This document shows positions 1-64,000 of a DNA stretch of 64,000 nt, piece by piece (the first letter of the stretch is position 1; every line of letters begins with the position of its first letter). The notes beneath the pieces were generated by a model that ran no database searches, was not told the DNA's origin, and saw nothing but the letters and a program-made list of their open reading frames with translations. A program made the position numbers and the translations under genes. Origin of the DNA: Pseudomonadota bacterium (lineage in GTDB: Archaea; Thermoplasmatota; SW-10-69-26; JACQPN01; JAJPHT01); assembly GCA_021325135.1 (NCBI GenBank), contig JAJPHT010000030.1, forward strand, positions 96,001 to 160,000. Reading direction: 5' to 3'.

Positions 1-768
1 GCGCTTGGCGAGCGTGGCGCGTCGTCCTTCGTCGTGGTCGCCTTCTTTGGCGCCCTGCCTCTTTCCGTCGCCCTCTCCGCGACCTACCAGACGCCTCCCG
101 ACGCCCCTGCGAGCTACCGTTGGTCCGTGGGCCACCGCTTCTGGTTCGTGCTGATGGCGGTCATCGCGTTCTTCTTCGCGGTCGCCGCCTGGGCAGACCC
201 CTGTGTGTACCTCTGCGGGGCGAGCCCTGGCGGCCTGTTCATCTTCGCGTTCGGCCACACGGTCCTCTCGGTCTACGTCGTCTGGCTTCTCGTGCAAGAA
301 GCGCGGGCGCCGCGGACCATGCAGAACGCCATCTTCGCGCTGGTTGCCGCTGCCACGCTCTTGATCCGCCTCTCGTCCACGGTCGCCTCCACGCTCACCG
401 TCGTGGCGCACCACGGATGGCCTTCAGATTTCCAGCGAGAGATCGGCGACGCCACGATGATCTGCCTCGCCCTGGTCTCTGCCCTGCTGTTCTGGACCAT
501 CCACAAGACGCTCCTCCTTGCCGGGCGCATCCGCACCTCGATGGGCATCCTGGCCGCGACCCTGCTCGCATCCTTCATCGGGAGCGTTGACGCGGGGATC
601 GGGCTTGGCATCCCGGACTCCATCGCCACGTCCGCCTTCTTCGCGTTCTTGGCCGGCATCCCCATCGCCTTCGGCCTCGCCATCCGCAAGGCGCTCTCAA
701 GCCCAGCAGGGACCCACGGATCATCTGCCGCGCACCCGACCAGTCCCGCCACGACCACCACCGAGTGA
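1..768 (+). CDS. Multi-pass membrane protein, probably 5'-truncated by the window edge
   Basis: About 7 hydrophobic segments. The frame is open back to position 1. It shares a CxxxC-x(3-4)-GG loop with the gene at 3058-3951. Confidence 0.75.
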   Translation, partial: ALGERGASSFVVVAFFGALPLSVALSATYQTPPDAPASYRWSVGHRFWFVLMAVIAFFFAVAAWADPCVYLCGASPGGLFIFAFGHTVLSVYVVWLLVQEARAPRTMQNAIFALVAAATLLIRLSSTVASTLTVVAHHGWPSDFQREIGDATMICLALVSALLFWTIHKTLLLAGRIRTSMGILAATLLASFIGSVDAGIGLGIPDSIATSAFFAFLAGIPIAFGLAIRKALSSPAGTHGSSAAHPTSPATTTTE

Positions 769-774
769 AACGCC

Positions 775-3051
775 ATGAATCGCCCGTTCTCCTTCGCCGC
801 CCTCCTCTGCCTAATGGCTTCCCCCGTCCTCGCTGGCTGCCTCTCCAACGCGCCCGCGGCCACGCTTGCCCCCTACCCGGAGGCCACGCTCACGCTCGAC
901 CTGCCCATCCACATCGTCACGGTGGGCTTCCAGAACTTCGATGAAGCCTCGCTGCGCAAGAACCTGGCCGAGACGCCCATCTCGTTCGTCGAGGCGCAGC
1001 TCGAAACCACCGCGCACCTCGCGCCCGACGCGCTCCAGTACCACGTCACCTACGAGGTCCACCAGGCGCCGGCGAGCTTCGCGCACGACCTCTTCGCCTA
1101 CGCCGAGAGAATCGCCATGCCGGCCGCGCCGGACCCGTGGCTTGCCCAGCACGACCGCGAGGGGCTGCACCGCATTTGCCGGCCCGGCCATGCGCCGGGC
1201 CTGCCGGGCTCTCCCGTTCCCCTTCCCGTCGCGCCCCCGAGCGATCCCACCACGCCGGACTGCAAGGACGTGGAGCGCATCGACGCCAACAAGATCGAGG
1301 CCTGGATCGCGGAGCACCGCGACGCCGTCGGGCTGAACTTCTCGGCGCCCAGCTACACCATCTTCCTCCTTGACACCTGGGATACGCCGGGACTCCCCAA
1401 GGAGACCTATCACCAGTACGCCGTGCCCGACAACCAGACGCGGCCCGCGATGAGCACGCTGCGCGCCTGGGGCGGGGCGCACGACTTCGTGTTCCTCGAC
1501 GTGGGCGCGGCGCCCAACCAGATCGACTTCAAGCCCTGGGCGAACATGACGAAGGCGTTCACCCAGCGGCGCCTCGTGGACCTCACCGACCCGCCCATCT
1601 ACGAGGTCAAGAGCAACCAGACGTTCTACGCGAACCTGGGCCGCGACGTGAGCGACGCCGCGCACATATTGTGGGCCCGCCCGCCGCTCTACCGCTACGA
1701 GTACGCGGACGAGTACGACCTGCCCGTGACCGTCTTCATCGACTCCCAGGCCCACGGGAACCCTGGAAGCCTCGTGGGCAAGATCGACCCCTTGGACTAC
1801 GCGCGCCACACCGACCAGGCCGCCTACGTGCGCGCCTTCCAATCCCTCGTGCCCTGGGCGCGCGTCAATGCGAGCTTCCGTTTCGTCGTCCTGCCCAACG
1901 ATGATCCCGGCATGGCCGCGGCGTTGCAGGACGCCAAGAGCCGCTACGAGGGGCAGGACGTAAGCGTTGGCGTCCTGAAGCACTACCTCAACACGCACTG
2001 GAACGACTACGTGCCCAAGGGCCCGCCCGGCTCGCGCACGTACCCGACCTTCGCGTTCGTCCTCGATGCGCCCAGCGCCGTGACCTACGGCGAAGCCATG
2101 GGCGACGAGGTGGGCAACAGTTGGGGCGTGTACTTCAACATTCAAGACGTGATCGCCTGCAACCGCATCCCGCCCGAGTGCAACCCCAGCGAAGCGCCGC
2201 GCTTCGGCACCGAAGCCGCGTGGTGGGAGTGGTACAACGCGGTCCTCGCCCACGAGGGCGGCCACAGCTTCGGCCTCACCCACGCCCACGACACCGGCAG
2301 CCCCGACGACGTGGGCCTCGACTCCTACAACCTCAACTGGCTCTGGGACAGCACGGCCAGCGTCATGTCCTACCGCTATAACGGCGAGCAGTTCGACCAG
2401 TTCGACAAGGACGCCGTGCTGCGCGGCAACGCCGCCGAGATCGCCCGAGAAGTGCTTGCGAAGCCCGCGACCAAGACGGCCACGGTGCCCGCGCACAGCG
2501 CGGCGCTGCTCGCCCGAGGAAAAGCCGACCCCGCGCACACCCACGCGCATGAGGCGCTTGACCTGATCCAGCGCGGCGACTACCAGGGCGCGCTCGACCT
2601 CGCCCGCCAGGCGCGGCGCGAGGCCAGCGTGACGCAGCCCCCCGTCCTCGACGCGACGCCAGGCAACACGACCACGCTGGCCTTCACGTTCCCGGCCACG
2701 CCCGGCCTCCCGCCGCTGCCCAGCATCGTGCCCTCCGCACCCCTGCCGGACGCGCCCGATCTTGGCATGAGCGCCGCCGACTTCCCCATCAAGGTCCCCG
2801 AGGGGGCGAAGGCCATCCGGATCGAGTACGACGAGGACGCCGCGCCCTCGCACGCAGGCTGGGCCGCATCGCTCTACGTGACCAACGCGGAGCACGACAC
2901 CCTGACCCGCGTCTATGACGACGCCCACGGCGCCGTCGTCCTGGTGGGGCTCGACCACTGTGCATCAGGATGCACTGGGCACCTCGTCGCCTACTCCGGG
3001 GCCGCCACGAGCTACACCGTGAAACTGACCCCATACTTCGGCAGGGAGTGA
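775..3051 (+). CDS. Lipoprotein zinc metalloprotease, metzincin-like
   Basis: Signal peptide with lipobox LAGC; HEGGHSFGLTH matches HExxHxxGxxH; Met-turn SVMSY follows; beta-rich C-terminal domain; strong GC3 bias. Confidence 0.88.
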   Translation: MNRPFSFAALLCLMASPVLAGCLSNAPAATLAPYPEATLTLDLPIHIVTVGFQNFDEASLRKNLAETPISFVEAQLETTAHLAPDALQYHVTYEVHQAPASFAHDLFAYAERIAMPAAPDPWLAQHDREGLHRICRPGHAPGLPGSPVPLPVAPPSDPTTPDCKDVERIDANKIEAWIAEHRDAVGLNFSAPSYTIFLLDTWDTPGLPKETYHQYAVPDNQTRPAMSTLRAWGGAHDFVFLDVGAAPNQIDFKPWANMTKAFTQRRLVDLTDPPIYEVKSNQTFYANLGRDVSDAAHILWARPPLYRYEYADEYDLPVTVFIDSQAHGNPGSLVGKIDPLDYARHTDQAAYVRAFQSLVPWARVNASFRFVVLPNDDPGMAAALQDAKSRYEGQDVSVGVLKHYLNTHWNDYVPKGPPGSRTYPTFAFVLDAPSAVTYGEAMGDEVGNSWGVYFNIQDVIACNRIPPECNPSEAPRFGTEAAWWEWYNAVLAHEGGHSFGLTHAHDTGSPDDVGLDSYNLNWLWDSTASVMSYRYNGEQFDQFDKDAVLRGNAAEIAREVLAKPATKTATVPAHSAALLARGKADPAHTHAHEALDLIQRGDYQGALDLARQARREASVTQPPVLDATPGNTTTLAFTFPATPGLPPLPSIVPSAPLPDAPDLGMSAADFPIKVPEGAKAIRIEYDEDAAPSHAGWAASLYVTNAEHDTLTRVYDDAHGAVVLVGLDHCASGCTGHLVAYSGAATSYTVKLTPYFGRE

Positions 3052-3057
3052 ACGGTC

Positions 3058-3951
3058 GTGATCTTCAACCTCTTTGACGCGCTCCTCGTCGCCGGACCTT
3101 TCGCAGCAGCCGCCTACCTTGCGTTGAAAAAGGAGCGCGCGGCCGTCATCTTGGCGCTCCTGTTCGTCCTCGATGGGACAACCGCCTTGGCGTGGCTCTT
3201 TTCGGACAGCTTCGGCATGCCGGTGAGCTGGACCGATCCGCTCCGCTTCGCCTACCTGCTGACCCCCCTCCCCGTGGGGCTGGCGTTCTTGTTGGTTCCC
3301 TCGAAGAATACCAGCAAGTTCCGGCGTGTCATGGACGGGGCACTTTTCCTCATCGCCATCGCCACCTCTGTTGCCGCCATTGTCCTGACGTTGCGGGCCG
3401 GCTGTCCCTGGACCTGCAACGCTGGGGGCGGACCTGCGTACGGCGGGGCATTCCTGGCGCAGATCGCCATGGCGCCCGCGTACCTCTTCGTGGGGGCGCG
3501 ATTCGGATGGAGCGGAAAGACGCGGCTCACCATCGCCAGCGTGCCCCTACTTCTGCGCGCCGCCCTCCGCGGGGGCATTCCCTTCGGAACCCTCCTGACG
3601 ACCGGGCACTGGAGCACGCTGCCCGTGATGGAGATGCCGTACTTGGGCCTCTTCATTGTCGGCCTCGTGGTCCTTCCCGTCGTCGGGTTCCGCTTCTGGT
3701 TCCTCTGGCTCCTGGCGATTCTGCTGGGCGCGGCCGAAGCGGGATTCGCCTCCGACTGGATCGGCATGCTCGGACGCCTGGCGTTCATGGCCTGGGCGGT
3801 TGCCACCCCCATCATCGTCGCGTTCCTCTGGAGGATGACGATCACGCCCGAGCGCCAAGAAGGAGGCCACTTCAGTTTCTACGCAAGTTGGAGGATCGAA
3901 TCCGCCGATCCTCCATCGGACGAATCTCCACAACATGCGGGAGCCGAATGA
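3058..3951 (+). CDS. Multi-pass membrane protein, likely paralogue of 1-768
   Basis: 8-9 hydrophobic segments; loop GCPWTCNAGGG; starts 6 nt after the protease stop. Confidence 0.75.
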   Translation: MIFNLFDALLVAGPFAAAAYLALKKERAAVILALLFVLDGTTALAWLFSDSFGMPVSWTDPLRFAYLLTPLPVGLAFLLVPSKNTSKFRRVMDGALFLIAIATSVAAIVLTLRAGCPWTCNAGGGPAYGGAFLAQIAMAPAYLFVGARFGWSGKTRLTIASVPLLLRAALRGGIPFGTLLTTGHWSTLPVMEMPYLGLFIVGLVVLPVVGFRFWFLWLLAILLGAAEAGFASDWIGMLGRLAFMAWAVATPIIVAFLWRMTITPERQEGGHFSFYASWRIESADPPSDESPQHAGAE

Positions 3952-4084
3952 GGACCGGAATAGGCGGAGCGCGAGACGATGAGCGACAAGTACGACACCG
4001 CGGAGAGAACTCGATGACGCCAGCGTTGCGCATGGATAGCGACGCCTTCGATGGCCGCGCCGTGAGCTCCGGGAGGGTGGCCCG

Positions 4085-5686
4085 ATGATCGAATCCTCAA
4101 GCACCACTGAGGGGTCCACTCAGACGGCGGCCGAACCGGGCTTCCTCGAAACGACGAGCCGCCCCCTCATGATCTCGGGAAGCTCTCTGATCGTCTCGTA
4201 CTTGGGTGCTCAAGCGCTTGTGCGCGCCCTGGATACAATCCGGGGCCACGCCGGTGCAGACCCCCTTCCGAGCGACGCCACAATCTGGGGGGTCGGCCTG
4301 GCGATCTGTGCCTTGGGCCTGCTGGCAGGCATGTGGGCCCGAACTCGGAGAGGGCTCCCCGAAATTGCTCCCCTGCGTGCGTACGAGACGAAGGACGGCC
4401 TCCTAATCGTCTTCTGGGACCTCATCCAGGCGGCCATCTTCAACTTCTTCTTCGCCTTCGCCGTGGGAGCCCTCGCCCTCATCGCCTGGAACATTCAACC
4501 TAGCCTGAGTCGCGCGTTCCTACAGCCTGTCCTCTGGCTAGGCTTGGGAATCATAATCCTCCCGCTGGGGGCTCTCGGGCTTCTCGGGGCACGGGCCCTC
4601 GCACACCGCGTTCTACCTCGCCCGCCGCCCGCCGCACCCAGCTTGGACTCACCCTCGAAGATGCTCCAGTTCCCCTTCGAGGCTCCCAAGGGGGAAACGA
4701 AGGGGGAGAGACATAGGCGCGAGCGGCGCCTGCTCGACCTCCTGGCCGCCCCGCACTTGGCCGAAGCGCCGAAGGAGATGAGCCAACGTGCCTTTCTCTG
4801 GGCGACGGCGCTTGCAGGAGCATGCGCCGCCGCGCTGATGTTCATGCCCGTCCTGCTCCCAGGCTGGGGGCTCTACACGGGCCTCGACGACATCGCGTTC
4901 AGCTTCGGGGGCGCCGGTCTCGCGCTGGGATGCTTCGTTGGCCCGTTCTTCCGCGTGCTGCTCCGCCAGCCCTCCCGTGCCTCCCTGGAAATCGCCTGGG
5001 GAACGGGCTTCCTGGCGGCAGGCCTGGCGAGCCTCATCAACCATGACACGCCGGCCTGTTGGATTCTCCTCGCCGCGGCCCTCGGCTTCTTCCTGAGGAC
5101 GCGGCGCGCTTTCTCCCACCAAGAACGTGTGGCCCGCGCGCGCATGGAGGGCGAGATGCTCGAGGCCAGCCGCCGACCTTGGCGCACCGAGCCCGACTCG
5201 CGGCGGTGGGTCTTTCTCCAAGCCGTGTGGATCCTCTGTGGCCTCGTGTTCTGCCTCATGGCCGCACTCTTGGCCACGCAGCCCCTGACCCCGCTGGGCC
5301 GGGTCAGCCTCGCCGCATTCGAGGGGGCCGGGGCGGGTTTCGCCTTGGGATGGGTATTCTTCTTGCTCAAGGGAATCCACCGCAATCGCGGCCCCGGGGC
5401 CAGCGCGGGCAACGTCTTCGCCGCCCTCGCCCTCTTGGGCGGTCTGGTCAGCTACCTTGTACTGATGACCCTTCCCGCCGTCCCCGCCTTCCGCACCTCG
5501 GCGCCTTTCGAAGACGTGCCAGTAGTCTTCGCCGCATTGGGAGGCCTCCTGAGCGTTCTGAGTCTGCGCGCTGCCCTGCGGGCGTGGGAGGGGAAGGTGA
5601 CGAGGCTCGGCCTTTGGCTGGCCCACGAGCACGCCGCTCCCACTTCATCAGGCCCTCTGAGCGCGCCCCCATCCTCGGAGAGCTGA
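4085..5686 (+). CDS. Polytopic membrane protein, function unknown
   Basis: 533 aa with more than 10 hydrophobic segments in blocks separated by basic linkers; GGAGGGTGG just upstream of the ATG. Confidence 0.75.
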   Translation: MIESSSTTEGSTQTAAEPGFLETTSRPLMISGSSLIVSYLGAQALVRALDTIRGHAGADPLPSDATIWGVGLAICALGLLAGMWARTRRGLPEIAPLRAYETKDGLLIVFWDLIQAAIFNFFFAFAVGALALIAWNIQPSLSRAFLQPVLWLGLGIIILPLGALGLLGARALAHRVLPRPPPAAPSLDSPSKMLQFPFEAPKGETKGERHRRERRLLDLLAAPHLAEAPKEMSQRAFLWATALAGACAAALMFMPVLLPGWGLYTGLDDIAFSFGGAGLALGCFVGPFFRVLLRQPSRASLEIAWGTGFLAAGLASLINHDTPACWILLAAALGFFLRTRRAFSHQERVARARMEGEMLEASRRPWRTEPDSRRWVFLQAVWILCGLVFCLMAALLATQPLTPLGRVSLAAFEGAGAGFALGWVFFLLKGIHRNRGPGASAGNVFAALALLGGLVSYLVLMTLPAVPAFRTSAPFEDVPVVFAALGGLLSVLSLRAALRAWEGKVTRLGLWLAHEHAAPTSSGPLSAPPSSES

Positions 5687-5759
5687 CACCATGGCCATCT
5701 CGCCGACGGGACGCTTGCCTGGACCTGGTTCTTCATGCTCCCGCAGGGAGGAACCTGAC

Positions 5760-6866
5760 GTGGCACATCGGCGCCGCTGGAGGTGGCCATCTCCCCGCCT
5801 CTTGCACCACGGCTACTGGCCCCACTACCTCATCCTGGCAGTAGCTCTCGTCCTGCTCATCGTCGCCATCGCGGTCTCGCAGGTTGCTGTCCTGGTGGCG
5901 GCGCTCTTCGCGGGCGCACTCGGTGTCGCGTTGTGCGCGCCCGGCTTGAGGAGACGCCACCAGTTCCGGCGCGCAGCAGCGAAGGCGTTCGAGAACTCCA
6001 TGCCCGCGGGCGTGGCCTTGCCGAAGCTCTTCGAGCTCCAAGAAGAACTCGGCCTAAGCGCCACCGAGGCCATGGGCATCATGAACGACGAAGCCGCCCG
6101 CCGCGCCCCCCCACCCCAGCCTCGCGACAAGCGGCGTTTCGTCCCACCTCGCCCCCCGCCAGACAGCCCGGAGTGGCGCTGCGCAAACGAACTGGCCCAG
6201 TGGGACCCAACGACGAAACTCCTCGTGATCCACGCCAAGCCCCTCACTCAGTTCAACAAAGAGGAGGCGGTGAAGATCATCGACGCCGCCCGCGCGCTCT
6301 TGGGCAAGGCGCGTGGCTACACGCTGCTCTTCGATGGTGCCGCGCACCCTGACTTGTACGATGCGACGACAGAGACGATGGAGTTCTGGTTTCCCCTCTT
6401 CCGGACCATCCGGCGGCCCAAGCACTTCGTCGCCATCAACGTCCCGCGCAATGCCTCCTTCATCGTCGAGGCGTTCGGGCGTGCCGCCCAGCGCCATGCA
6501 TACCTCTTCCGCAACCGACGGATGGCCCTGACTTGGCCAGAGCAACCATTGGAGGTCCGCATCCAGGGGGCGCGGCTCTGTTGGAGTGACATGGAAATCC
6601 GACGCTTCCGCATCCGAACCATCACCCCGGGCACGCTGATCCTCCTACCTGGGCTGGTCGGTCTCGTCCTACGTGGGTGGCTGTGGACCTCCAACAAGCC
6701 CCTGGCCATCGCCCGGGCGCTGGGGTACCTCTTCGTGCTCGTCGGTGGAGTCCTCATCGCCGTGGGCTTCTTCACGTTCCCCTGGGAGGACGAAGAGGAG
6801 CGGGCGGCGCGCCTGGCGCTGGCATCCAACGGAACAGACGACCTGAGCCAAGGGGATCAGGCATGA
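5760..6866 (+). CDS. Membrane protein with central STAS/SpoIIAA-like alpha/beta domain
   Basis: 2 TM segments at each end. The central pattern (WDPTTKLLVIH, LLFDG, HFVAIN, YLFRNRRMALTW) resembles SpoIIAA-like domains. GTG 5760 has GGAGG upstream; ATG 5691 is an alternative start. Confidence 0.6.
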   Translation: MAHRRRWRWPSPRLLHHGYWPHYLILAVALVLLIVAIAVSQVAVLVAALFAGALGVALCAPGLRRRHQFRRAAAKAFENSMPAGVALPKLFELQEELGLSATEAMGIMNDEAARRAPPPQPRDKRRFVPPRPPPDSPEWRCANELAQWDPTTKLLVIHAKPLTQFNKEEAVKIIDAARALLGKARGYTLLFDGAAHPDLYDATTETMEFWFPLFRTIRRPKHFVAINVPRNASFIVEAFGRAAQRHAYLFRNRRMALTWPEQPLEVRIQGARLCWSDMEIRRFRIRTITPGTLILLPGLVGLVLRGWLWTSNKPLAIARALGYLFVLVGGVLIAVGFFTFPWEDEEERAARLALASNGTDDLSQGDQA

Positions 6867-7393
6867 TCCCCAGCTTCCCCCCTCGACTCCAAATGCTCCT
6901 GGACAAGCTCTTCCCTGTCGTTCAGAAGCCCTTGTCCGTGGAGGACCTCTGCACGCTCTATGAGTTCCATGTCGAGCGCGAAGATTACGCGGCTGCCTTG
7001 CGCTGGATCCAGAGTGCCAGGAAACTTGCGCCCACGAGCGTGGACCTGATGGAACGCGAGGCGGACGTGCTTGCCTTCATGGGCAAGACCGACGAGGCCA
7101 CGGTCCTCTGGCAACTGGCGCATGCGGCTGGAAGCGACAGCGCGGCCTACCACGCCGCGCTTCACGCTGAACGGGCCCACGACGTTGGCAGGCTCAAGGA
7201 ATTCCTGCTGTTGGCCATCGAGCGCGATCCGGATCCTGACGAAGTGCTCCTTTTCATCGGTGCATTGGATCCTTCCCTTCACGTTGTTGCGCGGGACCCC
7301 GAGATCAAGCGGGCGATACGCAGGGCTCGGAAGTGGCCGCCTATGCCCGTGCAGGGGAGGCGCATCGAGCCGCCTGCTCAAGATTCCCTGTAG
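6863..7393 (+). CDS. TPR-like helical repeat protein
   Basis: ATGA overlap with the upstream stop; TPR-like pattern (AAALRWIQSARKLAP, EADVLAFMG, FLLLAIERDP); aligns by eye with 8002-8574. Confidence 0.75.
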   Translation: MIPSFPPRLQMLLDKLFPVVQKPLSVEDLCTLYEFHVEREDYAAALRWIQSARKLAPTSVDLMEREADVLAFMGKTDEATVLWQLAHAAGSDSAAYHAALHAERAHDVGRLKEFLLLAIERDPDPDEVLLFIGALDPSLHVVARDPEIKRAIRRARKWPPMPVQGRRIEPPAQDSL

Positions 7394-7455
7394 GGGGCGT
7401 AGTGTCTCGTGTGCGTCGCCATGGTTTGTTCCCGATTGCTTGGTGAGGGGTTGCG

Positions 7456-8001
7456 TTGAAGCCGCGGGCTGAGAAACCGATGCGAGCCAAGGAGAGCAAG
7501 AAACTCCCCTGGACTCCGAAGCGAGGGCGCTCGAAGGTTCCTGCGAAGCTCTTGCGAATCATCCAGGAGCGGCCAGGGATACCAGTGACCGAGCTTGAGG
7601 GCCGCCTTGGCATCGGAACGGGCACCATGCGCCATCACCTGCAGACGCTCCAGCGGGCGGGCAAGCTGCACTTCGTCCGACAGGGACGCAGGCTCCTCAT
7701 CTACCCCCCCGGGGCCGGAAGCGACGCTCTCGCCGAAGGACTCCTCAGGGGAGCCACCAGCCGTGCAGTAGCAACCACCATTCGAGAGCATCCGGGTGGA
7801 GACGTCGCTTCCCTCCACCGACTCCTGGGACTGAGCGAGCGAGTCGTCTACTATCATTTGCAACGTCTCATGGAAGCGGGATTGGTCGCATCATCCGGCG
7901 AAAACCGTCTGCGCGATCTATCCGCGACCGGCAAGCTCGAAGCCCTCCTCGCGCGGCTCGAACCGAGTCCCACTGACGAAGTCTCAAGGGAGACGGAGTG
8001 A
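7456..8001 (+). CDS. Double winged helix-turn-helix transcription regulator (COG3398-like)
   Basis: Two tandem wHTH units (IQERPGIPVTEL..TMRHHLQTL..G and IREHPGGDVASL..VYYHLQRL..GLV); GGTGAGG before TTG 7456. Confidence 0.85.
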   Translation: MKPRAEKPMRAKESKKLPWTPKRGRSKVPAKLLRIIQERPGIPVTELEGRLGIGTGTMRHHLQTLQRAGKLHFVRQGRRLLIYPPGAGSDALAEGLLRGATSRAVATTIREHPGGDVASLHRLLGLSERVVYYHLQRLMEAGLVASSGENRLRDLSATGKLEALLARLEPSPTDEVSRETE

Positions 8002-8574
8002 GTGCAAGCCCCAACTGTTGACCGGATAACCGGCTGGCGATATCGGGGCCACGCGCGAACCGTGGCGCTACGTGCCACGTGGAACCGCGCTTTGGCGCTG
8101 GTCAAAATCAGGCGCGCAAGGGCCAAGGACTGGGGGAAGCTCGCGGACGCCGCGGGCAACTGGCACGATTTGGCCAATTGCCTCGCATATATCGAGGAGG
8201 CCCGCCGCTTGGCTCCCCAAGATTCCGAGTATGTGATGACCGAGGCCTGGGCTCGCACGGAGCTCGGAATCGCGACGCAGGACGATGCACAGATGGAGCG
8301 CGCCTGGTCCTTGTGGCGCGAGGCTGACGCGCTGGGCAATCTCGAAGCGGCATACGAGGCCGCCATCTACGCGGCTCAACAGAAGGACGCAAAACACGCA
8401 GCCGAGTTTCTCTGCCTCGCCATTCGGGACAGGCCCGATGTTGTAACCCGCCTCCTCGCCGCTGACGTGGACGAGCCTATCGTTGTCTTCCTCAGACAGG
8501 TTGCCTGGAACCCAGAAGTCCGGGCCGCGCTTCACGAAGCCCGAGAAAAGACAAGCACGCCTGATGGAGCGTGA
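8002..8574 (+). CDS. TPR-like helical repeat protein, paralogue of 6863-7393
   Basis: ARRLAP, LWREA..G..AAY.AA, EFL.LAI, VA..PE...A...AR motifs are shared with 6863-7393. Confidence 0.75.
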   Translation: MQAPTVDRITGWRYRGHARTVALRATWNRALALVKIRRARAKDWGKLADAAGNWHDLANCLAYIEEARRLAPQDSEYVMTEAWARTELGIATQDDAQMERAWSLWREADALGNLEAAYEAAIYAAQQKDAKHAAEFLCLAIRDRPDVVTRLLAADVDEPIVVFLRQVAWNPEVRAALHEAREKTSTPDGA

Positions 8575-8654
8575 TCGAACCCGTGCAACCCCGCCCAAAT
8601 CGAAGATGCTCGAAACGACCCGGATCGCCCTCAACCCACGACATGCGTGAAACC

Positions 8655-8802
8655 ATGACCATCCGCATACTGCTCCTACTGGCCGCAGGCCTCACCTTCG
8701 CTCCCTTGATTTCCTTCTTGCCGTCCGGCTACGCGGTGGACCCGACCGGCAACGACGCCGGCACCGGCCACGACGCCGGCGAGAACGAGGCTGAGGCGGT
8801 AG
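8655..8802 (+). pseudogene. 5' fragment of a secreted protein (signal peptide plus NDAGxGxDAG motif), apparently truncated
   Basis: MTIRILLLLAAGLTFAPLISFLPSGYA-VDPTGNDAGTGHDAGENEAEA is protein-like. After ~8800 the frame is only the antisense shadow of the giant ORF. Confidence 0.55.
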
Positions 8803-11800
8803 TCGCGGGCCGTTCCGCTGGGCAGGTTGAGCGTGACGCTTCCCGTCAAAGGCCCGTTCAGCATGGTCTGGGCGCTGGCCTCTTGGGAGAGGAAGTCGTC
8901 GTTGCTGGTGTTGATCCAGGCCACGACGAGGCCATCGGCGGCCGCGTTGAGGGTGAGGCTTGCGGCGAGGCTGGCCTGCGTTGGCGTGCCCGCGCTGCGG
9001 ATGGGACTGACCCACCGGGCGCTGGATGTGCCGGGGGCAATGCGCAGCACGCCTTGGCTCGTGTCGATGCTTTGCGCGGGGCCGTGCTGGTTCCAGTCCG
9101 ACTGGTTCTGGACCACCCACGTTTGCCGCGGCAGGATGAGGCTGCTGGTGGGCGCGGCGGGCGCGTGGTGGTCGTACTGGCCGGGGCTCGTGATCCACTC
9201 GCGCCCTTTGAGCTTGCCTTGGGCTCCAGCGGCGAGGCTGAGGTACGTGTCGCGGTATCCCGTGCGGTCGGTGCTCGTGTAAGTGTAGGAGAGGTTGAAG
9301 GGGCTGGCCTGGTTGGCGAAGGACTGGTTGAACGTCCACAGCGACGTGCTCCCATCGTCGTAGTCGCTCAGGTGGCCCGAGACGCCTTGGAGTGGGCCTG
9401 CGCTGAAGTCGAGCACGCCATTGTCGCTCAGGTCCACGAACGAGTCCGCAGCCGTGACGACGATGCTCTGGGTCTGGGATCGCAGGATGAGGGTTCGGGC
9501 GGGGTCGATCTTGGCGAAGGCGTAGTGGACCCGTGCGCCGGTGAGTTGGGCGGGACCGGGATCAGGCCGGATGGTCGTGGCGCCGTGCGTGTCGCTCGAT
9601 TGGAGCGTGTACGAGGCGCTGCTCGTGGTCCAAGCGGTCCAAGGGCCCCAGGCGGTACGGTAGAGACCCGTGGCGGGATTCAGAGGCGTCAGCGGGAGGC
9701 TCGTGGTGGAGGTGACTTGGGCGGTGAAGGGGTTCGTCAGCGTGCGCAGGACGCTGAGGCCGTTGAACTGGTTGGTGGGCTCGCCACGGACGTTCTTGAC
9801 GCTGACGCGGGAGTAGTCGCTGTCAGGGGCGTTGCCTGGTGAGTCGTCGAGGCCTGAGTTGTAGTCGGTGTCGCTGGGATTGTCCGTGTCGTTGCGGCTT
9901 TCGACGTATTGGGCCACGTAGAGGCTTTTGTCGATGTCGAGGCGGTTGGGCGAGTTGAGGTCGTTCCCGAGGGCGTTGCTCGTCAGGCTCGAGGTGCCAT
10001 CAAACACGCGGAGGCTGTACCCCCAGTTCCCGTCGTACGTCGCGCTGTGCGTGCTCGTGTACGTGGACGTCGCGCTGTTGGGCACGGGGAGGCTCGTGGT
10101 GAAAAGGCCCGTGGCGGGATCGACCCCGACGGCGGATTGGTTCGCGAAGGCATCCGTGCCGTACTCGGTCGTGCCGCTGCCGCGATAGACCATGACCGTG
10201 ACGTTGCGGGCGTACCCCAGGGAAGCGTTCGGGTTCTTCACGCGGTACGCAGCGCCGTCCGCATGGCGCAGCAGGCCGCCCACCTGAACGACCTCGCCGG
10301 GCTCGTAGGCCTTGAATGGGGTCGTGGTGTTGCCCGTGATGTTGGTGTCGAGCCAGTCCGCCTGGATCGCGCGACTGACCTGCCAAGTCTCGTTGTAGGG
10401 GTCGGGCGTGGTCTGCGTGCCGTTGGGGAGCTGGAAGCTGAGGGTCCACGATCCGGCAGGGTCGGAGGACGCGTGAAGGAGGTCCGCGTTCGGAATCAGG
10501 CCTCCCGTGGTGGTCCGGGTGAGGACCTGCGTGGCGAGGGAGGGGCGCGTGAAGATCACTTGGACTTGGGTTCCGTCGGGGGCGGGCTGGCCGCGGCTGC
10601 CCCAGAGGGTGGCGTTCGCGCGCTGCGTGTCGCCCGCCATCAAATCGGCATAGGGCGCGACGGCGCCGCGGTAGGCGAGGGTGCTCTGGGCGAGCCAGAC
10701 CTTGTTGCTCACGTCGAGCAGGTTCGGCGTCGTCGCGTTGGGCGCATCGGGGAGGCTCAGGCCGGTTCCGCCCGTGGTGGTCGTCGCGCGCTGCGGCTGG
10801 TCGCCAAGGAGACGAATATCCGGGCTGTCCAAGGCGGGGGATGCTCCGGGTGTCAGGAGGACGTAGTGGTAGTCCAAGGGATCGGGGGCCAGGAGCGTGG
10901 TGGCGTTGTAGGTGTCGGGCTGGCCGGCGAGGCTCGCGGTGCAGGGCGCGCAGGCCACATCGCCAGTCTGGTTGGTGGCGCTCTGGACGGGGTCGTTCGT
11001 GCCGAAGCCGCTCGCGAGGAAGATTTGAACGGTCGTGTTGCGCAGGGGGTTTCCCCAGCGGTCCTTCAGGGTGGCGCCCACTTGAAAGGCGTCCGTCGTC
11101 GCGTACGCGGGCGTCGTCGCGCTGGCGCCCACCTCGCCAAGGACTTGGGGGGATCTGGTGCTGCCCAACAAGATCTGGTTGTCGATGTAGTAGGAGGCGT
11201 TGGTGCGCTGGCCGGTGTCGGGCCGCGTGATCATCGTCTGGAATGCGAGGCTGGTCGCGTTGTACGCCGGGGCGCGTTGGGTGTTGAACTGGACCCACGG
11301 CTGCAGGCTGTTGAAGGGGAGCTGGCGCGCGACCAGGACAGTCTCCATGATGGGTCCTGGAGACGCGTTGGGAGCGGTCTGGACTTGGTAGGTGAGCGTC
11401 TTGCTGGTCCAGGCGAGCTCGCCCCAGGCGAGCGTGTTGTTGAACGCGTCGGCCTCGCGGACCAAGAGGCTCTCCTGGGGCATGAGCACGGTGTAGTTCC
11501 ACGCCGTCGTGGACGCGTCCGGCGTCATGCCCAGCCACATGAAGGTCGCGCTCGTGCCTGTCGTCCAAGCGTAGCTGCTCAGGGCGAAGCCGGCGCTCCC
11601 AATGGGGTAGACGGCGGTCTGGGGGGCGGTCACGATGGTGACGAACGGGCGCAGCGTCTCGCCCTCGGCGCTCAGGAGCGCGTACGAGAAGGTCGCGTCC
11701 TGGGAGGTGCTCGTCTGGGCGTCTTGGACCATGACGCCCAGGAAGCAGAGGACTTCTTGCTGGTAGCTGACGAGCTCGACCTCGACGTTCAGGCTGGACG

Positions 11801-14800
11801 TCGCCGCGGTGATCTGCTTCATGGTGCCCACCACGGCGTTGGTCGTGGGGTTGACGGGGATGGCGAAGACGCGACCATCGTTGGTCGTGGCGGCGACGAG
11901 CCAGTACCTACTGCGCGCGTCGTAGGCGACGCCGTAGGCGTGCGTCATGCTGCCACTGTTGGTGGGCGTGTCGGTGCTCCGGTCGAGGATGTCGAACGTG
12001 CCCGTGCCCAAGGGGTTTCCGCGCTCGTCGAGGAAGCGGCCGCTCAGCTTGAGCGCCGTGCCCGTGCCGACGCGCTCGGCCGTAAGGAGGAACTCGCCGT
12101 TGCCGTAGACGACGTTCGGGTTCTGGGTGGCTCCCGTCGTGACGGTGAGGACTTGGCCCACCGTCGTGATCGCGTCTTGCGTGGGATCGTAGAAGGTGAC
12201 GCTGATGCCCTGGTTCGTCTGTCCGTAGTAGAGCACGATGCCTTGCTTTCCCGCGATGGCGCCCAGGCTCTGGGTGCACGATCCGCAGAGGGAGCCGACG
12301 TTGAAGCTGCGCACCAGGTTGAGGTTCGTGTCGAACTGCTTGAGGTACCACTTCTGGTCGCCCACGAGCTGATAGACGAGATAATAGGCGTCTTGGGGGC
12401 TATAGTAGGTGAGGCTGAGCAGTTGGCCCGGCGTGCCTTCCTGGTTCTTGTTGATGAGGACGACCCTGCTCTGCTGGATCTTCATGTTCGCGTCGTAGGC
12501 GCGCGCGTAGACACCGCCCGCGTCGCCGAAGAGGAAGATCGTCCGGGATCCGGTCTGGAGGGGCGTCTGCATGGTGCCCACGTCGCCTTGGCTGCTCACC
12601 GTCTGGACGCTGCCGTCGAAGGCCGTGTTGGCGGTCTTCATCCAGTTCTGGTCGTAGTCGGGCTGGAGGCGCCAGGGAGTCGTCTCGGTCTGGATCTTGC
12701 CACAGATGGACTCTCCGCGAGTGATTTGGCTTTCGGGTTGGGCGCAGCCCTCGTCGGCGTGGTACGTCTCGTAGGAGGTGACGTTGGCCGTGGTGGTGAG
12801 GTATCCGGCTTGGCTGTTGCCGTAGCTGCCGGCGGGGCCTTGGTCCCAGTCGCTGTTGCTGGTGCTGTCGATCTGATTCGTGGCGCCATTGCGCCAGGCG
12901 GCTGTGATGGCCATGCGGTAGGAGCCCGCGTAGGCCAGGTTCGCGGCGGCGGGGCCCAGCGTGTTGGCCGCGTTCTTGTTGATCCACCATTGCGTGGTGA
13001 GCGTCTGCGTGCTCGTGCCTCCCACGCCGGTGACGCTCTTGTACGAGATGCACCCCTGGGTTTCGCAGAAGGGGATGGCGAATTGGCTCGTGGTGCTGAC
13101 CTGGCTGGTGGCGAAGTTGAAGAAGGTCAGAGTCGCGTAGACCCAGTCCGTCGTGGCGTTCTGGAGGGTCCGGTTGCCCGTGGGTCCGTTGCCCCAGACC
13201 AGGTAGAGCGTGAGGTCCACGCCGTTGGCGGTGAGGCTCGTCGTCTCGGGGTAGAGGTAGAACTTGGGCGTCGCGCCCGTCGTGAACATGGATTGACCGG
13301 ATTGGGGATTGCTGGTGGGATCGTTCTGGTCGCGAGCACGAAGGGTCACGCGGTAGTTGTTCACGCCGTCGGTGCTCGTCGCGATGGCCACGCCGGGGTT
13401 GGAGAGACCGTTCCCAAAGGGGTTCCCAGCCTGGCTCAAGGTGGGCATCCCCTGGGGCGCGCCAGTGACGCGCAGGGTCACGTTGCGCAGGTCGCTGGGG
13501 CTCAAGAAGTCGCGAGATGCGACGCTCACGGCGCCCGATTGGCCCACGTCGCCTTCTCCGGCGAGGCTGACTGCGCTTACGCCGTACGTGTAGGCCTGGG
13601 GGTCCCAGTTGGGCCGGGCGTCGCTGTAGCTGGTCGCGTTGATCGTGGCGATGAGGGTTTGGGGATTCATCCGGTAGAGCCGGTAGTAGAGGATGGGCAA
13701 GCCACCATTGGCGGGAGGCGTCCATGTCAGGTGCACGATGTTGTCCGGGCGCACGCTCGCCACTGGGGTGGGTGCGTACGGGACGCGGGCGGGCGTCGCG
13801 TTGAGCCAGGCAAATCCGCCTTCGCCTTGGGCGTTCTGGGCGGCGAGCCGGTACGTGTAGGTCACGCCATTCAGGAGAGGCGCGTCCTGGTAGGTGGTGG
13901 CCGTGGGGGGCAGGGTGGTCAGGAGGGTCCAGTTGAGACTCGTGCCACGGTAGAGGTTGAGCTGGGTGATGGGGTTCCGACCGTCCCAGGCAGGAAGTAT
14001 CCAGCGCAGGCTCAGGGCGGCGTCCTGGACGCGGGCGCTCAGGTTCCGGGGCGGCGTGGGCGCCACGCCGCATCCCGCGCAAGGCAGGACGGCGACCTGG
14101 GCGCTGGGCGACGCGTTGTGGAAGGAGGAGTCGTAGGCCACGAGGCGGTAATAGGCGGGCTGGGCGTTGGGGATGCCCGCGTCGGCGTAGCTGATTGACG
14201 ACCACGAGAGGTTCGCGACGGGCTGGCCCAAGTCGAAGCCGGGCACGGCGCCGCGGTAGACGTAGTAGCCAGCGAGGCTCGTCTCGGGGTTGGCAACCCA
14301 GGTGAGGAGCGCGCCCCCATCGCGCGGCACGGCCGCAAGGCCGCTCACCGCGCCCGGGAGGGGGGGAGCATTCAGCGTGGGCGTGACGGTGAGGGAGTTG
14401 CTGGGATCTCCCGGAGTGCCTGCGAGGGCGGCCACCTGGAGACTGACCGTGACGCCGTTGGTCAAGCCGTTGAGCGTGAACGTCGTGTTCGTGCCCCCCA
14501 CGAGGGCGACCTGCGCGCCGTTCTTGAGGACCGCGTAGTTCGTGACTGGGGTACCGCTTGACTTGCTGGGCGGGCTCCAGGCCAGATCCACGGCGCCGTT
14601 GCGTGGCTGGGCCACCAGGAGGTTGGGCGAGTAGGGAGCGAAGCTGGGCGTGTCGGTCACGAGGTTCGAGGGGGCTGATTCTTGGCCGTTGGCGAGGGTC
14701 GTGACGACGAACGCGTAAGCTTGGCCCTTGACGAGGTTGTTGACGAGGTAGGACTGGTTCGCGCCGCCCGTGTCACCCACGAGCACCCGGCTCGTGCCCG

Positions 14801-17800
14801 TCAGGCCGGCGTACACGTTGTAGTCGGTCGCCGCAGGCCCTTGCGAATTGGGCGTCCAAGAGAGTTGGATGCTTGGCGAGGAGCCGGAACCGGCCGCGTG
14901 GGCCAGGGTGGGCGCGATGGGGGCGGGGCCTGCCACGGGCATGACGCCTTGGGAGGGGCCGAGCGGCCCCTCGCCGGCCGTGTTGACGGCGCTGATCGCG
15001 AAATAGTACGACCCTCCGTTGGTCAGTCCGTTGGCGCGGAACGTGGTGTTGCTGCCGCCCGTGTCGCTCAGGTTGACCAGGAGGCCCGGGTTGGATCCGG
15101 CGTAGATCACGTAGTCGGTGGGCGCCGCGCCGCCCGTGCTCGCGTTCATGCTCCACGCGACATCGACGAAGCCGTTGCCCGGCGAGAGGGTGAGCGCGAC
15201 GGGCGCGCCCGGGGGCATGGCGTGGGGCATCGCCCAGAGGGGGCTCGTGGGCGGGCCTTCGCCCGCGCCGTTGAGCGCCGTCACTTCGAAGGCGTAGGTC
15301 TGGCGGTTCTGGAGGTTGTTGACGTCGTAGGAGGCGTTGAGGCCGCCCGTGGCGCCCACGAGGCTGTAGGTCGTGCCGTCCGTGCTCTTGTAGACGCGAT
15401 ACGTGGTGACGCTCTGGCCTGCCGTCGTGCCGTTCGCGGCCGCCTGGGGCGCGTAGGAGGGACCGAAGGGACCCACGCGGCTCTCGAGGAAGACGACGTG
15501 GTTGGATGCGTCGAAGAAGTACGTTCCTGGTGCGAGGCTGGAGAGGCTGCCCACGCTCGTCGGGGCGGGCTCGCCGTAGACTTGGGCCGTGGAGAGGGTG
15601 GTGAGCTTGGGGCTCACGGGGATGCGGTAGATGCCGTTGGCGGATTGCCAGGCGTTGGGGCCTCCGAAGGTCGCGCTGAGCGGGCCGGGGGTGAAGACGT
15701 TGGTCTCGCTGCTTCCGCTCTGCGAGCGTTGGACGCTCGTGCTGACGAGGTAGTTTGGAGACCACGTGACGCTGATGCCGTTGGTGGGCACGCTCAGCGC
15801 GAGGCCGCTGTCGCCGATCCATTCCAGGGTGGCCGTCAGCGTCCGGGGCGTTCCGGGCAAGTTTCCCACCTGCTTGCTGAACATGGGATTGAACCACTGG
15901 CCATTGATGTTCATGTCGAGTTGACAGAAGAGGCACCCGTTCGTGTTGAACACGACGGGCGTGACTTGGTAGGAGTTCGCGTCGTTTGGCGTCGTGAGCG
16001 GGTTGCTGGTGAGGTAGGCGTCGGGCGCGTACGTGCTGCTCCAGAGGTTGAGGTAGAACCCCGTGTTGCCGTCCTTGGTCCAGCCGCACGTGTTGTCCGC
16101 GCAGGGGTGCGTGATCACGTAGTAGTTGGCCCACGTGGCGGCACCTCCCGTGGTGTCGGTGCCGTAGGTGCAGGTCGCCGTGTTGGTGCCTCCGATCTTG
16201 AGCGCGTACGTGTTCGCGGAGCTCAGCGTGGGCGGGGGGTCGAAGACGAGGGATGCAAAGCCGTCGGACTGGAGCGTGAGGGGCGAGCTGGTGGCGATGG
16301 GCGTGGTGGGCTGGCCGCTCGAATCGGTCGCGTAGAGCGTCCACGCGCCTTGAGTCAGGCCGGCGCAGCCGGTGATGCTCAAGTCGATGCGGTCCACGCG
16401 GCTGGTCGTGGTGACTTTGAAGCCGGCGTACCGCGCGTTGAGGCCGTTGGGGCCCGCGTAGCTGGTCGGCAGCGTCTGGGCTGGACCGGGGGCACGCACG
16501 TCGGTGGAGGGGATGCTGGGGGGCCACCATTTGCTCGCAGCTTGGTTGATCGTGGTGTCGTGTAGGCTGACGAGGAGGCCGCAGTATTGGCCCACGTCGT
16601 TCATGAGGCCCGTGGTGGGATCTTTGGAGACGCAATGCCCAGCGAGGTTCGCTGTTCCCCCGCTCAAGCTGTCCATGAGGCTCACCTTCTCGTTGGCGCA
16701 CATGCGCGCCGAGGGCAGCAAGCGCAGCGCGTAGGTCACTCCGGGGTTGAGCGGGACGGCTCGGGTGAAGGTGGCTGGGAGCCCCCATGGGCTGTGGGTT
16801 CCCACGATCCAGGGCGTGATGGCGTCCGAGGCGCTGTCCGCGAGCATCGTGGTGCCCTGCCAGAGTTGGATCTCGAACCACTCCGTCTGCGAGCAGGCGG
16901 GGGTGAATTGGAGTTCGAAGCTGGCCTGGTAGAGGAAGCCGGAGGTGGGCACGGTGAAGGATTGCTGGAGGTAGGTGCTAGGGATGCTGGCGAGGCCGGT
17001 CTCGATGTTCTGCGCCGTCTGGAGGGTCGTGGCTTGGCTCGCCGGTTCCCACGTGAAGGCTGCGGCGTTTTGGTCGGGCGCGAGGGAGTCGCGCACGCTG
17101 GCTGCGTCGGTCGTGCTCGTGGTCGTGGCGCCCACGGGAGGATCCCAGGTGAGGTTGATCGTGCCGCTTCCCGGGACGGCGCGCAGGTTGCCCGGCGCGG
17201 CAGGGGGTGAGCCTTGGCCCGCCACAAGGGGCACGAAGAGGAGCACGACCATGACGCCCATCGCGAGTCCCAGGAGGCACGTGGCGAAGGGGCGCGCGGG
17301 GGCGCGCTGGCAGGGTCCCCGGGAGGGCTTCGCCGTGCGTGGGCGCGCCAGCAAGGCTGCGAGGGCGACGACGAGGAGGGCGCCGGGAGCAGACGGGCCC
17401 GGGATGAGGAAGGGGCGCTTGAAGACGCCTTGGGCGACTTCCTGGGTGCTCGTGGGCGGCGTGACGATGGGCCTCTCGGGGGCGTGGTACGTCACAATGA
17501 TCCAGTTGTGCTGGGGGGCCGCGGGGTCGGTCTCTTGGTTGCCCACGGCGTCCGTGCTCGTGCTCTTGAACTCGTACGCGACGCCGTCCAGCGCGTTGGT
17601 CCACGCGGCGCTGCCCTGCCTGGAGGCGTTGGCCACGAGGAGGGTCCAGTCGCCCAGGCCCACGGGGCGGCCCCAGACGGTGACGCCCGTGACGAGGTTC
17701 TGGGTGTCGAAGGCGCTCCAGCCCACGATGATGGTGTTGGGCGCCTCGAGGCTGACGCTGGCGTAGAGGACGCTGGTGGGCGCCGTGGTGTCGTTCGTCG

Positions 17801-20800
17801 TGAGACCGGGGATGTAGAGCCGGACGCTGCGGGTCAGGTTCTCGTTGATCGCGGCCAAGGCGTCCTGGATGTCCTGCGTCGTGTTCTGCCCCAGGGCCGC
17901 CTGGACCTCTCCCAGCGTCGCCTCCAGGCGCAGCCCCGTGGCGTCCATCCGGTCGATCAGGCGCGTCGTGTTGCTCGCCACGTCCCCGCGCAGCGCGGCC
18001 AAGGCAAGGGCTTCATCTTGGCCGAATTGGGCTTGTTGGGCGAGGATGCTCTGAATCGTGTCGGCGATGGTCGCATTGCCCAGGCTTCCGACGCGCTGGG
18101 AGAGGAGGGCCAAGGCGTCCAGCGTCGTGCTCACGTTCTGGCCCACAGAGGATTCGACGTCCTGCGCGGTGCGCAGGAGGGCATCCGCCAGGCTCGTGTT
18201 GACAAGGCGGAGGCTGGCGCTCAGGTTGAGCGTGGCGTTGATGACGTCGTCCTGGCGGGTGCGCGCGTCGCCCAAGAGCGCGGCCTCCGCGCTCAAGACA
18301 GTCGCCACGGCGGTCTGGTTCTGGGATTCGATGCTGGCGAGGATGTCGAGGGTGTGGTTCACGATCTGGTCGCTACGGGCGTTGAGCTGGGCCAGCACGG
18401 CGACCTCTTGGGCGGTGAGGTGTTGCGTGATGCTGGTCGCGTTGGTCTCCAATCCGTCGAGGATGTCGAGCTCCCGCTGGTAGACGGCGTCACTGCGGTT
18501 GTCCACCTGGGCCAGGATGGTCAAGGCGGCGAGCGTCACGCTCTGGTTGAGGCTCGCGGTGCCGAGGGTCAGGTTGGCGAGGATCGTCGTGCTGCGGTTC
18601 GCCAGGTCGTCGCTGCGGGCATCGACGCGCGCCAGGACGGTGAAGGCCGTGGTCGTGAGGGCCTCGTTGGTCTGGGTCGCGTTGGCCGCGATGCTTGCCA
18701 GGATGGCCTCTTGGCGCGCGACGAGGTCGTCGCTGCGGTTGTCCACCGCGGCCAAGATGCTCAAGGCGCGCTCTGCAAGGTCCTGGCTGAGCGTGGCGTT
18801 GACGCCCGTGAGGGTGTCCAGGAGGTGGAGAGTCTGGTTGACGAGGGCGTCGTCGCGCTGGTTCACCACGGTGAGGACTTGGAGCGTCTGGGCGCTCAGT
18901 GTGCTCGTTGTGGCGCTGGCGTTCAGGGCAATGCTCTGAAGAATTTGGTCCTCCCGCGCCTGGGCCTGGCTCGACTGGTTGGCGAGACTGCCCAGGACGT
19001 CCAGTTCGAGGCCCACGAGGGACTGGTTCTGCTGGGCCTGGTTGGTGCTCAGGGCGGAGAGGATCGCCGTGGTTTGGTTGAAGGCCGCGTCTTCCTGGCC
19101 CGCCAGGCTGGCGAGGATGCTGAGGGCTGTGGCATGGAGTGAGTCATTCAAGCCCTGGCGGGCGTTGGTGAGGTTCTCCAGGAGGCTTGTGCTGCGGAGG
19201 GCCAAGTCGTCCGAGCGCGCGGAGATGGTGGCCAGGATGCTCACGGCGTTCGCTTGGAGGCTCGCGTTGAGCGTCGTGTTGGTGGAGGCCAGGTTGGCGA
19301 GGATCGCCTCGGTGCGGGCGACAAGGTCGTCGCTGCGGTTCGACACGGCCCCCAGGATCAGGAGTCCTTGGGCCGCGAGGCCGGCGTTGAGGGTCGCGTT
19401 TTGCGCGGTGAGATTGCTCAAGAGCGTGGTCGTGCGCAGGACCAGGTCGTCGCTGCGGGCGTTGAGCTGGCCCAGGATCAGGGTCGCGTTGGAGGCGACG
19501 CTCGTGCTCACCCCCGTCAGGTTCGAGAGGAGCAGCGCCTCTTGGCCTACGACCTGGTCGCTGCGCGCGTTCACTTGAGCCAAGAGCGTCGTGAAGTTGT
19601 CGCGGAGGCTCTCGTTCAATCCGCCTTGGTTCGTGACGAGGAGGTTGAGCAGCGTCGTGGTCCGAAGCACCAGGTCGTCGCTGCGCGTCGTCACGTTGCC
19701 CAGGATCAAGAGCAGGTTGGACTCTGCTTGCTGGCTCAGGTTCGACTGGGCGCTTGTGATGTTGGCCAGGACGAGGAGGGTCTGGTTGTAGACAGCGTCG
19801 CTGCGCGCGTCCACGTGGCCGAGCACCTGGGTGGTCTCGTTGAGGAGCTGGGCTGTCAGGTTTCCTTGGAGTGTGGTCACGTTGGCGAGGACCCAGAGGG
19901 TCTGGTTGAGCGCGTCCTGCCCCCGGGCGTCCACGTCGCCGAGTACCTCTTGGAGGCGGGTCTGGAGGCTCTGGTTGAGGCTCGTGAGGTTGTTCAGGAT
20001 TGTCGTGTTGGTGAAAGAGAGGTTCGCCTGGACCTGGGCGAAGCTCGTGTTGATCTGCGCCTGGTTAAAGTCGATTTTCCCCGAGAGGATCGTAATGCTC
20101 GTCCCCAAGGACGAGTTCGTGTTGTTGAGCGTGGCCCAGACGAGGTTGACCTGCTGCTGCGCCGAGAGGTTCGAGTTGGAAATCTGGGCGCTCAAGGCGT
20201 TGACCTGGGACTGGAGGCTCGCGTTGAGGTTCGACACCTGGAGCGTGACGCCCTGGAATTGCGTCCCCACGCTCGCGTTCATGTTGCTGATGTTCACGAG
20301 CAGGCTCGACGATTGGTTCGTGACGTTGGTCTCCTCGTTGTGGATCTGGAGGGACTGGAGCGCAAACTGGGTCGAGACGTTCGTGTTGGCGTTGTCGATC
20401 TTCGATCCCAAAAGGAGAGTCTGCGTCTGGAGGGTCGCGTTGGTGTTGTTCACGCCGAACCAGACCTGGTTGACTTGCGAGGTGATGTTCGCCTCCTCGT
20501 TGCGCACGAGGAGCGAGAGAGAATTGTACTGGTTCGAGACGTTGGTGTTTTGGTTGACGATCTGGCCCATGATGGCGTTGGCTTGGCTGGCCACCGAGGC
20601 GTTCGTGTTCTGCACCTGGCTCGTCACCGTGGAGAGCTGTGAGCCCAGGCTCGCGTTGGTGTTGTTCACCACGAGGCCCACGTAGCTGACCTGGGCCGTG
20701 ATGTTCGCGTTGCCTTGGGCGAGGCTGACTTGCACGCTGTTGAGTTGGGTGCCCACGCTGGCGTTCGTCTGGTTGAGCAGGCTCGTCACGTAGTTCGTCT

Positions 20801-23800
20801 GCGCCGAGAGGTTCAGGTTCGTGTTGACGACTTGGCCGACCAGCCCGTTGTACTGCGATCCGACGGTGGCATTCAGCGTGGAGAGGTTCGCGCTCACCAG
20901 GTTGACTTGGGCCGACACGTTGGTCTCGACGTTGGCGACGTGCGCCTGCAGGAGGTTGACCTGCGACTGGAGGCTGGTGTTGAGGTTGGAGAGATTCACG
21001 AGAACCGTGTTGGTCTGGCTCGAAAGGTTCCCGTTGAGGTTCATGACTTGGGACTGGAGCAGGTTCAACTGCGTCGTCCCTGAGAGGTTCGCGTTCGAGA
21101 CGGCTTGGCTAAGGAGGTTGTACTGCAGCCCGATGCCCGCGCTCGCCCCCAAGTACAAGGCGAGGGCTTCCGAGTCGGTGATGGGGCGCCGGTAGACGTG
21201 CAGCTCGTCGAGGGTGCCATGGAAGCCGGCCTGGTGTCCGCCCACCGGGTCCGGGTTGGTGGCCTCGCCGCCGCTGCGCGCAAAGCTGGCCGTGATCACG
21301 CCGAGGGTGACGAGGCTCAACGTGCTCGTGCCGGCCGGGGCGCCGTCGATCCAGAAGCTGGCGCCGCGCGTTGCGTTGTTGTACGAGGCGGCGACGTGGT
21401 GCCACTCGTTCGGGGCCAAGCCGCGCGAGGCCCACGCGGTCTCGTTGCGCGTCCCATCGGCCATCGTGAAGGCGGGCGTGTAGTTTCCGGGCCCCAGGCC
21501 GAACCAGTACCCCGCGGGCGCGTTCTTGCCCTTCGCCATGGTTGTGAAGATCGTCTCGCCCAAGGAGCCGCTTCCTGTGGGCAAGACCCACGCGCTGAGC
21601 GTCTTGTTGGAGAGGCCCGTGAAGTCGGAGGCGGGCGCGTAGTCGAGCGTGTCGTTGACGCCGTTGAAGAGCAGGCCGGTTCCGTAGCGGCCCTGGACCC
21701 AGGTGGGCGCGCCCCAGCTCACGGTGCCGTGGCGCCCGTTCGCGGTCGTGTCGTAGGCGGTCGTGCCTGTTCCTTCGTCGTAGGCGTACTTGGCGACCGT
21801 GTCGGTGGGGGCGAGGGGGTCGTTGGCGTTGGCGAACTGGTTGATGACGCGGGCCAGGAGCGTGTTTTCCTGCTGCGAGAGGCTCGCGTTGCTGTTGAGG
21901 ACCTCTGTCAGGATCGCATTTGTCTGGTTGACCATGGTCGCATTCGCCGCGACGATTTGGAGGCTCACGGCGTTGGTCTGGTTCTGGAGCGAGGCGTTGG
22001 TGCTCGCAATCTGGGCCGAGAGCAGGTTCGATTGGTTCAGGACCGTCCCGTTGAGCGTCGAGAGTGTCGTGACGAGGACGTTGTATTGGGTCGAGACGTT
22101 CGTGTTCTCGCTCACGATCTGCGCGCTCACCACGTTCGTGACGTTGGTGAGATTCGCCTCCGTCGTCCGGATCTCCCCATAGAGGAGGTTCGATTGGTTC
22201 ACCAGCGTTGCGTTGCTCATGGCGATTTGCGCCGCGAGGGCGTTGGTCTGGTTGAGCAGGGTGAGGTTCTCGCTTGTGATCGCCGCGCTCAAGGCGTTGT
22301 ACTGCAAGGACAGGTTCGCATTTTGGCTGACGAGCTGGGCCTGGAGGGTGTTGGTTTGGTTCTGGAGGCTTGCGTTCGTCGTGCTGATCAAGGCCGAGAG
22401 CTGGCTCGATTGGTTCACGACCGTGGCGTTGGTCGTCGCCACGCTCGAGAGGACCACGTTGAACTGGCTCGTGATGTTGGCGCCTTGGCTGACGATCTGG
22501 CCCTCGACGTAGTTGGACTGGTTGGTGAGATTCGACTCCGAGACCCGCACCTGCCCCAGGACGAGGTTCGTCTGGTTGCCCACCGTCGCGTTCACGCTGC
22601 TCAGGCTCGACAAAATGAGGTTCGTCTGGTTCTGGATCGACGTGTTGCTCGTCTGGATTGCCGCGCTGATGGCGTTGAACTGCGCGGAGAGGTTGGTGTT
22701 CGTCGAACTGATGCTCGCCTCGATCTGGTTCGATTGGTTGGCCAGGCTGAGATTCACGTTGCTCACCTGGGCGCTCAACGCATTCGCCTGCGACGATACC
22801 GAAGCGTTCAGCGTCGTGATGTTCGAGAGCACGAGGTTGAACTGCGTCGAGACGTTCGCGTTCTCGCTGACAACCTGACCAGCCAGGAGATTGGACTGGC
22901 TGGAGAGGTTCGCCTCGGTGGTCCGGATTGTTCCGGTCACCAGATTCGTCTGGTTCGTGGCGTTGAGGTTCGCCGAGAGAATCTGGGCACTGAGAAGGCT
23001 CGTTTGGTTGAGCAGCGTGAGGTTTTCGCTTGTGATGCTCGCGGCAAGCACGTTGTACTGCGCGCTCAGGTTCACGTTCGTGCTGGCGATTTGAGCCGAC
23101 AAGCTGCTCGTTTGCGCTTGGAGGGACGAGTTGAGCGTCGTGATGTTGGCCTGCAACGTGCTCGACTGGTTCTGGATCGAGGCGTTCGCGCTCGCCACGC
23201 TGGCCAGAATGAGGTTGAACTGGCTCGACACGTTGGCGTTCTCGCTGACGATCGCGCCGCTCAGGAAGTTCGACTGGTTGGTCAGGTTCGCCTCGCTCGT
23301 GCGAATCTGGCCCAGAACGAAGTTGGTCTGGTTGCCCACCGTGCTGTTGCTGGCCGCGATCTGCGAGAGTATCGCATTCGTCTGGTTGACGAGGGTGGCG
23401 TTGCCGCTCAAGACGCTGGCCACGAGGCTGTTGTACTGCGCCGTGACGTTCGCGTTCTGCGTGACGATCTGGGCCTCAATCGTCGTGGTCTGGTTGCCCA
23501 ATGAGGCGTTGGTGCTCGCCACGCTGGCCTGGATGGCGAGGGTCTGGTTCGTGATGGCGGACTGCGCATTCTGCACGAGCGTGTTCGTCGCGGCGAACTG
23601 TTGGACGACGCTTGTGTTGAGATTGACGACCTGGGAGCTGACGAGGCTCGTCTGCGTCTGTACGCTCGAGTTGGTGTTGTTGACCGTGAACCATATGAGG
23701 TTCGCTTGGCTCGACAGGTTCGCCTCCTCGTTGTGCACCACGAGGCTGAGGCTGTTGAACTGGTTCGACACGTTGGCGTTCTGGTTCTGGATTTGCGCGA

Positions 23801-26800
23801 GGATCTGGTTGGCCTGCGTGACCACCGTCGCGTTGGCGTTGTTCACCGCCCCCAGGACCGTCGAGACTTGGCTCTGGAGGCTCGCGTTGGAGTTGTTGAC
23901 GAGGAAATCGACGTAGTTGAGCTGCGCGCCGAGGCTGGCGTTCTGGTTTGCGATGCTCACCTGGACGGCATTCAGTTGCCCAGCGAGGGAGGCGTTGGTG
24001 TTGTTCACCAGCGCGCCCACGATGTTCGTCTGGGCCGAGAGGTTGGCGTTGGTGTTTTGGACCTGGGCGGTGAGGCTGTTGTACTGGTTGAGGACCGAGG
24101 AATTCAGGTTCGAGACGTTCGCGCTGAAGGCCGAGATCTGCGTGGTGAGGTTCGTTTCGGTGTTGGTGACGTGGGCCTGGAGGAGGTTGGCCTGCGTCGA
24201 GAGGTTGGCGTTCAGGTTCGAGAGGTTGACCAGGACCGTGTTGGTTTGGGCGGTGAGGTTGGACTCCGAAGTCCGAATCTGGGACTGGACGAGGTTCACC
24301 TGCGTCTGGATGCTCGCATTGGACGTCGCGATGCTCTGGCTGAGGAGGTTGACCTGGTTGAGCAGGCCGGGGCTGACGCCGACTGCGTCAGCCTGCATCT
24401 CGGTCGGGTTGAGGCTGCGGTCCCAGACCTTGGCCTCGTCGATCATGCCGTGCCAGCCGAAGATGGGGGCGCAGCAGGCCAGATCCCCCACCGTGAGGCC
24501 GTGCTGGCCGAAGTACGTCTCGTTGGGCGGCGCCATGGGCCGGGGCGCGCTGGGAGCCAGGCTTTGGGCGTCTTGGGCGCCGTTGAGGTAGAGCCGGAGG
24601 CTGGACTGGTCGTAGACCAGGCCGACGTGGTACCACGCGCCGGGCTGGAGTGGGGTCGCGCCTGTGGCCGTGAGCGTCGTGGTGTTGTCGAGCCAGACTC
24701 GACCCTGTAGTTTTGGCGTGCCCCCGGCGACGTAGAGGCTGAACCCGCCCCAGGCCCCGCTTGAGCACGTGCAGTCCCGGTCGTTGCCCAGGACGTACCA
24801 CGCGGAGCTGCCCAGGCTCTGGGTCCAGTTGTCAAAGTCGGCCGCGTAGATCCAGGCGCTGGCGCTGAGGCTCCCGCTGTTCAGGGTGAGGTTGCTGGGC
24901 GATTGGGCGTACTGGCTGATCCCGTGCTGGCTGATCGCGCGCCAGGCGACGTCCTGGGGGCCTTCGGCGAAGTTGTAGGCGCGGATCTCGTCGAGCCGGC
25001 CGATCCAGCCCGCCTTGTTGCCCCCCTGCGTTTCGGGCAGGACGGCCTCCCCGCCCAAGAGCGCCCGCCCGCCCACGCCCGGCGCCAGGCCAAGGGTGCC
25101 CGTGGCAATGGGCGACCCGTTCACGTATAGGGTGGCGGTGTTGGTGGCCTGGGCGTAGACGGCCACGGCCTGCTCCCAGGTGTTGAGGGGGAGAGACGCG
25201 CTGGCGGTGACGTTGGACTCGGCGCCCGAGCCGTCGCTGGTCACGAAGCTGAGCCGGCCGGCGGCGTCGAGGCCGAACCAGTAGCCGGGGCTCGTGCCGT
25301 CAGGGTAGTTCTTCGTCGTGAGGATCGTGGCGCCGTTCCGGTCGAGCCCCTGGGGGTAGATCCACGCCTCCAGCGTCCGGTCGCCCGTGAGGCCCGAGGT
25401 GAAGGGCGCGGTGGGGAGGATGACCTCGTCGTTGGCGCCATCGAAGGTGGCGGCGTAGCCGTACTTGCCGTGGACGTGGCTCATGTTCGCTTGCGGGTTG
25501 TACGACCCGTCGCGTCCCAGTTGAGTGCTGTCGTTGGCCGCGCCACCGTAGTGCTCGTCCAGCCGGTACCACGCAACGAGGCCCGTCGTGTTCACGTTGG
25601 GCGCGAGGGGCTGGAGATCGAGCGAGCTGCCCACCCGGCCGCCCGCGACCTCGACGGCGCCCCCCTTGAGGATCAAGTCGTGACCCTTGCCGCTCTGGTC
25701 CTTGGCCAGCGTGTTGTTCGAGAGGTCGTCGAAGGGTGCGTAGAGCGCCGCGCTCCCGTCGATGCCGCGCTGGATGGCGAATTCGTTGAAGATCCGCGCC
25801 AGGATGAGGTTCGTCTGGTTCGCGATCGTCGCATTCGAGTTGACGATGCTCACCAGCAGCGAGTTCGTCTGGTTGAGCATCGTGCTGTTCTGGCTGCTGA
25901 TGTTCAGGAGGATCGTGTTGGCCTGCGAGGTGAGGTTCGTCTCCTCTTGTGAAATACGTCCCGAGAGGAGATTAGTCTGGTTGACCACCGTGCCGTTGAC
26001 GACGCTGAGGTTCGACAGGACGAGGTTGAACTGGGTGGAGACGTTCGCGTTCTCGCTGACGATCTGCCCGGCGACGAGGTTGGTCTGGTTCGTGATGTTG
26101 CCTTCCGTCGAGCGGATCGTCGCTGAGATGAGGTTCGATTGGTTCGTCGCGTTGAGGTTCACGCTGGCCAGTTGCGCCATGAGCAGGTTGGTTTGATTGA
26201 CCACCGTGGCGTTGCTGCTCGTCTGCGCCGCCACGAGGGTGTTGTACTGCGCGCTGAGGTTGAGGTTCTCAGCCACGATCTGCGCCTGGATCGCGTTGGT
26301 CTGGTTCACGCTCGTGCTGTTGGCGCTGGAGATCTGGGCGCTCACTTGGCTGGTTTGGCTTGTGAGATTTGTCTCGGTGTTGCGTACCTCGCCGTAGATG
26401 AGGTTGAACTGGCTCGTCGTGCTCGTGTTGGCGTTCACGATGAGCGCTGAGACGAGATTTGCCTGGCTGACCACCGTGCTGTTGGTGTTGTTGACGCTTG
26501 CCCAGAGGGCGAAGGTCTGGTTCGTGATGTTCGTCTCAGTGTTGTGCAGGCCGAAGCTGAGGGTGTTGAACTGCGTCGTCACGTTCCCGTTCGTCGTCGC
26601 GATGTCGCCCCTGATCAGGTTCGCCTGGGTGCCAATCGAGAGGTTGGTGTTGTTCACCGCGCCCCAGACTATGTTGACCTGGTTCTGGATCGAGGCGTTG
26701 GTGTTCACGAGCGTCGTGGCCACGCTGGTCACTTGCGCCTGGAGACTCGCGTTGACGTTGCTGAGGTTCGTGTTGACGACGTTGATCTGGCCGGTGAGCG

Positions 26801-29800
26801 AGGCGTTCTCGTTCTGCACTTGGGCGTTGAGCAGGTTCACCTGGGTGAGGATGGCCGGGCTCATGCCCAGGGCGTCGGCCTGGATCTCGGTTGGGCTCAG
26901 GCTGCGGTTCCAGGCCTTGACTTCGTCGAGCTTGCCATGCCAGGGGTACTGGCGGGCGTTGCTGCTCAAGTCGCCCACGGTTGCCTTCTGGTTGTAGGGG
27001 TAAGTCGCGTTGGGCTGGACCAAGGGCGTGTAGGTGCCGAAGGGCGTGGTGGCGGCCTCGAGGGTGCCGTTGAGCCAGAGGCGCAGGCTGTAGCCGTCGT
27101 ACGTGAGGCCTGCGTGGTACCAGACGCCGGGTACGAGGGTCGTCGTGCCCACGGCGGTGACTTGGCTCGTGTCGGTGGTGCCCGTCCAGGCCCAGCCTTG
27201 GAGGTGGGCAGGCGTGCCGGTGGCGTAGAGGCCGAAACCGCCGTAGCTCCCAGCTGCGGTGGCACAGCAGGAGCGGCCGTTGCTCAGGATGTACCAGTTG
27301 GTCGCGCCGCCCTGTTGGCGGTTGAAGTCGTCCGCCTCGACCCATGCGGCGGCGCTGAGCTGGCCACTCGCGAGGCTCAAGTTGCCCAGCGAGTACGCCA
27401 TGGTATTGGGGCTGGTCGTGGTCGTGTTGGGCAGGTAGAGGGCCGCGCCGGCGTGGCCTTCGGGGGTGAGACTCGCGTTGCCCGCCAGGTACACGGTGTT
27501 GTTCTTGCCCGCCAAGTCCGGGACGCTGGACGGGGTGAGGTTTCCATCGGGCGAGTCGAAGCTGGCGTACAGGTTCGTGCTGCCGTCCACGCCGTGCTCG
27601 GTGGCGAACTGGTTGGCGATGCGCGTGAGGATGAGGTTCGTCTGCGCGACGAGGCTCAGGTTCGTGTTGCTGATCTGGACGAGGACGCCGTTGAATTGCG
27701 ACTGCATCGAGGCGTTGAGGTTCGAGATGGTCAGGGCGATGGCGTTGGTCTGGTTGGAGACGTTGCCGCCCAGGCTCGTGATCTGGGCTTGGAGGTAGCT
27801 CGACTGGTTCGTCAGATTGAGCTCCTCGTTGTGCACGGTCACGTTGAGCAGATTGAATTGTGTCGAGAGGTTCGTATTCGAATTGACGATCTGGGCTTGG
27901 ACGGCGTTCACCTGGGTGGACACGTTGCTGCCCGTCGAATTGACGCTGAACCAGACCTGGCTCAGTTGCGTCGAGATGTTGGTCTCCTCGTTGTGGATCG
28001 AGACGTTGAGCAGGTTGAATTGGTTCGACACGTTGGCGTTCTGGTTGAGGATCGCCGTCTGGATCGCGTTCACTTGGGAGAGCACGCTGGCGTTCGTGTT
28101 GTTGACGCTCGCCCAGACGGCATTGACCTCGGACTGGAGCGTGGCGTTGGTGTTGTTCACCTGGAAGTTCACGTAGTTGAGCTGCGCGGACACGTTCGCG
28201 TTGGCCTGCACAATCTGGACCTGGACAGCGTTGATTTGTGAGCCCAGGCTCGCATTCGTGTTGTTCACGAGGCCACTGATGCTGACGTACTGGCTCGACA
28301 GGTTCGCATTCGTGTTCACGATCTGCGCTTGGAGCACGTTCGTTTGGCTGGTGATCGTTGCCTGGGCATTGCTGACGTTGGCCTCGATTTGGTTGAACTG
28401 ATTCAACAGGAGCGGGTTGAGGTCCTGGTAGAGGCCGTACACTTCCGCGTCGGTGAGGGTGCGGTTGTAGACCCAGACCTCGTCGAGCCCCCCAAACCAG
28501 GCGTTTGAAGCGCTCAGGGCCCCGCTCGTGCCCAGGGTGATGAGGCGGCCGCCGTTGGCGTCGAGCCCTCCGGGCGCGGGGACGCTGGCCACGAGGCTGC
28601 CGTTGATGTACACGCGCAGGGTCGCGTTGTCGTACGTCATGGCGGCGTGGATCCAGGCGCCGCTGGAGAGGTTCGCGCCCGTGCTGCCCGTGACGATGGC
28701 ACCGCCGATGGTCTGGGCCTTGTAGTTGAGCACGCGCGTCGTGCTGCTCGCGTAGAAGGTGGCGTTGTGCTGGCCGAAGAGGCCCCAAGGGTGAGCGAAG
28801 CTCCAGCCCGAGCTGGCTGGATCGAGGCGCAGCCAGCCCGCGATGCTGAAGCTCGTGGAGCTCAAGGTGGAGACGTTTTGGCTGGCCCACTCGTTGCCAT
28901 TGAAGCTCAGCGCGCCCCCCACGTGGCCCGCCGTCCAGTTGCCTAGGCTCGTGGCCACGAGGGATGCGTCGTTGTGGTACGGGCTGGCGTCGTGAACGAC
29001 CGTTCCATTGGCGTCGTCGAAAGGGTACATGGCGACGACGCTGCTGTCGATGGGCGGCGCGACGCCGTGGTTGAGCACCTCGCTGCGCAGGATGTTGAGC
29101 TGCGATTGCGTCGAGACGTTGAGGTTGGTCACCTGGGCGCTGAGCGCATTCACCTGCGTGCCCAGGCTGGCATTGGTCGTGTTGATGAGTGCCCCGATGG
29201 TGTTGAACTGGCTCGACACGTTCGCGTTCTGGGTCACGATGCTGGCCTGCACCAGGTTGGTCTGATTCGTGAGGTTCGACTGGGAACTCGCGATCATGCC
29301 CGAGAGGGCGTTGAACTGCGCCTGCGCCGAGACGTTGAGGTTTGAGATGCTCGCGCTCACCAGGCTGATTTGGTTGAGGATCGAGGCGTTCGTGTTGTTC
29401 ACGCTCGCCCCGACTTGATTCACCTGGGTGGCGATGCTCGCGTTGGTGTTGTTGACCAGGGTCGAGAGCGCGTTCACTTGGGTCGAGACGTTCGCGTTCT
29501 CGTTGACTATCTGGGCCTGGACGAAGTTGAACTGGGTTCCGACCGAGGCGTTGAGATTGGAGAGGTTCGTGCTCACGCCTGTGATTTGCGTCTGGATGCT
29601 CGTGTTCGTGTTGTTTAGCAAGAGGTTGGAATAGACGATTTGGCTCCCCAGGCTCGCGTTGGTGTTGTTCACGAGCTGCTGGGCGTAGGCGAGTTGGTTC
29701 GTCACGTTGGAATTGAGGTTCACGAGGCTCTGGGAGACGCTGGCGACCTGCGTGCTCACGTTCGTCTGAAAGTTGTTGATGTTCTGCTGGATCATGGCCG

Positions 29801-32800
29801 CCTGGGCCGAGACGTTCGTGTTGGTGTTGTTGATGCCCGCGTAGATGCCCAGGATCTGCTGGCCGACCCAGGAGTTGGAGGAATTAAAGAGCGCCGCGAT
29901 GGTCGTGGTCTGCTGCTGGATCGTGGAGTCCTGGTTGTTGATGTGGATGCCCACGTTGACTTGCTGGTTGTAGACCTGGCTGGCGACGTTGTTGATCAGG
30001 AATACGACCGAGAAGAGGTCGTAGCCGCGAATCCAGATGAACTGGTCCTGGTTGACCAATAGGCTCGCACTGGCGCTCGCGCCGGCAAGGACTTCCGTGA
30101 GAAGGCCGGCGCTGCTGGCCGTGCTGCCGGTGAGGAAGACGCGGACGTAGCGGACATCCTGGGGCGAGAAGGAGAGGACTTGCCGACCCTGGTAGTCCAC
30201 GTTGGCGCTCGTGCACACGCCCCCAGCGGACCCCGGCATCGTGGGGCCCACGCGGGTAGCGAGCCCGCCTCCTGCGCAGCCGTTCTGCGTGCTGTCCCAG
30301 AGCAGGCTCCATCCGTTGTGGACAGGGTCGGCGCTGGTCTCGACGCGATAGCCATAGAAGCTGCGTGCGTCGCCATCCCAAAGGTGGAGCGTCAGGTTGG
30401 TGAGCTTGGAGACACGGTTGAGATCCAGCGTCCCGAAGTAGGCCAACGTCTCGCCCTGCGCGGTGGCGTTCGCGGCGCTGCAGTAGGCCACCGTGGATTC
30501 AGCGCCATCCAGGCACGCCGCGCCGTTGCCGGTCACGCCGTTGCCGGGCACTCCCGTGTTGGCGGGCTGTCCCGTGCAGGAAAGCTGGAGGCAGAGGCTC
30601 CCGTCGCCGGCCGTGTCCTGTGCGGGGCTGGGCATCCAGTAGGGCTGCGTGCTGCCGGTGTAGTTGTACGCGTAGTCCACGAGTTGGGGTGGTTGGAGGT
30701 TGGCGTCGTAGATGTCCGTCTGGAGCGCGTATGTGTCCTGGGGGACTTCGAGGCTCGTGATCTCCCCGGGCAGGACCCACGTGGCGTACGTCTTCCCGTT
30801 GGCGCTCATCTGGAGGTAGGCCGGGTCGGTCTGCGTGTTCTTGATCTTCACCTGGTAGAGCGTGACGCCCACGTCGAGAAAGAGCTGGGGCTTCACGACG
30901 TTGAGCACGCCGTACGTGCTCGTGACTTGGCTAAAGGGGCAGGCCTCGCCGTTCGCGCCGGTGCAGGAGTAGCTGGCCAGGTCCGGGGGTGGCCAGACCA
31001 TGTGGCCGAAGTAGTCCTTCACCGCGATGTAATAGGTGTTGCCCACGTAGAGCGGCACGCGGCCGCCCACGACGCGGCTGCTTTCGGTGATGGTGGGCGT
31101 GGTGCTCACGTACACCTTGTAGAAGTCGGGGTTGAGGCCGAAGCCGGTGTTGTTGTCGAAGAAGTTGTAGTAGATCACTCCGTCCGCGTACACCTGCGGC
31201 ACGGGGCCTCCAGGGCTCGTTGTGCTGGTTGGGGCGTTGCCAATGGCGACGGGCCAGCTTTTCTTCGCCAAGACGCCGTTGACGGTGTCGGTGAAGCCGA
31301 TGGTGACGTAGTAGTTGCCCGGGGCAAGGTACGTCGTCGTCATGATGCTTAGGAAGTTGCCGTTCGTCGCGTTGTAGGAAGGGCCCACGCCGACGTTGTT
31401 GGGCAAGGGCGTGCCGTTGGCGTACGTGACCGTCATGTTGGTCATGTAGCCGCTGATGGGCCGATTGTTGACGTCGAGAATCAGGCCCTGGGCCATGATG
31501 TAGTCGCCTGACCGGACGAGGCCGGGGACCGTGATGTTGAACTGCGTCCCCCAGGTGAGGTTCACGCTGCCCATGCTTTGGAGCGTGGTCTGGTTGTAGG
31601 TCACGACGGGGCCGATGTAGAACGCGTTTTGGTCGGACTGAAGCGCCTGGGAAGAGGGCTGATAAGTAGGGCTGTTGTAGGCCGTGTAGACGCCGTTCTG
31701 GGTGGGCCATCCCGGGCAGGCGCCGCAGATGTTCGCCGACATGGGCGCCATGCTGACGCGGATGTCGGTGCTGCTCTCGGACTTGACGTAGGTGAAAACC
31801 TGGCCGGTGGTGACGAGGAGGTTGAAAGGGGAGGAGCAGAGCCATGTGGGCGATGTGGCGCTCGTGGGCACGGTGATGGTGCCAGTGGCGAGCTCCTTGC
31901 CCCCCACGCTGGCGCTCAATCCCCAGCCGATGGTGTAGGGTGCGTTCCCCGTGGCGATGACCCGAGCATTGAGGCACACGTTGGTGACCGTGTAGCTGGT
32001 GCTCAGGTACGGGTAGGCGTAGGTCCACAACATGCCCTTCAGGTCGCTGAACGAGCAGCACAGGTAGTTGGAGCCCGCGAACCACGCGCCGCCGGTCGCG
32101 TTCCACGTTTGGGTTCCCACCGTGAAGCTGTTGGGCCGGAGATACACGTTCAGGCCGGCCGAGTCGAATCCCATCTGCTTCTTCGCGAGGTTCGTGGGGG
32201 ATGAGGTGCCCGCGTCGGTGTAGGCGCCATCGGCATATACGCCGCCCGCAATGATCCCCTTCGCGTTGATGCTCGTGGGCAGTTTCAGCAGGGCGTCCGT
32301 GGTGACGTAGGGAAGAGTCGTTGTGCCGCTGAAGGCGTCGGATTCGCTGCTGAGACCCACGGTTCGCGTCTCGAAGTTGGGCACGCTGAACTCGGCGTGC
32401 CAGGTAAAGCTGGATCCCAGGACCGTGTCGTCCAGGGTGGGGAAACTTGTGGTCGTGTCGTTGAGGACGTAGCGCGACTTCATCGTCGTGAGCGGGTAGT
32501 AGGAACCCAGGCTCGTGTACTGTCCGGGGGGAAGGAACGTCCAGGCGCCGCCGGGGTTGAGTTGGACACCCACGCTGGTTCCGGCGGGCGGGGATTGGGT
32601 GGGCCAGACGCGCGCGTCGAGGAGCGAGACGAGGTTCTGGAAGTTGTGGATGTTGCTATTCGTTTGGGCGTACGCGGTGGTCGGATACGTGCCGTAGTAG
32701 ACGCGGAGGAAGGCGTCCTCCGTCGCGCTCTGGCCGGTCACGTTGATGGGCGTGACGTGCGTGCTCGTCGTGCGATGGTACGCCAGGCAGTTGTGGTAGG

Positions 32801-34940
32801 CGTTGTTGTAGTAGTTGTCCTGGCCCGCGGTGTTCTTCACATAGACTTGGTCGCCGGCGTTGACTTGGACGGGAGGCACGATGATGTAGCTCCACTGGCG
32901 ATAGACGCCGTCGGCGCTGCTGGCCTGGATTGTGCCAGACACGCCTGGAATGCCGGGGTTGCCCGCGTCCTGGAGGCTGCTGTTCTGGCCGCCGTTGGCA
33001 GGAGCGAGCACGTTCCAGGTGCCTTGCCAAGGGACACCGCAGATGGCGTTGGGCGCGTTGATGTCGCCACCGAGGCTGATGTCGATGCGCGTCAGGAGGC
33101 CGGCTTGGGGGGCGGTGTAGCCGATGGCGAAGTTCACGGTGTCGCGGTACGTCGTGCCGGGCTGGGGCGAGGCGTAGCTGCTGATCGTGTCCGTCACGGG
33201 CTGGGGATACGAGACGGGCATGGCGCTCCACTTGTGGGCGCTCCACGGGTAGGCTGAGGTCGGGCTCACCCACGCGCCGAGGTGGCAGGCCGTGCTCCCG
33301 CTCACGCTGGTCCATGTCGCGTTGTCGGTGCTCTCCTGGCAGCCGCCCATGAGATTGGGGCTGGCGTGGCCTGTGGTCAAGTAGTCCACGCCGTAGGTGC
33401 AAGGGAGGGCGCTGTGCTGCTGGAAGAGAATCCAGTAGGTCATGCCGGCCTGGATGTAGGTCTGGCCGGCGAAGGTGGCCGCGCCGTGGCCAAAGTAGGG
33501 CGTGGGCGGGTTGGTCAAGCCGATGCCGCCTGCGTTCGTGCTGATCTGGGGCGAGAGGCTCCAGTCCAGGAGACTGCCGGGTGCGCCGCTGTTGTCGGCG
33601 TACACCTGGACTTCGAGCATGATGTTCTCGCCCTCCTGAGGCCGGTCGCAGGTCGTCGTGTGGCCATGCACCTGGAGCGCGACTTGAGCGAGGAAGCCGC
33701 TCGTGCTGGGCTGCCACTTCTGGCGGAGGAACTGGTCGGCGTTGTAGTCGGTCCCGTCGTAGTTCGTCGTCGGGTTGCCTGTTGTTCCAGCGACGTTGAC
33801 GGTGTCGAGCAGAGACGCGTCGATGCTGGGCGACCCGGCCGAGGTGAGATCATCGGTGACGTCCCGCACCGTCCCATCGACGAGGCCGTTCGCGGCTTGG
33901 TTGATGCCGATCGTGGAGAACGAGGGCGCCTGAATGGCCCAGTAGGACCCGTTGTCTGAGACCGGAAGGGGTTTCCACGTGGGGCCCTCGTGCCCCCACT
34001 CGACATAGGGTTGGGTCGTGAAGCCCAACGCGGTGGCGGCCCAAGTCTTGTTGAGGCGGATTTCACTGCCGTAGTTGCTATGCCCCCAGGAGGGCGTGAA
34101 CTGGATCCGGAGGCCGGCCAGCTTTTGCGTGGTCACGTTGACAATGGTCAGGTTCGAGACACTCGTGTAGTAGCGAGTCACGCCCGTCAAGGCGTCGGTG
34201 AGATTGTACGCGCTGGCGTTGGTGAGGAGGGTCGTGGTCGTGACAAGGAGCGTTGTGCCCATGGTCGTGTTCGACAGCGTCGTCGTGATCGCGGGGTACG
34301 TCACGTTTCCTGGGAGGGTCTGGTTGAGCCACGAGGCGCGCGTGCTAGTGAGGACGGGGGTCGTGGCGGGTTGGAGTTGCTGGAGTTGCCACCAGAGGCC
34401 TTCGGCGCGGTTGAGCAAGAGGCTCGATGGGTCCCCGAGGCCGTAGCCGGCCTGGCCGGCGGTGAAGGTGCTCAGGCTCCACGGGACGTATTCGTCGCTG
34501 AGGCGAAGTTGGACGAGACTGGTGCTCTGGAGGGGTTCGGCGGGCACGATGATCTCCGGCCCCAGGGGGCCAGGTCGCGGCGTGCTGCGGGTCCACGAGG
34601 CACCCGCGTCGTAGCTCAACTCGTACTTCAGCAGGGTCCAGCTCTTGGTGAGGCCGACCCAGGATTGGTTGACCTGGATGCGGAAGCTGACGGGATCGTT
34701 CACCGTGAGGTTGTAGAGGCTCTGGGAAGCGTCGTCGTAGACGAGGACACTGTTGATGGTGCGCGTGCCTCCATCGAGGTTCACGAAGTTGAGCGTCTGG
34801 ATGCCGCCAAGGACCACGTTGGTGACGTTCGTCAAGGGGCCCACGCTGAGACTCTCGGCAGGCGGGGCGGCCAAGAGGCCCGAACCGAGGAGGAGAGCCA
34901 GCACGAGAAGGCCACGGAGGCGCTGGCGCGCAGCCACCAT
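8676..34940 (-). CDS. Giant surface glycoprotein/adhesin (~8,750 aa): helical stalk, 5 LamG domains, F5/8C-like domain, 8 FN3-like domains, internal anchor plus second signal peptide
   Basis: Uninterrupted 26 kb ORF. Signal peptide MVAARQRLRGLLVLALLLGSGLLAAPPAES (ATG 34940; the ORF track starts at 35000). LamG signatures (W.H...YD...LY.NG, G.LDEV..WNR.L), FN3 signatures (P..P..L, L.W..P, Y.VY, Y.F.V.A.N..GEG) and a very large number of N-x-S/T sequons. Confidence 0.93.
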   Translation of the reverse strand: MVAARQRLRGLLVLALLLGSGLLAAPPAESLSVGPLTNVTNVVLGGIQTLNFVNLDGGTRTINSVLVYDDASQSLYNLTVNDPVSFRIQVNQSWVGLTKSWTLLKYELSYDAGASWTRSTPRPGPLGPEIIVPAEPLQSTSLVQLRLSDEYVPWSLSTFTAGQAGYGLGDPSSLLLNRAEGLWWQLQQLQPATTPVLTSTRASWLNQTLPGNVTYPAITTTLSNTTMGTTLLVTTTTLLTNASAYNLTDALTGVTRYYTSVSNLTIVNVTTQKLAGLRIQFTPSWGHSNYGSEIRLNKTWAATALGFTTQPYVEWGHEGPTWKPLPVSDNGSYWAIQAPSFSTIGINQAANGLVDGTVRDVTDDLTSAGSPSIDASLLDTVNVAGTTGNPTTNYDGTDYNADQFLRQKWQPSTSGFLAQVALQVHGHTTTCDRPQEGENIMLEVQVYADNSGAPGSLLDWSLSPQISTNAGGIGLTNPPTPYFGHGAATFAGQTYIQAGMTYWILFQQHSALPCTYGVDYLTTGHASPNLMGGCQESTDNATWTSVSGSTACHLGAWVSPTSAYPWSAHKWSAMPVSYPQPVTDTISSYASPQPGTTYRDTVNFAIGYTAPQAGLLTRIDISLGGDINAPNAICGVPWQGTWNVLAPANGGQNSSLQDAGNPGIPGVSGTIQASSADGVYRQWSYIIVPPVQVNAGDQVYVKNTAGQDNYYNNAYHNCLAYHRTTSTHVTPINVTGQSATEDAFLRVYYGTYPTTAYAQTNSNIHNFQNLVSLLDARVWPTQSPPAGTSVGVQLNPGGAWTFLPPGQYTSLGSYYPLTTMKSRYVLNDTTTSFPTLDDTVLGSSFTWHAEFSVPNFETRTVGLSSESDAFSGTTTLPYVTTDALLKLPTSINAKGIIAGGVYADGAYTDAGTSSPTNLAKKQMGFDSAGLNVYLRPNSFTVGTQTWNATGGAWFAGSNYLCCSFSDLKGMLWTYAYPYLSTSYTVTNVCLNARVIATGNAPYTIGWGLSASVGGKELATGTITVPTSATSPTWLCSSPFNLLVTTGQVFTYVKSESSTDIRVSMAPMSANICGACPGWPTQNGVYTAYNSPTYQPSSQALQSDQNAFYIGPVVTYNQTTLQSMGSVNLTWGTQFNITVPGLVRSGDYIMAQGLILDVNNRPISGYMTNMTVTYANGTPLPNNVGVGPSYNATNGNFLSIMTTTYLAPGNYYVTIGFTDTVNGVLAKKSWPVAIGNAPTSTTSPGGPVPQVYADGVIYYNFFDNNTGFGLNPDFYKVYVSTTPTITESSRVVGGRVPLYVGNTYYIAVKDYFGHMVWPPPDLASYSCTGANGEACPFSQVTSTYGVLNVVKPQLFLDVGVTLYQVKIKNTQTDPAYLQMSANGKTYATWVLPGEITSLEVPQDTYALQTDIYDANLQPPQLVDYAYNYTGSTQPYWMPSPAQDTAGDGSLCLQLSCTGQPANTGVPGNGVTGNGAACLDGAESTVAYCSAANATAQGETLAYFGTLDLNRVSKLTNLTLHLWDGDARSFYGYRVETSADPVHNGWSLLWDSTQNGCAGGGLATRVGPTMPGSAGGVCTSANVDYQGRQVLSFSPQDVRYVRVFLTGSTASSAGLLTEVLAGASASASLLVNQDQFIWIRGYDLFSVVFLINNVASQVYNQQVNVGIHINNQDSTIQQQTTTIAALFNSSNSWVGQQILGIYAGINNTNTNVSAQAAMIQQNINNFQTNVSTQVASVSQSLVNLNSNVTNQLAYAQQLVNNTNASLGSQIVYSNLLLNNTNTSIQTQITGVSTNLSNLNASVGTQFNFVQAQIVNENANVSTQVNALSTLVNNTNASIATQVNQVGASVNNTNASILNQISLVSASISNLNVSAQAQFNALSGMIASSQSNLTNQTNLVQASIVTQNANVSSQFNTIGALINTTNASLGTQVNALSAQVTNLNVSTQSQLNILRSEVLNHGVAPPIDSSVVAMYPFDDANGTVVHDASPYHNDASLVATSLGNWTAGHVGGALSFNGNEWASQNVSTLSSTSFSIAGWLRLDPASSGWSFAHPWGLFGQHNATFYASSTTRVLNYKAQTIGGAIVTGSTGANLSSGAWIHAAMTYDNATLRVYINGSLVASVPAPGGLDANGGRLITLGTSGALSASNAWFGGLDEVWVYNRTLTDAEVYGLYQDLNPLLLNQFNQIEANVSNAQATITSQTNVLQAQIVNTNANLSSQYVSISGLVNNTNASLGSQINAVQVQIVQANANVSAQLNYVNFQVNNTNATLQSEVNAVWASVNNTNASVLSQVNAIQTAILNQNANVSNQFNLLNVSIHNEETNISTQLSQVWFSVNSTGSNVSTQVNAVQAQIVNSNTNLSTQFNLLNVTVHNEELNLTNQSSYLQAQITSLGGNVSNQTNAIALTISNLNASMQSQFNGVLVQISNTNLSLVAQTNLILTRIANQFATEHGVDGSTNLYASFDSPDGNLTPSSVPDLAGKNNTVYLAGNASLTPEGHAGAALYLPNTTTTSPNTMAYSLGNLSLASGQLSAAAWVEADDFNRQQGGATNWYILSNGRSCCATAAGSYGGFGLYATGTPAHLQGWAWTGTTDTSQVTAVGTTTLVPGVWYHAGLTYDGYSLRLWLNGTLEAATTPFGTYTPLVQPNATYPYNQKATVGDLSSNARQYPWHGKLDEVKAWNRSLSPTEIQADALGMSPAILTQVNLLNAQVQNENASLTGQINVVNTNLSNVNASLQAQVTSVATTLVNTNASIQNQVNIVWGAVNNTNLSIGTQANLIRGDIATTNGNVTTQFNTLSFGLHNTETNITNQTFALWASVNNTNSTVVSQANLVSALIVNANTSTTSQFNLIYGEVRNTETNLTSQTSQVSAQISSANSTSVNQTNAIQAQIVAENLNLSAQYNTLVAAQTSSNATVVNQTNLLMAQLASVNLNATNQSNLISATIRSTEGNITNQTNLVAGQIVSENANVSTQFNLVLSNLSVVNGTVVNQTNLLSGRISQEETNLTSQANTILLNISSQNSTMLNQTNSLLVSIVNSNATIANQTNLILARIFNEFAIQRGIDGSAALYAPFDDLSNNTLAKDQSGKGHDLILKGGAVEVAGGRVGSSLDLQPLAPNVNTTGLVAWYRLDEHYGGAANDSTQLGRDGSYNPQANMSHVHGKYGYAATFDGANDEVILPTAPFTSGLTGDRTLEAWIYPQGLDRNGATILTTKNYPDGTSPGYWFGLDAAGRLSFVTSDGSGAESNVTASASLPLNTWEQAVAVYAQATNTATLYVNGSPIATGTLGLAPGVGGRALLGGEAVLPETQGGNKAGWIGRLDEIRAYNFAEGPQDVAWRAISQHGISQYAQSPSNLTLNSGSLSASAWIYAADFDNWTQSLGSSAWYVLGNDRDCTCSSGAWGGFSLYVAGGTPKLQGRVWLDNTTTLTATGATPLQPGAWYHVGLVYDQSSLRLYLNGAQDAQSLAPSAPRPMAPPNETYFGQHGLTVGDLACCAPIFGWHGMIDEAKVWDRSLNPTEMQADAVGVSPGLLNQVNLLSQSIATSNASIQTQVNLVQSQIRTSESNLTAQTNTVLVNLSNLNANLSTQANLLQAHVTNTETNLTTQISAFSANVSNLNSSVLNQYNSLTAQVQNTNANLSAQTNIVGALVNNTNASLAGQLNAVQVSIANQNASLGAQLNYVDFLVNNSNASLQSQVSTVLGAVNNANATVVTQANQILAQIQNQNANVSNQFNSLSLVVHNEEANLSSQANLIWFTVNNTNSSVQTQTSLVSSQVVNLNTSVVQQFAATNTLVQNAQSAITNQTLAIQASVASTNASLGNQTTTIEAQIVTQNANVTAQYNSLVASVLSGNATLVNQTNAILSQIAASNSTVGNQTNFVLGQIRTSEANLTNQSNFLSGAIVSENANVSSQFNLILASVASANASIQNQSSTLQANITTLNSSLQAQTSSLSAQIASTNVNLSAQYNVLAASITSENLTLLNQTSLLSAQILSANLNATNQTNLVTGTIRTTEANLSSQSNLLAGQVVSENANVSTQFNLVLSNITTLNASVSSQANALSAQVSNVNLSLANQSNQIEASISSTNTNLSAQFNAISAAIQTSNTSIQNQTNLILSSLSSVNATVGNQTNLVLGQVRVSESNLTNQSNYVEGQIVSQGANITSQFNVVLSSVATTNATVVNQSSQLSALISTTNASLQNQTNTLQAQLVSQNANLSLQYNALSAAITSENLTLLNQTNALAAQIAMSNATLVNQSNLLYGEIRTTEANLTNVTNVVSAQIVSENTNVSTQYNVLVTTLSTLNGTVLNQSNLLSAQIASTNASLQNQTNAVSLQIVAANATMVNQTNAILTEVLNSNASLSQQENTLLARVINQFANANDPLAPTDTVAKYAYDEGTGTTAYDTTANGRHGTVSWGAPTWVQGRYGTGLLFNGVNDTLDYAPASDFTGLSNKTLSAWVLPTGSGSLGETIFTTMAKGKNAPAGYWFGLGPGNYTPAFTMADGTRNETAWASRGLAPNEWHHVAASYNNATRGASFWIDGAPAGTSTLSLVTLGVITASFARSGGEATNPDPVGGHQAGFHGTLDELHVYRRPITDSEALALYLGASAGIGLQYNLLSQAVSNANLSGTTQLNLLQSQVMNLNGNLSSQTNTVLVNLSNLNTSLQSQVNLLQAHVANVETNVSAQVNLVSANLSTLNATVGSQYNGLVGQVVNTNLNLSAQTNYVTSLLNQTNASVGTQLNSVQVSLAQGNANITAQVSYVGLVVNNTNASLGSQLSTVTSQVQNTNASVASQANAIMGQIVNQNTNVSNQYNSLSLLVRNEEANITSQVNQVWFGVNNTNATLQTQTLLLGSKIDNANTNVSTQFALQSLQIHNEETNVTNQSSSLLVNISNMNASVGTQFQGVTLQVSNLNASLQSQVNALSAQISNSNLSAQQQVNLVWATLNNTNSSLGTSITILSGKIDFNQAQINTSFAQVQANLSFTNTTILNNLTSLNQSLQTRLQEVLGDVDARGQDALNQTLWVLANVTTLQGNLTAQLLNETTQVLGHVDARSDAVYNQTLLVLANITSAQSNLSQQAESNLLLILGNVTTRSDDLVLRTTTLLNLLVTNQGGLNESLRDNFTTLLAQVNARSDQVVGQEALLLSNLTGVSTSVASNATLILGQLNARSDDLVLRTTTLLSNLTAQNATLNAGLAAQGLLILGAVSNRSDDLVARTEAILANLASTNTTLNASLQANAVSILATISARSDDLALRSTSLLENLTNARQGLNDSLHATALSILASLAGQEDAAFNQTTAILSALSTNQAQQNQSLVGLELDVLGSLANQSSQAQAREDQILQSIALNASATTSTLSAQTLQVLTVVNQRDDALVNQTLHLLDTLTGVNATLSQDLAERALSILAAVDNRSDDLVARQEAILASIAANATQTNEALTTTAFTVLARVDARSDDLANRSTTILANLTLGTASLNQSVTLAALTILAQVDNRSDAVYQRELDILDGLETNATSITQHLTAQEVAVLAQLNARSDQIVNHTLDILASIESQNQTAVATVLSAEAALLGDARTRQDDVINATLNLSASLRLVNTSLADALLRTAQDVESSVGQNVSTTLDALALLSQRVGSLGNATIADTIQSILAQQAQFGQDEALALAALRGDVASNTTRLIDRMDATGLRLEATLGEVQAALGQNTTQDIQDALAAINENLTRSVRLYIPGLTTNDTTAPTSVLYASVSLEAPNTIIVGWSAFDTQNLVTGVTVWGRPVGLGDWTLLVANASRQGSAAWTNALDGVAYEFKSTSTDAVGNQETDPAAPQHNWIIVTYHAPERPIVTPPTSTQEVAQGVFKRPFLIPGPSAPGALLVVALAALLARPRTAKPSRGPCQRAPARPFATCLLGLAMGVMVVLLFVPLVAGQGSPPAAPGNLRAVPGSGTINLTWDPPVGATTTSTTDAASVRDSLAPDQNAAAFTWEPASQATTLQTAQNIETGLASIPSTYLQQSFTVPTSGFLYQASFELQFTPACSQTEWFEIQLWQGTTMLADSASDAITPWIVGTHSPWGLPATFTRAVPLNPGVTYALRLLPSARMCANEKVSLMDSLSGGTANLAGHCVSKDPTTGLMNDVGQYCGLLVSLHDTTINQAASKWWPPSIPSTDVRAPGPAQTLPTSYAGPNGLNARYAGFKVTTTSRVDRIDLSITGCAGLTQGAWTLYATDSSGQPTTPIATSSPLTLQSDGFASLVFDPPPTLSSANTYALKIGGTNTATCTYGTDTTGGAATWANYYVITHPCADNTCGWTKDGNTGFYLNLWSSTYAPDAYLTSNPLTTPNDANSYQVTPVVFNTNGCLFCQLDMNINGQWFNPMFSKQVGNLPGTPRTLTATLEWIGDSGLALSVPTNGISVTWSPNYLVSTSVQRSQSGSSETNVFTPGPLSATFGGPNAWQSANGIYRIPVSPKLTTLSTAQVYGEPAPTSVGSLSSLAPGTYFFDASNHVVFLESRVGPFGPSYAPQAAANGTTAGQSVTTYRVYKSTDGTTYSLVGATGGLNASYDVNNLQNRQTYAFEVTALNGAGEGPPTSPLWAMPHAMPPGAPVALTLSPGNGFVDVAWSMNASTGGAAPTDYVIYAGSNPGLLVNLSDTGGSNTTFRANGLTNGGSYYFAISAVNTAGEGPLGPSQGVMPVAGPAPIAPTLAHAAGSGSSPSIQLSWTPNSQGPAATDYNVYAGLTGTSRVLVGDTGGANQSYLVNNLVKGQAYAFVVTTLANGQESAPSNLVTDTPSFAPYSPNLLVAQPRNGAVDLAWSPPSKSSGTPVTNYAVLKNGAQVALVGGTNTTFTLNGLTNGVTVSLQVAALAGTPGDPSNSLTVTPTLNAPPLPGAVSGLAAVPRDGGALLTWVANPETSLAGYYVYRGAVPGFDLGQPVANLSWSSISYADAGIPNAQPAYYRLVAYDSSFHNASPSAQVAVLPCAGCGVAPTPPRNLSARVQDAALSLRWILPAWDGRNPITQLNLYRGTSLNWTLLTTLPPTATTYQDAPLLNGVTYTYRLAAQNAQGEGGFAWLNATPARVPYAPTPVASVRPDNIVHLTWTPPANGGLPILYYRLYRMNPQTLIATINATSYSDARPNWDPQAYTYGVSAVSLAGEGDVGQSGAVSVASRDFLSPSDLRNVTLRVTGAPQGMPTLSQAGNPFGNGLSNPGVAIATSTDGVNNYRVTLRARDQNDPTSNPQSGQSMFTTGATPKFYLYPETTSLTANGVDLTLYLVWGNGPTGNRTLQNATTDWVYATLTFFNFATSQVSTTSQFAIPFCETQGCISYKSVTGVGGTSTQTLTTQWWINKNAANTLGPAAANLAYAGSYRMAITAAWRNGATNQIDSTSNSDWDQGPAGSYGNSQAGYLTTTANVTSYETYHADEGCAQPESQITRGESICGKIQTETTPWRLQPDYDQNWMKTANTAFDGSVQTVSSQGDVGTMQTPLQTGSRTIFLFGDAGGVYARAYDANMKIQQSRVVLINKNQEGTPGQLLSLTYYSPQDAYYLVYQLVGDQKWYLKQFDTNLNLVRSFNVGSLCGSCTQSLGAIAGKQGIVLYYGQTNQGISVTFYDPTQDAITTVGQVLTVTTGATQNPNVVYGNGEFLLTAERVGTGTALKLSGRFLDERGNPLGTGTFDILDRSTDTPTNSGSMTHAYGVAYDARSRYWLVAATTNDGRVFAIPVNPTTNAVVGTMKQITAATSSLNVEVELVSYQQEVLCFLGVMVQDAQTSTSQDATFSYALLSAEGETLRPFVTIVTAPQTAVYPIGSAGFALSSYAWTTGTSATFMWLGMTPDASTTAWNYTVLMPQESLLVREADAFNNTLAWGELAWTSKTLTYQVQTAPNASPGPIMETVLVARQLPFNSLQPWVQFNTQRAPAYNATSLAFQTMITRPDTGQRTNASYYIDNQILLGSTRSPQVLGEVGASATTPAYATTDAFQVGATLKDRWGNPLRNTTVQIFLASGFGTNDPVQSATNQTGDVACAPCTASLAGQPDTYNATTLLAPDPLDYHYVLLTPGASPALDSPDIRLLGDQPQRATTTTGGTGLSLPDAPNATTPNLLDVSNKVWLAQSTLAYRGAVAPYADLMAGDTQRANATLWGSRGQPAPDGTQVQVIFTRPSLATQVLTRTTTGGLIPNADLLHASSDPAGSWTLSFQLPNGTQTTPDPYNETWQVSRAIQADWLDTNITGNTTTPFKAYEPGEVVQVGGLLRHADGAAYRVKNPNASLGYARNVTVMVYRGSGTTEYGTDAFANQSAVGVDPATGLFTTSLPVPNSATSTYTSTHSATYDGNWGYSLRVFDGTSSLTSNALGNDLNSPNRLDIDKSLYVAQYVESRNDTDNPSDTDYNSGLDDSPGNAPDSDYSRVSVKNVRGEPTNQFNGLSVLRTLTNPFTAQVTSTTSLPLTPLNPATGLYRTAWGPWTAWTTSSASYTLQSSDTHGATTIRPDPGPAQLTGARVHYAFAKIDPARTLILRSQTQSIVVTAADSFVDLSDNGVLDFSAGPLQGVSGHLSDYDDGSTSLWTFNQSFANQASPFNLSYTYTSTDRTGYRDTYLSLAAGAQGKLKGREWITSPGQYDHHAPAAPTSSLILPRQTWVVQNQSDWNQHGPAQSIDTSQGVLRIAPGTSSARWVSPIRSAGTPTQASLAASLTLNAAADGLVVAWINTSNDDFLSQEASAQTMLNGPLTGSVTLNLPSGTARDYRLSLVLAGVVAGAGVVAGRVHRVAGRQEGNQGSEGEACGQ
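18150..19935 (-). repeat. About 15 copies of a degenerate 40-aa (120-bp) helical repeat
   Basis: Units begin DARGQD, DARSDA, TTRSDD, NARSDQ, NARSDD, SNRSDD, SARSDD and so on. The units I counted are 40 aa apart, one is 36 aa. Confidence 0.88.
19950..30000 (-). repeat. Degenerate 18-aa (54-bp) tandem repeat stalk in five blocks separated by LamG domains
   Basis: Consecutive 18-mers such as NLNASVGTQFNFVQAQIV / NENANVSTQVNALSTLVN / NTNASIATQVNQVGASVN / NTNASILNQISLVSASIS. Confidence 0.9.
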
Positions 34941-35005
34941 GCGGGCGTTCCCTTCGCCCCGCGCTTTTCTAGCTTTTGCACGACTCGCTGCGGAGGCCAC
35001 CGGGT

Positions 35006-36328
35006 TTAGGTGCGCTTACGGGGGCGCAAGGTGCGGCGCTTGCCGCGGAAGGCTCCTTGCGTTTTCCTGAGGCGCTGACCCAGGTTGATGATGGTGGGAG
35101 GGGAACGGCGTGCGGCCAACTCGGCAATGCGGAGGTCGGCGCGCTTGGATTCGAGGCTCGCCTCGCGCCTGGTCCGCGCGACGGCGGTCTGCCCAGCGGC
35201 GCGGCTGGCGGCGGCTGCGGCGCGCGCTTGGGCGGCGTACTTCTGGGCGTCCATCTTGATGCGCAGGGCGGCTTGCCGATCCTTGTCGGCCTGGTGGCGG
35301 GCTTGCGCGTTCGTCTTGGCGTCACCAAGGCGAGCGTCCTTGCCTGCTTGGAGCGCGTTGCGATCCTTTTCCAGATCCGTTATGAGTTGCTTGCGCGCAA
35401 GCTGATTGGCGCGCAGGCGATCCTTGTCCACGGCTCGGAGCGCCAAGTAGCGGTTCAGCGTGGGTCCCAACCAGGAGGGATTCTTCCGGATCAGGACGAG
35501 GAGGGGGATCGTCACGATGATCGCGAGGATGAGGAGGTTGAACCAGGCGGGACTCCCGATGATGGGGGTCAGGTGGGCCGGTATGGCGACGGGGCTCACG
35601 ACGCTGGCCTGGAGCCAGTCGGGGACCCCGTCCTGGTTCACGTCGTTCTGAAGGTTGAGTCCCGTCGCGGCGGCCAAGATGTTGACGCCCCCGCGGAGCG
35701 CCTCGCCCACGGGCCGAAAGATGCTCAAGAGGCCCCCCGAAGGACTGGGGCTGGCGTCGTGCTGGATCGTGACCGTTCGCTCCACGAGGCTGCTCCAGGT
35801 CTTGCCGTTCGTGCTGGCGAAGACCAGGAGGTGGCTGCCTTCGCTCAGGCTCGCGGGGTTGAACTGGTAGGTCCAGACGCCCGTCGCTGCCGTCTGGGTC
35901 GTCGCGGGAACGTTCTGGCCCTTCTCCCAGTAGTAGACCGTGCTTTGGGGGCGCGTGACGCCCTGGAAGAGGACGCTCCCACTGATCGTCTCGCCATTCT
36001 GGGGCGTGGTGACGATCATGTCGCTCTCGAACCTCGCGGGGCCTTCCTCGGCGAGGGGATCGTGGCCGGTGAGATGAACGAGGAGCGGGCTGGCCACGAG
36101 CCCGTTCCACCAGAGGAAGCCCCACAGGACGAGCACGAGAAGGAGGGGCAGGAGCAGGGCCGTGGCGATGGCGCCGCGCCGGTGCCCTTGGGCCCAAGTC
36201 TGGAGGTGGTGGCCGGCAGCATGGAAGCGCGCCCGGATCCCCACCCCGCCTTGGCTTGGCTGCTTGGGGTGTTTGCCTTCGAGGTTGAGTTGGAGTCGGA
36301 GGCGGAAGCCGCCACGCTTGGGCCGCAT
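35006..36328 (-). CDS. Two-TM membrane protein with external Ig-like domain and basic coiled-coil cytoplasmic tail
   Basis: TM1; Ig-like segment ITTPQNGETISGSV..G..WTY; Dx[DN]xDG loop DVNQDGVPD; TM2; Ala/Arg/Lys-rich helical tail. Confidence 0.8.
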   Translation of the reverse strand: MRPKRGGFRLRLQLNLEGKHPKQPSQGGVGIRARFHAAGHHLQTWAQGHRRGAIATALLLPLLLVLVLWGFLWWNGLVASPLLVHLTGHDPLAEEGPARFESDMIVTTPQNGETISGSVLFQGVTRPQSTVYYWEKGQNVPATTQTAATGVWTYQFNPASLSEGSHLLVFASTNGKTWSSLVERTVTIQHDASPSPSGGLLSIFRPVGEALRGGVNILAAATGLNLQNDVNQDGVPDWLQASVVSPVAIPAHLTPIIGSPAWFNLLILAIIVTIPLLVLIRKNPSWLGPTLNRYLALRAVDKDRLRANQLARKQLITDLEKDRNALQAGKDARLGDAKTNAQARHQADKDRQAALRIKMDAQKYAAQARAAAAASRAAGQTAVARTRREASLESKRADLRIAELAARRSPPTIINLGQRLRKTQGAFRGKRRTLRPRKRT

Positions 36329-36339
36329 CGGGGCACGTC

Positions 36340-39009
36340 CTAGCGGCGCCGCCTGCGGAAGCTTCCCTCCACCGGGTCATCGGGAGGCGGGGCGGGCTCG
36401 AGGTGGAAGTTGATCGTCGGAGCCATGCTCGCAGGCGGGGCCTCTCGGGAATGGCGGTGGAAGATGCGCTTGAGGAGGCCGCGCTTCTCGCCGTAGACGG
36501 TGGGTGCCGCAATGGTGGGCTCGATTCCCCAACGCAAGAGGGGAACGGGGCTCTCGTGGCTCAGGAGGCCGCGTTGTCGGGCGAACCAGAAGAGGGCCAA
36601 GAGCGCCGCCCCGAGGAGGCTCGTGATAAAGATGAAACCAGTCGTCCCGTGGAAGAGGCTGAAGCCGACGCCCCCGGCCGCGTCGGAGGCGCTTGTGGCC
36701 GCGTTCTTGGCCTGCGTGACGAGCTTGTCGGTCGTGCTCGTCGCGCCCGCGTCCGTTGTGCCTTGGGGCGGCGAGACGGTTCTCTGCTCGCCAGCACCTG
36801 CACCATCAACGCTGCCTCCTGGCGCGCTCGTGCCTTGGGTCGTGGCCTCGTTGCCGCTGCTGGACTGGACGAAGAGCTGGAGGGGCGTCTCGCAGTTGGT
36901 GTAGACACCCGTGATGGGCTCGCGGTACGCGTTGACCTTCACGAGCTCGACGCAAGGGCTGTACGAGCCGCTCAAGAAAGCGTGCGCGCCCAAGGTGAGG
37001 GTCTGAGCCCCGTTACAAGCCAAGGGAGGAGGTTTTTCGGCGCGGCTTCCGTCTGTCCAGTGGATGGTGGCCTGGATGTAGCCCGGCAAGCCCATGCACT
37101 CGATGTCGGCCAGGAGGCTGACGCGGTCGCCAGGATGGACATGGTTGGCGCTCAGGCGCGTCGTGAGGACCTTGACGAGGTTGGCGTCGGCGGGATCGCC
37201 CACGTTGAGCGTCAACTGGACGGGGTCGCTCTTGACGAAGTCCGTCCCCACCTTGTAGGCGCCCACCGCACGGAAGACCTCGTAGTAGAACCCCGAGGGG
37301 AGGTCGATGGTGGGCGTTTCCCAGTCGAACTCGTTGCTCGTGACGCTGATCTCGCCTTTGAGGGGCGCGCCCTCGAGCGTGATGGTGGGCACGACGCGGG
37401 TCATGTCGTCGCCTGCGTCGGCGTCGGTGAGGCTGATGTGGAAGGTGAGGGTGCCCTTGCCGGCGAGGATGCGTCCAGCGGCGTCTTGGTTGCTGCCCCC
37501 GACGAGTTGGACGTTGAGCTTGGGGTAGTGGACGGGCATCTCGAAGCTGCCCGAGGCCGTGCCCGGATCCATGCCGGCGCGCGTGGCGCTCAGGACGTAG
37601 TGGATGGTGCCGCGGCAGTCCACGACGTAGTCGAACTCGTACGCGCCCGCCAAGTCGGACCCCGTGGCGGGGTGGCCCAAGACCGTCTGGCCTTCCTGGT
37701 TGCAGTCGCTCGTGAAGGTGGCCGCCATCCCATCGGGCGCCGCGCTGGGCCTCGCATAGAGGGCGGCTTTGCCTCCCAGCGGGACGGTGTCGAGGCTCTG
37801 GCCGTGGAAGCCCAGGACGTCGATGGCGAGCTTGCCCAAGAGGGGTCCGACGATGCTCGTGACGGCGTTGACGCCGCCCGCGGGGGGACCCAAGGGGGGC
37901 TGCATGTCGATGATGAGGCTCGTGCCGCCCGTCTGGACGGGATCGATGATGAAGTCGCAGTAGAGCTCGCAGACGGCTCCCCTGGCGAGTCGGGCGTTGA
38001 GGTTGAGGGCCATCTTTTCTGCGGGGGCCGGTGGATCGACCTTGGCCTGGGCCACGGGGTCCTCCTTCTGGGAGCTGGTGGGGGGCGCGTGGGCCGCGGC
38101 GTTGGCGGCGGGCGCGATCCACGAGGCGCACGGCGCGGGGGGTTGGCAGACGAAGTCGAGCCCGAAGGTGAACATGCGGCCGACGTTGCAGAAGATCCCG
38201 CAGGGGGAGCCGACTTGGACGTTGTCTGGCGTGGGAGGCGAGGGGACCGGAGTCGGGGGCGGGGGAGGCTTGGCGGGGGCGGGCGTCCAGCTCGTGTGGC
38301 AGAGGCTCCAGTTGCATTCCTTCGAGTCCGCGAGGTACGTGCTCTCCGACGTGCTCGTGTCGCTCACGTACGCCGCATAGGCCCGTTGGGCCGCGGGCGT
38401 GATGAAGCCACACAGGAAGCCCAGGTCGCAGCCGTCCTCGTCGAGGGCCCGGGCGGAGGCCAAGGGCGTGGCGAGGACGAGCAGGAGCATGAGCGCGACG
38501 AGCTGGGTGGCGCGGCGGTGCCGACGCTGCTTCCCCTCTCGCTGGGTACGAGCCCCGCGGAAGCCACCCCCAAGGCTGAGGGTCTCGGCCATGCTATCGC
38601 CCACCTGACGGCCCCGGATGAAGGCGGGCAGCCAGATGAGGAGCAACGCGAGGGTGACGAGGAGGAACCAGGCGCCGGTCAGGAAGAGCTTGCCGATCAT
38701 GAAGTAGGTCCCCACGAGGGCGAGGCTGAGGGCCCAGCGCGCCTCGCCGGGCGTGATTTCCGTGCCGGTGTTGAAGGCGAAGTAGATGACGGGGACGCAG
38801 ACGAGGGTGGGCCCCAAGAGGCTCCCGAAGAAGATCATGAGCCCCACCCACGCCACGAACGCGCCGGCGCCCACGAGGATCTTGGCGCGCACGTCCAAGT
38901 GGCTGCCCCACTTCGCCAAGAGCCGATCGGGCGCTTCGACGCGGAACGCGCCATGGGCGCGGCGAGACGCGCGTGGGGAACGAGGAGGGGGGTGGGTGGG
39001 CTTGCGCAT
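36340..39009 (-). CDS. Membrane-anchored Cys-rich surface protein; possibly an in-frame fusion of a small TM protein and a secreted protein
   Basis: N-terminal 3-4 TM segments; internal signal peptide RRHRRATQLVALMLLLVLATPLASARA; Cys-rich and Ig/PKD-like ectodomain; C-terminal TM and basic tail. Confidence 0.82.
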   Translation of the reverse strand: MRKPTHPPPRSPRASRRAHGAFRVEAPDRLLAKWGSHLDVRAKILVGAGAFVAWVGLMIFFGSLLGPTLVCVPVIYFAFNTGTEITPGEARWALSLALVGTYFMIGKLFLTGAWFLLVTLALLLIWLPAFIRGRQVGDSMAETLSLGGGFRGARTQREGKQRRHRRATQLVALMLLLVLATPLASARALDEDGCDLGFLCGFITPAAQRAYAAYVSDTSTSESTYLADSKECNWSLCHTSWTPAPAKPPPPPTPVPSPPTPDNVQVGSPCGIFCNVGRMFTFGLDFVCQPPAPCASWIAPAANAAAHAPPTSSQKEDPVAQAKVDPPAPAEKMALNLNARLARGAVCELYCDFIIDPVQTGGTSLIIDMQPPLGPPAGGVNAVTSIVGPLLGKLAIDVLGFHGQSLDTVPLGGKAALYARPSAAPDGMAATFTSDCNQEGQTVLGHPATGSDLAGAYEFDYVVDCRGTIHYVLSATRAGMDPGTASGSFEMPVHYPKLNVQLVGGSNQDAAGRILAGKGTLTFHISLTDADAGDDMTRVVPTITLEGAPLKGEISVTSNEFDWETPTIDLPSGFYYEVFRAVGAYKVGTDFVKSDPVQLTLNVGDPADANLVKVLTTRLSANHVHPGDRVSLLADIECMGLPGYIQATIHWTDGSRAEKPPPLACNGAQTLTLGAHAFLSGSYSPCVELVKVNAYREPITGVYTNCETPLQLFVQSSSGNEATTQGTSAPGGSVDGAGAGEQRTVSPPQGTTDAGATSTTDKLVTQAKNAATSASDAAGGVGFSLFHGTTGFIFITSLLGAALLALFWFARQRGLLSHESPVPLLRWGIEPTIAAPTVYGEKRGLLKRIFHRHSREAPPASMAPTINFHLEPAPPPDDPVEGSFRRRRR

Positions 39010-39042
39010 GCCGATCCGCGCGAAGCCTACTCGAAGTCCTTC

Positions 39043-39540
39043 TTATGGGCGTCGGCGACTTTGGTGGGCCTCTCCTCGCAAGAAGCGGTGAGCTTGCCCC
39101 GCGCGCGCCCCGATCGCGTGGAGGGCTTCCTCGCCGCTCTTCTTGGCCTCGCGAAGCTCCTCGGGCGCCTGCGCGGCCTTCGCGACGGGGTGCCGCGCCA
39201 AGCGCTGAGCCGTGGCGAAGAGGGGCCCGCGCCAGATGATGGCGAGGCCAGGCAGGCTCAGGAGGATGGCTAGGAGGGGGCCGAAGTGGTCGCTGTAGAG
39301 GAGCGCTTGGAGGGCCACCGCGGCGGTGAGAAGGAGGCGTTCTTGGTGCTCATCGAGGTAGTCCTCCTCGATCCATATGGCGGCCAGGCTGAGCACGACG
39401 GCGCCCAAGGGGAGCAGGAGGGCGTCGAACTCGATGATGCGCAGGAGGGTCAGCGTCGTGCTGGCAAGGCTCAGGAGGAGCTTGCCCAGGAAGGCGTTGC
39501 GGTGCCGGCGCCAGGCCTGGAGGCGCGTGGCGTGGCTCAC
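39043..39540 (-). CDS. Small 4-TM membrane protein
   Basis: GTG 39540 overlaps the upstream TGA (GTGA); four hydrophobic segments. Confidence 0.7.
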   Translation of the reverse strand: MSHATRLQAWRRHRNAFLGKLLLSLASTTLTLLRIIEFDALLLPLGAVVLSLAAIWIEEDYLDEHQERLLLTAAVALQALLYSDHFGPLLAILLSLPGLAIIWRGPLFATAQRLARHPVAKAAQAPEELREAKKSGEEALHAIGARAGQAHRFLRGEAHQSRRRP

Positions 39541-41198
39541 GAGGCTTGGCCTCCTTGGAGGGCGAGGATGGCCCCGCCGATGAAGCCCAAGAGGATGAGA
39601 AGACCCAGGAGGAGGCGGAACCAGTCCGGCTTGCCATCGGGACTGCTGGGCGCGACGAAGGTCGTCGTGGCCTTGTCGATGCAGTCGGGCCAGCCGTTCT
39701 TGTTGAGATCCTGTTGGCAGTTCGTGTCGGTCGTGCGGTCCGTGTTGGGCACGTTGCCGTTCGCGTCCGTGATGTCGAAGTGCAGGTAGAGGTCGGTCTT
39801 GACACTCCCGTCGCTGGCGCGCAGGACGTACGCGTAGTGCCCGGCGGGGAGGGGATGGTCTTGCGTGTTGAGCGTGACGCGGTCGGTCGCGTCGTGGGGC
39901 AAGTCGGCGTATTGGTGGCCGGCGGTCTTGAGGCTGCCCAGCCAGAGGGCCCATGTGTCGAGGCCTTGGTCCGCGTGGAGGCGGAAGCTGATCGTGAAGG
40001 CTTCCCCCGTTGCGTAGGCGAGCCGCTCCGTCGCGTCAGGCGTCAAGAGCGTGATGGTGACGTGGCGCGTCCCGTACCCGTTGGTGGACGTGCCGCCGCC
40101 ATCGGGGCCCGCGCCGTTGTTGTTGGGCGGTCCGCCAGGCGGCGAGGAAGAAGGGTCGGGCGTGTTGGGGGCGTCGTTCTGGTCGGGGGTGGACTTGACG
40201 CCGTTGGTGGCCAGGCTAGCGCCCGTGCTGGGGCTGATATGGTCGCTCGCACTTTCGATGACGTCGCCGCCCTTGGTCGTGACGCGGGCGAGAAGGCTGG
40301 CCTTGCCCGCGACTTTGCCCTCCGCGCTGAGGGCTCGTCCCGTCGTCTCGTAGACAGTGGCGCGGAGGTTGGGCGCGGTCCAGCGCATGGCCTTCACATC
40401 AGCCCGAGGGATGCTGTCGATCAGTTCGTCGGTCGTCATGCCCGCGTTGCCGATGCGGCGCGCGGCGGTGGGATTGACGCGGTCCCATGCCTGGAGGCGG
40501 AGGTTCTTGCTCGCCTCGACCGCGTCTTGGCCGGCTTGCTTGGTGTTGCCCGTGAAGACGGTCTTCACGACGCCTCCGGCCTTGGTCTCGCTGAGGCCCG
40601 AGAAGAGGCTCTTGAAGACGCCCGCGCCTTCGTCGCGCGCGGCTTGGTACCCGGCCTTGTAGCCTTGCGAGTCGGCGGCCACGACGGGGATGGCACTGCC
40701 CACGAAGTCGAGCGCCATGCCGGCCGTCTCCACCAAGCCCTGTCCGCTCATGCCGACGTTGTCATGGCGGGCATCTTGGACCCACGCCTTGGTGCTCCCC
40801 CAGTTGGCGGTGAGGCAGTCGTCGTAGAATTGCTCACCCGTCTGGAAGCACTCTCCCCGCTTCGTGACGAGGCTCGTGCCCACGCCCACCCCCGTGCTGA
40901 GGCCCGCGGCGGCAATGCAGGGCGTGGCGGCGATCTCGGCGAAGACGACCGCGCAGGCACCGTAGGCCAGCGCCGTGCCCACGACGGGGACGGCGTGGTC
41001 GCAGCTGGGGAGCCAACTCACGCTGTCGAGGCCGTCGCAGACGCTGCCGAAGATGCTGGTTCCCCACCCCAGGGTGGTGAAGGTCTCCTCGCCCACGCGC
41101 GCAGGCGGGGGTGGGAAGCAGGCGCTCAGGAGTTGGAGCGCGAGGAGGAGGCTCAGGGCGAGGCTCATGGCGGGGTCGGGGCGTGGGGCGGACGTCAT
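39537..41198 (-). CDS. Secreted/lipoprotein with Gly/Ala-rich hydrophobic hairpin, Ig-like domain and C-terminal TM anchor
   Basis: ATG 41198 overlaps the upstream TGA; signal with LLSAC; Cys-flanked Gly/Ala hairpin; DLNKNGWPD Ca-binding-like loop; terminal TM. Confidence 0.8.
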   Translation of the reverse strand: MTSAPRPDPAMSLALSLLLALQLLSACFPPPPARVGEETFTTLGWGTSIFGSVCDGLDSVSWLPSCDHAVPVVGTALAYGACAVVFAEIAATPCIAAAGLSTGVGVGTSLVTKRGECFQTGEQFYDDCLTANWGSTKAWVQDARHDNVGMSGQGLVETAGMALDFVGSAIPVVAADSQGYKAGYQAARDEGAGVFKSLFSGLSETKAGGVVKTVFTGNTKQAGQDAVEASKNLRLQAWDRVNPTAARRIGNAGMTTDELIDSIPRADVKAMRWTAPNLRATVYETTGRALSAEGKVAGKASLLARVTTKGGDVIESASDHISPSTGASLATNGVKSTPDQNDAPNTPDPSSSPPGGPPNNNGAGPDGGGTSTNGYGTRHVTITLLTPDATERLAYATGEAFTISFRLHADQGLDTWALWLGSLKTAGHQYADLPHDATDRVTLNTQDHPLPAGHYAYVLRASDGSVKTDLYLHFDITDANGNVPNTDRTTDTNCQQDLNKNGWPDCIDKATTTFVAPSSPDGKPDWFRLLLGLLILLGFIGGAILALQGGQAS

Positions 41199-42853
41199 GT
41201 TGGGCTCCCCTGGGTGGGACTGGTGGTGCACGATGTGTCGGTGGGCGCGGCTTGGCAGTAGAGCTCGTGGAGCCATCCTCCCGCGCCTTCGGGGTGGAGC
41301 GTCCAGAAGTCCTCGCACGTCGTCGGCGGCGGGTCGCCGTTCTTCAGGGCGAAGGCTTGCAGGTCTTGGCAGGTGAGGGCCATCTTGCTGATGGTGGGGA
41401 ACTGGAACGCGCTCGTGTCCCAGAAAGGTCCGTTGACGAGGTGGGCGCTGGCGTCGATGGCGTAGTAGTGCGGCAGGCCAAGGTCCACGCTGCCGCTCGT
41501 GGGGTCGGCGTGGTAGTGGCTGAAGAGACTCAAGAGGTAGCTGAGTTGAGGAATGTGGAGGACCGTGATGCGCAGGATGGGCTTGCTGTACTCGGCTCCT
41601 GGCACGTAGCGGCCAATCGTCTTCCAGACGTTGTCGTAGATGAACGCCGTCAGGGCGTTGGTGGCGCCGATTGCGAGGTTCGAGACGAGGTAGAAGAGCC
41701 CGCCTCCAAGCCAGAGCACGCCGTTGAGGCCGCCAAGGAGGAGGTTGGCGAGGCTCGCGAAGAGCACCATGCCCGCCTGCAGGAGAAGCGCGAGGCTGCC
41801 GTACCACCCAATGAACCAGAACGTGCTCAAGAAGAGCAGGAGGACGACGATGAGGCGCAGCTTGAGGGCCCAGCGCGCCTCGCGCCAAAGCACGATGAGA
41901 CTGCCCAAGAGCGTGTCCTGGCGCTTGTAGGGGAGGGCGTCGCGCGCCGCGGCGAGCTGTTGTTCAAGCTCGATGCGTTCTTCGTCGTTCCGCGTCTGCG
42001 AGAGGCGCCGTTGGAGGCGTTGGATGCGCCACGAGACGAGGTTCTGCTTGGTGAGGAACTTGGCCGCGCCCCACACGGTGCGGGGGGCCAATGAGGCGCC
42101 TTGCACGGCGATGCGGCTCAAGAGGGGGCCCTTGCCGCGCGTCTTCTCGTGCTCGCGCATCGCGCGCAGCATGTTGGGGGTGAGGATTTGGACGCCGTAG
42201 CGCTCGGTGAGCTTGCGAAGAGCTGCTTCTTCGGTGGTCTGCGTATCCACGTCGTGGACGGTGAAGCCGAGGCCTTGCTTGATGCGGCTCGTCCATCGCC
42301 TCGCACGCCCCAGGGGCGTCGCGGAGGGGTGGGTCCGCAGCTTGGCCAAGCGACCCAAACCGTCCTTGGTCAATGGGTGGAACGTGGCGGGGTCTTGCGT
42401 CGCGTCAAGGCGGAGGCGAGACTTGGCGAGGCTCTCGCTGGTCGTGGCAGCGCTTACGCGACGGGGTTGGAGAAGGTCGCGCTCGATGGTGCGTTGGCGG
42501 CTCGCGCTGGTCTCCTTGCGGGCGGCCTGGACGATGCGGCGGACCTCGTCTTCACTGATGCCTTGGCCGTAGAGGCGGCGGACGAAGGCGGGGCTGCTCA
42601 AGGCGTAAGGGACGAAGTAGGGACGGGCGTCCTCGAGGCTCACGTGCCCTTCCAGCCCACTCGCGGTGATTTCGCGGGTGACGTAGTCGAGGGTCTCCTC
42701 GACGTCGCGCAATCGGCCCGCCTCTTGGGCGGCTTCGAAGACTTGCTCGTAATTCTCCAGGATCCGGGCCTTCTGGTAGAGGGCCTCGGCCTCGTTGGGC
42801 CGGCCGGCCAGGAAGCGGCGACGGATCTGGTCGGCCAGGCGCGAGTCGCTCAG
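41195..42853 (-). CDS. Large membrane protein, paralogue 3 (basic helical N-domain plus long hydrophobic region)
   Basis: The protein-like part of ORF 41195..43393 begins at the CTGA overlap with the upstream stop. Its hydrophobic block aligns with those of 43329-46181 and 46182-48653. Confidence 0.75.
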   Translation of the reverse strand: MSDSRLADQIRRRFLAGRPNEAEALYQKARILENYEQVFEAAQEAGRLRDVEETLDYVTREITASGLEGHVSLEDARPYFVPYALSSPAFVRRLYGQGISEDEVRRIVQAARKETSASRQRTIERDLLQPRRVSAATTSESLAKSRLRLDATQDPATFHPLTKDGLGRLAKLRTHPSATPLGRARRWTSRIKQGLGFTVHDVDTQTTEEAALRKLTERYGVQILTPNMLRAMREHEKTRGKGPLLSRIAVQGASLAPRTVWGAAKFLTKQNLVSWRIQRLQRRLSQTRNDEERIELEQQLAAARDALPYKRQDTLLGSLIVLWREARWALKLRLIVVLLLFLSTFWFIGWYGSLALLLQAGMVLFASLANLLLGGLNGVLWLGGGLFYLVSNLAIGATNALTAFIYDNVWKTIGRYVPGAEYSKPILRITVLHIPQLSYLLSLFSHYHADPTSGSVDLGLPHYYAIDASAHLVNGPFWDTSAFQFPTISKMALTCQDLQAFALKNGDPPPTTCEDFWTLHPEGAGGWLHELYCQAAPTDTSCTTSPTQGSPT

Positions 42854-43332
42854 CGTCCCACCCCCAAGAAGCGCAGGAAGCCGCGCAGGCCGTCTTGGAC
42901 GCGCGCTCGGACGGAGCGCGCGCGGGGGGCGCGTTCGAGGCGGTGGAAGAGGGGCAGGGTCTCGCGGTAGGCTCGTCCTTGGGGAGTCCGGTAGGGTAGA
43001 CGTGCGAGGTGGCGCTTCTCGTCGTGCATGGCGCGCCGGTGGCCTTGCAGGACTGTCTTGCCCTTCACGACCCAGGCAATCTCGGTGAACTCGTGGTGGA
43101 GCGCCTCTTTCTTGAGCGGCACGGGCTCGCCCAGGAAAAGGTGGATCGTGCCGCGCAGGCCGCGCCTGGTGCTGCCTCGTCCCACCCAGCCGGCGTAGTC
43201 GTCCGGGTAGGCTTTGTGGGGCGTGTGGACGACGCGGATGTGGCGGGGCAGTTTGATGCGCTGCTCGCGCTCGACTTGGGCGCGCACGTCGCGGATTTCT
43301 TGGCGCGTGAGGGCGCGGTAGGCGTCCTTCAT
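42850..43332 (-). CDS. Small soluble zincin-like protein (HExxE..H)
   Basis: ATGA coupling; beta strand TIHLF, then ALHHEFTE, then GHRRA. Confidence 0.65.
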   Translation of the reverse strand: MKDAYRALTRQEIRDVRAQVEREQRIKLPRHIRVVHTPHKAYPDDYAGWVGRGSTRRGLRGTIHLFLGEPVPLKKEALHHEFTEIAWVVKGKTVLQGHRRAMHDEKRHLARLPYRTPQGRAYRETLPLFHRLERAPRARSVRARVQDGLRGFLRFLGVGR

Positions 43333-46181
43333 GAGGCGGGGCCTCCGTCGAAGGTGGGCAGGCTCGTGTTGAGGACGGCTTGCTCAGCGGCATCGGCCAA
43401 GGCGCGGCCGGGGCCCTCGAGGATGCGCGTCGTGCCGGTGCGGAACAGGTCGGCCGCTTGCTTGTAGAAGTTCGAGTCCACGAGGTGGACCTGCGCGAAG
43501 AAGGCGGGCAAGGCGAGCAGCGTGATGCCCGTGGCGATGAGCAGGCGCTTCCACCAGTCGTCGTCCTCCATCAAGAGAAAAGGCCAGACGAGGACCAAGA
43601 GGAGGGCGGCAGCGAGGATCCACGCGGCATTCACGGTGCTGAGGAAGTCGAGCAGGGCGCTGGCGATGCTGTTGTTGTGGAAGATGGTCGGGTAGAAGAA
43701 GCGCAGGTCGATGAGTGGCGTGGCCTTCGCGGTCGCCACGCCGAAGTGGAAGTGGAGGCTCTGGTAGGCGCAGTCGGGCTGGTTGATGCCCGTCTCGCAG
43801 AGGCCCAAGGCGCCGAAGAAGTAGGCCGCACCCTTGTCGAGGGCGCCCTCGATGGCGCTGCCCAGGATGTTGAGGAAGCCCAGGAAGCCGAAGAGGACGA
43901 GGCTGAAGACCTCGACGAGGATCTCGTAGATGATGTTGATGATGAACGCCACGACGCTTGCCAGCATCCAACCCGCGAGTTCGCCCACGCCCAGGGGAAC
44001 CATGAGGGGGCCTAGCGTCATGGCGAGGCTGAGCGTCCACCGGACTGGGTCGCTGAAGGTGTACCAGAGTTCCCACGCGCTGCTGCGCGCGATCCGTTGA
44101 GCCTTCTTGGCTTCTCGGGCTTGGCGTTGGACGAGCTTGGCTTGGCGGCGCCAGAGCCACGAGAAGCCCGCGACTTTCAGCGAGTCGGCGACGTGGTCGG
44201 TGGCGGCCTCGAATCCAGTGTTGGAGCGCACGCTCTTCAGGCCAGTGCGGACTGGGCGCGCGATGCTCCGATCGAAGGCGATGCCGGTCTTGCGGGCCGT
44301 GAGCTTCGTGCGCGTCGCGATTCCACGCGCCCACCCGAAGGGTCCGCGAGGGTTGAGGCCGCCCGCGTCATAGTCGTTCGTGGGGGATTCGTCCGCGAGG
44401 ATTCGTTCCATGGCGCGGATTTCGCCCTTCGTCTTGCGGATGTCATCGAGCACGGTTTGCCGCTCGACACCGCTCGTGCGGCTCGCGAGCTTCTCGTATT
44501 CATGGAGGAGATCTTGGCGGGAGCGGAGACGCGATTCGAGTTCGTCATGTTTGGCAATGCGCGAGCGCATTCGGGGCAGGTTGCGCAGGAAGGCCGTGGC
44601 GTTGGCTCGGGCGTCGGGGTCCGTGGAGGTGCGCAGCGTCTTGCGCGCGTCTCGCTCGCCTTCGACCATGTCTTCGTAGGTCGTGATTGTCTCGCCACGC
44701 TGCCTCTCGCGCTCTGCCGCGCGCTCCTTGGCCTGCTGTGTGGCGCGCTTCGTCTCGATCGCAGCTACCTTCTTCAGGCTCTGGAGCTGCTTGCGGTTCT
44801 GCTCCAATTCTCGAAGGCGGTCGTGGACTTCCCCGAGGAGTTCGTCGCGCTCAGGGAGATTGAGGCGCCGGCCCTGCTCATCGAGACTCTTGGCTTTGGT
44901 GCTCAGCTTGGCGATGTGCCCCTCCAAGTCGCGCAGGTCACGCTCCAAGGCTTCGAGCTCGGGTTCCGTCTTGGGCGCGCGCTGGAGGGCTTGGGCAACG
45001 TGAGCGCTGAGAGTCTTGGCTTCTTGGCCCAGTTGAGCCCGGAACGCGGCGACGGTGCGGTTGTAGGCGCTCTTCTTGGCTGGTTCGATTTGGGCCTTGA
45101 GGAGGTTGACGTAGTCGCCGGCTTCAGCCAGCTTGACGAGGCGCGTGCGCAATCGGCGCGCTTCGAGTTGGTTGCGTGCAGCGAGAGCTTGCGCGGCCAC
45201 GTCTCGGATCTCGACGCCCAAGGCGGTGTGGAGTTGTTCGAGCCGACCTAGGTTGATGTCGTCCCCTTGCGTGCCGAGGATGCTCTCTCGGATGGGAGCC
45301 CCCCAGACGGCTTGGGCCGTGTTGAGCCAGTCTTGGTTGGCCTTGTTCTGGAAAACGTCGCGATCGAGGGCTTCGCGCAGGTCATCGAGGTCGCGCGCGC
45401 TCTTGATGCGAACTTGGTTGGGGTGGGCGCGCTTCCATGCGATGTGGGCGAAGGCGTGACTCTGCCGCACTTGGGGTGGGACGCTCGTGGCGACGCTGGT
45501 GCCCGTGAGGCCAGCACGTGCTCCGGGCCGCGTGGACGACGGATTGGCCGGGGTGGCTGCGTCGAGGGTGATGCGGCGGTTCTGGGCGAAGACTTGGAGG
45601 CGCCGGATCAGGTCGCGAGCGCGGGCGGGCCGATTGTCGCTCGCCTCAAGGGCGCGCAGCTCCTTGAGTGTCCTCTCCAGTTGGGGCTGGAGGGAAGGAC
45701 CCGCGGCTTGGGTCTTGCCCCACCGTTCGAGGTCGTGCGTGATGCGCTCGTAGCTCGTGGTGAGCCAGTCGTCGATGGCCTCGGGCTGCTCGGCCAAGAG
45801 GTTGAGCGCGTTCTTGACGTGGGCCAAGCCGGCCTTGACGACGTGCTCGCTGGCGCCGTAGGACTCTCCTGCGCGCCGAATTTCCTCCGCGCTGGTTTCG
45901 AGATCCTGCCTGAGCCTCTCTCGGTCCGCGGTGCTCAATCCGTGCGCGCGCTTGAGCGTGTCCGTGAGGGTTTGGACGTGACGTTCATGCCGATCGACGA
46001 AGATGTTCGCCAGGTAGTTGCCCTGCGGGCGTGCGGCGGGATCCTTGGCTCGCCACTCGCGGGAGGACTCTTCCAGGCGGCGTTCCCAGCCTTGGTCGGG
46101 CTCTTCGAAGAGCCGCATGCTGCCGCGAAAGAAGAAGCGTCGCAAGCGGCCCAAGCCCGCGTTGGGCTTCTGCTTCGCCAC
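43329..46181 (-). CDS. Large membrane protein, paralogue 2 (long coiled-coil N-domain plus TM region)
   Basis: 950 aa; ~700-aa charged helical region, then MVPLG..AGW..AFIIN hydrophobic block and further TM segments. Confidence 0.85.
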   Translation of the reverse strand: MAKQKPNAGLGRLRRFFFRGSMRLFEEPDQGWERRLEESSREWRAKDPAARPQGNYLANIFVDRHERHVQTLTDTLKRAHGLSTADRERLRQDLETSAEEIRRAGESYGASEHVVKAGLAHVKNALNLLAEQPEAIDDWLTTSYERITHDLERWGKTQAAGPSLQPQLERTLKELRALEASDNRPARARDLIRRLQVFAQNRRITLDAATPANPSSTRPGARAGLTGTSVATSVPPQVRQSHAFAHIAWKRAHPNQVRIKSARDLDDLREALDRDVFQNKANQDWLNTAQAVWGAPIRESILGTQGDDINLGRLEQLHTALGVEIRDVAAQALAARNQLEARRLRTRLVKLAEAGDYVNLLKAQIEPAKKSAYNRTVAAFRAQLGQEAKTLSAHVAQALQRAPKTEPELEALERDLRDLEGHIAKLSTKAKSLDEQGRRLNLPERDELLGEVHDRLRELEQNRKQLQSLKKVAAIETKRATQQAKERAAERERQRGETITTYEDMVEGERDARKTLRTSTDPDARANATAFLRNLPRMRSRIAKHDELESRLRSRQDLLHEYEKLASRTSGVERQTVLDDIRKTKGEIRAMERILADESPTNDYDAGGLNPRGPFGWARGIATRTKLTARKTGIAFDRSIARPVRTGLKSVRSNTGFEAATDHVADSLKVAGFSWLWRRQAKLVQRQAREAKKAQRIARSSAWELWYTFSDPVRWTLSLAMTLGPLMVPLGVGELAGWMLASVVAFIINIIYEILVEVFSLVLFGFLGFLNILGSAIEGALDKGAAYFFGALGLCETGINQPDCAYQSLHFHFGVATAKATPLIDLRFFYPTIFHNNSIASALLDFLSTVNAAWILAAALLLVLVWPFLLMEDDDWWKRLLIATGITLLALPAFFAQVHLVDSNFYKQAADLFRTGTTRILEGPGRALADAAEQAVLNTSLPTFDGGPAS

Positions 46182-48653
46182 TCACGCGCCTCCCGCGCAC
46201 TGCGCTTGCAGGCTGGTCGCGTCTGCGGCCTGGCTGAGCGCGGCGCGCACGCCGACGAAGTTCGCGGGGTCCAAGGCGTGGGCCCAGCCCGTCTTGACGA
46301 GGCCCGCGACGGCATCGAGTCCCAAGGCGAGCTCGTGGACCGTGCCCGCGAGCGCGTGGGCGATGGGCGTGACGCCGGCGTTGACGCTCTTGAAGAAGTC
46401 CAAGGCGCCCGTGAGGCTCATCATGCTGATGCCTTGGTAGACGAGGCCCACGGCGAGCAAGCCCGCCACGGCCACGCCGACGCCCAAGGCGAGGGCGAAG
46501 GGGCCGCTCATGCTCAGGCGCCAGATGGCGAAGAGACACCCTCCACCCAGGACGAGGACGGAGAGAAGGAGGGCCCAGAGGGGGAGGCCCACGCCGTCGC
46601 TCAGGCCGGGCGTGACCATGATGAAGACGCCCAGGAGCGTCATGCTCAGGCTCGTGCCGCGGCTGACGAAGTAGGCCGGCACGCCCACGAAGAGGATGAC
46701 GCTGGCACCCACGGCGAAGGCGCCATTCGTGCCGACCCAGGCGCTGAAGGCCGTGAGCCACTCGCTGAGGATGTGGAGGCCCACGCTTCCGAGGCTGTCC
46801 GTGTTGACGCAATCGGGAAACCACGTGTTCGGGTCGATCACGTTCGTAATCTTCAGGTCAAACGGAATCGGCGAGTAGGAGGGGAGCGTCTGGTCGTTGG
46901 GGTTGCTCGTGGGGAAGGCCTGGTGGACCTGGTCCAGGAAGCCTTGCAGGCCCGTCTGCGTCGTGAAGCCCAAGGCGTTGATGCTGTTGATCACGCCGGT
47001 GGCGACGAGGTTGAGCATGGTCAGGCCGATGAGGTAGGCGCCATTGATGGCGAAGGCGGTGAAGCCGAAGACGATCCAGCCCGCGTACTGGAACGCGCCC
47101 AGGGGCAGGAAGAGGATACTGCCCAGGCCGATGGTGAGCAGGAGGATGAGGCGGATGGCTTTCCCGCTCTGGAAGAGGGCCTCCCAGAAGGTGGCCGCGA
47201 GGCCGTTGCGCGCCTTGACCTCGTGCGTGCGAAAGCTCAAGGCGCGCTTCGTGCCGGCGATCTCGCGCGCCTCGCGCACGTACCGGTGGCTCTCCGAGTC
47301 GCGCACCTGCTTGACCAAGGCGAAGGGGCGGCCCACGGTGTCGCGGAAGCTGGCCTTGAAATCCCCCCACAACTGGGTGAGCTTGCCCGGCACGCGGACG
47401 TGTTCGATCTGTCCCGAAGAGGGGCTGCGCACTTGTTGGGTGGTGGTGAGGAGGCCGCCCTTCCGCCGGCGGAAGGGATCCATGGCCTCGCCGAAGAGCT
47501 TCGGCGGGCGTCCCGGGCCTCGCTTGGCGTCTTGGCTGGGTGGGATGGGGAAATACTTGCGCAGGCGTTCGATTTTCTCCGCGCCCACGTGGCCTAGGCC
47601 CTTGAGCCGGTCTTCGTTGACGCGGCCGCTGCGCAAGTCCTCCAGCGTGATGCCGGCCTCGATCAGTCGGCGGACGCTCTTGTCCCCCAAGAGGCCGGGC
47701 TTGGCGAGGCTCCAGATGTCCTGGATGTCGGTCTCCAAGCTCTCGTTGAGCTTCTTGTCAACGCGTTGTCGAGCCGCGGCGTCGCGCTTGGGCTGCGCTG
47801 CGAGCAATTCTTCCTGCGTCATGCGCTTGGCCGCTTGGGCTGGAATTCCTTTCCAGGCGGCCACCGCGCGCAGGAACTCCTCCTTGGTGGCGAGCGTTTG
47901 GCCCGTGCGCGCCTCCCACTCCCGCCGCACCTCCGCGGGAACCTCGCCCAGGTAGGCGTTGTAGAAACGAGTCGCGCCTCCTTCTTGGCGGACCTCCTCG
48001 CGCTGCGCACCGCTCAAGAACGTCTCTTCGATGGCGCGCATGTCCACGCGGCCGGGGCGCACGCTGGCCTGCTGCATGAGGGCCGCCGCGAGGCGCTTCT
48101 TGTCCGCCTGCGAGAGCTCGCCCAAGAGCACGCCGCGCGCCTTGAGCCACTTCTGAAGGGCCGGGCCTGAGCGCCACGCTTCTCCCGCCTCGAGTCCCTC
48201 GAAGATTGCGTCGAGCGCGCGCTTCGATTCGGGGTTCGGGCTGATGATCTGGTAGGGGCTCTGGTTGTTGAGGCCGAAGAGGCCCTCGTCGCGGTGCTGC
48301 TTGGTGAGGCGGTATTTTTCGGGGACCCACTTGACGGGCTTGCCGATCATGAAGGCCGTCCAATCGACGCGATGACCATTCTGGTCGGTGACGTGCTCCC
48401 CGCGGCGGTAGCGCTCGGCGTAGGATTCGTCGAGGAAGAAGCGGGTCTCGTTGGTGACTGGATCGATGACGGCGGCGACGTTGCGGATGTCGATGCGGCC
48501 TGCAGCGCCGGGATCGTCGCGCGTGGCCGCGCGGAGTTGGGCTGCGACTTGGTCGGCGAGGGTGGGATCGTTCTTCCAGTCGGCGCGGTCGATCACGCTG
48601 GTGGCGTTGTCGTAGGCCACTTTCTTGGGCCCGCGCCGGCGGAAGAGGGGCAT
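46182..48653 (-). CDS. Large membrane protein, paralogue 1 (N-domain with HhH motif plus multi-TM region)
   Basis: 823 aa; HhH-like LKGLGHVGAEKIERL; LFLPLG..AGW..AFAIN block; several C-terminal TM segments. Confidence 0.85.
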   Translation of the reverse strand: MPLFRRRGPKKVAYDNATSVIDRADWKNDPTLADQVAAQLRAATRDDPGAAGRIDIRNVAAVIDPVTNETRFFLDESYAERYRRGEHVTDQNGHRVDWTAFMIGKPVKWVPEKYRLTKQHRDEGLFGLNNQSPYQIISPNPESKRALDAIFEGLEAGEAWRSGPALQKWLKARGVLLGELSQADKKRLAAALMQQASVRPGRVDMRAIEETFLSGAQREEVRQEGGATRFYNAYLGEVPAEVRREWEARTGQTLATKEEFLRAVAAWKGIPAQAAKRMTQEELLAAQPKRDAAARQRVDKKLNESLETDIQDIWSLAKPGLLGDKSVRRLIEAGITLEDLRSGRVNEDRLKGLGHVGAEKIERLRKYFPIPPSQDAKRGPGRPPKLFGEAMDPFRRRKGGLLTTTQQVRSPSSGQIEHVRVPGKLTQLWGDFKASFRDTVGRPFALVKQVRDSESHRYVREAREIAGTKRALSFRTHEVKARNGLAATFWEALFQSGKAIRLILLLTIGLGSILFLPLGAFQYAGWIVFGFTAFAINGAYLIGLTMLNLVATGVINSINALGFTTQTGLQGFLDQVHQAFPTSNPNDQTLPSYSPIPFDLKITNVIDPNTWFPDCVNTDSLGSVGLHILSEWLTAFSAWVGTNGAFAVGASVILFVGVPAYFVSRGTSLSMTLLGVFIMVTPGLSDGVGLPLWALLLSVLVLGGGCLFAIWRLSMSGPFALALGVGVAVAGLLAVGLVYQGISMMSLTGALDFFKSVNAGVTPIAHALAGTVHELALGLDAVAGLVKTGWAHALDPANFVGVRAALSQAADATSLQAQCAGGA

Positions 48654-48656
48654 GGC

Positions 48657-49274
48657 TCACCGCCTCTTGGGCGCGGTGCGTTTCGGTCTTGCGCGTCGGA
48701 GGTTCCCGTGCATCCACTTGCGGCCCGCGCGGGCGTGTGTGCGGAGGCGTTCGAGGTGGGGACGAGCGTGCTGCTTGGTGTGGTGCCAGAGCCACTTGCT
48801 GGCGCGGAACTCGTAGCAGGAGTCCGCACCCATCAGGAGCAGGCTCCAGAAGAGGCCGACGACGAAGCCCCAAATGACGAGCGTCAGGGTGCCCTTGGCC
48901 ATGGCCAATTCGAAGCTCAGGGCGAGGGCGACGGCGCTGAGGAAGAGCAGCGCGTAGGCGGTCGTGGTCTTGCTCCAGCGCGCATTGGGAGGGAGGTGGC
49001 GGGCGTGGGTTTCGTAGTAGGCCACGCAGAGGGCGGGCGTGGTCCAGAAGTACATCACGAGCCACACGGCTGGATTCCCAGGTTCGAGCAGGACGTGCCA
49101 GGCGCCCGCGCCCACGAAGATGAGCGTGATGAGGAGTCCGATGCGGACGCCCACGTGGAGGCGCCGGCGTTCTTCAGCGCGATGCGTCGTCTTGGCTCGC
49201 CAGGTGGTAAGCTCAGTGGGAATGAAGTGGCGCAGGAGCCCTTGGCGTGGCTGGGGCTTGGGTGAGTTGGCCAT
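48657..49274 (-). CDS. 4-TM membrane protein with basic termini
   Basis: Four hydrophobic segments; 3-nt gap to the next gene. Confidence 0.75.
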   Translation of the reverse strand: MANSPKPQPRQGLLRHFIPTELTTWRAKTTHRAEERRRLHVGVRIGLLITLIFVGAGAWHVLLEPGNPAVWLVMYFWTTPALCVAYYETHARHLPPNARWSKTTTAYALLFLSAVALALSFELAMAKGTLTLVIWGFVVGLFWSLLLMGADSCYEFRASKWLWHHTKQHARPHLERLRTHARAGRKWMHGNLRRARPKRTAPKRR

Positions 49275-49318
49275 GGGGAGGACCTCGGGCGTGCGCGGGA
49301 CGAATGAGAACAGGGGGT

Positions 49319-49346
49319 GCCCGCGAGGCGCGGAAGCCTCGCGGGC
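49319..49346 (-). terminator. Perfect 11-bp GC stem-loop (attenuator, terminator or mRNA stabiliser)
   Basis: GCCCGCGAGGC-6 nt-GCCTCGCGGGC, 9 nt after the stop of 49356-49658, followed on the - strand by a pyrimidine-rich tract. Confidence 0.6.
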
Positions 49347-49355
49347 GGGGTGTGT

Positions 49356-49658
49356 TCAGCCGGGGATGTTGCCGGCCTTGATGGCGCCGGTGACGAGGGC
49401 GAGGCCTGCGATGCCCCAGGCGGCCAGGTCGATCAGGGCGGCGGCCTTCTGGAAGGGATTGCCTGCCCATTCCCAGTCGATGATGGCGCTGTAGGCGAGG
49501 TAGTGCGTGTCCACGTACCAGCCCAGCATGAAGCCCAGGAGCACGGGGACTCCGAGGATCACGAGGAGGCCCGAGCGGCCCCAGTGGTTGGTCTTGCGGC
49601 TCATGACGAGGACGCCGAAGCCGGCGCCGATGATGATGCTGAAGATGGGGAAGAACAT
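49356..49658 (-). CDS. 100-aa, 3-TM hydrophobic protein (pilin- or matrix-like candidate)
   Basis: ATG 49658 with strong GAGGTGA SD; almost entirely hydrophobic and Gly-rich. Confidence 0.75.
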   Translation of the reverse strand: MFFPIFSIIIGAGFGVLVMSRKTNHWGRSGLLVILGVPVLLGFMLGWYVDTHYLAYSAIIDWEWAGNPFQKAAALIDLAAWGIAGLALVTGAIKAGNIPG

Positions 49659-49675
49659 CGTGTCACCTCGTTGGT

Positions 49676-50629
49676 TCACTCGTGCCGCACGCCTCCGCGT
49701 CGGCCAAGGATGGGGACGTGGCGCAGCCACGTGTGGGGGCCCACAAAGATCGCCAGCGCGATGACGACCGCGCTCGCGAGCATGTGGAGGGCGGGGATGC
49801 CGATCTTGTAGGTCCAGGCGCCTGGCGCGTTGGGGCTGGTGAGGTCTACGCTGAAGCGGACCGCGTCGGCCGCGTTGCCGCCGGTGCCTGCCTTGTAGCC
49901 CGTGATCTTGATGACGATGGGGTTGTCGTACGCGGGCTGGTAGGCCTTGCCGGCGGCGTCGGCGGCGCTCAGACTCTGGAAGCTCACCCCCGAAGTCCGC
50001 GTGTAGTTGCTCGCCAGCGCCGTGCCGTCGGTCTTGTCGAGGCCATCGAGGCTGACGATCGCGTCCGCTCCTTGGGCGAAGCCCACATGGAGGCCGAAGT
50101 CGGGCGAGGTGGGGCCGTGCCAGTCCGTGATGACGGGGGTCGCGTTGCCGGGCTTGTAGGCGTTGTACTGGCCCATGGCGTCCACCTTGAACGTGTACGC
50201 GGCGCCCGTGACGGTGTTGTCTTCGAGCTCGCCCACCGTGTGGTTGAGAATGAAGACGAGGCTCGTCGCGCTGCCCGGTGCCGTCTCGTTGGCGCCGCCC
50301 TGGCTCACGTTGGCGAGGGGCAAATCGGTGACAACGATGCCGTAAAAGGGCGCGCCATTGACGTTGGGCGCGTCGAAGATCGTGGTGTTGAGCCTGGAGG
50401 TGACGTCCACCTTGATGGGGACGCCTGTGGTATTCGTGCCGATGTACCAGGCTTGCTTGACGTCGCTGACGCGGACTGCGAGGTAGTCCCTCGTGGTGCC
50501 GGCGCTGGCGCTGTCGTTGTGGCCGTTGAAGATGGCCAGGACGGCCCAGGGCGAGAGGACCATCACGACGATGAGGATGGTGCTCATCAAGAGGGCGACT
50601 TCCTGGCGGGTGCGGGAGGATTCGATCAT
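49676..50629 (-). CDS. Surface protein with N- and C-terminal TM segments
   Basis: ATG 50629 with AGGAG upstream; beta-rich Thr/Asn-rich ectodomain with several sequons; apparently the first gene of the operon. Confidence 0.8.
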   Translation of the reverse strand: MIESSRTRQEVALLMSTILIVVMVLSPWAVLAIFNGHNDSASAGTTRDYLAVRVSDVKQAWYIGTNTTGVPIKVDVTSRLNTTIFDAPNVNGAPFYGIVVTDLPLANVSQGGANETAPGSATSLVFILNHTVGELEDNTVTGAAYTFKVDAMGQYNAYKPGNATPVITDWHGPTSPDFGLHVGFAQGADAIVSLDGLDKTDGTALASNYTRTSGVSFQSLSAADAAGKAYQPAYDNPIVIKITGYKAGTGGNAADAVRFSVDLTSPNAPGAWTYKIGIPALHMLASAVVIALAIFVGPHTWLRHVPILGRRGGVRHE

Positions 50630-51063
50630 TCGAGCGTGCTCCTGGGGGTCTTGGGCGCGTCCCGAGTCCCAGGCAGAGCCCGAGCTAGAGCCATGCCTCT
50701 TGCTCGGACCCCGCCTGGGGTCGGGACGGCCGCGACCGGTCACCCCCGCGGGGGGCCTGGCCTTGAGGCGCGTGCGCCACCGGACCACTCGGAGTCAGGC
50801 TCGTCGCCAGGCCCCTTGGGCCGGTCGTGGCAAGAAGACCCGACGGGCCTTCTCAACGGCCTGCTCCACGGTCTCCTAGATAAGTTGGTCGCCACTTTTT
50901 TCGAAGCGCACGGAATCGACGTCCCGGAACCACACGCGAAGCTCCCGCCCCCTGTGTCCCGTCCCCCGGGGGGATGCCCGTCGGTTTGTAGCCTCAGGTC
51001 CGTCAACGGAGGAGCGTCTCCGGTGGGGGCAGCCCGGTTGGCGATGGGCCGAGCATTTCAATT

Positions 51064-52482
51064 ATGACCGCGGGCGGTCCTGCAACGATGCAGGAGACTC
51101 GGACGTCGCAAAGGTGGACTTGGATCCTGGGGACCCGCCTGGGCGAGGGAGGTCAATCCGTCGCTCGCTTGGCGCGCCGAGAGGGCGACCAGGCCGAGCA
51201 TGTGCTCAAGGAGCCCCGTCGCAAGAAGGGTCATGCACCGGGCCGGGACGAGGCGCAGCAGTTGGCCCGCTTCCGCATCGAGGTGGACATCCTGAGGGCC
51301 CTCAACGCGGCTGGGTGCCCGAACATCGTCCGCGTGGTCGACTCGAATCTTCCGGATTCCAAGGACGAGTGGCCTTGGTACGTCATGCCACGCTACCGCG
51401 CGGGGGCGATGTGGAAGAAGGATCGTGACCCGGCCTACCTCGAGGTCTATGAGGGCGACATCGACCGCGTTCTCGAGATTGCGGAGGCCCTCTCCGACGT
51501 ACTCGTCTTCTTGCACGAAACCACGAGCGGCGCCCACCGCGACGTCAAGGCCGGCAACGTCTTCTTCGACACCAAGGGCGGAGCGCCCATCCTGGGCGAC
51601 TTCGGCCTCGCTCATGCCGGGGCGCAGCACGACGAGCATCTGACCGACCCGCGTGATTCCTTGGGGCCGGGCCGCTGGCGTCCGCCCGAGCTGCGTGTCG
51701 GCGGCGGCGCTCTGTGGCATCCAAATTCGGACGTCTACATGCTCGCCGGTCTCATCTACGAGGCCCTCTCAGGCGGCGACGCGTTCGACGAGGCCGAGCG
51801 CGCGAACGGCTCCTTCGCCCACGAGGCCCCCGAATGGAACCTGGCGCGCATCACGAACGACCCGCGTCTCCCATACGTGAACACGTTGCTGCGCAACATG
51901 TTCCGCCGAGACCCCATCCAGCGCCTTTCGAGCCGGGCAGCACGCGATGCCATCCGCAGCGTTCGCGCCTGGCGCCCCGGCGCGCCCCTCCCAACGACGG
52001 AGGATGCTGAGCAGCGCGCGCGAGACGCCGTCGCTACGTACTATGCATCTTCCCCCGCAGTCCGCGAGGAACGTCTCCGCTCTGAGCTGCTGGAGGTCTG
52101 TGCGCGCATCGATCGTGAGTATGGGCTGGGGAACTGGCAAGGTCCCGACCAGATCACGCGCATGGTCACGCGGAACACTGCCGATGGCCATGCCGTAGCC
52201 GCCGTTGAGGCGAACATGAAGGGTCTCCTCTGGGCGGCCGTCCGCGTTCTTGTAGGGTTCGAAGGCCACCCTTCGAGGCCCATGTTGATGTCGTACACGT
52301 TGTTCGGCCGCCGCGGCGACGAAGAGATCGTCGCCCACGTCGATGAGGAACAGGCTTGGCGCGTCCTCGCTCGGGGCGCACCGGGGTCGCCACAGCACGA
52401 AGACGTCCTTCGGCGGAGCGTGCGAGATGACCTTGAGCGGCTCACAAACGCGATGGCCGACCGAGTCCGCGAACTTCGATGA
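51064..52482 (+). CDS. Hanks-type Ser/Thr protein kinase with uncharacterised C-terminal domain
   Basis: LGEGGQSVA Gly-loop, VLK lysine, alphaC Glu (RFRIEV), HRDVKAGN, DFG, PPE and SDVYML. Confidence 0.92.
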   Translation: MTAGGPATMQETRTSQRWTWILGTRLGEGGQSVARLARREGDQAEHVLKEPRRKKGHAPGRDEAQQLARFRIEVDILRALNAAGCPNIVRVVDSNLPDSKDEWPWYVMPRYRAGAMWKKDRDPAYLEVYEGDIDRVLEIAEALSDVLVFLHETTSGAHRDVKAGNVFFDTKGGAPILGDFGLAHAGAQHDEHLTDPRDSLGPGRWRPPELRVGGGALWHPNSDVYMLAGLIYEALSGGDAFDEAERANGSFAHEAPEWNLARITNDPRLPYVNTLLRNMFRRDPIQRLSSRAARDAIRSVRAWRPGAPLPTTEDAEQRARDAVATYYASSPAVREERLRSELLEVCARIDREYGLGNWQGPDQITRMVTRNTADGHAVAAVEANMKGLLWAAVRVLVGFEGHPSRPMLMSYTLFGRRGDEEIVAHVDEEQAWRVLARGAPGSPQHEDVLRRSVRDDLERLTNAMADRVRELR

Positions 52483-52484
52483 GC

Positions 52485-53198
52485 CTATCCGCTTTGGCGA
52501 CTGCTTCGGCGCGTGCTGAGAATGCCGTGTGCGCGTTGGTGGGCAAAGCAGAGCGGAGTGAACACGCGCTCGACGCAGTAGCGATGGACGGGAGGATCGA
52601 GAAGACTCCCACATTCGCTGCAGCGCAGCTTGGGGTATGCTTCGAAATGCCCCTCACAGAGTAGAGGAGCCTCGGGAATCTCGCGGCGGGAGCGCTCGGC
52701 TTGCGCTTGACCGATGCGCTCTTCACACCAGGGCACCTCGCACTGGGGAGCCTCGACAGGGCTCGGCGTTGAAAGTCTGCGCCCCTTTGCCTGGTCGATC
52801 AGGACGCTCGCCTCCGCCTTGGAGAGCGTGGCCTTGTCGAGGATCTCGACGCCGAGGTTCTGGAGGAGACGCAGCTGGGGCGAGGTGGCGGGTTCGGCCG
52901 GGCCTTCCTTGGCCGCCCAGTGGTGGAGAGGCGTGAGGGTCAACGTGACCAGGAGGGCCACGACGTCCGGAGGGGCTTCGGGGGCGCAGCGATGGGCCGT
53001 CGCAACGACGTGGCGCGCGTGGAGGAGCCACTCCTGGAGTTCTCCGGCGGGCGGTACCTTGCCGCCGCGGTGCTTGTGGCGCAGCAGCGCGTCCAGGATG
53101 GCGCGTTGGACGGGCCAGGCTTCCGTGGGAAAAGCCTGCGTGCAGACGAGCCTCACCAGGGGGCAGGCGTACGTGTCGAGGTATTCTTGCTCATCCAT
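52485..53198 (-). CDS. Hypothetical protein with C-terminal Cys/His zinc-finger cluster
   Basis: ATSPQLRLL..LSKAEASVLID helical motif; CxxxxC, CxxH, CxxC, HxxC and CxxH. ATG sits 2 nt after the upstream stop. Confidence 0.7.
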   Translation of the reverse strand: MDEQEYLDTYACPLVRLVCTQAFPTEAWPVQRAILDALLRHKHRGGKVPPAGELQEWLLHARHVVATAHRCAPEAPPDVVALLVTLTLTPLHHWAAKEGPAEPATSPQLRLLQNLGVEILDKATLSKAEASVLIDQAKGRRLSTPSPVEAPQCEVPWCEERIGQAQAERSRREIPEAPLLCEGHFEAYPKLRCSECGSLLDPPVHRYCVERVFTPLCFAHQRAHGILSTRRSSRQSG

Positions 53199-53200
53199 GG

Positions 53201-53824
53201 TCAGCTCGCGGCTTGGCACCCATTATCCCCGGCGGCGACCCCCTCCAGAAGGGGTTGCGCCGGCGTGGCGGCTTCCGCCGGCGGAAGCCTGCCGCCTGAG
53301 GGATCTGCCGGTGGGGCGCTCTGGGTTGTCCAGAACATGCTCGTCATGGCGCTCAGCGTGGGCGCGACGATGACGTTCTTGTGCCCATGCTGGAGGGCCT
53401 CGACGTAGCCCATGCCCTTGAGATGGCGGACGAGGGCCGCGGCGGCGCGCGGCGTGCAGCCGAGACATTGGGCAAGCTGGGGGTGCAGGATGGGGTGCGC
53501 CATGTCGGCCTCGCACCAGAGCCTCCAGAAGACGGTCCAGCACCGGCGAAGGGAGTCGTCGTCGAGAACGCCAAGCGCCTTGTGGGGAAGATGCACGATG
53601 AGCCGAGTCCCGCGCCGGGTGGACTCGAGCCGCAAGTGGACGAGGCCCTTGTCTGCGAAGAGGTGGACTTCCCGTCGGACGTAGCCTGCATCAAGGCCCG
53701 AGACGTGGCTGAGCTCATCGATGGTGGCGCGGCCGCCATGGGCGCAGAGGACTTTCATGAGCACGACGCGGGCGCTGAGGGTCTTCGTATTCCGTTCAAA
53801 TGTGAGTTCCTTCCGCCATTCCAT
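53201..53824 (-). CDS. Tandem winged-helix DNA-binding protein
   Basis: ATIDELSHVSGLDAGYVRREVHLFADKGLV and QLAQCLGCTPRAAAALVRHLKGMGYV. Confidence 0.7.
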   Translation of the reverse strand: MEWRKELTFERNTKTLSARVVLMKVLCAHGGRATIDELSHVSGLDAGYVRREVHLFADKGLVHLRLESTRRGTRLIVHLPHKALGVLDDDSLRRCWTVFWRLWCEADMAHPILHPQLAQCLGCTPRAAAALVRHLKGMGYVEALQHGHKNVIVAPTLSAMTSMFWTTQSAPPADPSGGRLPPAEAATPAQPLLEGVAAGDNGCQAAS

Positions 53825-54371
53825 GGGAGTCACCTGGGAGCGTGGGTTTGGAGGGATTCGTGGGGGGAGCGTAGTGTTCGCGGGCGCGGGCGAGGACGGC
53901 GTGGCCGAAGGGCGTGAGGGTGTAGTGCTTGAGCGTCTCGCGCTCGACGATGCCGTGGTGGAGCAGGCTGCGCATGTTGGCGGCGACGCCAAAGAGGTGG
54001 GCGCGAATGAGCTGGGAGCTGCTGAACCAACCCCCAGCGCTGAGGAACGAGGCCACCTCGAGGAGGAAGAGTTGGGTCTTGCAGCCGATCTTCTCGCCCT
54101 TGGGGGTTGGGATGCTTTCCTTCTCGTCGCGCTCGCGCAGGCGCTTGTGGTATTGTTTGTCGATGAGCTTGCCGCAGGCGGGGCACGCGATGCGGCGATG
54201 GCGTAGGCTGTTGCGCCGCAAGTCCGGCGCCTCGAAGCGCTGCCAGCATCGGGGGCAGACCAAGAGCACGGGCCGAAGCTGCCAGTGCGCCGAGGCCGTC
54301 TGGATGATGGGTGCCGAGATGCGCGAGGCTGACCGACGATGCGGGAGCGCGGGAGCTGTTGCATCATGCAT
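53796..54371 (-). CDS. Zinc-ribbon plus winged-helix protein
   Basis: CPRC..CPAC ribbon; C-terminal MRSLLHHGIVER..YTLTPFG wing. Confidence 0.7.
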   Translation of the reverse strand: MHDATAPALPHRRSASRISAPIIQTASAHWQLRPVLLVCPRCWQRFEAPDLRRNSLRHRRIACPACGKLIDKQYHKRLRERDEKESIPTPKGEKIGCKTQLFLLEVASFLSAGGWFSSSQLIRAHLFGVAANMRSLLHHGIVERETLKHYTLTPFGHAVLARAREHYAPPTNPSKPTLPGDSHGMAEGTHI

Positions 54372-54384
54372 GTGGGGCCTCCGG

Positions 54385-55644
54385 TCAGTCTTCCTCAGGA
54401 CTTGCGACGAGGTCGTCGTCGGGGCGTTCGTGGGTGAGCAGCTTTGCGATCTCTCCGCTCTTGCGGAGTTCTTCGACGACGAGGCGTTCGAGGAGGACTT
54501 CGAGCCCGGGCGCCTTGGCCAGATCGAGGGTCAGCACGCGTCCGTCATGCAGCTCGGCTTCCGCGACGAAGCGAGCCACGACTCCGCGAGCCGCCTGGAT
54601 CTCCTCGAGCGTGACCAATTCGACATCGGTGTGAGCAGCCCGGGGCACGATGGGGGGCCCTTCGGCCTCATGCGGGAGCTCATGGCGGGCTTGAGCGAGG
54701 CTCCGCTTGGTGGCCCGGGGCGGCGTGGCCTGCCGCGTGAGGTCGTGCAGGAGGCTCTTCAGCCGTGCGTAGCCCGTCACATCGGCGGCGTCGAGCGCCA
54801 TGAGTTCGTCGCGCAGGTCCTCGCGCTTGAGCCGCTCGCACGCCTCGATGAGGTTCTTGCGTTCCTCTTCGGGAATGCAAGAGGGGGGCTCGGGGGTTGG
54901 GGCGGCGCGCAGTTCGTCCAGGAGTGATTCGTGGTGGGCGTGGTCGATGCGCTTGCGGACTTCAATGGCCCGATCCTCGGCGGGGAGCTCCAAGAGGTGG
55001 GGGTCTTTGCGGACGGCGGCCACCGCATCCACTTGGTCACGCTGGGAGCTGAAGGCCTGGGCCAGGCGGCTGACTTCCCGGCGTGTCTCATCCTCATCGA
55101 AGCCTTGCGCGATCCGCTCGGCGGCCTTTTGCGTCAGGCGGCCTTCGCCCACCGCTTCAGTGACGTCCTCGGGAAGGCTGCTTTGGGCGAGCCATGCACT
55201 CACGCGGCTCGGGCTCGCGTGAAGTTCGAGGGCGACGGCGGCCCGGGTCGGGAAGCGCTTGGGGTCCTCCTTGAGGAGGAAGCGAACGAGGTCGGCCAGG
55301 TCGGCGGGGTTGAGGTCGTCGTGCAGGAGGTTGACCTTCGCGCTGAAGACCGCGACTTCGAGGCCACTCTTGAGGCTGTGGACCTTCTCGCAGGGAACGC
55401 GCTCGCGCCCGGCTTCGAGGGCCGCGAGAAGCCGTCGCTGTCCATCGACGACTTCCCACATCGGGCGCTGTGTGCCCTCGACGTTGAGGACGCGGTCGGT
55501 CTTGCGGATCTTCAAGGGGTCACGGACGCCTTCGACGCGGATGTCCTCGACGAAGGCTTTCCAGTCGGATGGGTCGCGCTTGAGTCGCTTTCGGACGTGT
55601 TGGGGACTTACGAAGAGCTGGGCCGTTGGGATGCTCTCGCTCAT
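54385..55644 (-). CDS. parB: ParB/RepB/Spo0J family protein
   Basis: ParB/Srx N-domain (DIRVEGVRDPLKIR..EVVDGQRRLLAA), NLLHDDLNPAD, then HTH (TRAAVALELHASPSRVSAWL); AGGAGTGA SD. Confidence 0.88.
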   Translation of the reverse strand: MSESIPTAQLFVSPQHVRKRLKRDPSDWKAFVEDIRVEGVRDPLKIRKTDRVLNVEGTQRPMWEVVDGQRRLLAALEAGRERVPCEKVHSLKSGLEVAVFSAKVNLLHDDLNPADLADLVRFLLKEDPKRFPTRAAVALELHASPSRVSAWLAQSSLPEDVTEAVGEGRLTQKAAERIAQGFDEDETRREVSRLAQAFSSQRDQVDAVAAVRKDPHLLELPAEDRAIEVRKRIDHAHHESLLDELRAAPTPEPPSCIPEEERKNLIEACERLKREDLRDELMALDAADVTGYARLKSLLHDLTRQATPPRATKRSLAQARHELPHEAEGPPIVPRAAHTDVELVTLEEIQAARGVVARFVAEAELHDGRVLTLDLAKAPGLEVLLERLVVEELRKSGEIAKLLTHERPDDDLVASPEED

Positions 55645-55648
55645 GGTG

Positions 55649-56680
55649 TCACTCCTGGGGTTCAGCCTCCCTCCTCGTTCCGCAATCCGCCTTGGGAGGC
55701 GGTCCTGCTTCTGCGGACGCGTTCACGTTGCGCGGGACCGGAGCCGCTTCTGCCCTCGGGTGCCCACGGTCTTCGGAGGCGCCGCAATGGGGCCTGGGCC
55801 CTTGGCAGGGCCCAAGCTGGAGTCGGTGGGGGCAGAGGCATGATCCGGCCTCGTTCGTCGTGGCTCCCACGCGCTCGTCACCGAGCAGCGGAGAGCCTTC
55901 CACCTCGTGGGGAACTTGAGGGGTCATAAGCTCTTCGTGGCGAGCCGCGGCGTCTCCCCTGAGGTTCGCGGCGACCCGGGTGTTTCCAGTGCATTCGGCT
56001 GGCCGGATTGGGCACGATCCGCATTCGGCTGGCCGAATCGGCTGGCCCGAAGAAGGAGGAGAAACCGGGGGCGGTGCCGCTGATGGGATGCACGCGGCCC
56101 CCGGGGACTGCCGGCACTGGGATGCACCTGCAGTGGAAGACCGGAGCAGGGACATCGGCGATAAGGACTTGGGACGTTGCGACTGCGACCGCTCCATCCA
56201 TTGCCGCGCCAGAACGCACCCGCGCCGGAAAAGGGGGCACGGAGCGCCGCTCACCAGCGCCGTCGCGCACGGCCGCGCTTCGGCGCGCAGTCGAAGGCGC
56301 CCCCCGGGCAAGCGTTCCACCAGCGTGGAGCGGGCGATGACGTTGAACGCCCACCGGTCCCCCGGCGCCGCGCCGACGCCTTCGCAGACGTTCGCGAAGC
56401 TCGCTCCTTGCTCGCCGATGCCAGGGGCTGTCAAAGCAGCAAGGTAGGCCTTCGCTCGCCCTTTGAAGAGCAGGGCATGGGCACGCTGGAGCGGACAGAC
56501 AACTCCACATCCAGCCTTCCAGTACCCGATCCGCCGGCCAAGACGTTGGCAGACGATCAGCCCGCGCTTCTCGAGCGTCTGCAAGGCATACGCCGCCGTG
56601 CCCTGGGGGACCCCGGCCATCTCGCGAAGGGCCGCAGGAGTCGATGCCGGATGCGCCTCGATGAGGCTCAACAGGCGCAT
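55649..56680 (-). CDS. Winged-helix regulator (COG3398-like) with a probably non-functional C-terminal extension
   Basis: MRLLSLIEAHPASTPAALREMAGVPQGTAAYALQTLEKRGLI resembles 7456-8001. The sequence is protein-like only to about 56200. Confidence 0.6.
   Translation of the reverse strand: MRLLSLIEAHPASTPAALREMAGVPQGTAAYALQTLEKRGLIVCQRLGRRIGYWKAGCGVVCPLQRAHALLFKGRAKAYLAALTAPGIGEQGASFANVCEGVGAAPGDRWAFNVIARSTLVERLPGGRLRLRAEARPCATALVSGAPCPLFRRGCVLARQWMERSQSQRPKSLSPMSLLRSSTAGASQCRQSPGAACIPSAAPPPVSPPSSGQPIRPAECGSCPIRPAECTGNTRVAANLRGDAAARHEELMTPQVPHEVEGSPLLGDERVGATTNEAGSCLCPHRLQLGPCQGPRPHCGASEDRGHPRAEAAPVPRNVNASAEAGPPPKADCGTRREAEPQE
55991..56048. repeat. Direct repeats GCATTCGGCTGGCCG x2 (30-bp spacing) plus a partial third copy
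   Basis: Copies at 55991-56005 and 56021-56035; TCGGCTGGCC again at 56038-56047. Confidence 0.8.
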
Positions 56681-56699
56681 CTCGGTCGTGCTCAAAGCC

Positions 56700-57347
56700 T
56701 CACGACGCAGCGTTTCCCACCCCCCGAACGAAGGTCTTCTGGACGGCGTAGACGCGGTATCCAGCCTCCTTCCAAGACGAGAGGAAACCGCGGATGGCAA
56801 ACTTGTGAGCCACCTCCGCGAGCTTCTGGATGGTGCGACGGTCGTTCCCCGCCCCCACGTCACGGAGCCGAAACGGCGGATCGTAGACCCGCCGCGACTC
56901 GAGAAAGCGAGAGAACTGCTCTTCGAGGTCTTGGGCACCGCGTTTCAACTCGTCGAGGCTGCTGGGCTCATCGCCCTTCCTCCAAGCCGCGATCGTGACC
57001 AGGTGGTGCTTTGGAAGAAGCGAGCCCAACAGCGTGCTCAACGCGCGCCGATCCCCCGTGAGAGTTACCTGGACGAGGTCGAGAGGATCAAACGAGGGCG
57101 AGACTTCGGCCAGGAGCTTCGGAGCAACCCGCACGCGGCCTCCTGGAATCCAGACCTGGAGGAGCAACGAGCGGATGCCGGCTGCCGACGCCAAGGCCCA
57201 GAGCGAAGCCTCCACGTCGTCGTGGGAACCCACCCGCGCGACGTGCCGGTCGACCAGAGACGCAACGGCGCAACGACCCGAGAGAAGCCACGGGTCCTCT
57301 CGCGTTCCGCTGCCTCGAATCTTCATTGAGATTGTCGTCGCTTCCAT
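56700..57347 (-). CDS. Hypothetical protein
   Basis: 215-aa globular-looking ORF from ATG 57347, co-oriented with its neighbours; no motif recognised. Confidence 0.5.
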   Translation of the reverse strand: MEATTISMKIRGSGTREDPWLLSGRCAVASLVDRHVARVGSHDDVEASLWALASAAGIRSLLLQVWIPGGRVRVAPKLLAEVSPSFDPLDLVQVTLTGDRRALSTLLGSLLPKHHLVTIAAWRKGDEPSSLDELKRGAQDLEEQFSRFLESRRVYDPPFRLRDVGAGNDRRTIQKLAEVAHKFAIRGFLSSWKEAGYRVYAVQKTFVRGVGNAAS

Positions 57348-57648
57348 GGGGGCCACTCTCGCCTGGCCCTCCACGCGTCCTGTCAACGACCGCGCGCCTC
57401 CCCCTCCATGAAGGTTTGGCACACCGCGCCTCAGACCGCGCAAACGGTGCCGTTGACTCCCACGCCGAAAGGAATATTGCGGACACATGCGACACGGCCC
57501 GCGTCGCCGATCGGTGATGGACAGCGCCGAACTCCGACGCAACAAGGCCCAGGAGCACGCCCAGCATGCGCTCAGATCCGAGAATGCGAACCCCCACCCG
57601 CGACGCAGACCGCCGCCTCACCATGAAACCGGCGTTCAGGATGGCGCC

Positions 57649-57888
57649 ATGACAGACGCTCTCCCCAGCGACGCGCGCTCGTACTACAAACGCCTCTCGC
57701 TGCGACTCCAAGATGCGATGTCGCTTCGGGGAGACAGCCGGCCCATCGGTGTGGGTCAAATGGTCCGCCTCATGGCGCTCTATGATCAGCGCTTGCCCCT
57801 CACGGGAGCGGATGCCCTCACCGCGAAGCGCCTGGACGTTCTCCGCGAGATCCTCGCGAGCGACCGACTCACCCCCATCACGAGGTAA
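57649..57888 (+). CDS. Small hypothetical helical protein
   Basis: MTDALPSDARSYYKRL.. (79 aa) is the protein-like part of ORF 57487..57888. Confidence 0.4.
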   Translation: MTDALPSDARSYYKRLSLRLQDAMSLRGDSRPIGVGQMVRLMALYDQRLPLTGADALTAKRLDVLREILASDRLTPITR

Positions 57889-57893
57889 AGCTC

Positions 57894-58028
57894 ATGGCTC
57901 CAGATCAGGCCAGCATCGTTCGAGCGCTTCGCAGCCTCGTCTTCACCGACAAGCTTCTCAAGATCGAGGACGCGTGGCGCTACCTCGACCTGCTTGGACT
58001 TCCCCGAGATGCTCTCGACGACAAGTGA
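57894..58028 (+). CDS. 44-aa small protein (below the ORF track cutoff)
   Basis: ATG 57894 to TGA 58028, MAPDQASIVRALRSLVFTDKLLKIEDAWRYLDLLGLPRDALDDK; GAGGT SD upstream; 5 nt after the previous stop. Confidence 0.5.
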   Translation: MAPDQASIVRALRSLVFTDKLLKIEDAWRYLDLLGLPRDALDDK

Positions 58029-58269
58029 GCAATACGCCCATTCGGAGTCGAATCCCCGCCATCACGTCGCTCTCGCGCTCGTGAGTCCCGCCAGATACGA
58101 TCGCGTTTGAGGAAGACGGGCAGAGACAGCATCCCGCCCGGCGTCGGCGAGGCCGCAGCGCTTCGGCATGCAGCAGATTCCGAACCCGTGGTCGTCACGA
58201 ATCAGGATTTCGCGAGCGTCGTCCGGGGCGAGCGAGTGGACCGCGACCCGCTTGGGCCGGCGCCCGCGC

Positions 58270-59862
58270 TTATGCGGAGGCCGGCCCGCCCGCGCGTAAG
58301 ACCTGGATGGCCTGCTTGTATCTGGTCGTGAGGTCGTCCTTGGCGAACTCACGTCCATCGCTGCGCGATTCGGGATCGGGAGCGAGTTCGAAGACCTCTT
58401 GCGGCCTTGAGATGCGCAGGGCGAAGAGGAGGGCGGCCGCGACGCGCCGCGGGATGAAAAAGCGCTCGCGACTGCTGACAAGCTCCACAGAGGAGGCCTG
58501 CACGAGCCGCCGCCTTGAGGCCGACATGCGGTCGATCTCCGAGAGGAGCGTCGTCTCGTGCATCAAGGACTCGCCGACCTTGCCGCCCCCCATGCGCGGC
58601 GCGTTGGGCAGCGGCATGAACCCCAAGATGGGGACGAACTCGTGGTACTTCTGCCGCACCTCCTCCGGCTTCGGCCTGAAGTATTTCTTCCTGGCGTCCT
58701 TCAAGAGGTCGCCGCGAAAGTGCTTGCTCCAGTTGTCCGGAACATCGTGCATCTCGCACACCTGCTCGCCGAAGTGCCGCTGGCAGTGGCACGTCCAGAC
58801 GCGAAGCGGGTCACGCAGATCCTTCTCCGTCATGAGCCCAAGGCGCAGGCAGTCGTCCGTGAACAAGGTCCGGTACATCTGGCCCTGCACGAGCGGCGTC
58901 CCGCGGTCGCTGAGCCACAACGTGGAGTAGAGCGGCACGCCGTCCTTGTCGCGGCGGACCTTGCTCTCCCACCACGCGAGGTGCTGCTCCAAGATCGGGC
59001 GGAGCTCAGCATCGATCACGCTCCAGCGGTTCCCCTTGCGCTTCTCCCGCATCCGCTCCCCGTTCGGCTTCGTCTTGAACGGGATGTACACCATGTCCCC
59101 GCCCTCGTCGAAGGCCTTAACGTGTGGGTGCTTCCGGAAGCCCTCCTCGAAGCCCCGAGGCATCGGCAAGCCCTTCGGCATCGGGAGACCGAAGCTCGCG
59201 TAGCGGTCGAGCAGGAACATCTCGTTGGGCCGGAACCACCACTTCGCCGAGCATGCGTAGAACGCCCGCCGCTGCGCGTGCGCCGTCTCGTTGACGAGCC
59301 GCACCTGCTCCTCCACGGTCGGGTTGCGGCGCCGTTCCGAATCGTCCGGGTCGATGGGATCCTCTTCCCAGAACTCGGAAACGACATCCGCCATGATATT
59401 GAAGGGGACCGCTCCGATCTTGGCGAGGAACTTGAAGAACTTGCTCAACGCGTTGACGCGGTGCGAGACCATGGGCTTCGTGAAAAGGGGGCACCCCTGG
59501 CAGTTCTCGCGGGCCGCGACCGCGGCCGGCTTCGATCCCAGCCAGACTTGGCGGCGGCATACCGCATGCTCCTCGATGAACGGCATCGGGCGGAAGCTGC
59601 CGCAGTAGTTCGCCTCGACGAAGTGCAGATGCGCCCAGATGTCGGCCTTCGTCCAGTTCCGGAGCGGAATCTCCTCGCCATCAGGTTTCCGCATGTAGTT
59701 GAGCGCGTCCCGGATGCTGCACAGGTACCCTGTCAGGGTTGGCTTTGCGAGGTGCACGGTCCGGCTGAACGTATCCAGCAACTCAGCGTTGGTCACGTTG
59801 TTGCGGACGCCCGGCCGCACAGGGACGATCTCGACGCGTTGCCGAAGGCGCGGGTCGATCAC
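58270..59862 (-). CDS. int: Tyrosine recombinase/integrase, archaeal RGD (SNJ2-like) type
   Basis: Catalytic set: R (WFRPNE), HxxR (HCQRH), FRGD and Tyr (KKY). N-terminal SAM-like domain (TLTGYL..IR; NALSKFFKFL). GTG start overlaps the upstream TGA. Confidence 0.9.
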   Translation of the reverse strand: MIDPRLRQRVEIVPVRPGVRNNVTNAELLDTFSRTVHLAKPTLTGYLCSIRDALNYMRKPDGEEIPLRNWTKADIWAHLHFVEANYCGSFRPMPFIEEHAVCRRQVWLGSKPAAVAARENCQGCPLFTKPMVSHRVNALSKFFKFLAKIGAVPFNIMADVVSEFWEEDPIDPDDSERRRNPTVEEQVRLVNETAHAQRRAFYACSAKWWFRPNEMFLLDRYASFGLPMPKGLPMPRGFEEGFRKHPHVKAFDEGGDMVYIPFKTKPNGERMREKRKGNRWSVIDAELRPILEQHLAWWESKVRRDKDGVPLYSTLWLSDRGTPLVQGQMYRTLFTDDCLRLGLMTEKDLRDPLRVWTCHCQRHFGEQVCEMHDVPDNWSKHFRGDLLKDARKKYFRPKPEEVRQKYHEFVPILGFMPLPNAPRMGGGKVGESLMHETTLLSEIDRMSASRRRLVQASSVELVSSRERFFIPRRVAAALLFALRISRPQEVFELAPDPESRSDGREFAKDDLTTRYKQAIQVLRAGGPASA

Positions 59863-60236
59863 GCTTGCACCTCCTGCTGGAGGAACCGGGCCACGACCTC
59901 CGCCCCGGTTGGGAGGCCGTGCAACAGGACGATCAGCTTCTCGCGCTGCTCCTGGAGCCGCCGGTTCTGCTTCCGGTACTCCTCCGTCTCCTCGCGTGCC
60001 GTCTCCAGCCACCGCCGCAGCCGCTCGACCTCTTGCTTCAGGCTCTCAACGTACTCCGGCGGGAACACCGACCCACTGATCGCGTTCGCGACCATCTGGA
60101 CCACCCACGCGCTGAAGTCCGACCCGAAACCGGCCAGCCGCGCCTGCTCCTTCCGCGCGCGCAGGTCCATCAGCGTGGGCCAATAGACCGTCGAGGAGCG
60201 ATCCCGCCGTTCCTTCCAATACTCGGACGCTGCCAT
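59859..60236 (-). CDS. RHH-like plus coiled-coil integrase accessory/regulatory protein
   Basis: STVYWPT..KEQARLAG..FSAWVVQMV ribbon-helix-helix pattern, then a heptad coiled coil; GGTGA SD; coupled to the integrase. Confidence 0.75.
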   Translation of the reverse strand: MAASEYWKERRDRSSTVYWPTLMDLRARKEQARLAGFGSDFSAWVVQMVANAISGSVFPPEYVESLKQEVERLRRWLETAREETEEYRKQNRRLQEQREKLIVLLHGLPTGAEVVARFLQQEVQA

Positions 60237-60246
60237 GTGCGAATCA

Positions 60247-60366
60247 CCATCGTGTCTGCTTCACACGAGATGGGCATTCCCACGCCGGCCCGACAAGCCC
60301 GACCGGCTCGACGGGCCGAACGCCCGCCCCCAATCCAGCTAGCCCGTAGGCGTACGGGAGCTAGCT
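60247..60366. promoter_or_regulatory. Structured leader of the integrase operon: two bulged inverted repeats and four 9-bp-spaced direct repeats
   Basis: CCAT-CGTGT-7nt-ACACG-AG-ATGG (60247-60273); GCCCGAC/GCCCGAC/GCTCGAC/GCCGAAC at 60288, 60297, 60306, 60315; AGCTAG-CCCGTA-4nt-TACGGG-AG-CTAGCT (60337-60366). Confidence 0.55.
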
Positions 60367-60704
60367 ACTTTGCTTCACTTGGGAAGAAGTAAGGCGCGGG
60401 AACTGGCTCCTCCGTGCAGGCAACGTGGGGCTTCCGACCAGGTAGCCCTGCGCGCACCCGTTTTGTCGCGTTCTCTTGGCGTTTCCGCCTCCCGTTTTCT
60501 GCTGAGGTTTTCGGCTCGGGCGTTCCCCGCCCAGATCGTCGCGCCGATTCGGCTCGACGCCGCGCGCGCTCGGGCGGGAGCAGAGCCTGGTCGAGAAGGT
60601 CGGCCCTCTTGAGCACGGTCCTCGCCGCGGTCGCGACGCAAGGTTTCAACGACGCGACCAAGGGGTTGATGTCTTCCACGCTTTCTGCCGGCGCGCCTGT
60701 TGGC

Positions 60705-61052
60705 ATGGAGAGGCTTCCCTTGAAGACAACCGCCCTCACGCTCGCGTTCACCCTGCTCGCCCTCGCCACGCTCGCGCCGCTCGCTGCCGCGGGGCCCCTT
60801 GACGCCGTTGCCACGCCGCCCCTGCCCAGCGTCCGCGCCGGCGCGTCCTTCTCGGAGGGGCAGCTCGCCTACCACGTCGCGGTCGGTGACAACGGGGCCA
60901 CGGGCTCCGGGCCCTCCCTCGATCTGCCCCCGGGCAAGTATTTCGCGGATTGCGTCGGCGGCAAGCTCTACATCTACAACGTCATCGGCGTGCTCGTGGG
61001 CCGCGGCGCGTGCGATGGAACGTGGTTCGAGGCCTTCATCGTCACGGCTTGA
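60705..61052 (+). CDS. Small secreted protein
   Basis: Signal peptide ending AAA-G, followed by a beta-rich domain with 2 Cys. Confidence 0.7.
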   Translation: MERLPLKTTALTLAFTLLALATLAPLAAAGPLDAVATPPLPSVRAGASFSEGQLAYHVAVGDNGATGSGPSLDLPPGKYFADCVGGKLYIYNVIGVLVGRGACDGTWFEAFIVTA

Positions 61053-61251
61053 AGCAAGGACGGGGCTCGGATTGACTCGCTCGGGGGTGCGGGCGATGCT
61101 GCGGCGCTCCCGGCGGGCGTGCGCGTCCGACCCCGTCGTCGGGTCGGCCCACGGATTCTTCTCGCTCCCGGGCAGCGCCCAAGCCACGCGCCCCGCCCGC
61201 ATGCCCGGTGGCCAAAACGCTGTTGCATGCTCCACCCTGCTGCGGACCTGC

Positions 61252-61722
61252 ATGGCCTACTCTCCGACCCAGAACGCGAACGTCAGGACCGGCAATGCGA
61301 CGGCGGACGAGAACCTCAAGACGTTCGATCGTCTCGACTTCGAGTCCTGGAACACGAGGGACATGGACGTCTTCGAGGAGATCCACGCGCCCGGCGTCAT
61401 CGTCCATTATCCCGACGGGACGAAGACGGAAGGCTACGACGCGCACGCGAAGTGGGCGCAGGGGTTCTTCGCCGCCTTCGACTCGAAGATCCTCACGCAC
61501 CCCATCAAGACCGCGACGGGGGATTGGACGAGCGTCGTGGGCGAGATGGAGGTCACCTTCGCGCGGCCCATGAAGACGCCCGACGGCAGGACCCTCCAGC
61601 CCACGAGAAAGACGTGGAAGGGCCGGATGTGCACGGTCGCGCGCTGGAAGGAGGGCCGCATCGAGGAGGAGATCCTCTTCTGGGACAACGCGGCGCTCTT
61701 CAAGGCCGTCGGCCTGGCGTAG
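61252..61722 (+). CDS. SnoaL-like/ester cyclase family protein (NTF2 fold)
   Basis: ENLKTFDRLDF..WN, HAPGVIVHYPDG, CTVARWKEGRIEEEILFWD. Confidence 0.88.
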   Translation: MAYSPTQNANVRTGNATADENLKTFDRLDFESWNTRDMDVFEEIHAPGVIVHYPDGTKTEGYDAHAKWAQGFFAAFDSKILTHPIKTATGDWTSVVGEMEVTFARPMKTPDGRTLQPTRKTWKGRMCTVARWKEGRIEEEILFWDNAALFKAVGLA

Positions 61723-61932
61723 CCGGCTGGCCGTGCGCGCCGCGGCGATGACAAGGAGAGCCGCAAGGGGTCGACCGGTCCGGAGCTCGGGGATTGGCGG
61801 CCAAGCGGGGGAGGTGGGGACCGCCCTTGCGGCAGCTCGCACGGGCGGCGGAGGAGCAAAGCCCTGCCGGGGCCGCCTCGCGCCGGATGCGAGCCCTTCG
61901 GTTGCGCCGCGCACCTTGCGGGCTGCGCGGTG

Positions 61933-63153
61933 CTATCGCGGAAGGGGCGCGGCGTCGTGGCCCCCCGCGGGGAAGGGCGCGCGGCGCGCGACCCACCAGA
62001 GCCCCACGCTCGTCGCGAGGTCCGCGGCGAGGATCACGAGGAAGCAGTACGCAGGGAAGCGCTCGGTGCCCGGCACGCCCATGGCGACGGGGATGGCGGC
62101 GATGACGGCGGTGGCGAGGCCGCGGGGCATCATCGCGAGCAGCAGGCCGCGGGAGGGGGAGCGCCGCGCGGCGAGGCCGATGCCCACGACGCGGGCGAGG
62201 AGCAGCGCGGCGAGGAGGCCGAGGCCCGCGAGGGCGAAGCCGGGCGTCAGCACGGAGCGCGGGATGCTGAGGCCCAGGAAGACGAAGTAGATGCTGCGCA
62301 GGAGGAAGATCAGCTCGCTCTGGAGGCCGCGCGAGGCGGAGGGAAGAGGAGCGAGGTCGTCGATGCCGCCCAGGCGCATGAGGGCGGGCGCGTTGCCCAG
62401 CGTGAGGCCGAAGGCCAGCGCGGCGAGGTAGCCCGAGCCGCCGAGGCGCTGCGTGACGACGTAGGCGAGCAGGAGCGCGGCCAGCGTCACCATGTAGGCG
62501 TGCTTCTCGGGGCGCCAGCGGTGGAGGAGGCGCGCCCACGCGAGGCCCGCCAGGAGCCCGACGGCGGCGCCCACGGTAAAGCGCGCGGCGAGGAGGCCCA
62601 GCCCCTGCGCGGGCGAGCCGTGGGCGAGCATCATGCCCGCGACGGTGGTCACGACGACGGCGCTGAGGAGGTCGCCCAGGCTCGTCTCCACGGTGAGGAT
62701 GACGCGCGCCTCGGTGGGCGCGTTCACCTGCTGGAGGAGCGGGATCACGACGAGCATGCCCGTCGCGGCGACGGCGTAGCCGAAGAGGAGCGCCAGCGCG
62801 GGGGGGAGGCCCAGGAGGAGCCACGCGGCGCCGCCCACGAGGACGCCCGTGAGCGCCCAGGTGGTGAGCCCCATGCCCAGCGCCCGGTTGGCGTGCGCGC
62901 GGATGTCCTCCCAGGCCAGCTCCAGGCCGCCCTCGAAGAGGACGACCACCAGCGCGAGGGGCGAGAGGAAGGGGATCGCGGGCGCCAGGGGCCCCGGGTC
63001 GACGAGGCCCAGGACGGGGCCCGCCAGGATGCCCAGCGCGATGAGGAAGCTCACGTCGCTGACGCGGAAGCGCCGGAAGACGAGGTGCCCCGCGTAGCCG
63101 GCCGCCAGGGCTCCGCCCAGGAGGGTGATGAAGCCCAGGCTCGCGTCCGCCAC
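61933..63153 (-). CDS. Cation:proton antiporter (CPA1/NhaP-like)
   Basis: 12-13 TM segments; LFEGGLEL, VETSLGD, SGYLAA, FVFLG and MPRGLA motifs. Confidence 0.9.
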   Translation of the reverse strand: MADASLGFITLLGGALAAGYAGHLVFRRFRVSDVSFLIALGILAGPVLGLVDPGPLAPAIPFLSPLALVVVLFEGGLELAWEDIRAHANRALGMGLTTWALTGVLVGGAAWLLLGLPPALALLFGYAVAATGMLVVIPLLQQVNAPTEARVILTVETSLGDLLSAVVVTTVAGMMLAHGSPAQGLGLLAARFTVGAAVGLLAGLAWARLLHRWRPEKHAYMVTLAALLLAYVVTQRLGGSGYLAALAFGLTLGNAPALMRLGGIDDLAPLPSASRGLQSELIFLLRSIYFVFLGLSIPRSVLTPGFALAGLGLLAALLLARVVGIGLAARRSPSRGLLLAMMPRGLATAVIAAIPVAMGVPGTERFPAYCFLVILAADLATSVGLWWVARRAPFPAGGHDAAPLPR

Positions 63154-63206
63154 CCCGGCCCCTCTCTTGGCTCCCCCCTATGAACCCTGCCCCAGGGTCC
63201 CCCGGG

Positions 63207-63980
63207 CTAGGGCGGGGTGAGGCGCGCCTCGGCCACGGCGGAGTCGGGGATCATGGTCACGATGGGCTGCCCCGCGCTCGTCTTGGGCCCGTCGAAGTCG
63301 AACACGTAGTAGGTCCCGTCCGAGTGCGCCAGGAGGCGCCAGTCCTGCCGCTCGTGCGAGGCGTTGTCCACGAACTCGAAGTGCACGCGCAGGAGGGTCG
63401 ACTTGTCCCCCGCGGCGTCGATGGAGCCGTTGGAGTCGCCCAGGAGGCTCCCCAGGAGGAGGGTGCAGGTGAGGAGCCCCACGACGACGATCGCGACGAG
63501 GGCGACGTCGTAGGTGCGCGAGCGCCCCAGGGTCGGCCCGTGGGGGAGCTCCCGAAAGAAGGACCACGCCAGCCGCGCGAGCAGCGCGAGCAGGATCACC
63601 ACCGCGACCAGCAGGAGCCAGGCGTGCGCCTTCGCGAGGTCGAACGCGATCATCGCGGTGCGGACGGCGGCGAACGTGAAGATGGCGAAGGGGACGAGCA
63701 TCGCGAACGCGCGGAGGGACCGCTCCGTCTTGCCGCCTTTCGAGAGGCCCCCCTCGGAGGCCGCGAAGAGCCACAGGAGGAAGACGAGGATGAAGGCGCC
63801 TCCGGCCTCGAACCCCTTCTCCAGCAGCACGCTGGTGTCCCAGCCGGGCTCCCCCGCGGGGAGGCGCCAGTGGCCGAAGTACGCGTCGCGTTGGGCGTGG
63901 CCCCCGGCGTAGGCGATGGCGGTGAGGATCGCCACCAGGAGGGAGGCGTCCCCCAGGAAGCCCAGCGAGCGGGGCCTCAT
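63207..63980 (-). CDS. Membrane protein of unknown function
   Basis: About 5 TM segments and a C-terminal beta domain. The frame is open to the window edge, so the true start may lie a few codons upstream. Confidence 0.7.
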   Translation of the reverse strand: MRPRSLGFLGDASLLVAILTAIAYAGGHAQRDAYFGHWRLPAGEPGWDTSVLLEKGFEAGGAFILVFLLWLFAASEGGLSKGGKTERSLRAFAMLVPFAIFTFAAVRTAMIAFDLAKAHAWLLLVAVVILLALLARLAWSFFRELPHGPTLGRSRTYDVALVAIVVVGLLTCTLLLGSLLGDSNGSIDAAGDKSTLLRVHFEFVDNASHERQDWRLLAHSDGTYYVFDFDGPKTSAGQPIVTMIPDSAVAEARLTPP

Positions 63981-64000
63981 CTTCTCGTCCGCGTCCGTCA

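Follow-up and report, generated by a model that had tools for sequence, protein, structure and literature searches.

How many proteins does a gene make when its reading frame runs through a C-terminal membrane anchor and straight on into a second signal peptide? The question is raised by a giant open reading frame (ORF) in the window analysed here, a 64,000-nucleotide stretch of DNA from a soil archaeon of the Thermoplasmatota (C46:96001-160000 of genome G000). The genome is a metagenome assembly, 94% complete with 5.6% contamination, and its L15e protein is 87-95% identical to those of Thermoplasmata/Thermoplasmatota MAGs. The initial annotation took the ORF for a polyprotein, translated as one chain and cut at a fixed 1:1 ratio into an anchored stalk protein and a released second protein, and offered the recent loss of a stop codon as the alternative.

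A comparable arrangement has been described in Haloferax volcanii, where two once separate genes have been joined, in a strain-specific manner, into HVO_0405 (PMC6098224, PMC7157517, citing Abdul Halim et al. 2017). The same reports place a PGF motif, a transmembrane (TM) helix and a basic cluster in the middle of the protein, which ArtA still cleaves into N- and C-terminal fragments (PMC6098224, PMC7157517).

Here we argue, on balance though well short of certainty, for a lineage-specific in-frame fusion of two neighbouring, translationally coupled genes, whose product is probably still split by signal peptidase. The existence of separate-gene homologues decides the origin as a fusion, while a second, distant fused homologue leaves room for selection.

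Results

One intact frame from the first signal peptide to the second ectodomain

The giant ORF is made up of two halves, with features on the minus strand as follows (residues are numbered from GTG 35000).

8676..34940, minus strand: fused giant ORF, 8,754 aa from ATG 34940 or 8,774 aa from GTG 35000
34851..34940, minus strand: N-terminal signal peptide of half 1, top site of a home-made PSSM (12.9 bits), cleavage predicted after aa 50
17406..34850, minus strand: ectodomain of half 1, with a head region, LamG (Pfam PF13385) and a long N/Q/S/T-rich stalk
17505..17792, minus strand: anchor-proximal Ig/FN3-like domain, from the alignment, kept in all stalk homologues
8793..17216, minus strand: half 2, FN3 repeats (PF00041) followed by a region homologous to separate giant proteins, 3'-truncated

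Translation is likely to start at ATG 34940, directly before the signal peptide, and the frame has a codon score of 0.33 per codon and a GC3 of 0.90. The signal peptidase PSSM was trained on 109 signal peptides of the host, a set built with a floor of 16 aa and spanning 17-32 aa, and is partly circular; by its scores the half 1 cleavage site is of the same kind as those of the stalk homologues P0004 and P0007. The half 1 ectodomain carries 283 N-x-S/T sequons, and its head block is 48-54% identical to those of P0004, P0005 and P0007. The insert that starts half 2 (window 15220-17213) is itself weakly similar to the half 1 head (blastp E 0.03).

The sequence around the junction was checked against assembled contigs rather than raw reads. 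A 96-kb Logan contig (probable source run, depth of about 20) agrees with window 8000-19500 with 0 differences and 0 gaps; this run is possibly the DNA's own source, and thus counters mis-assembly but gives no independent support. Runs from another study match exactly over 17034-17310 and 17420-17656, independent pieces that leave 17311-17419 uncovered. P0001, a separately called 534-aa fragment, crosses the junction at 100% identity, and near-identical strains in other assemblies (P0002, P0006 and P0028) have the frame intact where it is seen. The single uninterrupted frame, as a signal-peptidase polyprotein would have it, supports the translation of one chain that had been proposed.

An anchor, a basic linker and a second signal peptide in succession

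At the junction the frame passes through three elements, all on the minus strand.

17346..17405, minus strand: C-terminal anchor of the former gene 1, IPGP motif and short TM helix, aa 5866-5885
17289..17345, minus strand: basic cytoplasmic linker of 19 aa, aa 5886-5904, with six R/K and no D/E
17217..17288, minus strand: h/c region of the internal signal peptide, aa 5905-5928, V-A-G before Q, predicted cut after G5928 or A5927

This succession, recognized at aa 5866-5928 by the initial annotation, is borne out by the sequence itself, by hydropathy and by an HMM built from the host genome's own C-terminal anchors. Among the 47 best matches of that HMM in G000 (at least 11.5 bits), 46 lie within 7 aa of a stop codon; the anchor of the giant ORF (14.5 bits, rank 41) is the sole internal site, falls within the range of the true C-terminal matches and by this genome-wide profile belongs to the host-type PG/PAPG anchor family. 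A VPG motif is conserved at the same place in the alignment of P0004, P0005, P0007 and P0009. No 19-mer of the ORF is more hydrophobic than one in the internal signal helix (KD 2.75), and an FN3-type start comes directly after the V-A-G/Q site. As read by hydropathy and the PSSM, the junction thus has an internal h-region, small residues at -3/-1 and a basic loop inside. A TM-basic-TM hairpin between two long soluble regions is found in no other G000 ORF over 400 aa, and the layout is more than chance.

No stop triplet occurs in any frame between 17345 and 17251, and the source-run contig agrees; the two other frames stay open until about 16,980 and 16,738. The earlier statement that no ATG precedes the second h-region also stands, and extends to in-frame GTG and TTG, yet two in-frame ATGs that it passes over lie within the helix (M5914 at 17261 and M5917 at 17252) and an in-frame ACG lies upstream in the linker, at 17336. 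The linker carries no trace of either a stop or an ATGA overlap from which the event or its age could be read. The homologues read across the junction lie at >99% or <55% identity, and none between about 45% and about 99%; the contigs of the X6 relative (90-97%) do not resolve this stretch.

Predicted processing of the junction

A5927 (7.7 bits) and G5928 (7.4 bits) are the best internal signal peptidase sites of the giant ORF by the PSSM, which makes the proposed V-A-G site at -3/-1 plausible. These scores lie below the 5th percentile of the training set (9.6 bits) and near the N-terminal sites of the family (8.6-14.1 bits). By the same PSSM the internal site of P0004 ranks second, behind its N-terminal site. 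At position +1 of the host signal peptides, Gln takes second place by frequency (14/109). G000 encodes a homologue of archaeal signal peptidase I, which at 50.5 bits scores just under the curated cut-off of 51.85, as well as three genes of the exo/archaeosortase family (PF09721). The best of these proteins, the one of the three that was typed, passes the exo/archaeosortase signature, fails the ArtA cut-off and is closer to exosortases.

The suggested PG(F)-TM-basic sorting signal holds in the order of its parts, with motif, TM helix and basic cluster following each other at aa 5866-5904, but not in the motif, which at the junction is PGP and matches neither TIGR04126 nor any other NCBIfam model. 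Because PGP fails TIGR04126, we do not file the junction anchor as PGF-CTERM; it works like one but is not a member, and is absent from the five TIGR04126 matches in G000. About 46 proteins of this genome end in a PG/PAPG-TM-RRR anchor that is mostly missed by TIGR04126 and is possibly an unnamed sorting signal.

Homologues of the stalk are mostly separate genes

Distant stalk proteins were collected by an exhaustive phmmer search and further ones by profile searches; the search of longer proteins spanned 441-2,000 aa, and giant fused forms were reachable through the exhaustive phmmer search only. Eight of the nine stalk homologues stop just after the TM helix and a basic tail.

Split stalk homologues: P0005 (L020, ERZ1761205), P0007 (L021, SRR30642447), P0009, P0014, P0021 (L036), P0022 (L038), P0023 (L039) and the G026 copy

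The ninth, P0004, is fused to an unrelated partner, and the fused state is thus found in 2 of 10 family members rather than across the family. In L020 and L021 the stop codon of the stalk gene overlaps the start of the next gene by 4 nt, and in L036 the next gene begins 10 nt after it. Upstream of the stalk, L019-L021 show synteny with the window. On the other side of the junction, the last 650-790 aa or so of half 2 match, at 33-36% identity, separate downstream giants of 2,875, 4,117 and 4,613 aa that all begin with a Met of their own and a signal-like stretch; the homologue of this C-terminal region lies directly behind the stalk gene in L021, and behind two intervening genes in L020. The halves therefore occur as separate, adjacent genes in relatives (L021, L020), as a lineage-specific fusion predicts. 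For the first 2,100 aa or so of half 2, generic FN3 relatives only were found. G000 itself contains five anchored genes (of 46) that overlap the next gene by ATGA or GTGA, that gene starting with a hydrophobic and mostly signal-like segment, which makes suitable precursors of such fusions common.

With eight of nine stalk homologues stopping at the anchor and the relatives of half 2 being separate genes with their own Met and signal, a designed polyprotein with a released second protein finds no support, and the loss of a stop codon is the better account of the origin of the fused gene. A stop-loss origin leaves cleavage possible, and the two readings are not mutually exclusive.

Wider searches, all limited by sensitivity, yielded nothing beyond near-identical fragments and generic FN3/Ig matches: at the DNA level among 30 relatives, with single halves among the proteins of the class and phylum, in metagenome contigs, in genome contigs by profile and among proteins by word-based search, and in viral contigs, where no link to a virus was found. 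The ESM Atlas gave sub-0.9 leads only.

A second fusion at the same boundary

P0004 (L019) is 34% identical over the matched stretch. Past its anchor it continues into a 32-aa basic linker, a second signal peptide and a beta-helix protein of about 380 aa, which is 41% identical to a separate gene behind the L020 stalk and is not homologous to half 2. P0004 still has the former start codon, an ATG in frame that is overlapped by a TGA shifted by one frame (an ATGA relic, L019 16118-16220), and its linker carries a run of seven G; together these put P0004 one base from the L020 layout. The fusion, a singleton known from one contig, could stem from recent slippage or from an assembly error; its G7 run is a candidate slippage switch or, again, an artefact of assembly.

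The fusions of P0004 and of the giant ORF are here taken as separate events, on the grounds of non-homologous partners and unlike linkers and not of a tree: the phylogeny of 8 stalk proteins does not reject a clade of the two fused forms (p-AU 0.159; 4% of bootstrap trees). Sharing the same boundary, the two make a compact natural test pair.

Half 2 has lost its C-terminal part

Homology of half 2 to the L052 and L021 proteins ends at window 8784 and 8781, respectively, about 1,000-1,200 aa short of the ends of these proteins, and the missing part of the L052 protein was not found in G000.

8676..8792, minus strand: deletion junction and tail, about 38 aa antisense to a truncated plus-strand gene (start 8643 or 8655)

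The junction is head-on, the facing plus-strand signal-peptide gene being cut after about 48 codons (window 8643-8792), and its sequence is identical in the source-run Logan contig. The full-length L052 protein closes with a short stalk followed by a TM helix and basic tail, and the C-terminal TM anchor of the L020 and L052 giants is absent from half 2. Judged by its predicted C-terminus, the second protein of the family is anchored in at least one member read to its end. Half 2 of the giant ORF lacks an anchor solely through the loss of about 1,000 aa at about 8,790, and its release, proposed with the polyprotein reading, would follow from this deletion instead. The substitute tail holds a moderately hydrophobic 19-mer (KD 1.94), which might tether half 2 weakly.

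Discussion

Origin and fate of the fused gene

Under the fusion account, gene 1 would have encoded a LamG/stalk surface glycoprotein with a sortase-type PG-TM-basic anchor and gene 2 a Sec-exported surface protein, with both the stop and the start now gone, most simply through one small deletion over their overlap. The ribosome would now make one chain, the first signal of which would start Sec export of half 1; TM1 would then stop transfer, the basic linker would remain cytoplasmic, and the old signal peptide would restart export. Cleavage by signal peptidase I after G5928 or A5927 would restore something close to the ancestral pair of proteins at 1:1. The PG motif may in addition be a target of an exo/archaeosortase, by analogy with HVO_0405, in which case the third product would be a small hairpin peptide. 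We infer that the fused gene is expressed, and that it is tolerated rather than selected.

Selection for the fused state would mean that the family repeatedly fuses its stalk gene to the downstream neighbour so as to fix their co-export at 1:1, with separation by the host's signal peptidase. Two of ten members are indeed fused at the same boundary to non-homologous partners, both with an intact signal and -3/-1 site; no stop relic is left in the linker, and its in-frame GC3 is 0.94, compared with 0.61-0.62 for the L019 linker and the L020 tail. All three codon positions of the linker are nevertheless GC-rich (0.76-0.94), which leaves GC3 little power to discriminate, and ATGA coupling already links the translation of the two genes. 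With eight homologues split, half 2 truncated in this strain and P0004 a singleton perhaps owed to a slip or an assembly error, we regard a selected polyprotein as unlikely. The broader idea that an undescribed family of large mobile elements of Thermoplasmatota repeatedly turns coupled stalk-partner pairs into polyproteins, cut by host sortase and signal peptidase to give fixed 1:1 surface assembly, with exchangeable partners and possibly switched by slippage in the linker, is likewise one to which we give little credence.

Decay offers a different perspective, in which the fusion is one of several lesions of an ageing element and the chain is uncut at the second site or unstable, half 2 being tethered by the hairpin or degraded. 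The loss of about 1,000 aa and the anchor from half 2, by a deletion that truncated the facing gene as well, would fit such a history, as would the low PSSM score of the internal site; the uncleaved form of the HVO_0405 fusion is described as unstable (PMC7157517). It is nonetheless a doubtful explanation for a 26-kb open frame that has a GC3 of 0.90, contains no other break and is retained in P0002, P0006 and P0028 where seen. Moreover, a list of 40 differences to the X6 relative (39 of them in half 2; a best-supported and therefore biased subset) has 25 in third positions and none that creates a stop.

Half 2 could also be made mainly from a nested in-frame start, beside the read-through form: from M5914 or M5917, with a signal of 15 or 12 aa, or from the near-cognate ACG at 17336, which would give a canonical 40-aa signal with basic n-region, h-region and c-region. 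The old ATG is retained in L019, and some signal peptides of related elements lack a basic n-region (the 2,875-aa gene of L020), which lends some colour to the ATGs present within the helix. The hydrophobic stretch begins 9 codons before M5914, however, fitting a start further upstream; a 15-aa signal would be shorter than those in the host set (17-32 aa, with 16 aa as the lower limit when it was built), and no more than a weak GGGA precedes M5914, with nothing SD-like before the ACG. Internal initiation therefore seems improbable to us. Finally, an assembly or sequencing error hiding a stop or frameshift, a concern with a metagenome assembly checked by contigs, has next to no probability given the Logan contig, the exact matches from another study and P0001, and is rejected: the contigs of four runs show no indel or joint at 17200-17420.

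Relation to known systems

The fusion account has its closest described case in HVO_0405, with which the giant ORF shares a fused origin and an internal PG-type motif followed by a TM helix and a basic cluster. HVO_0405 differs in that it is exported by Tat, has a PGF motif and carries a NifU domain further downstream, and the passages concerned mention no second signal peptide (PMC6098224, PMC7157517). The giant ORF, in contrast, has PGP, is of Sec type, continues into a second signal peptide and an ectodomain of about 2,800 aa, and its processing is predicted only. The split pairs of L020, L021, L036 and G026 have the same stalk family, anchor-proximal domain and anchor as the giant ORF, but stop after the anchor and start the next gene with its own Met. 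Another prokaryotic fused gene, that of FbcH of Bradyrhizobium japonicum, reportedly encodes a cytochrome b/c1 precursor that is split at an internal sequence resembling a signal peptide, giving two membrane proteins; unlike the giant ORF it is said to serve a respiratory complex, with cleavage experimentally shown and functionally required, and to have no sortase-type anchor and no part in a surface adhesin.

The comparison with viral envelope polyproteins that had been drawn for this locus is apt in its hairpin logic of anchor, short basic cytoplasmic loop, internal signal and peptidase site, which flaviviruses, pestiviruses and bunyaviruses share. For SFTSV Gn/Gc, an internal signal peptide in the envelope polyprotein is described in part of one report (PMC5113920). 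Those polyproteins are processed in the eukaryotic ER and are conserved across whole families, whereas the family of the giant ORF is fused in two of ten members: it works like a signal-peptidase polyprotein but fails the test of conservation for membership.

In the literature covered, to which subscription journals mostly do not belong, we found no archaeal surface-protein anchor followed by a second Sec signal. Gene fusions of this kind are known; the second signal peptide, the giant size and the parallel fusion at the same boundary are new here. Processing of the fused product is likely, as far as prediction from its sequence can tell. If it does occur, archaeal Sec and signal peptidase I can cope with an internal signal that follows a 5,800-residue ectodomain and a sortase-type anchor, and such fusions would be nearly neutral, which would explain their recurrence in archaea and also how viral-type polyproteins arise from coupled genes. 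For annotation, the locus is a warning that some giant archaeal ORFs are two proteins.

Genomic context

The first 157 kb or so of C46 have a GC content near 0.66, as compared with 0.72 in the remaining genome. This region includes a ParB-like gene (window 54385-55644) and, at its edge, a 580-aa ORF (window 58270-60012) with tyrosine-recombinase-like motifs recognized by eye and no Pfam/PHROG match; we infer that the low-GC island of >155 kb is an integrated element. No Rfam or tRNA match was obtained within the window, so no described recoding element is implied.

Among the split homologues, P0021 (L036 1-9860) and P0022 (L038 2-1069) follow extended series of tiny, unannotated ORFs, an arrangement reminiscent of viruses or plasmids. 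A membrane protein gene of 158-201 aa precedes the stalk in L019 (9493-9975), L020 (7660-8136) and L021 (9123-9728), with no counterpart at window 35006 and no tblastn match in G000. Also within the island (C46:1-157000) are an ORF for a secreted protein of 3,629 aa (71190-82079) and, at 52974-54479, a paralogue of the beta-helix gene.

Upstream of the stalk, a cluster of membrane-protein genes is conserved between the window (35006-48653), L019 (1-9975), L020 (391-8136), L021 (5682-9728) and L050, at 25-45% identity across elements and with almost no Pfam/PHROG match. As a side observation, the cluster would represent an undescribed surface or transfer apparatus of Thermoplasmatota elements, and without Pfam/PHROG annotation it may outrank the junction in interest.
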